A stretch of DNA of 64,000 nt from Neoechinorhynchus agilis (lineage: Eukaryota; Animalia; Acanthocephala): positions 3,879,761 through 3,943,760 of the forward strand of contig CM121341.1 of assembly GCA_051530055.1 (NCBI GenBank), in the 5' to 3' direction. Position numbers and translations under genes: made by a program. The notes below the pieces were generated by a model. It was not told where the DNA came from. It did not search any database and worked only from the letters and a program-made list of their open reading frames with translations. This document shows, piece by piece, positions 1-64,000 of the stretch. The first letter of the stretch is position 1. Every line of letters starts with the position of its first letter.

Positions 1-129
1 GTCTAACAACATCACTAGTGCATCTCGGGGTATTATTTTTCAAATTCCTATTTATAGTTCGAATTCATCTTCTAAAAGACGCAGAACTAAATTATAGAAA
101 ATCCACGTTTGCAAACGACAACAGGAGAT

Positions 130-1440
130 ACGGATCCCGTTTTAGGCCTGTTGACAAATATTCAAATATATATTTTGTTGACTGTGTTCGAACAAAGATT
201 GAAAGCACTTCGACGCCAGTTTGCGAATCTCTAAGGGAAGATAAGTTCAGACACTTAGGAGAATCCTTGGCAGTTTACATTTTTCGACAGAATACTTAAC
301 GTTGAATCCAAACTTGAACTAGAGATCGATCGAATTGAAGTTTTGTGGCATTTGCTGTACGCCCGCTTGGTTTCCACCTAAAGAAAGATTGACCCACGTG
401 GGCCTTGTTGAAGCAATTCATGCTATTGCAAAATCAACAACACGAATATTTATTACATTAGTGGAGGATGGACACTCTTTTTTACCTTCTTGGTAATTCT
501 TGATAAATAATTATGTATAAGAAAAGTAATAATCTAGGATTCATTGGACTCGCTTGGCTTCCTTTATGGATGGTAGATGGTTCGCTGTCACCGCAGAATT
601 GTAGAAGGCTCAACAAAGATGAATTACATTCGAAGCAGCGTGGTCAACGCAACGCCAGCGTCTAGTCGGAACCCCTGGAACGTTATCGCTCAATCCAAAA
701 AGGTGTGGGGATTCTGTGTTGGGAAAATCATCATGGGAATTCAATGAGTAGGTCAATATACGAATCTTAATTGCTGAGCAAAATAAAACAACGAATCATT
801 CCAGGAAACTTGATCTTAAACATTCGAACAGTCATTAATATTGATGCCGTTCGGAATCCATACTTTCCTTTTATAGGTCCCTATGGAGCTCATCAGATGA
901 GGATATTCTCGCTAGATAATAGACCGTTTTATCAAAAGATGCAACTATCGACCACACAACCTAAAAACACCGTTCCTCTATCGAATTTGCAAATCCTTAA
1001 ATACTGTCACTTACTAAAAAGACTGGGTCAAATGGGACTCGCACATTACAATTTCCCTCAGACGCAATACCGTTAAAATTTATCTTCTAAAACGACTCCG
1101 CCATTTAGGAGTCCCTTCGTCCGTTATCTCTAAACTTTACTACATCTTTATTTTACCCTAATCCCTCACCAACGGCTACCCCGTCTCTTACGACAGCTCG
1201 ATGCGTTGTATCGATCGAGGCGTTGTGTTTACGGCAAAGTGATTCGTTGTATCGATTGGCGCGTTGAGTATATATATTTAACAAAAAATAAAAAGGGCAA
1301 ATTTTTGGTTCCGCTAACACACCAACACCGACTTTTGCAACCTTTTCCAAAATCACCAATCCGTCACCTTGAAATGTTTCAGAGAAGAGCCTCTAAAATT
1401 TACGCAGTTGATTTCCCCCGCTCGCCAAAAATAAAATTTT
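130..1440. mobile_element. Highly degenerate LINE (CR1/L2/RTE-like) remnants in mixed orientation
   Basis: Isolated motifs only: DKFRHLG (+, ~240; resembles FKYLG), KYGFR (-, ~855; resembles QYGFR), IRHLEMFQRRASK (+, ~1365; resembles LExVQRRATK). No continuous ORF. Confidence 0.35.
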
Positions 1441-2007
1441 CATAAAAAAATCAAAACGCATCTCAGTTCTACCACAAACCTTTTCACACGAGCATAACAC
1501 TCGCAATCCCAATTCCTTTCATCATTCTATTCCTCGTACCTAAATGATTTATCTCATTCGACTTCTCAGCAGTCTATGACACTATTAATCTTCAATTCGT
1601 AATCATCTAAATGTGCTTGTCAAATTTCGCTTATTGGATACCAAAGGAACTTCTTGGCTTTCTTAATATACATTCTACAATGATGGGTATCCTGTTTAAT
1701 CCTAACAAAACAAAAGTTTTAGCAATAGCTTCAAAAATGCAAAACAGGATAAAAAATTAGGACGCAATTTTAACCCTAAATTAAATGAAAAATCAGATAT
1801 TAAAAAAATTAAAAAGATTTTATAATTAGTTAAACGTTACTGTCCAAAACCATCGAAGGAAGCACCGTCCAGTGAAGTGTTAAAATCAATGAAAAACGTA
1901 ACATAACGCAGGAGTACGAGCAGAATAGTCCCTGAACCTCGGGAATGGCCATTCCACGTACCCGAGAAATACAATAGAAACCAACTCAAACCTCTTCAAA
2001 TGACTGA

Positions 2008-2510
2008 TTTTTTTCAAATAATAATTTTATTAACATTCACCGGTTGCACACACAACAACAAAACGTTTAAACAATCACCACCGTCCACGAAGAAGAGGCA
2101 TTGCACTCCCCTCAGTGGTCACGATAATTGCATCAGTCCATCAGTGTCAAGTTCACGAGTTTCAATTTGGATGAATACAATCGTGAGGTGTCGAAGTTCG
2201 GACATTAGCTCCCATGTATTATTTCCAGTCAGCTCGGCTCTAGGATGCTGGGCGCATTCACGGGCGTTCACTTCGGCGTGTCATGAGTACCTTCCGCCTG
2301 ATTGCCAACAGACGGGACCATGACGTCCCGATTGTTCCACGGTTTCTCCACAGCTACAGCGATTTAATGTGCACATCGGTACCCCAAGTCTCAAAGACAC
2401 TGCAATCCTTACTGTCGTATCGGACGGAGAAGGGTATTCACAGAAGCGATTGGGATAGCGTTGAGACAAGCACTCGATAATCTTGTAGAGACTGCCGCCA
2501 ATAGAGTTTA
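2008..2510 (-). mobile_element. CRE-like non-LTR retrotransposon 3' fragment (zinc knuckle, decayed REL endonuclease, 3'UTR, A7)
   Basis: Minus strand reads ..VRIAVSLRLGVPMC..CSCGETVEQSGRHGPVC.. and ends AIIVTTEGSAMPLLRGRW* (stop 2075-2077), followed by a 3'UTR with AATAAA and an A7 run at 2008-2014. Confidence 0.75.
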
Positions 2511-2739
2511 GTTCACCAGGTCACGAGAATCTGAAATTAAGGAGTTACGAATTCTCGCTACCAAGGGTGAGTCCCAAACTGATTATTTCCGTCCATTGAC
2601 GGGTACCTGCTCGCTGCCTGAATTTCCACACCAAAGATTAAGAGCCTCCACGAAATCTTCATCCAAAGTGTAATTCTCACCAAGAACGGATTTAACTACT
2701 TTGTAGCTTGCTTCATACGATCCCAAATAAGTGGTTGGC

Positions 2740-3600
2740 AGACAAATATAAATTACTTTCCATCCGGACGACCACCACCGAGTCGGTACACTTTGCTTAG
2801 CTTTAAAATGTTTTGGGACGTTCACCGTATTTAGAGCACGCGAAATTACGTCGTTCAATTCAGCATGCCGTGAGAAACGGCCTCCTGATTTGTTGCAAAC
2901 AAGACAATGTCTCCTCAGTAGATTCACGATCATTCCAGGCCGGCAACGATGTTCGACACAAATCGGTAGACCTAATCTGAGGGACACTTCGATCCGAACT
3001 GCTTCGTCTACGAGGAGTGTTCCCATGATGCAATGGGTAGGGCTTCTAACCATGCTCCTGATTCTCTTGTAGAGACTGCCAACAATCTGGCCCGGTTAAC
3101 CTCGTCGCAAGAGCCTGAGATTAGAGAACCATTAGCTTGGTCGACTAAAAGTTTATCCCAAATAGACGGCTTTAGGCCATTCACGGGAACTTGGTTGTAA
3201 CCCGTTTTCGCCCATCATTCCTGGACCGCTACTAGAAATTCGTCCGCTAAACAGAACATGGGTCTTAATATAAGCTTTACCAGACCCAGACTCCCTTCGA
3301 ATGATCCTAGAAACGCAGCTCCTTGGAAGACTCAGTCGGTCAAGAGTGATCAATTCTAAACCGGTTGCGAGATTTCTAAAACCTTTGACGATTTCGCTCT
3401 GCGCTGACTCGTGTTCGATGTTCATTACCAACAATTCGCATTTCCATGCATTAAGCTCAACGCTCAATCTCACAGTCTCCCTTACGAGTGTCTCCAGATC
3501 GCGCATTACTGCGGAGGGATCACTTCTGAGCGTAGCGTCATCCAAGTACCAAGCATTAAAGTTGGAATGGAGAGAGTGCGCTATTGGTTTCATTGCAAGG
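2740..3600 (-). mobile_element. CRE-like retrotransposon fragment: RT (WYLDD), zinc knuckle, start of REL
   Basis: NAWYLDDATL..VELNAWKCELL; RLLAVSTRESGAWLEALP; EVSLRLGLPIC..RHCLVCNKSGGRFSRHAELNDVISRAL. Confidence 0.75.
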
Positions 3601-3639
3601 GCGAAAGCGATTGGTCGTTGCTTCCTGCCATCTTCCCGT

Positions 3640-3900
3640 TTGCACATTTCTCCACCATATTGGAAGTCCTACGTCGAAGTTTGTTTCCTTTGCGGACCTT
3701 CGGTCATGGTACTCTTTGAATTTGTCTGACCTGTGTTCATGGTAATTTTTGAGGCAATTCCTCCAATTATCGAAAATCGTTTGAATCCTTCTCCCGATCA
3801 TAGCTTCGGACGGGCTCTTACAGGTGGTCGAGGGCGGGGTATTTCGATACACTTGTAAGAAATCATAAAGGTTGGCCTTCTTCAGATCGGCTTCCCGTTT
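3640..3900 (-). mobile_element. Gypsy-type integrase C-terminal fragment
   Basis: YRNTPPSTTCKSPSEAMIGRRIQTIFD..KEYHDRR resembles the YRxTPHSxTGxSPAELLFGR motif of LTR integrases. Confidence 0.6.
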
Positions 3901-3929
3901 CAAAACTCTGTTTTTCATTGTTTGCACAA

Positions 3930-4384
3930 ATCTTTCGGCAAGCCCATTTGTTGATTGGCAACATCCTCACTTGTGATTGATCGGACTTAGAACTTCTTAT
4001 CTGCAGATAGCCACATTTTTCTTGATTCTTAAAAGGAGTAAGTTGTCCACTAGTGAACGAAATTTGCCATTGTCTCTCAGTAACGCCAAAAATTCGCCTG
4101 AATGCTCGAAAAACGAGTGGACAGTATATTTTAAACTGGTACCGACCCGGGAGTACGTCCTGAATAAAATACTGAAGATCGACTTTGACTTTCATGTACG
4201 CTTTGAAATCATCAGGAAGTAGCATTACCGGCATGTTGACATGAGATATTTCGACAGCGGGGTAGTCGACACCCCACATGAACACTGAAAAGAATGGTTC
4301 ATTCGCGCGGAATAGTTTCCGCTTTTGGTGTTTAACCTTGAACTTGGATTTCGTTTTCATCCTGGGTGCAGGAATAGCGTCCAT
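3930..4384 (-). pseudogene. PIP4K2: Truncated, intronless PI5P 4-kinase (type II PIP kinase) pseudogene
   Basis: KLFRANEPFFSVFMWGV..VMLLPDDFKAYMKVKVD..FKIYCPLVFRAFRRIFG matches the PIP4K2 N-lobe. A frameshift near 4015 is followed by LSADKKF*VRSITSEDVA (in-frame stop), and homology then ends. Confidence 0.85.
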
Positions 4385-4679
4385 ATCAACCGAAATAGTT
4401 CGTTTGTGGTGGTTCCGCCGAATCGGTCTACAATGTCTTATCGGACCACTTCCGATTTCTTTTTAAAATATCAGGCAATGTAATAAATCGTAGAGGTGTA
4501 GAGGACAGGGTTTTGCGAAATTGAGGTCAGGATAGCCTATAAGGCATAATATGTGGCGGCGGTGGTGGAACAGCGACTTTTTTACAACGGTAAGGAAAAA
4601 CGCTTGGATTGATATGTGCGCATTCAATGAAAATTAGTGTTAATTTAAACAAAAAATTAGGGGGTTCACTTTAACAATA

Positions 4680-6750
4680 GAAGAGTGCAAAAAGTTATTA
4701 TTGAGAATTTAACTCGACGTCTAAAATGAGAGATATGATGTTCGATTTTATCATCATCTTCATTGAAATCTAACTAATTAAAAGTTTTAAACTTCAAGAA
4801 AACAATTCGGAGCATAGAAATTTACGTTCAAAAGCACGAATTAATAAGGGAGGCGAAAAAAATGCAAGATCGTTAATTTCAATTTTCCGCCATAATAAAA
4901 TCATGAATTATTCAGTTTTAAACCATTTATTAAGTATTTCGATAAGACCAAAATAACGGAAAGATTAGATTTTCTGAGAATGAATGTACGGCGGCGAATC
5001 AAGTGATCGAGAAATAAGAAGACGTAAATAAACTCAGATCGAATTTTTATTAAAAAACTTAAAAGAAGGATTTTCAATAAAAAATATCGCAGTGCTTCTT
5101 AAAAATGAATGTAAGTTCAAAAAGTTATTATTGAGAATTTAACTCGACGTCTAAAATGAGAGATGTGATGTTCGGTCTTATCATCATCTTCATTGAAATC
5201 TAACGAATTAAAAGGTTTAAACTTCAAGAAAACCATTTGGAGCATAGAAATTTACGTTCAAAAGCACGGATTAAAAAGGGAGACGAAAAAAATGCAAGAT
5301 CGTTAATTTCAATTTTCCGCCATAATAAAATCATGAATTATTCAGTTTTAAACCATTTATTAAGTATTTCGATAAGACCAAAATAACGGAAAGATTAGAT
5401 TTTCTGAGAATGAATGTACGGCGGCGAATCAAGTGATCGAGAAATTAAAAGACGTAAATAAACTCAGATCGAATTTTTATTAAAAAACTTAAAAGAAGGA
5501 TTTTCAATAAAAAAATATCGCAGTGCTTCTTAAAAATGAATGTAAGTTCAAAAAGTTATTATTGAGAATTTAACTCGACGTCTAAAATGAGAGATGTGAT
5601 GTTCGGTCTTATCATCATCTTCATTGAAATCTAACGAATTAAAAGTTTTAAACTTCAAGAAAACCATTTGGAGCATAGAAATTTACGTTCAAAAGCACGA
5701 ATTAATAAGGGAGACGAAAAAAATGCAAGATCGTTAATTTCAATTTTCCGCCATAATAAAATCATGAATTATTCAGTTTTAAACCATTTATTAAGTATTT
5801 CGATAAGACCAAAATAACGGAAAGATTAGATTTTCTGAGAATGAATGTACGGCGGCGAATCAAGTGATCGAGAAATAAGAAGACGTAAATAAACTCAGAT
5901 CGAATTTTTATTAAAAAACTTAAAAGAAGGATTTTCAATAAAAAAATATCGCAGTGCTTCTTAAAAATGAATGTAAGTTCAAAAAGTTATTATTGAGAAT
6001 TTAACTCGACGTCTAAAATGAGAGATGTGATGTTCGGTCTTATCATCATCTTCATTGAAATCTAACGAATTAAAAGTTTTAAACTTCAAGAAAACCATTT
6101 GGAGCATAGAACTTGCCGTTCAAAAGCACGAATTAATAAGGGAGACGAAAAAAATGCAAGATCGTTAATTTCAATTTTCCGCCATAATAAAATCATGAAT
6201 TATTCAGTTTTAAACCATTTATTAAGTATTTCGATAAGACCAAAATAACGGAAAGATTAGATTTTCTGAGAATGAATGTACGGCGGCGAATCAAGTGATC
6301 GAGAAATAAGAAGACGTAAATAAACTCAGATCGAATTTTTATTAAAAGACGGATTTTCAATAAAAAATATCGCAGTGCTTCTTAAAAAATGAATGTAAGC
6401 TCTAAAAGTTATTATTGAGAATTTAACTCGACGTCTAAAATGAGAGATGTGATGTTCGGTCTTATCATCATCTTCATTGAAATCTAACGAATTAAAAGGT
6501 TTAAACTTCAAGAAAACTATTTCGAGCATAGAACTTGCCGTTCAAAAGCACGAATTAATAAGGGAGACGAAAAAAATGATAAATCGTTAATTTCAATTTT
6601 CGGCCATAATAATAACATGAATTATTCAGTTTTAAAACATTTATTAAGTATTTCGATAAGACCAAAATAACGGAAAGGTTAGATTTTCTGAGAATGAATG
6701 TACGGCGGCGAATCAAGTGATCGAGAAATTAAAAGACGTAAATGAACTCA
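4680..6750. repeat. ~430-bp tandem repeat, about 5 copies
   Basis: GTTATTATTGAGAATTTAACTCGACG recurs at 4694, 5124, 5555, 5986 and 6408 (periods 430, 431, 431, 422). Confidence 0.95.
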
Positions 6751-6832
6751 GTGCGAATTTTTATATGACGTTCGTTGTTCTTTCCTTCAAGAATATAAAC
6801 TTCATGAGCATTGTAAAGATATTATTCATCAT

Positions 6833-6974
6833 AGTTTCAGTTTTAACTAGCGATGGTTTATTCAGAAAAATAGACTTGCGAAACAATTGACTGAAGAAGG
6901 CCAATGAAAAGGCTGAAAATTTTCAAGATAAATCTATTTTTCTGAATAAACCATCGCTAATTGAAACTGAAACT
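6833..6974. repeat. Foldback element with 45-bp inverted arms enclosing a hammerhead motif
   Basis: Arms 6833-6877 and 6930-6974 are reverse complements with 3 mismatches. Confidence 0.9.
6887..6926 (+). ncRNA. Minimal type-I hammerhead ribozyme motif (Penelope-type)
   Basis: ttga-CTGAAGA-A-GGCC-aatgaaaa-GGCT-GAAA-ATT-T^-tcaa: full core, 4-bp stem II, palindromic AAUU stem III, UU^ site, stem I ttga/tcaa. Confidence 0.75.
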
Positions 6975-7849
6975 TTAGGAATATTAATGCTTCGATGAAA
7001 GTCTTCGCGGGGAAAACGTCCTAAGCAAACATTTTTTATGGTCAAAAATGCGTGTGTAACTTTAAAATTGAAAAAATGATTTTCAAAAGTATTTTAGTCG
7101 ATATAAAGTTTCCAATGAGATTTCTAGGCTTCGTTTCGCTAACGCCTTTTATACAATCGGATGCCCAAGCAAAAATGATTAACCAGACAACGATTGTTTT
7201 CATGCGAAAATAAATAGCCTACTAGAAATATTCACAAAATTTCGAGTTTCAAATCTTTTCGCTTATGTCAGCTGGTAAGACGGTTATTTTAATTCCCTTA
7301 CTCTCGGCTATTCCATAAAAATTAATCAATAAATTATTGGAATTATTAGCATGCAATCAACGCAAATTCGACTATTATTAGTGATTTTGCAACGTAAAAA
7401 TCTTTGGCACGCTTTGCCTCAAACTTTGTACGGTGATTTATAGTTAAGATAATTGCCGTTCTACTGTAACCATTGGCCAAATGCCGTTATAAAATTTTCA
7501 TCCGACAATCAAAACGCCTCTCAACCCTACCGTCACAAATTTTACCACATTTTATTCCCCATTTCACAAGAAAATCGCAATCCTAATTGCTTTCATTCTC
7601 CCTCGACCTCGCAACTCCCTCTGTCCCTTTTTCTATACTGCCTAATCTTCTCGGATATCATAAATTGAAATGAACCTGAGGAAACATTCAACCTCAAAAC
7701 TCTCCTGTAAACAATATCCGCCCACTAGAACGGACACCATCGACAGGATATTCCCACCTGACCGAACCGCATTTAATAATAACACATTTTATTTTGATAA
7801 AGAAGGGGAACCGTGTACTTCTGAGTCCCTGTGAACATGGAGTGGATGA

Positions 7850-7970
7850 CGAATCCGGAATCTGGAACGGATTATGGATCCGGAATGTGGATGGCGGATC
7901 CGGAATTTTTATTAGATGATGGATCGGAATGTGGATGATGGATCGGAATGTAAATGATTGATCCGGAGGA
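7850..7970. repeat. Short degenerate minisatellite (GATC(C)GGAATGTGGATG-like)
   Basis: Several imperfect copies of a ~20-24 bp unit. Confidence 0.6.
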
Positions 7971-9037
7971 TGACAGTCGACGACGAGAGAGAGGACGGCG
8001 TCGACGATTTCTTGCATAAAACTGGGAACTCGAGTGTTTATGAAGACCCAAAGGTACATGGTACAACTCTTGTTTATTAACAAACAAATAAACGTGTTAT
8101 TTTTATACCTTTATACAAGCGTTGTGAATCTCAATTACTTTTCTACAATACGGTTTTTGTACGACTAATTAATAGCTCTGTATTCTCATTGGTCAATCTC
8201 TAAAAAAGCGCAGATTCACCTACTTTCCAGTATTTTTACCCCCATGATCATTAAAAATTTGTTGCACGTTGGTTTTTATGATGCAAACAAAACTCAATGG
8301 CCCAAAGCGTGAAAAACCAATCGACAATAAGAAAAGTGGAAAATCTAGAAAGCGATCAAAACGGAACAATAATCGCGGTCCAACGACAAACCGTTTGATT
8401 ATGCTCCGAAATCAAGTTCGGGACTTTTTCAACAATCTGAACAAGGAAAAAGATGTTGAAAAATCTTAATCAACACAATCAGATTCAAATTCCTCAAGCC
8501 TAAAAATTCAAATATCGCAAAACACTTCAAGAAAAAATAAGCGAAAAATGTCTCGCAGTCGATCACGAATATTTACTCACGCTCACAATTCAGCCTTTAC
8601 TAAAAACTCTCGGAGACATCAGAAGATTGCCATGGACATGTTCGAAGAAGAAGAGCTTAAAGAAAGACTTACTGAACTCGTGAAAGTCGTTAATTGAAAC
8701 GATCAAGACATTGAAAATCAACGAAAGGAAATGGATTTATGGGTAGATGCGGTATCCTCTTTAAGAGTAAACTCAAATATTTCAATCAGCGAAAAAGTGA
8801 TCAAAAAGACAAGAAACGATTCAAAAACCAATTTATCGATCGAAGACAGATAAAGGAAATCGTTTAGATCTATTTTGGCGATCGAATAAAAATTAAAAGC
8901 GCACCTCTGTAAAAATTCAAAGCACTTTTAAGTCGATTTTATTAAGTACTATTTCTTGGTCATTAATGGAGCATAGTAAAATAGTTTCTGTTAAATATCT
9001 ATCCTTAAAACTAATCTAACTAGTAGCGAAGAAAGGT

Positions 9038-12000
9038 CTAAAACTCCAAAACGACCGGAGCAACTCTCAATTGAGCATCTCCAGAAACGTGCTGTTCATC
9101 ATTTATGCTACTATTGTGAATGATACGGTGACCATATTCCTTGCGAACATTGCTAAAACCTTCACCGCCGTCATCATCACATTCATCGTCATCATCATCG
9201 CATTCATCGTCATCATCATCACATTCATCGTCATCATCGCCCCCATCACAACTGCCCTCTGTAGTCGTTGTCTTGTAAATAGTAGTATCGCCACCGCCGC
9301 CAATGTCTGTGGTTGTTGTCTCCTCCGTAGTAGATTCGCCACCTCCGCCGTCTTCTGTAGTTGTCTCCTCTGTAGTTGTTTCACCACCGCCGCCGTCTTC
9401 TGTGGTTGTTGTCTCCTCTGTAGTTGTTTCACCACCTCCGCCGTCTTGTGTTGTTGTCTCCTCTGTAGTTGTTTCACCACCTCCGTTGCCCTCTGTAGTT
9501 GTTGTCTCTTCCGTAGTTGTTTCACCCCCGCCGCCAATGTCTGTGGTTGTTGTCTCCTCCGTAGTTGTTTCGCCACCTCCGCCGTCTTCTGTAGTTGTCT
9601 CTTCCGTAGTTGTTTCACCACCGCCGCCGTCTTCTGTGGTTGTTGTCTCCTCTGTAGTTGTTTCACCACCTCCGCCGTCTTCTGTTGTTGTTGTCTCCTC
9701 CGTAGTTGTTTCACCGCCTTCCTCATCTTCTGTAGTTGTTGTCTCTTCCGTAGTTGTTTCACCGCCTCCCCCATCTTCTGTGGTTGTTGTCTCCTCTGTA
9801 GTTGTTTCACCACCTTCGCCGTCTTCTGTGGTTGTTGTCTCCTCCGTAGTTGTTTCACCGCCTCCCCCATCTTCTGTGGTTGTTGTCTCCTCTGTAGTTG
9901 TTTCACCACCGTCGCCGTCTTCTGTGGTTGTTGTCTCCTCCGTAGTTGTTTCACCGCCTCCCCCATCTTCTGTGGTTGTTGTCTCCTCTGTAGTTGTTTC
10001 ACCACCGCCGCCGTCTTCTATTGTTGTTGTCTCTTCTGTAGTTGTTTCACCACCGCCGCCGTCTTCTGTGGTTGTTGTCTCCTCTGTAGTTGTTTCACCA
10101 CCTCCGCCGTCTTGTGTTGTTGTCTCCTCTGTAGTTGTTTCACCACCTCCGTTGCCCTCTGTAGTTGTTGTCTCTTCCGTAGTTGTTTCACCCCCGCCGC
10201 CAATGTCTGTGGTTGTTGTCTCCTCCGTAGTTGTTTCGCCACCTCCGCCGTCTTCTGTAGTTGTCTCTTCCGTAGTTGTTTCACCACCGCCGCCGTCTTC
10301 TGTGGTTGTTGTCTCCTCTGTAGTTGTTTCACCACCTTCGCCGTCTTCTGTGGTTGTTGTCTCCTCCGTAGTTGTTTCACCGCCTCCCCCATCTTCTGTG
10401 GTTGTTGTCTCCTCTGTAGTTGTTTCACCACCGCCGCCGTCTTCTATTGTTGTTGTCTCCTCTGTAGTTGTTTCACCACCGCCGCCGTCTTCTGTGGTTG
10501 TTGTCTCCTCTGTAGTTGTTTCACCACCTCCGCCGTCTTGTGTTGTTGTCCCCTCTGTAGTTGTTTCACCACCTCCGCCGCCCTCTGTAGTTGTTGTCTC
10601 TTCCGTAGTTGTTTCACCCCCGCCGCCTCTGTGGTTGTTGTCTCCTCCGTAGTTGTTTCGCCACCTCCGCCGTCTTCTGTAGTTGTCTCTTCCGTAGTTG
10701 TTTCACCACCGCCGCCGTCTTCTGTGGTTGTTGTCTCCTCTGTAGTTGTTTCACCACCTCCGCCGTCTTCTGTTGTTGTTGTCTCCTCCGTAGTTGTTTC
10801 ACCGCCTCCCCCATCTTCTGTAGTTGTTGTCTCTTCCGTAGTTGTTTCACCGCCTCCCCCATCTTCTGTGGTTGTTGTCTCCTCTGTAGTTGTTTCACCA
10901 CCTCCGCCGCCTTCTGTGGTAGTTGTCTCCCCTGTAGTTGTTTCACCACCGCCGCCGTCTTCTGTGGTTGTCTCCTCTGTAGTTGTTTCACCACCTCCGC
11001 CGTCTTCTGTAGTTGTTGTCTCTTCCGTAGTTGTTTCACCACCGCCGCCGTCTTCTGTAGTTGTTGTCTCCTCCGTAGTTGTTTCACCACCTCCGCCGTC
11101 TTCTGTAGTTGTTGTCTCTTCCGTAGTTGTTTCACCACCGCCGCCGTCTTCTGTGGTTGTTGTCTCCTCTGTAGTTGTTTCACCACCTCCGCCGTCTTCT
11201 GTGGTTGTTGTCTCCTCTGTAGTTGTTTCACCGCCTCCCCCATCTTCTGTGTTGTTGTCTCTCGTAGTTGTTCACCCCCCCTCTTCTGTGTTCCCCTGTA
11301 GTTGTTTCACCACCGCCGCCGTCTTCTGTGGTTGTCTCCTCTGTAGTTGTTTCGCCACCTCCGCCGTCTTCTGTAGTTGTTGTCTCTTCCGTAGTTGTTT
11401 CACCACCGCCGCCGTCTTCTGTAGTTGTTGTCTCTTCCGTAGTTGTTTCACCACCTCCGCCGTCTTCTGTAGTTGTTGTCTCCTCCGTAGTTGTTTCACC
11501 ACCGCCGCCGTCTTCTGTGTGTTGTCTCCTCTGTAGTTGTTTCACCACCTTCGCCGCCTTCTGTGGTAGTTGTCTCCTCTGTAGTTGTTTCACCACCGCC
11601 GCCGTCTTCTGTGGTTGTTGTCTCCTCTGTAGTTGTTTCACCACCTCCGCCGTCTTGTGTTGTTGTCTCCTCTGTAGTTGTTTCACCACCTCCGCCGCCC
11701 TCTGTAGTTGTTGTCTCTTCCGTAGTTGTTTCACCCCCGCCGCCGTCTTCTGTGGTTGTTGTCTCCTCTGTAGTTGTTTCACCACCGCCGCCGTCTTCTG
11801 TGGTTGTCTCCTCTGTAGTTGTTTCACCACCTCCGCCGCCTTCTGTGGTAGTTGTCTCCTCTGTAGTTGTTTCACCACCGCCGCCGTCTTCTGTGGTTGT
11901 TGTCTCCTCTGTAGTTGTTTCGCCACCTCCGCCGTCTTCTGTAGTAGTTGTCTCATCCGTAGTTGTTTCACCACCGCCGCCGTCTTCTGTAGTTGTTGTC

Positions 12001-15000
12001 TCCTCTGTAGTTGTTTCACCACCGCCGCCGTCTTCTGTGGTTATTGTCTCCTCTGTAGTTGTTTCACCACCTCCGCCGTTTTCTGTTGTTGTCTCCTCCG
12101 TAGTTGTTTCACCACCTTCGCCGTATTCTGTGGTAGTTGTCTCCTCTGTAGTTGTTTCACCACCGCCGCCGTCTTCTGTGGTTGTTGTCTCCTCTGTAGT
12201 TGTTTCACCACCTCCGCCGTCTTCTGTTGTTGTTGTCTCCTCCGTAGTTGTTTCACCGCCTCCCCCATCTTCTGTAGTTGTTGTCTCTCCGTTGTTGTCT
12301 CTCTGTAGTTGTTTCACCACCGCCGCCGTCTTCTGTGGTTGTTGTCTCCTCTGTAGTTGTTTCACCACCTTCGCCGTCTTCTGTGGTTGTTGTCTCCTCC
12401 GTAGTTGTTTCACCGCCTCCCCCATCTTCTGTGGTTGTTGTCTCCTCTGTAGTTGTTTCACCACCGCCGTCTTCTGTTGTTGTTGTCTCCTCCGTAGTTG
12501 TTTCACCGCCTCCCCCATCTTCTGTAGTTGTTGTCTCTTCCGTAGTTGTCTCACCGCCTCCCCCATCTTCTGTGGTTGTTGTCTCCTCTGTAGTTGTTTC
12601 ACCACCGCCGCCGTCTTCTGTGGTTGTTGTCTCCTCTGTAGTTGTTTCACCACCGCCGTCTTCTGTGGTTGTTGTCTCCTCTGTAGTTGTTTCACCACCT
12701 CCGCCGTCTTCTGTGGTTGTTGTCTCCTCTGTAGTTGTTTCACCACCGCCGCCGTCTTCTGTGGTTGTTGTCTCCTCCGTAGTTGTTTCACCACCGCCGC
12801 CGTCTTCTGTGGTTGTTGTCTCCTCTGTAGTTGTTTCACCACCTCCGCCGTCTTCTGTGGTTGTTGTCTCCTCCGTAGTTGTTTCACCGCCTCCCCCATC
12901 TTCTGTGTTGTTGTCTCCTCTGTAGTTGTTTCACCACCTCGCCGCTTCTGTGGTGTGCTCTGTAGTTGTTTCACCACCGCCGCCGTCTTCTGTGGTTGTT
13001 GTCTCCTCTGTAGTTGTTTCACCACCTCCGCCGTCTTCTGTGGTTGTTGTCTCCTCCGTAGTTGTTTCACCGCCTCCCCCATCTTCTGTAGTTGTTGTCT
13101 CTTCCGTAGTTGTTTCACCACCGCCGCCGTCTTCTGTGGTTGTTGTCTCCTCCGTAGTTGTTTCACCACCTCCGCCGTCTTCTGGTTGTTGTCTCCTCCG
13201 TAGTTGTTTCACCACCGCCGCCGTCTTCTGTGGTTGTTGTCTCCTCTGTAGTTGTTTCACCACCTCCGCCGTCTTCTGTAGTTGTTGTCTCCTCCGTAGT
13301 TGTTTCACCACCGCCGCCGTCTTCTGTGGTTGTTGTCTCCTCTGTAGTTGTTTCACCACCGCCGCCGTCTTCTGTGGTTGTTGTCTCCTCTGTAGTTGTT
13401 TCGCCACCTCCGCCGTCTTCTGTAGTTGTTGTCTCTTCCGTAGTTGTTTCACCACCGCCGCCGTCTTCTGTAGTTGTTGTCTCCTCTGTAGTTGTTTCAC
13501 CACCGCCGCCGTCTTCTGTGGTTGTTGTCTCCTCTGTAGTTGTTTCACCACCTCCGCCGTCTTCTGTGTCTTCTGGTTGTTGTTGTCTCCTCCGTAGTTG
13601 TTTCACCACCTCCGCCGTCTTCTGTAGTTGTTGTCTCTTCCGTAGTTGTTTCACCACCGCCGCCGTCTTCTGTGGTTGTTGTCTCCTCTGTAGTTGTTTC
13701 ACCACCTCCGCCGTCTTCTGTGGTTGTTGTCTCCTCTGTAGTTGTTTCACCACCGCCGCCGTCTTCTGTGGTTGTTGTCTCCTCTGTAGTTGTTTCACCA
13801 CCTCCGCCGTCTTCTGTTGTTGTCTCCTCCGTAGTTGTTTCACCGCCTCCCCCATCTTCTGTGGTTGTTGTCTCCTCCGTAGTTGTTTCACCACCCCGCC
13901 GCTTCTGTGTGTGTCTCCTCTGTAGTTGTTTCACCACCGCCGCCGTCTTCTGTGGTTGTTGTCTCCTCTGTAGTTGTTTCACCACCGCCGCCGTCTTCTG
14001 TGGTTGTTGTCTCCTCTGTAGTTGTTTCACCACCTCCGCCGTCTTGGTTGTTGTCTCCTCTGTAGTTGTTTCGCCACCTCCGCCGTCTTCTGTAGTTGTT
14101 GTCTCCTCCGTAGTTGTTTCACCACCGCCGCCGTCTTCTGTAGTTGTTGTCTCCTCCGTAGTTGTTTCACCACCGCCGCCGTCTTCTGTGGTTGTTGTCT
14201 CCTCCGTAGTTGTTTCCACCGCCGCCGTCTTCTGTAGTGTCATCATTTTCACATCCATCGCCGTCATCATCATCGCATTCATCGTCATCATCATCACATT
14301 CATCGTCGTCATCATCGCCCCCATCACAACCGTCCCCCCCCCCCGTAGTCCCCCCTGTTGTTGTCTCTCGTAGTTGTTTCCCACCCCGCCGTCTTCTGGT
14401 TGTCTCTCGAGTTGTTTCACCACCCCGCCGTCTTCTGTAGTTGTTGTCTCCTCTGTAGTTGTTTCGCCACCTCCGCCGTCTTCTGTAGTTGTTGTCTCTT
14501 CCGTAGTTGTTTCACCACCGCCGCCGTCTTCTGTGGTTGTTGTCTCCTCCGTAGTTGTTTCACCACCGCCGCCGTCTTCTGTAGTGTCATCATTTTCACA
14601 TCCATCGCCGTCATCATCATCGCATTCATCGTCATCATCATCACATTCATCGTCGTCATCATCGCCCCCATCACAACCGTCTTCTGTAGTTGTTGTCTCC
14701 TCTGTAGTTGTTTCGCCACCTCCGCCGTCTTCTGTAGTTGTTGTCTCTTCCGTAGTTGTTTCACCACCGCCGCCGTCTTCTGTGGTTGTTGTCTCCTCGT
14801 AGTTGTTTCCCACCGCCGCCGTCTCTGTTTGTCTCCTCGTAGTTGTTCCCACCCCGCCGTCTTCTGTGTTGTCTCTCCCCCCGCTTCTTGTGTTTCTCCG
14901 TAGTTGTTTCCCCACCGCCGCCGTCTTCTGTGGTTGTTGTCTCCTCAGTTGTTTTGCTGCAAATTGGTGGAATATATTTTAATATATATTGATTGCAGCA

Positions 15001-15168
15001 ATCGCCTGCATTATGTCCATGTAGTTTTCCAGTGTAGCATGGCTTTAATTTTACTGGAAAACGCTTTGAAATGCGTGTATTCTTGATATCGCCATGCAAT
15101 GGTAATTCCGCAACCAAATGAATCAAGGTAGCGATTAGTGCAACTGTTGTTATTCTAATGATCTTCAT
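9038..15168 (-). CDS. Secreted Thr/Gly/Glu-rich mucin-like repeat protein (~2,000 aa), frameshifted in this assembly
   Basis: ATG 15168 opens a hydrophobic signal-like MKIIRITTVALIATLIHLVA, then KR and a 4-Cys segment. 48-bp units encoding EDGGGGETTTEETTTT (45-bp variants) span ~9300-14950. Three Asp/Cys blocks are interspersed. The unique C-terminus ..EYGHRIIHNSSINDEQHVSGDAQLRVAPVVLEF ends at TAG 9038-9040. Several 1-4 nt indels lie between ~10620 and 14900. Confidence 0.75.
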
Positions 15169-15559
15169 CGGTTTAATGTTAATCGTTTTCAATACATTCT
15201 ATGTCGACTTTCGTTGAGTTTTGTCGTATCTCTGTATGTCACAAACTGCGCTTCATATGTTTATTGTTGTTGTCACATTCATAGAAGGAGTGATATACGC
15301 GGTTTTCTTGGTTTATGTTACTTTTGTTTCTATTGACAAGCCATTTTGTTTGTTTATGTTTTTACATGTTACCCATTTCTCGTTTAATTGTATCATAGAG
15401 AATATGTGTTAAAAGATTTTTTTTCGGACGTAGTCCACATAATCGTCAATCACAAAGCATACGAATTAATTGGGATAAACAATGAACCATATAATCAGGA
15501 AGTGCGGCGTGTATTAACTAAAAAAATTCAGTCAGTGAAATAATGCCCAACATAATGTG

Positions 15560-16260
15560 TTATGTCATTACTGATTGAAACCATAAAATAAGGGTAGACA
15601 TCCTTTAAATCAAGCCTCGAATACTGTCTCTTGCCCTAAATCTTACATATTATCTCATCCCAGGTCGGTAAAATATAACTATCGACACACAGGTGAATGT
15701 TTATTGTAACTCTGAAGTCACCACAAATTCGCAAATTTCCATTGGATTTTCGTGTTAGCACGATTGGCGCCGCCCAGTCGATTGTATCGATGCTTAGAAC
15801 TTTGGCATACAGATGCCGATGGATTTCCTGTTCGACTTCCGTTCGCATGGCTAGAGGGATTCGGCTGCTATTCCAACACCTGCGTACGGTCCCAGGTTTT
15901 AATAGTAAGGAAATTTCTGTGTTTAGCACTGGAGAAGTAGCTGGTTGAAATGCTCTATGATGCTTGCTCCCAACTCGCATTACCGAATTTGCATCTATGC
16001 GCCCCTTCAAATCCCTTTCGGCTGCTGCATTATCAGTTTTATAACTCACGGTAGCAGGCCATGGCATCCGGAAAGCATGCATCCACGGTCGATTAGACAA
16101 ACTGAACCTCCCCTGTTCGACTATTACGGCTTCTAGTATCCTTGTTTCGCCTTACAATATCACTTTCACTTTGCACCTGCCAAATGTTTTAAGCTTCTTG
16201 CCCCCCATAAACTGTAAGTGGTTTTGTTGACATTAGTATCGGTGCTCCAATAGTTTCCTA
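15560..16260 (-). mobile_element. Gypsy LTR retrotransposon protease-RT fragment
   Basis: KPLTVYGG..; IPLAMRTEVEQEI..DWAAPIVLTRKSNGNLRICGDFRVTIN..YILPTWDEI; then SRLDLKDVY. Confidence 0.85.
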
Positions 16261-16279
16261 ATGCTTGGCGAAGAAAAAT

Positions 16280-17945
16280 TTTAATTTATTTATTAACTTA
16301 AATTTTCGGCCTGCTCGCTGGCCTTCTTCAGACCGCTGCACGGTGAGACTAATGTTTTGGCACAAAAATATTGGTTCGCGATTATCCTATGTTATTATTG
16401 CTAATCGCAGACCTATTTCCTTGGTCAGCACAGCAACCCGTAGGTTTTGAAGCCTAACGGAGCGAAGGTAAGATATGTAGCGAAGTTGCTGTATTTGGCA
16501 ATTTTCCTTCGCTCCGCAGCAGTGGATACTTTGCCGGCGCCTTTCTTCGCAACCTCGAAGTTGCTCCTGGCCAATAACACATAAGACAGCTGCTGCGGCT
16601 CCCGGGGAAGACGGTCACTCCGTGCGATCGTTTTTAATCGAGGCGTCCTAGATTCCTTGGTTCGAGGACGATGGGAATGTTAATGTGGAACAAAACTTTG
16701 CTGATTATGTCGATGAGTGCCGAGTGTATCGGGAACCTCCCTGCCGAGCGCCTGCAACAGAGCCGATGCGTTCCAGCTTCGTCTACATGTGAGCCACAAT
16801 GACATTGGTGCGGGATGATGCAAATATTCAATCCGAACCTGAGGCAAAATGAGATGCGCAATTTCTCGTCATCTAGTAATGTTCCCAAGCGTTCATTGGG
16901 CAAAGCTTCGAGCCATGATCCCGATTCTTTGGTCGAATTAGCCATCAGCCGAATTCGAGACATCTCATCCATCAGGTCCATTAAAGAGTTGTAAACCTGA
17001 TGAACGAGCAGTGAGTCCCAAGATTGCTGTTTGGTGCAGTTTCGGTTGAGGATGATCCAATCCGGTTAGTGACGACCATTTCGATAGGGCCTCTTTGAGA
17101 TGCCTTTCACTAACCTCATCGAAAACTTTTTCGAGTGTTCATGACTCGCGCATATTGACGCAAGGAAGGAGGGTAAGGCAAGGTCACTCGTACGTCTAAT
17201 GCCAGAACCAGCGAAAGATGCGGGCAAGGTTGTTTGCCTTCATGATAATTCGCCGAAGCTCACATTTAGAATGTTTTCAAGTTTGTCGCGTACGAGGTTG
17301 TCGAGCTTAGCCAAGTCGCTCTGATGGTTGAAGGTTAGAGTGGTTCTGAGGTTGTAGAGAAGCTTCGGTATGTAGAGGTAATTTTTGATGAGAAACACTG
17401 TCTCGTGGGTTTTTAGCTTTGTTGCCCTTTCACATAGTAGCTCCAGACTGGGCAGTTAGCCTTCGGTATCCATTGGAACGTTCTGCCCTAGAACGCATGA
17501 ACCCAACAAACTAAGCTGATATAACTGAGTCGACCTCAAGCTTGGTGCGACGGGGGTAAAGTCGCGAAGTATGTTGGTCCGGTTCACCTCCTCCACGTTA
17601 ATTGACAGTAGGTCACACTTCGAGAGGTTGAGCTCCAAACCAAACGCTGAAATCGTTTCCGAAATTTTCTCCAGGTCCTTTAATACAATCTCCGGCTTGT
17701 ATCCAAGAATAGCGTCATCTAAATACCACTCTTTGAATTTCGATCTGAGTGATGCCAGCGGGTATATCGCAAGTTAAAATCCGATCGGGTCCAGAGGATC
17801 TCCCGGTTGTACATCGGATTGAAACCAAATCAGGTTATTCTCCTAGAATAAATGGGTCTTCGAGCCATAAGTTTTGTTGAAATATGGAAGAGCTTCCGGA
17901 AGGTGATCTGAGATTCTGTTTAAAAGCATGTTTCTGAAGTCAATT
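16280..17945 (-). mobile_element. CRE-like non-LTR retrotransposon, 3' half (RT, zinc knuckle, REL), decayed
   Basis: QPGDPL..EWYLDDAILG..GLELNLSKCDLL; ESGSWLEALP..CHCGSHVDEAGTHRLCC..LEP; FAPLGFKTYG; FLCQNISLTVQR..EEGQ; then an AATAAA-rich end. Multiple stops. Confidence 0.85.
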
Positions 17946-18499
17946 TGTGCACAGCTTTTTGGTGGGGAGATAACTCAGTGACATTCCTCGGGGCATGCAC
18001 GATCGCTTCTGATCCACATGATGTACAACAACCGAGTTGTATGGGGCGAAGTACCAGGCCAACTTTCTGTGTGATCCTTTTGCATATGATTTTTGCGGAT
18101 AATCTTCGCAGGGTACAGCTTATCGTAATCGGACGAATTCTCCTTTTTTGAAATACCGCACAGGGATGCAGGGAAGAAGAGCTGTTTTAGAATCGTACCA
18201 AGGTCTCCTCCCCTCAATAACCGACCTTGAGTAAAGCGTTTCCTATCGAAATCGCAGCGGATCAACTCGTTAAAGACATCATGTCTTTTTGATGCGGCGG
18301 GCGTAGACCATCTGTATGGAAAATTTCCTTTAGGGCGGGGATTGAACAAGAAATATCTGAATTTATGCAAACAGCATTTATAAAATCGAAACAATCTAAC
18401 AAACGATTCATTAAAAAATTAAGAAGATACTCTCAATCGCGGATAAAAGATATTTTACTGCTAAGAAACATTTCGAAGGAAGCCAAAACACTTATAGGA

Positions 18500-18830
18500 T
18501 GTTTTATATCCTCTAAGTCCGCTGTGACTTTGGTATCCCACTGGTCAGACATACGCTTTATCTTTTATAACCTGACCAACGACCACACACACAAAACAAC
18601 ATTGTGCTGATGTTAATATCGATTACCACAACTTCTCCCCCTTATAATTGTTGAACCCTTATAAGTACTTGTCGAAAGGTAAAATCGGTTTTCGGAGTTG
18701 TCGAGTACTTCTTCTCAGCGTCATCGGCACATGGTCTTTGTTTCCTAGGACTTGCTGACCACCTACGATTGTAGCAGCGGGATGTTCCTTGGGGATTTGG
18801 ACATCGACCATTTCTGGTACCGCGGTTCCT
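18500..18830 (-). mobile_element. LTR retrotransposon 3' end: pol tail, polypurine tract, LTR start
   Basis: LRRSTRQLRKPILPFDKYL* is followed by PPT AAGGGGGAGAAG and TGTGGTAATC.. (LTR start at 18630 on minus). The LTR end is uncertain (~18500-18523). Confidence 0.6.
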
Positions 18831-19792
18831 TGTGAAATATTTCATAACAATAAAAGAATCTTTAATCGGGATTATGTTCACCAGCCTCCAAAGAAAGTGA
18901 ATATGTCGATGACAATGGGAAATGTATAATGCAGTGCATTAAGCAAATCGATATCTACGGTTAAATCAAATGGCATTTCCTGTGGTTATCCAAAGAACAG
19001 GAAAACTTGGCGAAAACTGTCGAGGAGAAAAAGAAAGAGTACAAAGCCACTATATTGATTATTCACGTTTTCAGCAGAAAATAACCAAACTGAACTCAAA
19101 ATACGGCGGAAGTCGAGAATTTCGACATTAGCACATCACAAACTGATAGAATGTTGAATAAACCAAATTCAAGAAAAATCATAAAGTCAACGATTTCGAT
19201 AACAAAGAACGAGGAAAAAGAAAGAGAATCAAAGGGAGATCGATGTGTTCTATTGATAATATGGATCGGGACACTTGGAAAATGGATTTGTTGGGGAGGA
19301 GATAAAATGTCATCAAGGTTCTCATCGTGGATGCGTACGCGGTTGAAAGCTTTACTCCTTTCGACGAAAGTCGGCTTGCTCAACCGCATTTTGATCAGTT
19401 TATGGATTGTCGACAGATTTCTCTACCGCATGTTATTTTTATCGATTGTTCTTTATTTAAGCAATTGAAGCGGTTGAAAAACAAATCGATTTATTTTCGA
19501 ACCAATATTTCAGAGTTTTACTCCTAATTTTGGTGAAAATCAGTTTGCTCAACCGCATTTTGATCAGTTCATTGATTGTCGACTGATTTCTCAACCGCAT
19601 GTTATTTTTGTCGATTGTTCTTTATTTAAGCAATAGAAGCGGTTGAAAAACAAATCGATGTATTTCCGAACCAATATTTCAGAGTTTTACTCCTAATTTT
19701 GGTGAAAATCAGTTTGCTCAACCGCATTTTGATGAATTGTCGACTGATTTCTCAACCGCATGTTATTTTTATCGACTGTTCTTTATTTAAGC

Positions 19793-20408
19793 TTCGGGCG
19801 ACACGGTCTCGTCTGCAGAAGGTCAGCAGGAAGGTTTTCACGCCATTCTGAAATCAATAACGTAATTTCTCGGGCGTTGAGAACGGCGAACTTCCCGAAC
19901 ATCCTGGAACCCGCCCACCTCTGCAGACTAGACGGCCGTAGGCCCGATGGAATTTCGGTATTCCCGTGGCGGGAGGGCAAATGCCTTCTCTGGGACGCCA
20001 CGTGTGTGGATACCCTCGCAGCCAGCAACATCCCCTACTCCCTCGAAATCGCCGGTGGTGCCGCCAGTGCAGCGGAAGGGAGGAAGGTACGAAAATATAT
20101 GCAGCTATCGAGGGCTCACTATTTTGTCCCCTTTGGGGTAGAGACGTATGGAGCGCTCGGCAGCTCGGCACTCTCTCTGCTCAAGGATCTCTCGAAGAAA
20201 TTGAGAGAGGCAACCGGAGACTCAAGAGCAGGCTTATTTCTTCGACAAAATATCTCGCTGGCAGTACAACGGGGCAATGCTGCCAGCGTGATGGCGACGG
20301 TCGAGGAAGGACAAAAGCTGGAATTTGGTGGGAGGTGGTGAATGTAAAGAAAAGTAACCAAATAGAAAACAATACTGCCTAAAAAAAAAGTTTCAGGATT
20401 AAAAAAAA
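19793..20408 (+). mobile_element. 5'-truncated CRE-like insertion (zinc knuckle end, REL endonuclease, 3'UTR, poly(A))
   Basis: GRHGLVC..RHSEINNVISRAL..EP..RPDG..WDATCVD..AE.RK.RKY..FVPFGVETYG..QNISLAVQRGNAASV..GGRW*; A10 at 20401-20410; splits the monomer at AAGC^AATTGAAG; no obvious TSD. Confidence 0.9.
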
Positions 20409-21918
20409 AATTGAAGCGGTTGAAAAACAAATCGATTTAATTTCGAACCAATATTTCAGAGTTTTACTCCTAATTTTGGTGAAAATCAGTTTGCTCAACC
20501 GCATTTTGATCAGTTCATTGATTGTCGACTGATTTCTCAACCGCATGTTATTTTTGTCGATTGTTCTTTATTTAAGCAATAGAAGCGGTTGAAAAACAAA
20601 TCGATTTATTTTCGAACCAATATTTCAGAGTTTTACTCCTTTCCACGAAAATCGGTTTGCTCAGCCACATTTTGATCAGTTTATTGATTGTCGACAGATT
20701 TCTCTACCGCATGTTATTTTTATCGATTGTTCTTTATTTAAGCAATTGAAGCGGTTGAAAAACAAATCGATTTATTTTCGAACCAATATTTCAGAGTTTT
20801 ACTCCTAATTTTGGTGAAAATCAGTTTGCTCAGCCGCATTTTGATCAGTTTATTGATTGTCGACTGATTTCTCAACCGCATGTTATTTTTATCGATTGTT
20901 CTTTATTTAAGCAATTGAAGCGGTTGAAAAACAAATCGATTTATTTTCGAACCAATATTTCAGAGTTTTACTCCTAATTTTGGTGAAAATCAGTTTGCTC
21001 AACCGCATTTTGATCAGTTTATTGATTGTCGACTGATTTCTCAACCGCATGTTATTTTTATCGATTGTTCTTTATTTAAGCAATTGAAGCGGTTGAAAAA
21101 CAAATCGATTTATTTTCGAACCAATATTTCAGAGTTTTACTCCTAATTTTGGTGAAAATCAGTTTGCTCAACCGCATTTTGATCAGTTTATTGATTGTCG
21201 ACTGATTTCTCAACCGCATGTTATTTTTATCGATTGTTCTTTATTTAAGCAATTGAAGCGGTTGAAAAACAAATCGATTTATTTTCGAACCAATATTTCA
21301 GAGTTTTACTCCTAATTTTGGTGAAAATCAGTTTGCTCAACCGCATTTTGATCAGTTTATGGATTGTCGACTGATTTCTCAACCGCATGTTATTTTTATC
21401 GATTGTTCTTTATTTAAGCAATTGAAGCGGTTGAAAAACAAATCGATTTATTTTCGAACCAATATTTCAGAGTTTTACTCCTAATTTTGGTGAAAATCGG
21501 TTTGCTCAACCGCATTTTGATCAGTTTATGGATTGTCGACAGATTTCTCTACCGCATGTTATTTTTATCGATTGTTCTTTATTTAAGCAATTGAAGCGGT
21601 TGAAAAACAAATCGATTTATTTTCGAACCAATATTTCAGAGTTTTACTCCTAATTTTGGTGAAAATCAGTTTGCTCAACCGCATTTTGATCAGTTCATTG
21701 ATTGTCGACTGATTTCTCAACCGCATGTTATTTTTGTCGATTGTTCTTTATTTAAGCAATAGAAGCGGTTGAAAAACAAATCGATGTATTTCCGAACCAA
21801 TATTTCAGAGTTTTACTCCTAATTTTGGTGAAAATCAGTTTGCTCAACCGCATTTTGATGAATTGTCGACTGATTTCTCAACCGCATGTTATTTTTATCG
21901 ACTGTTCTTTATTTAAGC

Positions 21919-22534
21919 TTCGGGCGACACGGTCTCGTCTGCAGAAGGTCAGCAGGAAGGTTTTCACGCCATTCTGAAATCAATAACGTAATTTCTCGGG
22001 CGTTGAGAACGGCGAACTTCCCGAACATCCTGGAACCCGCCCACCTCTGCAGACTAGACGGCCGTAGGCCCGATGGAATTTCGGTCTTCCCGTGGCGGGA
22101 GGGCAAATGCCTTCTCTGGGACGCCACGTGTGTGGATACCCTCGCAGCCAGCAACATCCCCTACTCCCTCGAAATCGCCGGTGGTGCCGCCAGTGCAGCG
22201 GAAGGGAGGAAGGTACGAAAATATATGCAGCTATCGAGGGCTCACTATTTTGTCCCCTTTGGGGTAGAGACGTATGGAGCGCTCGGCAGCTCGGCACTCT
22301 CTCTGCTCAAGGATCTCTCGAAGAAATTGAGAGAGGCAACCGGAGACTCAAGAGCAGGCTTATTTCTTCGACAAAATATCTCGCTGGCAGTACAACGGGG
22401 CAATGCTGCCAGCGTGATGGCGACGGTCGAGGAAGGACAAAAGCTGGAATTTGGTGGGAGGTGGTGAATGTAAAGAAAAGTAACCAAATAGAAAACAATA
22501 CTGCCTAAAAAAAAAGTTTCAGGATTAAAAAAAA
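21919..22534 (+). mobile_element. Second near-identical copy of the CRE-like 3' insertion
   Basis: Offset of exactly 2126 bp from the first copy, same junctions, one substitution noticed (GGTA vs GGTC). Confidence 0.9.
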
Positions 22535-22977
22535 AATTGAAGCGGTTGAAAAACAAATCGATTTAATTTCGAACCAATATTTCAGAGTTTTACCCTAATT
22601 TTGGTGAAAATCGGTTTGCTCAGCCGCATTTTGATGGATTGTCGACTGATTTCTCTACCGCATGTTATTTTTATCGATTACTAGATTTTTTATTTTGGAC
22701 CGATATTTCAGAGTTTTACTCCTTTGCGCTGAATGCGAACCGATTCAAGGGATTACTCACCTTTTCCTTTCACACAAAATTTTATTTATAAAAAGGTTCT
22801 ACCGTGTTCGAAAACGTAAGTTTCTCTATAAACTCGGGCGCTAAAAACGTGAGCGGACGAATGTAATATCGAGTTCAGGTAAAAGAAGGTCGGCCAGTGG
22901 CCTTTTGCAAGCCACGAGGAATTAAGGGCTTTTCCGTTCCGTGTTTTAGAGGTATCTACTGCCCGTTTGAGTTGCGA

Positions 22978-24090
22978 ATGGACGATCTATTTAAGAAGCT
23001 CGACCAACTAAGCAATTCATCGGATGGATCTGAAGAGAATGAAGAGATGATCAAAGATTGCGGTTCGCCGTTATCGGCAGACGAAGAATCCACTCGAAAT
23101 AATGACGTAAACGCTGAGCCTCTGAGACCTGCCGAGGAAGGTGGAAGTTCAGATAGTAGTTCGTTTGGTTCGTTGGTTGCACCGGAGACTGAACTCAGTT
23201 CAAATAGCGACAATGAGTCTCAAATTAATTCGAATCCTGAACTTACGAAGCAGGATGTTGATCCGAATAATTCTGAGTGCCATCCTCAAGCTCCAGTTCT
23301 ACGAATTCAAGTTCCAAAGAAGGAACGACTGGAGGCTAAAGCTGAATACACTCGATTACCCGGCTATATTCGGATAGCCAGCGAGATATTCGATGAAGAA
23401 ACCTTTGAAAATGATATCGGAGATTTGCCCGAAGACATCGAGATGCATCATTTGGTGGCTACTTCAGTTCTGACTAAGAATACGGTCCGGTGGCGACGAG
23501 CGGAAAATGGTAACCTAGAGAGCAATGCAAAGATTCTCACTTGGGACAATGGAACTCGATCATTGATGATAGGCGATGTTTTATTTGATATAAAACCGGC
23601 CATTAATCCTAGCAATAATCGAATCTTTGTGAACATGGACGACTACCATCTTGGTTGTACTATTCCATCGACTAGAATTCTGCTGAACGCTGTCAAAATG
23701 GATTATAATACCATGGCTCAGGTTAATCAATCCCTTCGGGAAATCCGTGAGGGCAAAAAGAAGGAGGTCGAACCATTGATCGATGATACACGGGATCCGG
23801 AGATAGTTCGTTTGGAGCAAATAAGAAAGACCGAGGAAATTTTGAAAGCCGAGGAAAAACGACGAAATGCTCAATTGAGGAGAAGGGAAGTTGCTGCAAG
23901 GAGGGCGAATAAAATGGCAGTGGAGTTTCTTGAGGAAGACAGTAATGACGAATTAAAGAAAGATTGGGAAGGCAGTGAAAACGATACGGATTTGTTCGAG
24001 GGCACGAATGCCAATGCTTCTGATGTCGATGAATCAGATAAGAAGCGTGGCGGGCGTGTGGTTAGAATCGAAGAGAGCGACGAGGATTGA
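22978..24090 (+). CDS. LEO1: RNA polymerase-associated protein LEO1 (Paf1 complex), single exon
   Basis: Acidic N-terminus (MDDLF..); Leo1 core RLPGYIRI..FDEETFE..NTVRWRR..ESNAKILTWDNGTRSLMIGD..RDPE..EE.LKA; acidic tail. ATG 22978 preferred over the track's GTG at 22897. Confidence 0.9.
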   Translation: MDDLFKKLDQLSNSSDGSEENEEMIKDCGSPLSADEESTRNNDVNAEPLRPAEEGGSSDSSSFGSLVAPETELSSNSDNESQINSNPELTKQDVDPNNSECHPQAPVLRIQVPKKERLEAKAEYTRLPGYIRIASEIFDEETFENDIGDLPEDIEMHHLVATSVLTKNTVRWRRAENGNLESNAKILTWDNGTRSLMIGDVLFDIKPAINPSNNRIFVNMDDYHLGCTIPSTRILLNAVKMDYNTMAQVNQSLREIREGKKKEVEPLIDDTRDPEIVRLEQIRKTEEILKAEEKRRNAQLRRREVAARRANKMAVEFLEEDSNDELKKDWEGSENDTDLFEGTNANASDVDESDKKRGGRVVRIEESDED

Positions 24091-24599
24091 CTAGAAAAAC
24101 AGGAATGATCTTTTAGAATAGATCATTTTGGTATTGGATTTCAAAGCCGTGTCTAAAAGAGATCCACTCACTGCAATTTTACAAATAATGGGTAGCAAGC
24201 CATCGTGCTCTTAAGTTATCAAATTATCTCTTGTATCCCGTCTATGCGATTAAGATTGAAATAGTAATTGTTAGGCAACTGTTGCTGTTTCATTGATTCT
24301 GTTTCGTGTTCGATTTAAAGATTTAAGTCAACTGAAATATTAAATAGCAAGTTACTATCTTTACAAATAAGATGAATTAGTTAAACTTGGATAAAAAATG
24401 CAGTCCATAGCATTTAAAAATACGACTCGGGGAACTCAATTCTGCTTTTGCAACCCTCACAGTAAGATGCATCGACAGATTTCCACTTTGATAGAAAAGA
24501 AGCAAATGAAAAGTGTTGCGAAATCTGTGAAAAGCAGGGAAATACCATGAACCGATCAATGATTTTCAATGTAATATTTTGCTTCTTGCGGATGCATTA

Positions 24600-27140
24600 A
24601 ATTCTCTTCGATGAAATTCAAAGCGAATTCCTCCGTAATTTTAAGAGAAAGTCTGGCCTATCTTTTTCATTATACTCCTGCAATGTTAGTCGTCCCACCA
24701 CAATTCCACTGTAACACCCTAAGATCCCCACCATTACCTGTGCCTTCGAATTATCAGAGATTTCTGGCGTTTGCATTGGATATGAAGGCCGCTGTTCCAT
24801 CGTTGATAAGCGAGGTTTGAGTTTTAATGATCCTATTGACAAAATTTTGTGTTTCCTTGAATTATATGCACAATGCGTTTTCCTGATCGCAAAACTAAAA
24901 CTAAATTGTTAATAAGAGGCATTGTTTGCAACGTTCCAAATCAAGACCAAGTTCGATCACTCCTTGCCTCCCTCAAAGACATAAATCGCAACATTTTTTA
25001 TTACTTATATACCTGAATCCCCCGTTGCCGAACCTCTCATGCACACCACAGCTACCATCTTATTCGTATCACTCAACTTCTTTTCCCCGACTTGCATTCT
25101 GCATTTCCTTCATCAACAACAGTTATGCGCATTTCCTCTAAAATTCCTTCGCTTACGTCCTCTCAAAGTAACTTTCAATGTGTTTCAGTTAAGATGATTA
25201 CGTCGACTTTTTAAATAGATGAAATGAATGATACTTCACTTAGTTTATGGAGAAGGCTTCGAGTATTAAAATAGGAAATGGAACTTGGGGTTTATGTACA
25301 TTGCGAGTGAAAATAAGGGAGATTGCGGTTGGTTTGGTTGTCTTTCTATGATAAAGTCCAGGAGCGAATCAAAAATTTGTGGTGCGATGAGTGATTGACA
25401 GAGTGAGGAAAAGAGTTTTGAGTGGGGAATTGGTGTGGATCAACAACGATTGGATATGCCGATTTGTGGTATACTCGTGCAGGGGGGTTCTATTCCGCCC
25501 GAGAACTCTGACAACTCTCGTGCCCTTACCACTCGCTCAACATCAGATGAGCGTCAAAAATCACCTCGCTTATCCGTCTGGGTTAAACCAAATCATAACA
25601 TCTAAAAAAATTTGAAATTTTTCAATTCCATGATTCACACCATTCACTCTGGTAAAACAAATGACCCTTCCTTCTACCATGCCCTCCCTAACTTCAATCA
25701 TGAAATACTACCTAAGTTTGACAATGCCCAAGAAATTCATTAGTATATCCAACCGTGACTCATCATGGATAACCCCCTCTTGAAACTATTTCAAAATCAA
25801 GCAGTATCTTACTCCTGACTTTCCCCGTTTACAAATAGCTCTAACTAACAAAATACTTGTCGCCCACCACATCCCAGATCCCTTCCTTTATTTGAACTCC
25901 ACTGAATTAAGACAGGTTCTAAATTCCATCAATCAGAACGTTCGCCCTGACTCAATTTACAGTCACTTCTCCACATCAGACACCACACAATCTTTCACGC
26001 CCACACCTGAAACTATTTTCAACTCACCGATACTTCTCTTAGTTTCATCATACCAAGTTCTAAAGCATCCCATGAAATCCCTCGACAATTAGCAAACTCA
26101 CCACCTCCCGCTGAATTCCAGCCTTTGTCCTTCCTCGACCGTCGCCATCACGCTGGCAGCATTGCCCCGTTGTACTGCAAGCGAGATATTTTGTCGAAGG
26201 AATACGCCTGCTCTTGAGTCTCCGGTTGCCTCTCTCAATTTCTTCGAGAGATCCTGGAGCAGAGAGAGTGCCGAGCTGCCGAGCGCTCCATACGTCTCTA
26301 CCCCAAAGAGGACAAAATAGTGAGCCCTCGATAAGTGAAGATATTTCCGTATTTTCCTCCCTTCCGCTGCACTGGCGGCACAACCGGCGACTCTCAATCT
26401 GAAATCCCAAACTGGCTCTTCGCTACATCATCCCCGAACTTCTGGACCCTCTTACCCACATTATAAACCTCAGCTTTTTATATGGCATTTACCTCGCATG
26501 CCTGAAAACTGTCAAAGTTATACTCGTTCCAAAAAAGGGCATCCTATTTCGGCCAAATCATTCCGTCCAATTTCCATTCTACCCGCCGCTCTTTCAAAAA
26601 TCATCGAAAAATGTTTAAATCTCGCCTTCATTCATTTCCCAACGAAAAGTTATCACTCCACAATTTGGCATCTGACCCAAATTTTCTGCAATTGATGCTC
26701 TATTTTGCATTTATGACACACTCTTAAGAAACCTCGACAATAATCCATCTCACGTCACCCGTCTCATTCGACTTGATCTATCTAAAGCTTTTGACTCAGT
26801 GGACCATTCACTCCTTCTCCGGGCCTGCTCCGATTTTGGTATCAACTTGCGGCAGATCCGCTGGCTCGAATCTTATCTTCACAATCGCAAACAATACATT
26901 CACTGCCGAGCTACCTTCTCGATCGCCCTAACCCTCATCAGAGGCGTACCTCAAGGTGCTGTGCTGTCACCCTTTACTTTTAATACTTTCTTAAACGAAC
27001 TTAAACCTCTCTCGTCTTACTCTAAACTTTTCTTATATACTGACGATCTCACCTTCATCACTCAATCACCATCCCACCACTCTGTCCTTAGCATCTTACG
27101 AAATCATCCACATCAAAGATTTCTGCACCAATCACGATGA
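24600..27140 (+). mobile_element. Degenerate CR1/L2/Jockey-like LINE ORF2 pieces (APE to RT), with a short inverted piece near 25200-25400
   Basis: VLFRP (APE-like); ELLDPLTHIINLS..KVILVPKKG; FRPISILPAALSKIIEK; DLSKAFDSVDH..WLESYLHNRKQ..RGVPQGAVLSPFTF..LYTDD. Confidence 0.8.
26098..26390 (-). mobile_element. CRE-like REL C-terminal fragment inserted in the LINE
   Basis: AASAAEGRKIRKY..FGVETYG..QNISLAVQRGNAASV..SGRW*; same subfamily as the 19793 and 21919 copies, but stops at the TGA with no 3'UTR or poly(A). Confidence 0.85.
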
Positions 27141-28029
27141 TTCCCTCACTCTCCCGCACCCTACGAGTCACCTCCCTGAGAATTCTGAGTCTCTGATTTC
27201 AATCAAATCTGAAATGTAACTTTTCCCTAAAACGCAATACCTCGATGGCTTCGTGGGTTTCGGTGGAAGTTTTCAGGATGGTCAAAAGTCATACCTGATA
27301 ATCTCATAAGATCAATAAATTGAGACAAAACTGTTTTGGTAGGTCGGTATTGATGGTATTTGGACACCATTTCATAGGCCCAAACCAAGATGTCATCCAA
27401 AAGTGAAGAATTCAACGATTAGTCCGTGGTTCGATAGGTAGTATGGAACGTCACTGTCATCTTGATGTCTGCAGTCAAAATCATAAAAATACCACATATG
27501 CAAAATGGTCATAGGTTATTATTTCTCTTATAGTTTTTATTATAATGAAAACAACAATCAGCCCGGGACAGGGGTCGGGTTTAGTGTAGAGCATCACGGT
27601 CTAGTAATAAAAGCGGTAATGCGGTCATGGCTTTAGTTTTTACTGCTGCTCGGTAAAACTGTATAAAATCGTCTTGTCACTTTAAAAACAATCACAAAGG
27701 TCTTGTCCTTGAATGAGAAAATCCATACAAAACCATGCAAAGCCTAAGGGGCTCTGCTTTGAGTGGGGTATCCTTCAGATTGTTAGTCACCAGATACCAT
27801 TAGAACACCAGTTCAATTAATGCTATGAAATTCAACCTCCTCGTGTGAATCTTTAAAATGGACTGCGTGGTTTTGATCCAAATAGATTCTACTTATTAAC
27901 AAATGAGCTATCCATCGATTCCATTGCAGTTTTTAGTTGAAACAGACCCAATTTTGCATTGAAACCGAACTCCAATGATTTTTTTGTTTTGAGACAGAAT
28001 CCATCTATATTTTTTTGTAGTCATTGGCG

Positions 28030-28925
28030 TTTTGACATACGAGCTCACTAGAGATTACACACCCTTTGCTGCATCAGATGAAGAGAGAATTGTTGCAAAA
28101 GCTAAATCCGGGCGCATTTATTGTCCTGACCATTCTCGAGGATCTCGTGATTGGACTTAAAAGTTAATCCAGAAAAGCGATGTGAGTGCATAAAAGGTGT
28201 AACTGATCAACTAAAGGCTTGTAAGCTCTTAATAGACGTTAACTGGTTTACTGTTCATCTCATCGTCAAACCCACGCCTTCTAACTTTAGTGTCTCCGGT
28301 CACATGCATATCGTCTTCAACCTGTTTACCTTAAGACCGTTGGCTTCCAATGCCTCATGCCAACCTTAGACTTCGCTGAGCAAATGTTTCAGCGATCACA
28401 ATCAGGTCATCAGCGAACAGTAGTGTTCGTGGAGGCTTTCGGGCGATTTACTTAGAACCCAGCACATTTATGATAGTGACGAATAGGAACGGACTGAGAG
28501 TTGATCCCTGATGCAATCCAACTGTAACCTCAAAATAGTTTGTCGCTCCCATACTGCATCTGACACAAGTACAGGATCCTTCTCACATGATTTGGATTGC
28601 TCTTATGTATTCCTCGGGACAGTTCTTTCTGAGGCACGTCCATTCCACGGATGCACTGTATAGCGGTTTCTGCTTTTCATTGTACCTCTCGTACAATTGT
28701 CTGATTAGAAAGATCGCTTCTGTTGTGCTCCGCCCTGGCATAAAACTTCTCTGATGTTCTTCGATGCGGATCAACTATTTCCAGACTCCTTCCCGTCATC
28801 GATCCCACATTCAGCGTTGCTATTCTTAGGTCAGTTGTGTAGACTAATTTTTTTAGCTGAGACCGTCCATGCCTCGGTAGCCCTTGATGATTTAACACAA
28901 GTTCCGAGCGAAGAGCTTGCGCGTC
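28030..28925 (-). mobile_element. Internally deleted RTE-clade LINE
   Basis: QGLPRHGR..LRIATLNVGSMTGRSLEIVD (APE start); FMPGRSTTEAIFLIRQL; GLHQG; LLFADDL; LEANGLKVN; C-terminal remnants down to ~28030. Confidence 0.8.
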
Positions 28926-28926
28926 G

Positions 28927-28974
28927 CTCCGCCAAGGACGGTCCTAAGCCCGGCTGATAAAGGAGAAGGGTTGG
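28927..28974 (+). ncRNA. Twister ribozyme-like motif (3' cleavage product of the P1 type), degenerate
   Basis: CTCC-GCC-AAG-G-ACGG-TCCT-AAG-CCCGG-ctg-AT-AAA-GGAG-AAGGG-TTGG aligns, from memory, to the twister consensus (P2 CTCC/GGAG, GCC, UCCCAAGC, GAGGG). It is followed by hairpin GGTGTC/GGCATC and TGTAAAA, as recalled for RTE 5' ends. The 5' P1 strand and UAA are absent. Confidence 0.6.
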
Positions 28975-29619
28975 TGTCAGGAAGGGCATCGAGCTGTAAA
29001 ATTCTTTCCAAATTTTGATCCAAATGACAACAAACAACCGAATGAGTGCAATGGCTCGTTCAAAGGCCTCCACTGCAAAGAAAAATGCGAGAAACACTGG
29101 AGTACCATACAATCACGTTTTTGATGTAATTTAAGCAACAAAGCTTTCTATTGTTTCCAGATTGTGCGAGGGAATTAATTTTGTTCTTTAAAAAGGCTCT
29201 AGTTAAAGCAATCAATGGAAACTCTTGTAACATAAACCACAAGTAACGATTTCTAAAAAGATATCTAGCAACCCGCAAAAAGGAGAACACTTTTGCAACG
29301 CATAAAAACCTAATATGATAAATCTTCTAGAATAAACGTATTTTTATTTTAGGAAAATACGAGTTATCCTTGGTCATGAGAGAAATGTCATTGCACTAAT
29401 TAAGGTATTTGATGCCAAAAAAAATCGGATGCTTTTTAGCTATGAGAGTAAATAAAAAGTTCAATGTTCGCCCACAAAACTACGAATTGAATCGGCTTTC
29501 AACTGGAAATAACGGAATACTGCCGAGCTACTCATTCTTAAGGTTCTAAGTTGAACATTAAAAATAATTCGAGTTTTGGCGATGTTCTTCCCCCGGATTG
29601 TTGTTGCTGTTGATCATTT

Positions 29620-30450
29620 ATTCAAAATATTTCGTCAGCTTTTTGCTTACCTTTTCAAGCTAAAGTCAGAATTGGACTGTAGGCGTAGATCCGCGGGTTC
29701 TCCAAGCGCCGTGTGTATTACCTACGTGCCAGCTGTGGTGATCTAACGTTTTGTTTTTTTCAAGGATTTTCGGATGTACTAGCGTATGATTCGCTTTGTT
29801 ATCCTCCAAGGTTACATTCCCTGTGATGTATATTGCTTCCATTACCATTCTCCTCCGTAAATTAGCTTCAGGCTGTATTGTTGATGCTCCTCCGAAGTCC
29901 GTACGGCGTTTTTCTTCTCCTGATGATTGGAGATCGCTGAGGAACCATCAAACCTCCTGCACGCCTGTTTGTGTTGTGCTATTCTTTTGGACAATCCTTG
30001 CATCTTCCATGCATGGGATTTTATATATCTCCTTTGTGCATAATCTACAGTTCTTCTTAAGTAATCCCGCGATAGTTGGACTTTTCTTGTACGAGATACG
30101 ATCCAACTTCTCGAAAATCCGCGGTATTCAAACTCCAAAATAAATCGTTACTCTCAAGGAAGTAACGAAAAACAATCTATGATCCCAACGGACGATGTCG
30201 GCAAAAATGCAAAACCAACACATTTTAATCTGATCTTCCAAGAAAAACGCGCTACGCAGTATGAAAAAGCGCATCCCGAGGACCAACCGTCCATATTCCA
30301 ATTTAGAAACGATGCATTAACGACGGCGTTTTACTGACGAAGACACGAACGAATCATCACGAACACTTAAATGGTCTAACCGATTTTCGTCACGAAGTTT
30401 TTCGAGTCTTTTTGTGATCGTTCATTAATCGTCTAGCTTTACACCTTGCG
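29620..30450 (-). mobile_element. Penelope-like element remnant (RT thumb, GIY-YIG end, decayed hammerhead)
   Basis: FLNWN; LSKRIAQHKQACRRFDGSSAISNH; MVMEAIYI. Just downstream (29660 to 29621): cTTGAAAA-G-GTAAGC-aaaaaa-GCTGAC-GAAA-TATT. Confidence 0.65.
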
Positions 30451-30947
30451 ATAACGTAGCGCTCAGAGCTTCGTTTCGTTTGAAAACGAAACTCGCACGA
30501 ATCAAAAATCCTGGGAACACTCCTCGGGGCTAAAATGACATGGCAGGAGCTCGATTGTGCAAAGCGAAACCGAATTTCCGGGCCAGATAAATCACTTCAT
30601 CGATATTCCCAAGCGACAGGTAGAATTCTAAGCGAAAATATTGCTAGCCGACAGTGAGATTTGCACAACGGCAGCTTTTAAAGAAGAACGATTAATACCA
30701 GTAAAAGCCTTCAAGAATTGAACTCATTGAGCCATAAATTCAATATTAAAAAAACCCTTTAAAGTTGTTGAAATCGATAGTCAATAATTAACACATAGTT
30801 AACTCTCAAAAGGAAGTCATATTTCGAAATTTTAAAAAAGAAAGAGATATTGAAGCATTTTCCGAACGAAATATCAATAGCTGTCGAAAGAAACCTCTTG
30901 GTTAGTGTTGTAATGCTTTAACCTCCACTCTTCAGTTTTTATTCCGA

Positions 30948-31745
30948 ATGGAATTTCAGACTTTGCTCGAGATGGCGGATAGTGCTTCTAAGATGATAGC
31001 TGAACTCAAAAAGAAAGTTGGAGCTTTAGAATCAGACGAGCATCGACGAGTAGCAGTTGCCGAGCATAAATATCTAAGTGCTCAATGCTCCCGGTTGGTT
31101 CAGGAGCTGAAGGACATTGAAGCGAATGTGGCAAACCGGATTTCTGATATTTCAAAGAAAGTACAAGAGAAAGATATTGAACAGTCGGCGTCATTACTTG
31201 GACCAAAAAAATCATCTAAAGTTCAGAAGCCACCATCTCCCGTTGACATTTCTCGATTTGACCTTCGTATTGGCCACATCGAGAAGGTGGAGCGGCATCC
31301 AAACGCCGATAAACTGTATGTTAGTCTCATTAATGTTGGTGAAAGTAGCCCGAGGACTGTTTGTAGCGGACTCGTCGGTCACATTGAACAGTCTGACCTG
31401 GAGAATTCTATGGCAATCGTGCTTTGCAATCTTAAGGCTGCAAAGATCCGCGGAATTAAAAGTGAAGCGATGATAATGTGTGCCAACGAAACTTCAGCTT
31501 CTGGCGAATATACTGTAAAGCTTTTAAAAGTGGACGGTTCAACAAATGCCGGCGATAGAGTCACTTGCGATGGGTTTGAGAATGAATGCTACGATAAAAG
31601 TTTACAAAGTCAAGTGGTTTTTCAAATTTTGAAGGATTTAAAGACTAACGAACGATGTGAAGGGTGCTATAAGGGACACATTTTGAGGGTCAAGGATGTG
31701 GGAGTTGTAGTTGCCGAAGGAATGCCTCTGGCCAATATAAAATAA
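30948..31745 (+). CDS. AIMP1: Aminoacyl-tRNA synthetase complex-interacting protein 1 (p43/EMAP II), single exon
   Basis: N-terminal coiled coil; tRNA-binding OB domain VDISRFDLRIGHI..HPNADKLYV..VG..RTVCSGLV..LCNLK..RGIKSEAMIMCA..GDRV. Confidence 0.92.
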   Translation: MEFQTLLEMADSASKMIAELKKKVGALESDEHRRVAVAEHKYLSAQCSRLVQELKDIEANVANRISDISKKVQEKDIEQSASLLGPKKSSKVQKPPSPVDISRFDLRIGHIEKVERHPNADKLYVSLINVGESSPRTVCSGLVGHIEQSDLENSMAIVLCNLKAAKIRGIKSEAMIMCANETSASGEYTVKLLKVDGSTNAGDRVTCDGFENECYDKSLQSQVVFQILKDLKTNERCEGCYKGHILRVKDVGVVVAEGMPLANIK

Positions 31746-32644
31746 AGACAATTCTCTTCAAGTGATATTTTGTTCAGTTTCTTGTACGTTTTAGTTTGGA
31801 AGAGTGGCGTTTTCCCATTAAATTCTCAATGGTCGGGCAGTCCGAAGACTGTACGTCTTGCATCCGTCCGGATAATTCTTGAGTATTCGCTGCCAATAAT
31901 GAGTCGAAATAGCGGTTAAGGCAATAAAAATGACCTTAGAACTCAAGCTACTTTAAAATATTCTCATTTACAAATCTCTCGTCATTAACACACAATTCGA
32001 ATTCAATTTTAATATCTTTAATTTGAGGCGATTTTCAGGTTTGAGCATTTAATAAACTTTGAAATATGCATCCGTCTTATTTTTATGATTCCATCAAAAT
32101 CAAGGCCTCTTAATTAAGGATCGACGATTTGATTAGCCAAAGTCAAACGCTTTAAGGCACTGTTTTAGGATCCATCACAGTATTAATATATTTTCCGCAA
32201 TTTTGCGAACTATTTTAACTTGACTTCAGTCTAAATATTTCGCGAAAACGTAATTTGTTCATTCTTCATTCGAAAAAGTTTAGATAATGATTATTTGTAG
32301 ATTTCACGATTGATGCTCTTAATAACAGTTGCGATATTGATGAGAAGATCATTTTGATTATCCGTGTTTACTCGAAGAATAATCGCAGGATTTGTATAAT
32401 GGTAATTTCTATTTCTAATGAAATACTGTCTTCATTTTAAAAACACAAATATAATAATCTAATAGCTTTACAATTCTCAAATTTCGAGCATTTCATTTGT
32501 TTTATTTATTTGTTGCTTTCGCATGGAAATAAATGGTCATTATTTGTTCAAAATATAGATTATTGGTATAAACAAGTCGAACAAAACGTCTAACAGTCAT
32601 CTCATCCAATTGCCGATCGAACGTTTAGCAATCGAAACAGCAAT

Positions 32645-34749
32645 ATGCACCAAACTCTTGAACGAACCAGAAGTCCGCCATTTGAGCATTTCGATCATTC
32701 TTATTTATTTCCAGAGGTATGAACCGCTTGTTGAATAATTCTGAAGACATTTTCATCCGTTATTTATAGACAATTCAACAAATTCAAAAGATAGAAGATT
32801 TCCCAAACTTATCCATCAACAGAAAACCAATTGAACCATCAGCGCGATCACGGCAAGAAATTGTTCCAACATTGCAGGGAGCGATGCAATTGCCAAAACG
32901 AAATTGCCCTGTACGGCCTCCGGGTTTTGAGCGTATTTTTACAGGAGAAATGCAATCGATATTTAACAAGCAATCGACAGAATGGGTTTTGGAGCCACCT
33001 CCCGGATTTGAAGGCATTTCAAACGTAGAAATGCAACCGATTTTTAACAGACCAACCACAGAATTAGTTTTGGAACCACCTCCCGGACTTGAACGTATTG
33101 CAAACGGAGAAATGCAATCGATTTTTAACAGGTCTACCAGAAAATTAGTTTTGGAACCACCCCCTGGATTTGAAAGTATTTCAAACGGAGAAATGAAATC
33201 GATATTTAACAGGTCTACCCGAAAATTAGTTTTGGAACCACCCCCTGGATTTGAAAGTATTTCAAACGGAGAAATGAAATCGATATTTAACCGGCCAACC
33301 ACCGAATTAGTTTTGGAACCACCTCCCGGACTTGAAAGTATTTCAAGCGGAGAATTGCAATCGATATTTAACAGGCAATCTACAGAATCAGTTTTGGAAC
33401 CACCTCCCGGACTTGAACGTATTGCAAACGGAGAAATGCAATCCATTTTTAATAGGCAATCCACAGAATGGGTTTTGGAACAACCTCCCGGACTTGAAAG
33501 TATTTCAAACGGAGAATTGCAATCGATATTTAACAGGCAATCCACAGAATTATTTTTGGAACCACCTCCCGGACTTGAACGTATTGCAAACGGAGAAATG
33601 CAATCGATTTTTAACAGGCCTACCGCAAAATTAGTTTTGGAACCACCCCCAGGATTTGAAAGTATTTCGAGCGCAGAAATGCAATCGATATTTAACAGGC
33701 AATCCACAGAATTAGTTTTGGAACCACCTCCCGGATTTGAAAGTATTTCAAACGGAGAAATGAAATCGATATTTAACAGGCCAAGCACAGAATTAGTTTT
33801 GGAACCTCCTCCCGGATTTGAAAGTATTTCAAACGGAGAAATGAAATCGATAATTAACAGGCAATCCGCAGAATGGGTTTTGGAACCACCTCCGGGGTTT
33901 GAACTTATTTTAAACGGAGAAATGCAATCGATATTTAACAAGCCAAGCACAGAATTAGTTTGGGAACCACCTCCCGGATTTGAAAGTATTTCAAACGGAG
34001 AAATGAAATCGATATTTAACAGGCCAACCACCGAATTAATTTTGGAACCACCTCCCAGATTTGAAAGTATTCCAAACGGAGAAATGCAATCGATATTTAA
34101 CAGGCCAACCACGGAATTAGTTTTTGAGTCACCCCCTGGATTTCAGCGTATTTCAAACGGAGAAATGCAATCGATATTTAACAGGCCAACCACAAAATTA
34201 GTTTTGGAACAACCTCCGGGGTTTGAACTTATTTTAAACGGAGAAAAGCAATCGATATTTAACAGGCCAAGCACAGAATTAGTTTTGAGACCACCTCCCG
34301 GATTTGAGCGTATTTTAAACGGAGAAATGCAATCGACATCTAACAGACCATCCACAGAATTAGTTTTGAGACCACCTCCCGGATTTGAGCGTATTTCAAA
34401 CGGAGAAATGCAATCGACATCTAACAGATCATCCACAGAATTAGTTTTGAGACCACCTCCCGGATTTGAGCGTATTTTAAACAGAGAAACGCAATCGATT
34501 TTTAACAGACCAACCTCAGAATTAATTTTGGAACCACCTCCCGGATTTGAGCGTATTTCAAACGGAGAAATGCAATCGATATCTAACAGACCATCCACAG
34601 AATTAGTTTTGAGACCACCTCCGGGACCTGAGCACATTCATCCTAAGTGGCGGCCACCAAAGCCCATATCACTTCTCCTTGACGGTCGCGATTCAGAATT
34701 TAATGGATGCTTACTGCTCCATTCGCAGTATCGTCAGTTCGCCTCCTGA
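32645..34749 (+). CDS. Orphan protein with 22 tandem 27-aa PPPG(F/L) repeats; proposed exons 32645-32716 and 32770-34749
   Basis: 81-bp units with no indels or stops across ~1.75 kb despite many substitutions. A 53-bp intron (GTATGA..TTTATAG, 32717-32769) removes an in-frame TAG and joins in phase 0. Further upstream exons are possible. Confidence 0.65.
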
Positions 34750-35866
34750 ACTAGGATACACTTTCCAAATCCGGATAAATATATTCTTCTCCGGTTTGCT
34801 ATATCTCTCATATAACCTTGAAGCTTATAATATTTATTAGAACCATAAATTTATTTATCATTAGTCATTTATCTAACTTGTTATCAATTTCTTTTTTGAG
34901 TCAAATACATACGTTTTTCCATTTGACAAGATATTCTTTATCTTGTCTTTAGATATTTTCTCTTATCAAATTGAGAACTTTGATTAAATTCTAACATTTC
35001 ATAAAGTAAAACTTCATTCGAATGTAATGAGCATTAAAATGCCTAAAACTTTCATTTATGTAATCTCCAGGTTTACATAATATCCTTTTTTATCGACCAA
35101 AAAATATTTTAAGTTCGGTTCTTTTTCTCGGTGGACCGATTCTCGATACCGACGAAAATCGCATAAAACATGAGTGAATGAGTTATACGCACTTTTAGCT
35201 TTTTGTAAGTATTGTTCACGTTTGAAGAAATCGAAGATGGTGCGAATTATGCTTTCAATTTATTTGAATCTTAATCTTCTCCTTGTAAAATGACTGTCGT
35301 CTTTACTCGAGAAAAGATAGCTCCGGTGAGTAGAGCTCGACTGAATATCGATTGTCCAGAAGACGGCCAAAGAATTTATACAGTAATTTAAATTGTAATG
35401 AGATGAATCCAAATTTTAAGAGAAACGCTCGTAAATGTGCTATTAGATTAACTCATGGATTTCTGAAGAATAAGACTATAATTTGGATTTTGTGATTGAA
35501 AAAGCTGCAAAGATATTTTAGAAACGAAAGCGAGTTTGGCAGATCGAAGTGTAAAATATAAGACTTGTGAACGTTTAGGACTTGTTTTAGCTAGAAATTC
35601 GTGTGAAAAAACGAGCAATGAATAAAGATGTTTAGAAGTTCCACGGGAGTTAAATGTACAAAGTAAATACAAGACGAGAATTTGATCTCCATTTAAAAGG
35701 CAATAAAAAGAGTTAGTTTGGAATGGCGTAGAAATTTTAAGTTTATTTTAAAATACGACTTGATCCGTCTCTTCGAAATCTTTTCTATTTGAGAAGAGCG
35801 CAGACCGCATTCGGTTTTATTCACTATATTTATTGTCACTCGAAAAAATGAAACTCTCCTACAGAA

Positions 35867-36655
35867 TTATTTCTGCATTAAATTCATCAAATCACTCTCA
35901 AATTCATTAAGCAGAGTTAAATAATCACATTTCTCAAGCTCAGCATTTGCTACTTTTCTAACGTTTTCTTTAACATTCTTCAATGCATCCAGAAGAGCGT
36001 TCAATGTGCAATGGCGCTCTTCAGTGGTTTCACATCTCTTCGCCATAATGCACTTTGTACATGTTACCAAATATTTTACTACAGATTTTCTAATATCTAA
36101 ATCAATACTAATCAAATCATCTACCGTTAATTTCGTGATTTCGATTATTTGGCGTTCAGTTGCACCCAAGCATGAGCAGAGCTCTTCACAAAATAAGCGT
36201 TCGACCATCATGTGCTCTGCCTCCATTGCAATCTCAATATATTTCATCAATTGATTTCGCTCGCCTTTTCTTGGCATGTTTAGTGCTTCGTATATCGATT
36301 TTATACTGTAAGATTTGAAGAGCTCAATGATTTGTTTTCGCGAACGTTGATCTTTTAATCCGGTATCAAACGATTCATTCTCCTGAACGTTTTCAAACTT
36401 CGTCGTCTCACATATCGATTCTTTTAAATTACTTTTTCGGTTTGACATTTCGATCGATCCACTTTCCTTTCGTTTCTTCATTTGCATTATCTTTTTCTTA
36501 GTCGTCATTGATTGATTTTTCAATCCATTTTTCATTTTGGAACCACCTTCAATCTTGGCGATTTTTCCTTCGATGTTTCCATTTCTCCTACACTTTTTGC
36601 AGCAAGCATTACACAATTTCGTCGGTTTAAAAAGTAATTCGTTCTCATCGTTCAT
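35867..36655 (-). CDS. 262-aa ORF, basic low-complexity N-half and HEAT/TOG-like helical C-half; may be a terminal exon
   Basis: Long open frame in AT-rich DNA; LLDALKNVKENVRKVANAEL resembles a HEAT repeat. No family recognised. Confidence 0.5.
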   Translation of the reverse strand: MNDENELLFKPTKLCNACCKKCRRNGNIEGKIAKIEGGSKMKNGLKNQSMTTKKKIMQMKKRKESGSIEMSNRKSNLKESICETTKFENVQENESFDTGLKDQRSRKQIIELFKSYSIKSIYEALNMPRKGERNQLMKYIEIAMEAEHMMVERLFCEELCSCLGATERQIIEITKLTVDDLISIDLDIRKSVVKYLVTCTKCIMAKRCETTEERHCTLNALLDALKNVKENVRKVANAELEKCDYLTLLNEFESDLMNLMQK

Positions 36656-39019
36656 GAATAAATCGTCTCGTTTTCAACCCTTTTTCTGGACGCGATTAAT
36701 CTTGTTGTCATGACGACTTCAATGAAGACTGAAATTGCTACATTCTAAATTTTGAGAATTATTGTCATTCTATCTAGAATTATTCATCATTTTATTTTGA
36801 ACCCGTAATATTATCTAGTTTCAATCCATCTTACGATTTAAGATCAAAATTGAACATTAGCATTGTTAACGAATTTTTATAGATTAAAAATAATGTTAAT
36901 CATTTGACCTTATCGCCAAATCGCATTAAAAATTTCAAATCTAAATTTTATCAACGGGTGAATAACTATGGAATGCTTTTAGAGAAAGATCGGAATCGTA
37001 AAGTAACTTTAAACAGCTGAACACTGGCAATTGTTTCAAATTAAATTCAAGGCATAACTCAAAAATAGAGCATAAAAATCGATGTGGTGTATAACTTTAT
37101 GTTTCAATGAAAGTTTAAAAATGCGTTGAATATATTTTATATAGCGCTTTTTATATCGTAGAATGCTCACAATTTCTAATTTCCGTCTCGTTTGTATTAA
37201 AAATTCTTAGATGCTATTAAAACTAAATGTTATTTGGTGTACCTTAACGAATCTGGACTATACACACAAATTAGTTAAAAAATCCGAACCTTAAAAATTA
37301 AAATGAGTGCGAAAGCAGTTCTTTTACAATCAATGGAAAAGTTGTTAAAGAGAAATCCGCTGTATCATTGGTGGCGGTTATTCCTTGGTCAACGACAAGG
37401 ACTATCTATAGCATCATTTAATCAGCTTAAGACATTTCAAAGAAATGATTCACATTTAGCTCCTTTTCCGTGTTTTATATTCGTCCGATGACTTTTGTGC
37501 GACTTCAGTTAATTTTAAAATCATGAACAAAGTCCGTCGATTAATTGCAGGCCATTCTCCGAGCCACCTCGCAAATGCAAGCGATCCAATTTTATTTAAA
37601 TGTTGGATGTGGCTGAACTGGCTGCTGACATTTTGATTGCGCAACCAAATCCCTGTCTTTTGGTCAATTCCTCTAACGACTTCAATTACTTCGAGTGTGT
37701 CGGTGTTTCAACGGATAGAAGCATTTTATTTTTAAAATTAATTAAACGTTATTGCTGACACATACAATGTCGATAATCCTAAAAAAGGTAACAGCAGTTT
37801 TCGTCCAGTTTTTCTATGTGATTGAACTGCTTATTTAAATCATTATTTCATATTCTGGCAATCATCGTCATTTTTATACGTTTATTCGTAAGGAAATGCC
37901 TCTTTGTTTTTGTCGCAGCTTTGTACTGAGTTCTATTTTAATTTATGGATTCTTCAAGTGGATAAAGCTTCAATAATGTTAGTTAACATTGAGTCGAAGG
38001 AAAATAATGTGAATTTCCATCTTACTCTTCTTTTAATCGATTTTGAAAGTATAAACAAACTTCGATATTTTCAGTTTTCCAATAGGAATGATTTTTTTCA
38101 TTGAGGATTACGTTCGGGTTGTTAGATATATTGTTATTTGGTTCGCCAGGGCAATAACTATCTTGGACTATATGCGTTCTAAGGACTTTGTAATTAAGTT
38201 TTTCCTTGGTTAAATATTTGACACCGATACCATTATTCGCGATTCGCTTGGAGATTCTCACGTTCGTAAAAGAATAAGCTTTCGGGAGATATTAGTCAAT
38301 CTTTGCAAAACTAAACAGGATTTCACAAGTCACTAATAGTCTTCAGATTCTCTATCATCCGTCTGAATTCCTTCATATTGTCGAAACAAATCTCAAGGTT
38401 CAATCGTCGCCCCTCCATAATTACAGCCGTGGCAATAGAAACAACCGAGGTGGATTTTAACCATTTTTAAATTCGAGCAATTCTAATCTCTAACAAAACC
38501 ATTTATAGCCTGAATGATGCCAGTGTTATCATTGCGGTGAGAAGCCATCACGATCAAATTGCCCGTTAACATAGTCTAGATTGTTTTGCAAAGCAGAGAT
38601 AAAAGATTTATGGTTTCTAAAAAAATAAACACATACTAGGACATTTGTGAAGGAATTCACTATTGGTATTCTCAATATTCTCAGCCAAACTAAAAGATTT
38701 TGAACATATCGTAAATAAATCTTATCGATTAACAATAGAAATTCCTCCTTCATACTAGAATTATGTTTTTTGCAAAAGTGGAACACATAACATTTACAAA
38801 TTTCTTAAATATCAAACCTTTTGATCGACCCCCCCCCGAATAACAGTTGCTAATCGAATACCGTCATTTAAGAAGCAAGTCGCATGAACCTCCAGGGGTA
38901 ATCAGGTGCATTTTTTAAATGCGGAAACGTTAAGAACAAAGCTCAAAAAATTATTACTCAACTATTTTCAAAGGAGGAGAGATTCGCATGAATTTTACCA
39001 TAAATCTAAAAAAGAACTT

Positions 39020-39245
39020 ATTAATGTCGAAATGTGATAAGGTACCGGGGTGAATGTGATTGGAATGATTGATTAGAAGTCTACACCCGCGGTAAATGAT
39101 TATTTCGATTAAAGACGTTCGTCGGGTCCATCATCAGTTTGTTTGTTAGTAATAGACGCACAAACAAACTGATGATGAACCCAACGAGGTTCAAAGAACG
39201 TCTTTAATAACTATAATCATTTACCACGGGTGAAGACTTCTAAAC
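39020..39245. repeat. Foldback element with inverted hammerhead-like motifs; sister copy at 58790-59010
   Basis: Arms ~39077-39150 and ~39160-39242. CTGATGA at 39169 (+) and 39131-39137 (-); stem GAACC/GGTTC; GAAA box altered (AAAGAACGTC on +, GAACGTC on -). Confidence 0.8.
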
Positions 39246-41601
39246 AATAAGTCTGAACTTATCAAAATTCGAGTAGTATTATGAACAAAGTGGTGAAACC
39301 TTCATAGCTTATTTGAACGCGTTTCCATTTGAGTCCAAGATACTTTATTCGAAATTTATCCAATTTTTTCAATTGAGCCTTACAAAGTCTTTTGAAAAGT
39401 CACATTAACAGGAAGTTTTTGTTTGTAATCATGCGTAGACCTATTCATGTATTTTTGGTAGTTATGGTGTGTTGCGCATAAAGGAGAGAGATTTAGCACT
39501 CCCCTTGAGAAGGACGGAAGCGGGGTCTCCGCGCATAAACGCATGGCACAAGTGTTCGAGCGTCAGAGTTGTTCGTTCACGCCAACAATTTTTTCGGTCT
39601 TAAATTCTTAAGGATATACGTTTTTTCTTCATTAAATCAATAAACAACGGCTTCCTAAATTGTAACAAAGTTCACAGAGGTTTTTTACTGGCGCGAAGAA
39701 ATTAAAATGATTTTATTTTAAAATTCGATATTTTATATATTTATCTTAAATCGCATACACTCATGGCATCACTGCATATCTTCTTTTGAGCCTCTTTGCC
39801 AACTCACACACTTCGGAGGCGCTCAGCGGCACTCGAAGGGACAGGGCCAACCCACTTTTGGGGCCGATGGGCGACCTCAAACCTGTCTGGTTCGCTGTCA
39901 GTATTGTTATTCTCGATTAATAAGGAAATCAGCAGAACAGACATTATGCAATGTAGGGAACGATTTGCCAAAATCCAAATGACAATCACACTGGCAGAAA
40001 AGTTCAATGTAAAGCATTGCAGAAGCCAACTCAACGAATAGTAAGTTATACACAACGTGTGTATGAAGAAATCCGACGAGGCAGACGAAATATTGGGAAT
40101 TAATCAATCTCTATTCTTCTCATCACCAAAAAATGAACAACTTCTTTACAGTAAACCGGTTATCGATTTTTTGGAGCTTATTCGAGTTGAATGGAGATGC
40201 CAGTATGAAAGTAAAATAAATGTGTTATGTTTCATCGGGAAAAACTGCGATTACCTTATTTGACGGGAATCCGCGACGTGATCGTGTAATCTTTATCTTG
40301 AAAAAGTTCGTATCTGATTGATTCGAATGCAAGTTGACGTTCGGAATTTAGTTGTGTGCCTGGCTGATTGGCTTATTGTTATTTCGAGAGATCGAGCTTT
40401 GTTGTAGAATTCATCTAAACCGACGTCGTGGCTCTCTAGAATTCTCTGGTGAGTAAATAAAATTGTGACAATCGCTTCTTGTTTTTCAGAACTGAGCGAG
40501 CTTGAAAAGCATATTCTTTACTGAGTACTCCTAATACTTTTATGTACTGGGCCACGGTCTTTGGGATGAGGTTCAATCGTCCCATTGGAGGCGCCGTGTT
40601 TGTTTTACTTGTCTTTTTCTTCGATTTGAAGTAAAATCTGATCCTCAATTTCTTTGATAGCTTCAGGAGAGGATAGACCTTTAAGGTTGTGCGCAATAAA
40701 GGCTGCCTTGTTTGTTGTTTCAAGTAGAATCACTTCCTAACAAAAGACGTATATTTTTACTTATTAAACAATCTACAAAGTATCATTCCAAAAGGAAGTT
40801 GTCTTGGTTATCAATATGCCGTCTCCTTTGGTCAGCGTATGGCTGTTATCTTGGATAACTTTCCTATTTGATCAGATTATCGATATAACTGACCGGGTTG
40901 CATGAACCGCCAAGATCAGTTCCTTCCGCAGAGAAAATAGGTTGAAGCCTTTTGGGCGGTCGTACACGGACCTGCGCGACAACGATAGGTTTAGAAAATA
41001 TATTAAAAATACTCCTTTTTCGACTTCTTATTTAACCATTGAATTTTATTTTGTTGTTGGCCCTTTTTTGGTGGCGTTTAGAAAGTATTTTCATTGCCTT
41101 TTCTTAAGGTTTATGGACTTTTTTTCGGATTAAACCCTATTCCGAACCACAAAACGTTATAATGAATAGAAAACATATCCGTCAAATGGACTTAATCAGC
41201 ATTAACTTTGATGGGAGCCTTGAAGAGGATTGTGTAAGCTTGTCCTCCTCAACGTAAGCTCATTCGGCATGTTAATCTAAGCTGTTCACTATTTCATTTT
41301 CGAAATTGCATTTTTTGTATTCAATATTCAGCATTTGTAGTGTATCGGCAAAGTGCTGTTTACTGATCGAGTTAATCAATGATTCATAAATTATAATCCT
41401 CGATGGGTAAACTATGAAGATAAAGTAGCTGATACTTTGTGCCATCGCCGGTAAAAACTTTTGTTCAATTTTTTAGCAAACACACCATTTTGTGAATCGC
41501 ATTCGTAACTCCGGCGGCCTACCTCTTGCGGCTTCTTGAGTATTGGTAGTGGCTTGCATAATGAGATTCGTGTTTGAAGATTGAATTGTTCATATAAGTT
41601 C

Positions 41602-41849
41602 TTTTCTGGCTTAGAAATTAAAATGATTTTATTTTTAAAATCCGATATTTCGGCACAATCTTGTACGCCTTTATCAAGGTCTAAGGTGAAAACGGTTGAA
41701 GGGGATAAAGCGGACTTTAGGTTCAATTTTAGGGCAATGAATATTGATCCATTCCCCACGTAATTTTTGGACCTCGATAAACGCGTACAAGATTGTGCCG
41801 AAATGTCGGATTTTAAAAATAAACTCATTTTAATTTCTAAGCCAGAAAA
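41602..41849. repeat. Foldback element with ~82-bp arms, each carrying a decayed hammerhead-like motif
   Basis: Arms 41602-41683 and 41768-41849. The minus arm reads ccTTGATAA-A-GGCGTAcaagatTGTGCC-GAAA-TATC-gga. Confidence 0.85.
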
Positions 41850-42589
41850 CAACCTCGAAAACATCTTTTTGTAGTGGCATCAGTTTTGTATAACACAGAT
41901 CCCAATGAAGTGTTTTTCAACGTAATCCTTCTTGCACTTGGAAAGTTAGTACCGAGAACTATGGAGTACGTTACGGCATCTTCGCAGATCTTGGTTTTAA
42001 AGAATAGCTCATCGTAATCTGCTCCGTTTTGTGGCCAGTTTGCACTTGCTAAATTAGGATGCAATTCTTAGAGTAAATCCTTCGTTTGGCATATAAGATT
42101 ATCGGCTTTTTGTTATGTATCAGGAAAAGGATATCGTCCGCAGACACCAATATTCCTGAGCTTTTGTCACAGACGAACAATTGCTAATAGAAAAAATGTG
42201 GTTGAGAGTAGCGATACTTATGGGGTCAAATATTTTTCTAGAAAAATCGAGGTTTCTTTTCGTCTACTTCCAGCTATGTGTTTATTGGCTCAATAAACTC
42301 ATGACCTCGATCGATGGCGTCAAAGGTATTATTAATGTCAACCTGTAAAAGTAGCTTATTGCGTCCAATAAGTAGCTCATTTCCGAAATTCACTTGGGCA
42401 ATTAGCGAACTGATTATATAGCCGAGAATATCCGAACCTAAACGCCACTTTCGGGAATAACATATTTTTATTTGAAATATTTCAAGGGGTAACTTCGTCT
42501 CATCAGTCATTGTTTGTGCCTTTTTTGGCACGATACAATTCTAGTTTGATTATGTCGAAGGACTTATATTTTATCCGCGGGCGGATAAT

Positions 42590-42980
42590 GATCTCCACAA
42601 CTCCAACATTACGAAATTATCCATCCAGAAAAAGAAAAAATCCTTCGGGATAATAGACTTGGATTTGTGGATACCATAATCCCACGCGTCCGGATAAAAT
42701 ATATTTTGAGATATTTCCAAAAAGATTAATCCTCATCCGAGTCATTGCTTCTCAAGTTTGTTACCGAACTTAATCTTTTCGGAAATATCCAAAAATAAAA
42801 TATATTTTATCCGCGGCTACGAAATTATTCATCCAGAAAAAGAAAAAATCCTTCGGGATAATAGACTTGGATTTGTGGATACCATAATCCCACGCGTCCG
42901 GATAAAATATATTTTGAGATATTTCCAAAAAGATTAATCCTCATCCGAGTCATTGCTTCTCAAGTTTGTTACCGAACAAA
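42590..42980. repeat. 208-bp tandem duplication with decayed hammerhead motifs on the minus strand
   Basis: CATCCAGAAAAAG at 42622 and 42830. Minus strand: aaacttgagaagcaatga-CTcgGATGA-G..-GAAA-TATC-tcaa at ~42705-42765 and ~42913-42973. Confidence 0.8.
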
Positions 42981-43102
42981 TGGAACCAATGAGGTTCTTC
43001 AACTTCGGGAAACGCGTATCGACCTGTTACAATTTACTCTACCGACTGTAATGCATCTGACTTGTTGTGAAAATAATCCCGGTTAGAAATCATTTCATTG
43101 TT

Positions 43103-43194
43103 CTGAAATATTTCGAAACAAGAAACCTCGCTTCATCAGACAAACTTGCGAAACAATGATTGATGAGGCGAAGTTTCCTTGCGAAATATTTCAA
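43103..43194. ncRNA. Divergent pair of hammerhead-like motifs forming a foldback
   Basis: Plus: caatga-TTGATGA(43160)-G-GCGAAG-ttt-CCTTGC-GAAA-TATT^tcaa. Minus: CTGATGA(43139)-A-GCGAGGtttcttgtttc-GAAA-TATT^tcag. Confidence 0.65.
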
Positions 43195-43439
43195 TACAAT
43201 TATATAACGGTGAGATCAATATCGATCTAACGCGACCGAACCACTTATAATATTTGATAGATCGGTGATTATATTACAGAACTGGGTTAAATTTAAATGT
43301 TATTAATAGTTATCGCTATGTCGGATGATGAATAAATCATAGATTATTGGTTAGGTTCGTAATGTCGGGTTTTTGTTCGTTTAAATACAGCTCTTTGAAA
43401 AATAACAAAGATCTCGTTATATTCAAACTGTAGCAATGA

Positions 43440-44090
43440 CGACTGGTATAAACGTCTTTATCTGCGATATTTTCGAATCTGAGCACCCAGCGTTGCAGTT
43501 TGGTAGTTGAATTCGTCTACCATTTTCGTTATGCTGTGTGAGGGGATGGCCCGAGTCTTGGACCATTGGCCAGCCCGACAACAAAGGCATTTAAGCCATA
43601 TATCGGAGTTTACACACTTTTGGGAGCAATACTGGCAAGCGTTGCTGAAGGCATCTCTTTTGAGGCGATATCTCGAGTACTGCAACAAGATACGGAAACA
43701 CAGTCCTTACGAACAGCTTAAAAACGTGACTGTGTCTCCTAGATGTTCCAATCGGTCATGCAGAGTCAATGCTTCAGTGTGATGTTTCTAAAAGACGACA
43801 AAGACCAATAGTGCCAGTTCCGTGGCGTCGCCGTGTTTTTGATGCAGTTCACGAACTCTCCCAACCAGGCATGAGGACTACCCGCAAGTTGGTCGCGAAC
43901 AAATTCGTGGATCAATTGGGCTAAAACTTGTAACGCCTGTCAGAAAGTCTAGATCCAGCGTCACATTAAAGAAGACCAACTCGAGAAGTTCGATGTACCG
44001 CCTCGACCCTCGGTGGCCGGAGACCGACCCGCTTTCATTCTCTTGAACTTTAATCAACAACTGGATCTCCCGTTTTTGGGTCCCTTAGTG
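43440..44090 (+). mobile_element. Gypsy RNase H and integrase zinc-finger fragment
   Basis: WPARQQRHLSHISEFT; RPIVPVPWRRRVFDAVHELSQPGMRTTRKLVANKFV..KTCNACQKV; multiple stops. Confidence 0.8.
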
Positions 44091-45362
44091 ACATGATTTC
44101 CGACCGTGGAGCCCAATTCACTTCTCAACTACTATTTGACATGTCGAAGCTACATCACACGACAGCCTATCATCCACAGCCCAGCTGGATTTTTTAAGAT
44201 CCCATAAAAAACAAGTTCGGTAAATAAATCGCTTTCAAAAATCGAATAAAAATTTGGTTTTTCCATTTTTCATCAACTGATTGATTCTGGTAAATGCGTA
44301 CACAAACACACACACACAATCAGCATAAAATCAAGCGAGCGTAGTCCTTGGTTGTCTTATAGTATTTAGAGAGCACGGTCGTCGTATAAAAAGGAAGCAA
44401 GACTGCCATAACAATTCTATCTACTCTGATGTAAAAGGTTCCTCGGTGGTATTACAGTCCAGCGAAATATCGCAATAAATCAATATCCTTATTGTCCGGA
44501 GAGTAGGAATCACCTCAGCAACACAATTCTATCTACATACAAAAATAAATATTGGTTAGAATGCAGGGGTCGAATCGTCTTTTTAAATTTCTCATGTAAA
44601 ATACTATAGAAACATTAGAATGTTTGAAGATTGAACAATATTGTCTGCCTTTTCTTCATATCTTCAAACCTTTAATTTTTTAAGCTACACCAAAAAAATA
44701 TCGCCAAGGTGTTTTCTCTCATTTTACACAGGTACGTTACTGTTTGATGAAAGGCATTGTTTGATGAATACAGATATGGAGTGCTTATCCTCGTCGTTCC
44801 TGACAGGAAACTAATATAAAAACCCAAAAGTCTTATAGTGTTCCAAATGCGAAATGATCGAAAAATAGTTGTCCAGTGCTGCAAAAAAAACGGTAGCTCC
44901 AATGGTAACAGCTGCTCTTAATTTTTTGTTTGTTCGTTTATTACAAAGGCCGAAAGGAATTGAGTTCAAATAGAGTTTCAAAAAAAATATGAATAACACA
45001 GTACGCTTTCTTCAAATACCATTCTTGGATATCTCGACCGCAGCCAGAATAGAACACGCAATAGGAAACCTTTTCGTTGTCGTAGTCTTCGTCGTTTGCT
45101 ACCCCAACGCCGATCCTGCAATCAGTTGCAACCACCATTAGAGGAGACACACACATACGGTGTGAGCGGATACATTGGCGACTGTGTCTCGCAACAACAA
45201 CGATGGTGGTCCTCTATTCTGTCTTCTTTTGTCTTTGAAGGGAATCTACATTGGCATTTAGCATCCTTGGTAGACCGCCCATTATGGTGGTAGGGGGATT
45301 ATGCAACACTTAGTTTCTTGTTCCTCTTAAGAAGTGCTAATCCAGATCATCCTTTCAGGAAA

Positions 45363-47127
45363 ATGGACTCGAAAAGTGATTTCACGGACGATGAAGATTA
45401 CTGCGATTACGATTACGGTGATGATGATGAATATGAAGAAATAAGCATTAGGCGTGAGAAACTGTCACATAGTGCAAATCTTGTATATTTCAACCGAGGA
45501 GGTACCACATTACTAAAAGACTGCTGCTGCATCTAACAAAGACTGACTTTTAGACGAACAGTCCTCTCCGAAACTGTATTCATTCGATCGGTAAGCTCGA
45601 ATGTTCCTTTTTCTTGGCAACGCATTTTGCACACTAACTCTCTTTGTGGTACATTGCAGAGAAAATGTTGCGTAACCTTTAAAAACTTTGGATTTTCAAT
45701 ACTCTTTTTTTAAAAACATTATTTAGAGCCTCACATTGGTGCCATGGACCTATTCATCGTGGTCAATTGTTTATTTACATAAAGACCAACTGGAATCCTT
45801 TCTACGTGGTACTCTCAAAATCTTTCCTGAGGTGTTATAAAACAGCAGCCGACCGGACACCAGTATTCTGCTACGATCTACAAAAATCACAGGTATCCGA
45901 GAAAGGGGTCCTTCAGCAGTGTAACTGGGGAGCTAGGCTTCTATCTTTTTCCGGTCTCATCAAAAGCATTGTCCCCGCCTTCGTTGGGCGGAAAATAGGT
46001 CCGATTAGTACCAACAAAGCAGAAAACGTCTTTTGTCACAGATACAATATCAATTCAGCTACGATCCAACATAGATCTGCTTCTAAAAGTTCCACATATA
46101 TCAGTACTTTTGTATTGGTTAAATGTAAGAGCGATTTGTGGTTCTTCAAAAAAAGGACATCAAATTTAGGCATTTGTAAAAGCGTCCTTACCATTTAATA
46201 CATTCGAAGACGATAATCGAACGAAAATGAAAAGTAAGCATTGTTCGTTTGGTGCTTTTATTTTGGTTTTCCACTCAGTTCTTCAACGAATCCATCAACT
46301 TTCACAAAATGCGCGAAGGCATGTCCGAGATCTTGGTCGAAGGGCCGTTGATCGGATAGTAAGCAAATGTATTAGACAAAATGAGACCTATTCAACACCT
46401 TCATCTGCTCGAGTTCTCATGAGAGGTTACCTTGACGTATCGACCGATAAAAACAATTACTACCGACGATACGTATTGGTCGATAGCCAAGGATTGTTGC
46501 ATGTGTACCGTAGAAGAAAAGATATCAATCGAATGAATAATGATATTCTTCTAACACTTCCATTGGACAGTTTAAAAGAGACAGGGAATCTCTTGTGTGT
46601 GGGGAATTCTCGAGAAACCGTCTCTCACAGTTCTCCATCTCCCCACGGACAGCATAGATCATATTATTCTGCACTTACTTGACAAAATGACACTCAAATC
46701 AGTTCTCAGTCTCCGGGGAAGCGATATATTCTCAATGGGCAGAGTTCTCGAAGTTTTAATTAAATTCGTTGGGATAACTTCCACTACGGCGCAACGTGAA
46801 TCCCAAGTGGTGCCACCAACACCTCCAACAAGACAACCACCGCAACCATCGATCTCGTCTCAGTATTCCAGCTTGGGCGATCTGAGGACAAAAGTAGCCG
46901 CTATTACAGTTAAAAATGGTTGTGATGATCCAATATTAACCGATTACGTACCTTGTGCTAAGAAAACACCAATCAATACTCATTATGCACTTGGCTACGA
47001 AAACAAACTATTAATTGAATTAAAATTGGCTCTTAATACCCGTAATCGAATACAAAGTCCTCAATTGTCTCAAGAGAAGCAAAATGATCAAAATGCGTTT
47101 ATCGCTTTTAAGACAATGGGAATTTAA
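45363..47127 (+). CDS. Multi-exon PH-domain protein, probably two PH domains; model partial
   Basis: Exons 45363-45501, 45554-45590, optional 45660-45671, 45727-45892 (PIHRGQLFIYIKTNWNPFYVVLSKSFLRCYK). Second PH: LMRGYLDVSTDKNNYYRRYVLVDSQGLLHVYRR..SLRGSDIFSMGRVLEVL. Middle and late junctions unresolved. Confidence 0.6.
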
Positions 47128-47969
47128 GAAACGTGTGCGACTATGTGTAAAACTTTTAAAAGATTTAAATGGCTGTAACAAATTAAACTTGTATTATTTT
47201 AAAATCAATAAGACGACCTTAAATTTGTAAAACCAATTTTCGAATCACTAATAGAGTTTAAATTTTTCTGTTCAAAAAATCTTTAATGTTCTTTTATTCC
47301 AACATTTTATAAAGGAGGGGAGCTATAAAAATGGCTTCAAAATATCGATTGTAAAATCTTCAATATTCTTTTGTTGCACTTCTCTAAGTACTGAAAAAAG
47401 TTTAATAGAAAAAATGGAGCTTAATGAAATATATATTTCTTTTTTTAATGTTCCAACCTTTGTAAGTTTTTTTGTAAAATCTGATTTTTCGATGTTTCAA
47501 GATAATAAACGACGAAAATGCTAAAATTTATGTAGGTCTAATAGATAGGAGCAAAATGAAATGTTCAAAGTAAAGCATTGTCTTTGGAAATAGAGCGAAA
47601 AAAGGATTGACTTTTAGAAAAAATGCGACCTTTTTGGAAAATAAAGATGTTTTTCTCAAAAAAAGAAGTTTAATCTGGGAACATCTTTATCTACCATTTT
47701 CCAACTTTGAATAAAATTTCTGCTTGGTCTGACAGCAGCCTAAAAAAGTGTGATAAAATTTGAAATATCACTTGATGTGGCAGCGATTTTTCTAGATCAT
47801 CGAGTAAAAATCCTTCGAATAATATAATTAAAAGGATGTGGCGATAGAAAACATATTCATATTGAGATATTTCGAAAGAGGAAGCCTCATTCGGGTCATC
47901 GAAAAAACTTGTACGGTCGCCAAACCACTTATGAAATAGCGATCCTCCATCGCACGTATCCGAGTCACA

Positions 47970-48405
47970 CAACGACCAGAACGAGCCTTCCTCTTTTAAA
48001 CAATCTCAATCCAATTAAATATGAAACTTCATTTTAAAACAAAGTCGAATTAATCGAATTTCAGCGTTTTATAAGAGTCATCAAGGGAAAATCCTTCGGG
48101 GGATGGTACAAGTCTAGGAACCACCTCTGAAATAGGAAAAATTCCCCCGAACAAAACCTTTTTACGCGACCAGAACTAGGCTTCCTCTTTCAAACAATCT
48201 CAATCCAATCAAGTGTGAAATTTCATTTTAAAACAAAGTCGAATTAAGCGAATTTCAGCGGTTTATAAGAATCATCAAGGGAAAATCCTTCGGGGGATGG
48301 TACAAGTCTCGGAACCACCTCTGAAATAGGAAAAATCCCCGCGAGTACCCGAATAAAACTTTTTTATACGACCAGAACGAGGCTTCCTCTTTCAAAATAT
48401 CTCTC
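47970..48405. repeat. ~196-200 bp tandem repeat (2.2 copies); related sequence at 54385-54500 and 42630
   Basis: CGACCAGAAC at ~47973, ~48168 and ~48369; AAAATCCTTCGGG shared with 42636 and 54389. Confidence 0.8.
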
Positions 48406-49245
48406 GTTAATTAACTTTAGCCCGGGATCACCACATCTTCAACTTTTATTATTATTCTATCCAATTGTTCCTTCGAGTGGATGTGTATTCTCAATGGCGA
48501 ATTGTAACACACTCGAGTTTTATCGAAATCAATCTTGCGAATTTTCAAGGCCCCAGCCTCCTTCCCAAGCATCTAAAAATGGATGTGGAGAGGGTATCCA
48601 AGTTTTGTTTGATAGATTTGACCATCCAGTCGATTTCGGTTAACGATACTATGCAGGTCCGAATAACCGCCGGAATTGCGTGTTACATTATGACGTCATG
48701 ATCTCTAAAGTGTGGTTTCTTTCGCGTCCAACTCGAAGTAGAATTCGTGACGTATTGTGTTCATTGACGGCTGAGCTTTAAGATACAAAATCGGCTAGTC
48801 TTCTTAAAAGTTTAGAATTGGTTTCGGTGCCTTTCACAACACGGGGAAATTTCGTTTGTTACAACGTACACGAAAATTAGGCAAATCGGAGATGTTTATG
48901 AGTGTCTGCAGTTTCGAAATGTTTCTTGCTAGCACATTATCGAGAGCTTTCGTAAATTTTCAAAAACGTATCTATAGGAAATTAGTTAAAAAATTATACT
49001 CGGATAATCAATGACGACTCAGCTTGTTTTTGGGAGGTCTAGAAATTTCTTATTAATCCGCTGACACCACAAAAAACTTCTAATATTCTTTTAACCAAAT
49101 TAAATTGCCTCTGGTTTAACCTCGGAGATGTCTTACCTTTATTATTTTACGCAATCGTCTAATTAACTCGAAATTTAATATTCAAATGCGAAGAAAAAAC
49201 CCTTGTATACTTTAGGTTTTCTAATTATTGAGAAAATGGTGTAAA

Positions 49246-49341
49246 ATTAATAGAACATCGCGATAGAAAAGAGGAAACGCAGCGAGTGTGGCCGCCACCA
49301 CTGAGGGAAGATCGATGCCTCTTCTTCGTGGACGGTGGTGA
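49246..49341 (+). mobile_element. CRE-like REL C-terminal remnant heading the 218-bp array
   Basis: 49270-49341 translates RGNAASVAATTEGRSMPLLRGRW*, preceded by NIAI in a shifted frame. Confidence 0.8.
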
Positions 49342-51425
49342 TTGTTGAAACGTTTTCTTGTGTGTTTGTCAATTGCAGAATTTAATAAATGGGATGCCCG
49401 TATAAAAAAATTAAACAAAATGATGATCTTCAATGGAAAAATGCACAAATCGGTTTACTGGGATGTTTTCCCCCGTCGTTACCGGAATAAACGATACCAA
49501 AAAATTATTAGCAATTTTTTGTTCTTAGAGCGATGCCTCTTCTTCGTGGACGGTGGTGATTGTTGAAACGTTTTCTTGTGTGTTTGTCAATTGCAGAATT
49601 TAATAAATGGGTTGCCCGTATAAAAAAATTAAACAAAATGATGATCTTCAATGGAAAAATGCACAAATCGGTTTACTGGGATGTTTTCCCCCGTCGTTAC
49701 CGGAATAAACGATACCTAAAAATTATTAGCAATTTTTTGTTCTTAGAGCGATGCCTCTTCTTCGTGGACGGTGGTGATTGTTGAAACGTTTTGTTGTGTG
49801 TTTGTCAATTGCAGAATTTAATAAATGGGTTGCCCGTATAAAAAAATTAAACAAAATGATGATCTTAATGGAAAAATTCACAAATCGGTTTACTGGGATG
49901 TTTTCCCCCGTCGTTACCGGAATAAACGATACCAAAAAATTATTAGCAATTTTTTGTTCTTAGAGCGATGCCTCTTCTTCGTGGACGGTGGTGATTGTTG
50001 AAACGTTTTCTTGTGTGTTTGTCAATTGCAGAATTTAATAAATGGGTTGCCCGTATAAAAAAATTAAACAAAATGATGATCTTCAATGGAAAAATTCACA
50101 AATCGGTTTACTGGGATGTTTTCCCCCGTCGTTACCGGAATAAACGATACCAAAAAATTATTAGCAATTTTTTGTTCTTAGAGCGATGCCTCTTCTTCGT
50201 GGACGGTGGTGATTGTTGAAACGTTTTGTTGTGTGTTTGTCAATTGCAGAATTTAATAAATGGGATGCCCGTATAAAAAAATTAAACAAAATGATGATCT
50301 TCAATGGAAAAATTCACAAATCGGTTTACTGGGATGTTTTCCCCCGTCGTTACCGGAATAAACGATACCAAAAAATTATTAGCAATTTTTTGTTCTTAGA
50401 GCGATGCCTCTTCTTCGTGGACGGTGGTGATTGTTGAAACGTTTTGTTGTGTGTTTGTCAATTGCAGAATTTAATAAATGGGTTGCCCGTATAAAAAATT
50501 AAACAAAATGATGATCTTCAATGGAAAAATTCACAAATCGGTTTACTGGGATGTTTTCCCCGTCGTTACAATACTGGGATGTTTCCCCCGTCGTTACCGG
50601 AATAAACGATACCAAAAATTATGCAATTTTTTGTTCTTAGAGCGATGCCTCTTCTTCGTGGACGGTGGTGATTGTTGAAACGTTTTCTTGTGTGTTTGTC
50701 AATTGCAGAATTTAATAAATGGGATGCCCGTATAAAAAAATTAAACAAAATGATGATCTTCAATGGAAAAATGCACAAATCGGTTTACTGGGATGTTTTC
50801 CCCCGTCGTTACCGGAATAAACGATACCAAAAAATTATTAGCAATTTGAATAAACGATACCAAAAAATTATTAGCAATTTTTTGTTCTTAGAGCGATGCC
50901 TCTTCTTCGTGGACGGTGGTGATTGTTGAAACGTTTTCTTGTGTGTTTGTCAATTGCAGAATTTAATAAATGGGATGCCCGTATAAAAAAATTAAACAAA
51001 ATGATGATCTTCAATGGAAAAATGCACAAATCGGTTTACTGGGATGTTTTCCCCCCGTCGTTACCGGAATAAACGATACCAAAAAATTATTAGCAATTTT
51101 TTGTTCTTAGAGCGATGCCTCTTCTTCGTGGACGGTGGTGATTGTTGAAACGTTTTGTTGTGTGTTTGTCAATTGCAGAATTTAATAAATGGGTTGCCCG
51201 TATAAAAAAATTAAACAAAATGATGATCTTCAATGGAAAAATTCACAAATCGGTTTACTGGGATGTTTTCCCCCGTCGTTACCGGAATAAACGATACCAA
51301 AAAATTATTAGCAATTTTTTGTTCTTAGAGCGATGCCTCTTCTTCGTGGACGGTGGTGATTGTTGAAACGTTTTGTTGTGTGTTTGTCAATTGCAGAATT
51401 TAATAAATGGGTTGCCCGTTAAAAA
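49313..51425. repeat. 218-bp tandem array (10 starts) containing a CRE-like 3' end
   Basis: CGATGCCTC at 49313, 49531, 49749, 49966, 50184, 50402, 50643, 50894, 51113 and 51331. Two units have small internal duplications (241 and 251 bp). Confidence 0.97.
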
Positions 51426-51635
51426 TTGAAATGCACGAATACCCAAATAATCAATTTTGCGCTCGAACTAGTCATCACGATGAAAGACCGTCTCGTGAAA
51501 TACACTTTCTTCCTTTTAGACGGCATTAGTCATGACTTTTGCACACGACGCCTCGATACCGCGTTTTTCCTATGTAGCTTTCTCGAGTTTTTAACTTATC
51601 CTTCGTTGTTCTTTGGAATTGTTTGTGTTTAACGT

Positions 51636-51768
51636 AAAAATCAAAAGAATTTTATTGATTCCAATATTTGGGCACAGTGTGAATAGAACACTTGCAAACA
51701 ACCTTGATAAAAAGTCGTACGAGATTATGCCTCCGAAATATTGGAATCAATAAGTTCTTTTGATTTTT
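51636..51768. repeat. Foldback (~40-bp arms) with decayed hammerhead motif, same family as 41602-41849
   Basis: acttgcaaacaa-ccTTGATAA-aaagtcgtacgagattatgcctcc-GAAA-TATT-gga. Confidence 0.75.
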
Positions 51769-51847
51769 CACAATCATTCCCAATTTTAATTTTAAAAAAA
51801 TTTATCCTTTAAAAATCACACTTGTTTTAGATATAATTTTACAAAGG

Positions 51848-52758
51848 ATGGTATTGGTATCCTCTAGTCGTATGTTCGCAATCGCTATCTTATTTTTAAT
51901 TTATGGTGGTGGAGGTAAGCGTTCGTCTCGTTTTTAATCAATCAAAATTTCGTTTAGCTTAAATCGTAACAGTTTTTAAAGGGTACACTTAAAACGTACT
52001 CAGTTCAATTCTTTTAGTTTCTCCATCTATAATTATGTCGTCGGTTTAATCCAATTTTTATTGAAGAAAAACACAAGAACTTTTAATTTATTTGCCTAAA
52101 ACTCATCCGACGATTAGAGGAGAACACCTTCCGAATAAAACTACCGTTTACCTTAAAGCACAAATTTTTCATCATTTAGGATATTTTCAATTTCTCCATC
52201 TTTAATCACGAATAAACGTTTATCGTCGTCGGTTAAATCAGCTTTGGAAATTTTAGTTTATTTGCCTAAAACTCATCCGACGATTAGAGGAGAACATTTC
52301 TCGTGTGGGTTTTAATTTTTAGCAAAGTTTTGTGATTATTTGGTATCTGGTAGACTTTTTTACGAGACAGATGAATGTTATTTATCGGTCCATTTTTAGG
52401 TTTGAACGGCAACAAACAATCTGGCGTTGAAGCACTTCAATGCTACGAATGTAACGATGATGGCCCATGTGTCGAATTTGTTAATGAAGGTCAAAACATT
52501 GGAAAGTGTACTACTCAAGTTGCATGTCGGAAAATCTCAGCTACGGTCAACGGGCGCAGATATGTGACAAGGCAATGCGCGAAGACGACTGATGGACAAG
52601 ACGGGTGCTATCGATCTCCTGGAGCTGTTCTTACAGACACTTGCACTTGCTCTTCGGAACTTTGCAATTCGTCTTTAGGACTACTTCAACGTTCTTTGAT
52701 TGCTAATGCCGTGTTCATATTCGGTAGTCTTTTTGTGTTGCTTTTTTGTCTTCAGTAG
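51848..52758 (+). CDS. GPI-anchored Ly6/uPAR three-finger protein (quiver/sleepless-like); exons 51848-51914 and 52400-52758
   Basis: Signal-peptide exon with phase-1 GTAAGC donor and TTTTTAG acceptor; LQCYEC..10 Cys..CTCSSELCN; hydrophobic C-terminal tail. Confidence 0.88.
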
Positions 52759-53344
52759 AATCGTGGATCCACCACGTGACAGTAAGAACCTTTTCATATT
52801 AAATTTTTGTTAGAGAATTTAGAGTGGATGGGGAATAGCGAGCAAATTTCCGTAGAGTTTTCCTGATGTAAATCTAGTTTTGTAGACCGATAATGAAACT
52901 GTTCAATAATATTGACCACACATTCGTATTGCTCGATCGGTGTCACAAATTCACTGAAATTAAATCGCGAAAAAGATAACCCAGCTTAAACGCGAATAAA
53001 TAATGGAGAGGTGACCAACCTGAAACCTTGTAAAATCGTAACTATTCAATTTGATCCATTTCATGAGAAGACTCGTGCTCAATCCTCCAAATGCTAATTG
53101 ATTCGGAGGAAAGAACGGAAAGCAACAACTACAAATTAAGCGACAAAAATCGCAAACTAAAACCAACTAACAGAACATAGTCAACTTATCTAAGAAAAAA
53201 TTCTTACCGAAATAATTCTCCTGCAAATTCGAGTGTTCATGAGGACTCAAAGATACATAGATCCTTTTCTTTGTTAATTAACAAATGATCGTGTTATTAT
53301 TTCAACAGAATTTCACCAATTTATTAGTTGAATATCTAACATAA

Positions 53345-53715
53345 TTATTCGCCGTCCTCAATTGCTGCCCAAATGCTTGCAGTGTTGCCTCTCAACACGG
53401 CGATGCTGATATTTTGAACCAGGTATTGACCTTGGATCGCCGGTTATAACCTGAAGGTGTCGCTTCAGATCCTTCGGAAGTTGAAGAGCCTCGCTACCAA
53501 GAGATCCGTAGTTCTCAACTCCATGGCTAAATCGAGGTATTTTGCCGTTTTCCGTCTTTCGGCAGCGCTCGCTGCACCTCCAGCTAGAACTGCCGAGAAC
53601 TTGAGATTGCTGACCGTGAGATTATCGACACAGTGGCGTCCCAGTGGAGGCATTTACCCTCCCTCCACGGAAATGCGGTCACCCCATCAGGTCTACGTCC
53701 GTCGTCCTTACAGAG
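53345..53715 (-). mobile_element. CRE-like REL fragment, third subfamily
   Basis: [60 protein letters not shown]. Confidence 0.8.
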
Positions 53716-55559
53716 GTTAGCAGGTATGTTTTTTGCTCAATTTATTTCTTCGACCTCTCTCTCGTCGTCATTGATCATCCGCTCCAAATTCAGGTGATCA
53801 CGTGGACCCGGAGTTACATGGTTCATCTTCTTTATCAAAAAATAAAACGTTTTATTATTTAGTGATTTCTTGACTGGCATCAGTAAGCCTAAAGTGCGGT
53901 CAACAAACGCCCTTTGTTCTATTCGAACTCGAATAAAATCGGACTACAAGTGATTTTGAAGACTGATAATATGACCGCGATGGATATCGTGTAGAAGATT
54001 AAACGTATTGATCGATTGGTTTTCAAGTGAGACGATTACAGACGGTGGATGATTGGGACCGGTTACAAATATGGACGTATAGTAAGACTTTGAATGGAGT
54101 TTTGAGCGCATTTATCACTCAAAAACCTTTGTTTTATTTTTAGTGCTTATTATGATTTTGAACTATTGGTTATATAGATTCTCTTCTCGACTGGATATTC
54201 CCAAAACAAACATATTTTTCGACAATTCCGCCATCAACTCGAAAACACTCAGATAATGCCACTGGGCAGCGGGGAGGGGTGGCAGTGTACAATTTGCAGT
54301 TACTCGAGATTTAAGCACCTGGAAACTCACTTCAAATTCAACGGAAATTGAAACGTCAAAGATTAATCATTTTATAATTATCATAAGAAAATCCTTCGGG
54401 ATGATAGAGTTCTGGTAGTGAGTAAAGTCCCCCACGGACCCCGCCTTATTAGTCAGCTAAATCCAACCGATGAGGGCTTCCTTCTCGAAAAATCTCCATT
54501 AAAATTAGTTTTCATTCAATTGCAATTATTCTTAAAGCTTAGCTTAAGAACAAAGTATTTTTTGATTATTTATGCTGAAAGGAAAGCAAAGTAGTATTTC
54601 ACGAGAGCATTTTGTTCAGATGAAAATGAGCTTCAGTAAGGAAACTAGAAGTTGTTTTTAGTGTGTAAACAAAACCCAAGTGAAGACGATCCACAATAAC
54701 AAAACGAGGTAAAATTTTACTACACCTCGCGATGAGTTTATCCTCTTCGTGGTCGACAAAACGAGAGCGAGAAGGTTGATTATTTTCGTTCGATCCGAAC
54801 AGAAATTGATAGCCATTATTGAAAGAAATCGAAAAACTTGTCCATCTTTTTTGTGGATTTTAGACACTCTCTTTTAAAATTTCATATCTAGTACAAAATC
54901 AGGGCTGAATTTTAAATCCTCACACTTTTTTTATTAACCTATCGATGCATTTTTCAAGTATTTCTACTTACAAATATTTGAAAAATAAATTAACTAACCA
55001 TTTTTCTACTATTCAGCGTTTAATGTTGAATTAAATCTTTTTGTTGTTGTCGTAAAAGTCGATTTAAACAAACATGAAACTTCCGATTTGTAAACGGCCT
55101 TTTATTTAGATTATGAAATGGTTCGTCTTTTTGAATCGCTGATTCTTCGATAAAAATAGTTGGCTAAAAATCGGAATATTTTGCTCAATGGATTGAAGGA
55201 TTACGTATGGAAGTCATCAAAACTTTTTAGTCCTCACAACACGAACATTTGCGGCATTACTTCGCTGAATTGCCATCCCGGGACCTCTTCTTAGAAACAA
55301 AGAACGGGATTTGTTCCGGCGACGGTAAAGAAATTCTTCCTTGGATCCGGGTATCGTGCCATTTGCCCCGTGATCCACTTAAAAAATAAACCGTCAAACG
55401 CTACTTGTAGATATTTTGGCACCCGGATTTAAATTTATGGCAAATTTAGGTGAAGTTTTATAATCTAGACAATTATTGAAATTGATTCGAAAAATTTATG
55501 GTAGCCTAATATAAACTCAAAAAAAAGGATGGCGTCAAATGTATTTTAAACAATAAGGC

Positions 55560-55810
55560 AAAATGAAAAGGAGTAATTTAAATATTTCGTCTTCTATGTT
55601 TGATTTCTTCAGAAAAATTATTAAAATAAGCGAAAAAATTGAAATCGAGTATGAAATAATAGTTTTAAAACAAAATCGATGATACGACTAATTTTTTATA
55701 CAACAAAACTTTATTTGGATATATTTCAATTTTTTAGCTTATTTTAATAACAATTCTGAAGAAATCAAACGTAGAAGACGAAATATTAAAATTAATTCTC
55801 TTCATTTCGC
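55560..55810. repeat. Foldback (~85-bp arms), each arm with a hammerhead core
   Basis: Plus: CTGAAGA(55756)-A-ATC-aaacgtagaa-GAC-GAAA-TATT-aaaa; inverted twin with its core at 55606-55612. Confidence 0.8.
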
Positions 55811-56770
55811 CGTTCTTCATAATTTATGTTAATAAGATCTTTCCTATTTTGCCACCATAAGAAAAGAAGATTTTTATTTGAGCGAATTAGTAATTATTTA
55901 ATGATCTTACAAAATGAGACCGGCGAATTTTAGTATAAATCCGCGAAAACTGGTCTTTATACCTCTCACAAAATCTTATGTTTCACGCAACCTTCTAAAA
56001 AGATCTAAATGCGCATATTCGGGTTTCTGATTTTTTTATTTAAAAGAAATAATAGACTATTCGGACTCGACTTCCTTCCTATTCACACAAGGACTATGTT
56101 TCAAACTAAAACGATTCTAATTATCTTTCTCTCCTACCTAAAATCAGGTTACTATTTTATCTAAATCTTTTTTTAACTACGGTATCTTCTTATCAACGAT
56201 TTTCTTTTAAAACTATTATTTGATACTTCAAAACTTTATTTGGATATATTTCAATTTTTTAGCTTATTTTAATAACAATTCTGAAGAAATCAAACGTAGA
56301 AGACGAAATATTAAAATTAATTCTCTTCATTTCGCCGTTCTTCATAATTTATGTTAATAAGATCTTTCCTATTTTGCCACCATAAGAAAAGAAGATTTTT
56401 ATTTGAGCAAATTAGTAATTATTTAATGATCTTACAAAATGAGACCGGCGAATTTTAGTATAAATCCGCGAAAACTGGTCTTTATACCTCTCACAAAATC
56501 TTATGTTTCACGCAACCTTCTAAAAAAAAGATCTAAATGCGCATATTCGGGTTTCTGATTTTTTTATTTAAAAGAAATAATAGACTATTCGGACTCGACT
56601 TCCTTCCTATTCACACAAGGACTATGTTTCAAACTAAAACGATTCTAATTATCTTTCTCTCCTACCTAAAATCAGGTTACTATTTTATCTAAATCTTTTT
56701 TTAACTACGGTATCTTCTTATCAACGATTTTCTTTTAAAACTATTATTTGATACTTCAAAACTTTATTTG
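55705..56770. repeat. ~525-bp tandem duplication, each unit carrying a hammerhead core
   Basis: CAAAACTTTATTTGGATATATTT at ~55705, ~56229 and ~56757; CTGAAGA at 55756 and 56281. Confidence 0.9.
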
Positions 56771-57239
56771 GATATATTTATTTTAAGTGTGTTTTTACGC
56801 TCAGATTCGATCTATATATTTTCCTCGGTACTGCGCCAAACAACATTTTCCCTCAAGTGTTTAACGTGCAATTCTCAGAAGTGCTTCATGTTTGCTCTTA
56901 TCGTGAAAAACTCTTTGGTATTCGTAGTATTGATCGAATTATTTAATTTCTATGGTTGTAGACTTGAAGACCAAAGCTGCTATTTGTTCCTGATTTCAGT
57001 TTCTGGATATCTAGTAAAAAGGTTTAGGCTCTGGGATAATAGTTTTCATCGCATGTTCCTTGAATGTAACGATAAACACCCTAATCTAGTTTGCCTTTGC
57101 GATATGATTATCACTGCTACTTGTGTGGTGCTTGCGGAATTATTCTTTTACTAGTACACTTTCTCTACGTTCCAATCAACTGCCTACCAAGCGTCACTTT
57201 TTTGGTTCTTTAGGATTTTAACATCGAAGTCAACTGCGA

Positions 57240-60200
57240 ATGCAACCGAGAATTTTACTACTTTCGCTCCTCGTGACCGCCAGTAGCTGCCTCAATGGAA
57301 TGTACGACAATTCACACGTCCACGAACTCGACTCGGGGAACTTTTATCAATTAGTTAAATCGAAAAACTCGTCATTGTGGCTTATCAAGTTTTATGCTCA
57401 TTGGTGCGGACATTGTATCGAATTTTCAAGTTTATACAAACGATTTGCACAAAGAATTTCGGGTAAGATAAAACTGAATCTAAAGACGGTTTCTGATTTC
57501 AATAACGGTTTAACGCATTTTCAAATATTTTATGCCATGTTATTTCGTTAGTAAATCATCCTCCTTTCGAAGTAAACAAATCCAATTTATTATCAGGTTA
57601 AAAGTCAATTATGAGTTCACTAAATCGAAATGGTTACCCCAATTGATTAGTTTGTGCTCTCATTTTAATTGAAATATTTCGATCTTGATCACAACCATTC
57701 GCTCTGTCTGACTCTAGGCTGGAAACCAATTGTTAATGTTGGCGCCGTGGATTGTGCAGAGGAATACAACGCCGCATTATGTAGACAATATCATGTGGAG
57801 CTCTATCCGACGTTTCGCGTAAGTTTAACAAAGCGATTTCACACAAAATTTTCTCATGAATTTCATCTTTTTGACTATATACGGGGTTGTCATTTAAAAG
57901 CTCTTTTTATCGAAATAATAAGCAATTTTGAATCCGTACATTTAATTGATCTTCGATTTATGTTCTATTGATTTTTCTAGACTTTAAATAAGCTTCATTC
58001 ATTATCGGAAATTCAAAATTTACGTTGTCGTTTGCCTTTTTTTCGTACAATCTTAGTTGATATTTATTGCTGGACATTTAGACGATTAATAAACGAGGAA
58101 TTGCTGAATCATTCCGTTTTGGTCTACACTCAAAAACAGACGAAATAAAATGCAATCTACTAAGCGCTTTAAATGGCGTTGATCAACAATATTCATCCAT
58201 GTTTGCTCCTATCAGGTAATAAGTTTATTTTAATTTGTAATAACGTTCAACGGCCGAAAATCTTTATAGTCCAGAAACATATTTGCGTTTATCGGCACAT
58301 TATAAAACATTAATAATTGTGATTGACGGCGAACGTGACTGCCTAGGAAAAATGGTATACACTGCTTTTTCCTTCACTGTTCGAAAAACGTTTTCTATCT
58401 AGATGATCATGGATTTTCGGCCAGCACGATCGAATACTCCGATTTTCCGAATGTCTTTGTTGACAGCGAAGCAACTAAGAATTGTTAGCGACGATTTCCT
58501 GAACACTGATCTTCCGATTGTTGTCCATATTCACGAAAAAAACCCGACTAAAATCGAACCAAGGCTTGTGTTCTTAAATGGAGATAGAACCAATACGCTT
58601 TATGAGAAGTTTGAAGCCGGTATTGAGCATCAACTTCATGTTGGAGTTCATGAAACCATATCCACCACACCACATCCACAAAAAAAACGAGCAAGGGTAT
58701 TGAAAAAATCAAGGTATTTACAGGTGGATATGTGGGTTTCGAAACCTTTTCCTAATATAAGAGACTTTATCGCAATGTAAACTAAGGATAACCGGGATTA
58801 TTGTTTAGAAGTATTCACCCGGTAAATAATTTTATTCGATTAAAAACGTTTTTAACCTCTTCGCGTTCATCATCAGTTTCCTAGTTAGTAATGGACGGTT
58901 CGCAGAACGTTTTTTATCGAAAAAATTATTTACCGCGGGTGTAGACTTCCAAACAATAATTCTCAAATCATATTGCCCAGTACCTCTAGTCTCACATATC
59001 GACAATTTAAAGATAACCGTTTATTTCCTGCTCATCCGGTGCACCCATCTAAAAATTAAATCTTCCACACTAATATCCAATCAGGACTAATTATACTCAT
59101 TATGTCGGGTTACTCTTACCAAAATTTTCAGACAAGTTTTAAGGGTGACTTTTTTACAGTCGATTGAGGTTACCAATCTTGTCTTATTAGCTAAATACCA
59201 AGCTTTTCAGCACTTTATTTCGGCTTACTCTAACCAAAATTATCAGACAAGCTTTTAGGGTGACTTTTTTACAATCGATTGAGGCTACCAATCTTGTCTT
59301 ATTAGCTAAATACCAAGATTCTCAGCACTTTATTTCGGGTTACTCTAACCAAAATTATCAGACAAGTTTTAAGGGTTACTTTTTTTACAATCGATTAAGG
59401 TTACCAATCTTGTATTATTAGCTAAATACCAAGCTTTTCAGCACTTTATTTCGGGTTACTCCAACCAAAATTATCTTGCAAGTTTTAAGGGTTACTTTTT
59501 ACAATCGATTGAGGTTACCAATCTTGTCTTATTAGCTAAATACCAAGCTTTTCAGCACTTTATTTCGGGTTACTCCAACCAAAATTATCTTTCAAGTTTT
59601 AAGGGTTACTTTTTTACAATCGATTAAGGTTACCAATCTTGTCTTATTAGCTAAATACCAAGCTTTTCAGCACTTTATTTCGGGTTACTCTAACCAAAAT
59701 TATCTTTCAAGTTTTAAGGGTGACTTTTTTACAATCGATTGAGGTTACCAATCTTGTCTTATTAGCTAAATACCAAGCTTTTCAGCACTTTATTTCGGGT
59801 TACTCTAACCAAAATTATCAGACAAGCTTTTAGGGTGACTTTTTTACAATCGATTGAGGTTACCAATCTTGTCTTGTTAGCTAAATACCAAGCTTTTCAG
59901 CACTTTATTTCGGGTTACTCTAACCAAAATTATCAGACAAGTTTTAAGGGTGACTTTTTTACAATCGATTGAGGTTACCAATCTTGTCTTATTAGCTAAA
60001 TACCAAGCTTTTCAGACTTTATTTCGGGTTACTCTAACCAAAATTATCTTTCAAGTTTTAAGGGTTACTTTTTTACAATCGATTGAGGTTACCAATCTTG
60101 TCTTATTAGCTAAATACCAAGCTTTTCAGCACTTTATTTCGGGTTACTCTAACCAAAATTATCTTACAAGTTTTAAGGGTGACTTTTTTACAATCGATTG

Positions 60201-62765
60201 AGGTTACCAATCTTGTCTTATTAGCTAAATACCAAGCTTCTCAGCACTTTATTTCGGGTTACTCTAACCAAAATTATCTTTCAAGTTTTAAGGGTTACTT
60301 TTTTTACAATCGATTAAGGTTACCAATCTTGTCTTATTAGCTAAATACCAAGCTTTTCAGCACTTTATTTCGGGTTACTCCAACCAAAATTATCTTACAA
60401 GTTTTAAGGGTGACTTTTTTACAATCGATTGAGGTTACCAATCTTGTCTTATTAGCTAAATACCAAGCTTCTCAGCACTTTATTTCGGGTTACTCTAACC
60501 AAAATTATCTCACAAGTTTTAAGGGTGACTTTTTTACAATCGATTGAGGTTACCAATCTTGTCTTATTAGCTAAATACCAAGCTTTTCAGCACTTTATTT
60601 CGGGTTACTCTAACCAAAATTATCAGACAAGCTTTTAGGGTGACTTTTTTACAATCGATTGAGGTTACCAATCTTGTCTTGTTAGCTAAATACCAAGCTT
60701 TTCAGCACTTTATTTCGGGTTACTCTAACCAAAATTATCAGACAAGTTTTAAGGGTGACTTTTTTACAATCGATTGAGGTTACCAATCTTGTCTTGTTAG
60801 CTAAATACCAAGCTTCTCAGCACTTTATTTCGGGTTACTCTAACCAAAATTATCAGACAAGTTTTAAGGGTGACTTTTTTACAATCGATTGAGGTTACCA
60901 ATCTTGTCTTATTAGCTAAATACCAAGCTTTTCAGCACTTTATTTCGGGTTACTCTAACCAAAATTATCTGACAAGTTTTAAGGGTGACTTTTTTACAAT
61001 CGATTGAGGTTACCAATCTTGTCTTATTAGCTAAATACCAAGCTTTTCAGCACTTTATTTCGGGTTACTCCAACCAAAATTATCTTACAAGTTTTAAGGG
61101 TTACTTTTTTACAATCGATTGAGGTTACCAATCTTGTCTTATTAGCTAAATACCAAGCTTTTCAGCACTTTATTTCGGGTTACTCTAACCAAAATTATCT
61201 TTCAAGTTTTAAGGGTTACTTTTTACAATCGATTAAGGTTACCAATCTTGTCTTATTAGCTAAATACCAAGCTTTTCAGCACTTTATTTCGGGTTACTCT
61301 AACCAAAATTATCTTTCAAGTTTTAAGGGTTACTTTTTTACAATCGATTAAGGTTACCAATCTTGTCTTATTAGCTAAATACCAAGTTTTTCAGCAAACA
61401 CAAAAAAGTTTTTATAATATTGACGCAATGTCATTTTATACAGGGCAGTGAACATGGTCGACCTCGAGTCCACTTTATCTTATATGTTTAAATTTGAAGT
61501 CGCTTGTCGTACCTATCTCAATACGGAAACAGTCGCTGTCCTACGGCATTGGTTGTGGACATTGATGAAGGTATTTGAGACTTTTATTGTCAGAAAGCGG
61601 CTCAATTGTTTCTAAAAAAAGTATTTTCCTGGGCGAAGACCTGTACTTAACCAACTCGGATTTTTGGATATAAAACTCATGGAAAAGAAGCTTCTTGGAA
61701 TGGATGGTCGTGAATTTAAAAAGCATGCAAAGAGTACCGTCCTGGAATACCACCAACACGAGATCTATACGCGATACTTTCCTCCTCTTCGTTGGATCAA
61801 TTGCCTTGGATCAAAGCCAATGTATAGAGGGTACCCGTGTGGAGTATGGACACTATTTCACACCCTTTCCGTTCGATTGGCTAACCAATTCACTAAAGAA
61901 AGTTGTAAGTCGTATTCCTTTGATTGCAGATATAACCACAACTTTCGTTTCCCATGTAGTTCAAGATAAATCGGAAGCAGTTAAAATGTTCAATTCTATA
62001 AGAAACTACATGTCTCACTTTTTCGGGTGCGAAGAATGCGTTCAGCACTTTTTGGAAGGGACACAACAATATATTGGTCGCATTGAGAATGGAGACGATC
62101 TTGTATTGATTTTATGGAAGGGTTAGTATTGTATTCAAAGTGGTTTTCTCGTAATTCTCGGCTTAAAAAAGGGCATAACCGAGCCAATGGATTTTTAAGT
62201 GGAGCATTAACAGAAGATCCTTACGCACCTAAATGCCAGTTTCCAAATCGAATCGATTGTCCTCGATGCCGAGATTCTAAAGGTCAATGGATTGAATCTG
62301 AAGTACTGAAGTTTCTCAAATACCATTATTCAAACATCGATTCCAGTGCTCTAGACAACGACCGAACTGTGATTAAGCAACTAAGAATGAAAGGAATTGT
62401 AACGCGTAGTCCGTGGATCGATCTCAACCTACAACAGAGTAAGAAAAACTCAAAAGTGTCTAATGGTCAGAAGCACTCTTCCGCTAACCGTTTGCGTATT
62501 CGGTCTGAGCGTTGTCTTGGTAGTCAATTGACTTCCAATTCAACTGATCAGTCCTCTCGTGAATACGCTGATGGTAGGAAGAGTGCCACTTATGATACGA
62601 AGACATACGCCAATCAAAGAGGATTTTCCTCTTACTAACGCCTTCGGCTATTTTATGGTAAAATTTCAATTCATTTGCATAGTGGCGTGTGCGGTGATTT
62701 TCTTTTCCTATCTTTTTAAACTGAACCTTAGAAGACGTGCTAGATTGTTCAAAACTACACTTTGA
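57240..62765 (+). CDS. QSOX: Quiescin sulfhydryl oxidase; exons 57240-57462, 57718-57818, 58082-58215, 58270-58354, 58403-58713, 61444-61570, 61622-61904, 61960-62121, 62172 onward (3' end ambiguous: stop 62638 or 62765)
   Basis: Signal peptide; Trx1 FYAHWCGHC..VGAVDCAEE..YPTFR; Trx2; HRR MVDLES; Erv YRGYPCGVWTLFH..FFGCEECVQHF..HNRAN..EDP..QFP..CPRC. All listed junctions are GT-AG and phase-compatible. Confidence 0.93.
58790..59010. repeat. Intronic copy of the 39020-39245 foldback family, opposite orientation
   Basis: Shares AGAAGT..CACCC(G)CGGTAAAT..TTCGATTAAA arms. Minus strand: CTGATGA(58876)-T-GAAC-gcgaagag-GTT-aaaaacgtt. Confidence 0.75.
59108..61395. repeat. 115-bp satellite (~20 copies) inside QSOX intron 5
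   Basis: (G/A)AGGTTACCAATC at 59511, 59626, 59741 and 59856 (period 115); lies within intron 58714-61443. Confidence 0.97.
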
Positions 62766-62870
62766 ATGTGAGAATTTGAAAAAAAAGAGTACACATTTTG
62801 TATTATTGGGACGTATTCACAAACACTCGTTGTCTTTACAGATTAATGTTAAAAAAGAAGCACAAATTCA

Positions 62871-63966
62871 TCAAGATACATTAGTGCGATCATCCCACAC
62901 TACCTTATCAATTGATCGCATCAGTCGACTTGCGGAACGCATTGTGTGAAACAGAAGCATATCTGGATCATCCAACAATCCGGTGCTCCAATGCTGAATC
63001 GCTCTAATCATATTTTCACACATTTCTCGAGTTATTGTTCGAATGTGACCGTCCATAGACCAGTAATTCTCAGCTAACAGTGCCAAATCACGGACTTCTC
63101 TTGTGTATTCAATAAGCAATGCTTGTTGATTACAGCTGTCAGCGCATTTAAAGCCGTTGGAACAAGTTTTTTTCGGAATTTCGTTATGGAAAGCTAAAAA
63201 ATATCCATTGAATAATTTCAAAATATTTAATTTAGGTTTCAGAGCCCAAACTTGAGATCGAAAACCGCTTAGTACGTTTAAATGAGGTTAGTTTTCAAAT
63301 TAAAGAATGGAATACGAACGTCAGTCTGATTTGTATAAACTTTTGTATGAAAAAATGCAACCTTCATTGATAGTTATGGCGTTCCATGGGCCTTGTTTCA
63401 AGTACAATCTTGGCACATTACCTCCTAGCAGACATTTTCTCCGTCGCTCAGTAAAAGCTGTCACTTCATCAGGACATCTCTTGTCGAACCCAGGAAAAAT
63501 TTCGATGTCTCAAGGTTGCATTAGAAAAGCTTCCTAAACCCCAGGTTTAAATACTGGCATCTGACGTTAGGACAAGCTTCAAATGACTCATAAATGGTTT
63601 GCAATTTGACGACTTTACTCCTGACAAAAGTCCTCTCCTCGAATGTTATCATATGACAAATACAGTGAGCACTTTCTTTACCTTCGTGACTACGGACGAT
63701 TGTATGGCTCGTTGTTGTGGAGTTAGGTCCTAAATAAATTGGCGTGAGCATTTGAGAGAATCTTCGTTTGGAGAGCAATTACTCCGGCACACGTTTCCCT
63801 TCGGGACACACTCGTTTCCCGTGCCGCCACGAAAACACTGTTGTTCAATGTGTCGAAGCACGAAATCGCGAATAAAAAGGAGACGCACACACACAATACC
63901 TTTGTTGCAGATGAAATGGCGAGCAAACTCGAAGAAGTTGAATTTACATCGATTTCTAAGAATCAT
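62871..63966 (-). CDS. Probable 3' exons of an unidentified Cys-rich gene convergent on QSOX
   Basis: Open frame 62871-63221 after a TTTTTTAG acceptor; Cys-rich frame 63730-63966. No family recognised and exon joins unresolved. Confidence 0.35.
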
Positions 63967-64000
63967 CCTGCGATTTTTGGGGATAAAGGAGGCTTGGTGA

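Follow-up and report, generated by a model that had tools for sequence, protein, structure and literature searches.

A transposable element gave rise to the young tandem array at positions 49314-51425 (forward strand). By the window we mean the whole 64-kb stretch of Neoechinorhynchus agilis DNA that was analysed, and positions refer to it unless another locus is named. A 265-aa open reading frame at 30948-31742 has an exact match at 3,910,708-3,911,505 of chromosome CM121341.1 (assembly GCA_051530055.1), which places the window at approximately 3,879,761-3,943,760 of that chromosome. The array consists of ten copies of the 3' tail of a retrotransposon and nine copies of a spacer, with a period of 218 bp and an identity of approximately 98%. 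If the left flank is designated x, an extra stub of element sequence a, the element tail b, the spacer c, and the right flank d, the layout of the locus is x-a-b-(c-b)9-d. Both outer borders are borders of the element: the array opens with a 5' truncation and closes with an A-run, and neither x nor d resembles the monomer.

TRF analysis reveals a period of 218 with 98% matches across 49309-50569, and periods of 219 and 435 extend the repeat to 51425. An exact 28-nt anchor, GATGCCTCTTCTTCGTGGACGGTGGTGA, occurs ten times, starting at 49314, 49532, 49750, 49967, 50185, 50403, 50644, 50895, 51114, and 51332. Thus, the tandem array reported in the original prediction is real. The anchor spacings are 218, 218, 217, 218, 218, 241, 251, 219, and 218 bp. 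The two long ones, 241 and 251 bp, are accounted for by internal duplications of 28 bp in unit 6 and 33 bp in unit 7, as judged by MAFFT alignment and anchor spacing. The features of the array are the following.

49258-49313, forward strand: a, element sequence present in the first unit only, reading …AI, a frameshift, and then KRGNAASVAATTEGRS
49314-49410, forward strand: first b, with TGA at 49339-49341, AATAAA, and A7; variants C (position 44) and A (position 81)
49411-49526, forward strand: first c, 116 nt, running from TTAAAC to GTTCTT, unrelated to the element and repeated nine times
49527-49531, forward strand: AGAGC, found at every internal junction of c with b; the related copy at locus L003 reads GGGGAGAGCGATGCC and the first unit reads AGATC
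50544-50597, forward strand: 28-bp internal duplication in unit 6 (MAFFT alignment, anchor spacing)
50815-50880, forward strand: 33-bp internal duplication in unit 7 (MAFFT alignment, anchor spacing)
51332-51425, forward strand: last b (tenth unit), variants G and T, with no c after it; flank d begins at 51426

Each b comprises the last eight codons of the element's open reading frame (MPLLRGRW), TGA, and a 69-nt 3' UTR with AATAAA, followed by A7, and measures 97 nt when counted from GATGCC. Because the internal units encode RAMPLLRGRW and a stop, exactly like the L003 copy, it is more likely that the element part of the unit is 102 nt long and starts with AGAGC. On this comparison, the AGAGC at the junctions of c with b is probably still element sequence and would mark the 5'-truncation point of a second founder copy. 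The original prediction had described a unit made of the element's 3' end with AATAAA, an A7 run, and approximately 125 bp of other DNA; its composition stands, but the proportions shift to 97 (likelier 102) nt of element and 116-121 nt of spacer. All internal units have the tail GTATAAAAAAA, and the last b has GTTAAAAA; the end of the tenth unit, at 51425, can also be written …GCCCGTTAAAAA. From 51426 onward, d is unrelated to the element and to the monomer, which agrees with the earlier observation that the array stops after a final A-run. No degenerate monomers were found in the flanks of the array.

Only three substitution sites vary across the whole array. They occur in five combinations, and one of the three lies in c. 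The variant pairs at the two sites in b, listed unit by unit, are CA, CT, GT, CT, GA, GT, CA, CA, and GT (variant table). Several of the remaining differences between units are homopolymer indels. For the N. agilis genome, error-prone long reads were put together by a repeat-graph assembler, and the genome paper is silent on satellites (PMC12690905). Given this source of the assembly, differences in the length of A-runs and other homopolymers carry little weight.

The left end of the array was originally placed at 49246, within the last codons of an open reading frame, and the parent element was thought to be still attached. The first unit does lie in the last codons of the element, and the proposed reading frame is correct: it runs …TSR, a stop, KRGNAASVAATTEGRSMPLLRGRW, and the final stop, the TGA at 49339-49341. 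However, DNA homology to the L003 copy begins at approximately 49258 rather than at 49246. The first unit retains approximately 55 extra element bases upstream of b (…KRGNAASVAATTEGRS), and upstream of this stub we found no element homology; the DNA there is unique, and with a stop at 49264-49266 no long open reading frame is attached. What remains at the left end is thus not a parent but a dead, 5'-truncated stub of approximately 155 bp. By sequence comparison, a is a remnant of the last conserved motif of the open reading frame and would mark the 5'-truncation point of a first founder copy. The Q-R-G-N motif is nearly invariant across 61 aligned homologues, and among 188 retrieved proteins QRGN lies most often approximately 23 residues before the C-terminus, the same distance as in the stub. 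Since the motif is so well conserved and its usual distance from the stop is matched, the RGNAAS of the stub is, on these alignments, a genuine end of the open reading frame.

The array can be compared with two other copies of the same subfamily, one of which lies in the window.

2008-2120, reverse strand: non-amplified 3' end of the same subfamily, ending …TTEGSAMPLLRGRW and a stop, followed by the UTR and by A7 at 2014-2008

This copy closes a degraded element fragment (approximately 2600-2008, reverse strand). As expected from the original prediction, the match of the monomer to it is significant, with a Smith-Waterman score of 114 versus 18.2 ± 2.3 for shuffled sequences and a blastn identity of 85% over 95 bp (E = 2e-23). 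The other copy is at L003, on chromosome CM121343.1, where positions 12711-12813 match with 84% identity over 103 bp (E = 7e-28). The first b is homologous to both, the matching part of the copy in the window being 2026-2120 (reverse strand). The L003 copy is near-full-length, covering residues ~214-1102 of a 1,110-aa relative. It ends …QRGNVASVVVTTAGRAMPLLRGRW and a stop, and its UTR match consists of the first ~35 nt. Thus, a longer copy of the subfamily shares with the array both its C-terminus and the beginning of the 3' UTR, in keeping with the earlier proposal that this is how the subfamily's elements end. In all three subfamily copies (the array, 2008-2120, and L003), an A-run lies 57-72 nt past the stop. 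None of the 188 retrieved homologues ends in GRW, so that no intact PLLRGRW element was recovered from this set. The C-terminal peptide joined to the monomer translation had no protein match at E <= 10, and an exact-protein look-up of the monomer's open reading frames returned no record. The QVR open reading frame, looked up for the annotation near the array, had no record either. The wider element family is represented by seven fragments in the 64-kb window, often 5'-truncated. Across animals it is very large and numbers 15,961 cluster representatives at a threshold of E <= 0.001.

We next consider the spacer. The nine copies of c between the b's are near-identical and 116-121 nt long, and c contains a T6 run and an AATAAA-N7-A6 string with 22 nt after it. 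Because the copies at 2008-2120 and L003 both carry DNA past the A-run that is unrelated to c, the spacer is not element sequence; nor is it the plain end of a polyadenylated cDNA, since 22 more bases follow its AATAAA-N7-A6. Likewise, c shows no similarity to the flanks of the array and is unlike the region upstream in the near-full-length L003 copy. We found no second copy of c in the other 62 kb of the window, and a further 66 kb covering three element-rich N. agilis loci (L001, L003, and L004) contained none either; the monomer as a whole was seen as one 2.1-kb array in approximately 128 kb of N. agilis DNA. Neither c nor the unit is related to any other array of the window, nor to a 215-bp array in L001, and a 34-mer from c gave 0 matches in a JGI metagenome scan. 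ARAGORN detects no tRNA in c, and the predicted RNA structure of the monomer gives no signal (z = +0.83). The simplest reading is that c is local unique DNA. Two other candidates for c were rejected. A lenient alignment with L003 ran into c, as though c were part of the element's 3' UTR, but the stricter score (20 versus 18.9 ± 2.6) is that of chance. The best Rfam match, a C/D snoRNA model, reaches 24 bits against a cut-off of 45 bits, and c was rejected as a small-RNA gene or target.

The element itself is an R2-group (RLE/REL) non-LTR retrotransposon. This group comprises the clades CRE, NeSL, R2, R4, and HERO (PMC3636483, PMC4640811). The window and the relatives of the element share one order of motifs, namely RT (YLDD; RVT_1), CxC…H…C, RH, RPDG, WD.T, and K..KY. 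RVT_1 is recognized in the homologues with E values of 2e-13 to 5e-22 and weakly in the window at 3153-3647, where YLDD is visible in the sequence. Full-length relatives are ~1,000-1,150 aa long and consist of a single long open reading frame. A Pfam scan of eight full-length homologues detected PHD, RFX, C2H2, and OTU domains in addition to RVT_1, with PHD plus RFX, C2H2, or OTU in the N-terminal position, and detected no APE endonuclease (Exo_endo_phos). The C-terminal domain had no match in Pfam or the PDB by sequence; structure comparison alone was successful. An AlphaFold model of the domain encoded by 19796-20338 has a pLDDT of 91.5, and when it was compared with the PDB using Foldseek, the top seven matches were all R2 proteins (E values of 1.6e-6 to 4e-5), from zebra finch, turtle, and silkworm, with other PD-(D/E)XK nucleases ranking next. 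Residues P50-D51, D67, and K97 of the domain are invariant or nearly so among the aligned homologues. The modelled fold supports the REL-type endonuclease that the original prediction had assigned to the element.

That prediction had also likened the element to the CRE clade. We observed no site-specific insertion of the CRE type: c contains no spliced-leader RNA, and six 3' junctions of the family, all different, lie in unrelated sequence (A5 followed by TTGAAATG, A7 by TTAAACAA, A7 by TCAGTCAT, A6 by TATCTTTA, A9 by ATTGAAGC, and A7 by TTATTAAT). Since these junctions are unrelated to one another, the family is not site-specific. HERO-type elements are reported to be non-site-specific, unlike CRE or NeSL (PMC4640811, PMC3636483). 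None of the named protein matches carried the reference clade names CRE, NeSL, R4, or HERO.

Given that b adjoins both c and d, and that x and d are both unlike c, the founder of the array needs two copies of b, barring a deletion that ended exactly at the element's 3' end. We see about an even chance that the array arose from two nearby 5'-truncated insertions of the same non-site-specific R2-group element, followed by unequal exchange. Under this explanation, two 5'-truncated copies in the same orientation would have inserted approximately 116 bp apart to give x-a-b1-c-b2-d. Copy 1 (a-b1) would have been approximately 155 bp long with the tail GTATA7, and copy 2 (b2) approximately 100 bp long, starting with AGAGC and ending with the tail GTTA5. 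The resulting direct repeats of ~97 bp could then have misaligned, and unequal exchange and/or gene conversion would have led to nine and a half homogenized b+c units. The two end units differ from one another in several respects: the first extends 5' to approximately 49258 and the last starts at AGAGC; the base within AGA_C before GATGCC gives AGATC in the first and AGAGC in the last, as in L003; the tails are GTATA7 and GTTA5; and the two sites in b are C and A in the first, G and T in the last. As far as the variant patterns go, the mosaics seen in the internal units are the product that would be expected if two founders that differed slightly had undergone unequal exchange or conversion. 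New mutations do spread through the array, as the variant in c shows, c having had only one founder copy; two founders are thus not required to account for the b variants. Close pairs of insertions are plausible because the family is locally abundant, with its fragments spread through the window. Against two insertions, independent events 116 bp apart would be a coincidence unless there is some local insertion preference, and the one assembly covered showed neither an empty site nor a dimer allele. Neither presumed insertion has a convincing target-site duplication: the candidates do not exceed 7-8 bp, which ~10% of shuffles also attain, and target-site duplications neither support nor exclude any model of formation.

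A second association of the element family with tandem repeats lies 30 kb from the array.

19796-20408, forward strand: 613-bp 5'-truncated copy of a sister subfamily, ending …QRGNAASVMATVEEGQKLEFGGRW and a stop, followed by the UTR and A9, inside a 169-bp satellite
21922-22534, forward strand: repeat of this element together with the adjoining satellite block, at an offset of 2126 bp, with one mismatch in ~1.1 kb

The sister copy, whose protein ends in GGRW, sits precisely within a satellite monomer, between …tttatttaagc and attgaagcgg…. This case shows that unequal exchange involving the same element family has been active in the region. Because the sister subfamily also occurs in non-satellite DNA, its presence in the satellite is attributed to co-amplification, not to targeting. 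The 169-bp satellite family also adjoins an element fragment on another chromosome.

Other routes to the same layout must be weighed against two insertions followed by unequal exchange. R2 reverse transcriptase is known for end-to-end template jumping. A single chimeric insertion, in which the enzyme jumped from b2 to a template for c and then to b1 plus a, would, if followed by unequal exchange, also yield an a-b-(c-b)n-d array bordered on both sides by element ends, and it predicts the lack of target-site duplications that we found at the inner junctions. The modelled C-terminal domain, which places the family in the R2 group, would make such jumping plausible. This account is nevertheless unlikely: c has no A-run next to b, its AATAAA-A6 being followed by 22 nt; a source of c was found neither in the window nor in the three other loci nor in the metagenome scan; and since the copies of b differ at at least two sites, two different element RNAs would be needed. 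We regard as quite unlikely the idea that the repeat is older than the locus, or mobile, so that a source element with a (b-c)n-b 3' region was retrocopied with 5' truncation, or c plus b forms a short non-autonomous element that inserts head-to-tail at A-runs. Every boundary can indeed be read as an A-run followed by TTAAAC, there is no partial c, and the block as a whole resembles a single retrocopy with a 5'-truncated start and an A-run at its end. A 3' tail borrowed from a partner LINE is, moreover, the standard design of a SINE or SIDE. However, c is missing from the 62 kb of the window and the 66 kb of the three loci despite their many element copies, and it does not resemble the upstream portion of the L003 element; it matches neither a tRNA nor an Rfam family and includes a T6 run; and the public collections searched hold no protein or open reading frame record of the unit. 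Dispersed copies, which a SINE or SIDE should have alongside a Pol III head or an element-derived 5' end, were not found in this small sample, which makes for weak evidence. A particular form of this idea, in which the 218-bp unit is a non-autonomous retroelement mobilized by the R2-group element and inserting preferentially at the A-tail of the previous copy, strikes us as very improbable, nine consecutive insertions at one A-tail being unlikely for a family without target specificity. If it were true, the array would grow by retrotransposition, not recombination, and would be a self-assembling satellite.

The original prediction had offered two routes, amplification of one element/flank junction or repeated insertion into a repeated target, and neither accounts well for the borders. 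A tandem duplication at the DNA level of a single junction, guided by AGA(T/G)C microhomology, would leave the spacer and not the element tail at the right end, so that an additional deletion of the last c at the A-run is required, its left edge coinciding with the element's own 3' end. The AGATC before the first b resembles the AGAGC at the end of c and could be a microhomology breakpoint, and the ~98% identity of the monomers would fit a duplication. Yet AGAGC is element sequence in L003 and is more simply element-derived, and a comparison of d with c scores 19-20 against a shuffle mean of 18-19, which is no similarity. With its additional deletion, this explanation is quite unlikely. It is hardly credible that a 116-bp tandem target already existed and received nine separate 5'-truncated insertions. 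RLE elements often target repeats (PMC4640811), and the sister-subfamily copy does lie inside the 169-bp satellite; however, repeated insertion is not expected to produce the same truncation point and tail nine times or to leave flanks free of spacer, there is no junction of c with c and no unit of c alone at either edge, the six 3' junctions share no target, and the sister subfamily is also found outside the satellite. It is highly improbable that the array or its copy number was made by the long-read assembler. The repeat-graph assembly of error-prone reads (PMC12690905) and the homopolymer indels among the unit differences would allow it, but the 2.1-kb array is shorter than a typical long read, and structured shared substitutions together with two distinct internal duplications are rare in artefacts of collapse or expansion.

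Two insertions followed by unequal exchange would make the locus an early stage in the birth of a repeat, with its history still legible in the founder ends at the borders and the mosaic units between them. The array has no demonstrated function and none is implied, nor does it call for a new mechanism. To our knowledge, the repeats of Acanthocephala are essentially undescribed. The locus extends the route of double insertion and unequal exchange from Drosophila to an R2-group element in this phylum, and it draws attention to an RLE family that is abundant and non-site-specific in N. agilis. In Drosophila, dimers in which a tail joins the interior of the next copy, with distinct truncations, have been read as double insertions that are able to expand (McGurk & Barbash 2018, PMC5932611), and the X-linked R1 array of D. 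melanogaster, with its identical 33-nt rDNA spacers, is the classic case (PMC5932611). As in those R1 and other transposable element dimers, a non-LTR tail is followed here by a 5'-truncated copy across an identical short spacer, the founder truncations are distinct, and, as in the Drosophila double-insertion arrays, there has been expansion to approximately ten copies (PMC5932611). In this acanthocephalan, unlike in the R1 array, the repeated element part is only ~100 bp, which makes the unit as small as that of a satellite (218 bp), and the spacer is ~116 bp of unique DNA rather than a duplicated specific target.

Among R2-group elements, the alternation of an element fragment with non-element DNA recalls the Utopia/U2 snRNA arrays of Phytophthora and YURE in U2-derived satellites (PMC4640811); those elements are target-specific and their partner is the U2 gene, whereas our spacer has no RNA-family match and our family no target specificity. 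With the CRE clade (CRE1/2, SLACS, and CZAR) the family shares the R2-group architecture of RT followed by RLE, but CRE elements as described insert into spliced-leader genes with target-site duplications (PMC3636483), in contrast to the six unrelated junctions and the lack of a clear duplication here. The family is more like HERO and other non-site-specific R2-group elements (PMC4640811, PMC3636483) in its single open reading frame of ~1,100 aa, variable N-terminal DNA-binding domains, RT, CCHC motif, C-terminal PD-(D/E)XK endonuclease without APE, non-site-specific insertion, and wide distribution in animals, a likeness of architecture and habit. Finally, transposable element sequence has been recruited into tandem repeats in other satellites (PMC9659126, PMC12628747), including LTR-derived arrays of plants (PMC7004042). 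Most of those start from repeats inside the element, whereas the unit described here spans the element's end and foreign DNA. The seeding of tandem repeats by fragments of transposable elements is a well-described phenomenon, of which this array is a clean but ordinary example.

Copies of the RLE element, an R2-group non-LTR retrotransposon with a restriction-like endonuclease, were also found away from the 218-bp array, both within the window and at L001, another N. agilis locus, on chromosome CM121342.1:

Window 2008-3660, minus strand: the same RLE element in two degraded, overlapping fragments, which lie consecutively at about 3660-2780 and 2600-2008.
L001 3168-3803 (minus strand) and 10322-10957 (plus strand): an inverted duplicate of an RLE-element fragment, spanning L001 3168-10957.

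The two window fragments cover the same ORF region. Upstream of them, positions 3556-3927 carry a stretch resembling an LTR-retrotransposon integrase fragment, for which a Pfam search gave no confirmation. At L001, the two halves of the inverted duplicate enclose a patch of 169-bp satellite as well as a 215/430-bp array (3931-7357). The satellite at L001 9340-9786 belongs to the same family as the 169-bp satellite of the window (75-83% identity) and adjoins an RLE-element fragment.

Within the window, a 5'-truncated, 613-bp copy of the RLE element is inserted in the 169-bp satellite (19376-22700). The block of element and satellite recurs 2126 bp downstream, and its two copies show 1 mismatch in about 1.1 kb.

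In the 218-bp monomers (window 49342-51366), the element frame continues after its TGA without a stop, across the UTR and spacer and into the following unit, and a 74-aa ORF recurs in every monomer. Exact look-up and protein search of protein collections returned neither a homologue nor a database record for these ORFs, and they are therefore probably due to chance. Genes and coding-like features elsewhere in the window are as follows:

9280-14872, both strands open: very long, coding-like 48/96/144-bp repeat, in which the 48-bp period occurs about 100 times.
22897-24090: host gene, Leo1-domain ORF.
30948-31745: host gene, tRNA-binding-domain ORF; an annotated N. agilis protein has the identical sequence.
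32917-34626, plus strand: 21 copies of an 81-bp (27-codon) repeat within a 625-aa open frame (32872-34749).
39469-39593, plus strand: U6atac minor-spliceosome snRNA gene, full length (Rfam RF00619).
52375-52758: host gene, QVR/Ly6-type ORF, about 950 bp downstream of the 218-bp array.

Both strands of the 48/96/144-bp repeat have open frames, of up to 821 aa, and it may be a gene for a highly repetitive, low-complexity protein. The 81-bp repeat is probably a protein-coding exon of the repeat-containing type. The U6atac match scores 60 bits against a 33-bit cut-off, and the gene suggests that N. agilis has retained the minor spliceosome.

The window holds three further tandem arrays:

4684-6764: 431 bp x 4.9.
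47972-48403: 194 bp x 2.2.
59100-61396: 115 bp x 20.

When compared with the 218-bp unit, none of the three showed similarity to it. Young arrays are unusually abundant in this stretch of the chromosome.
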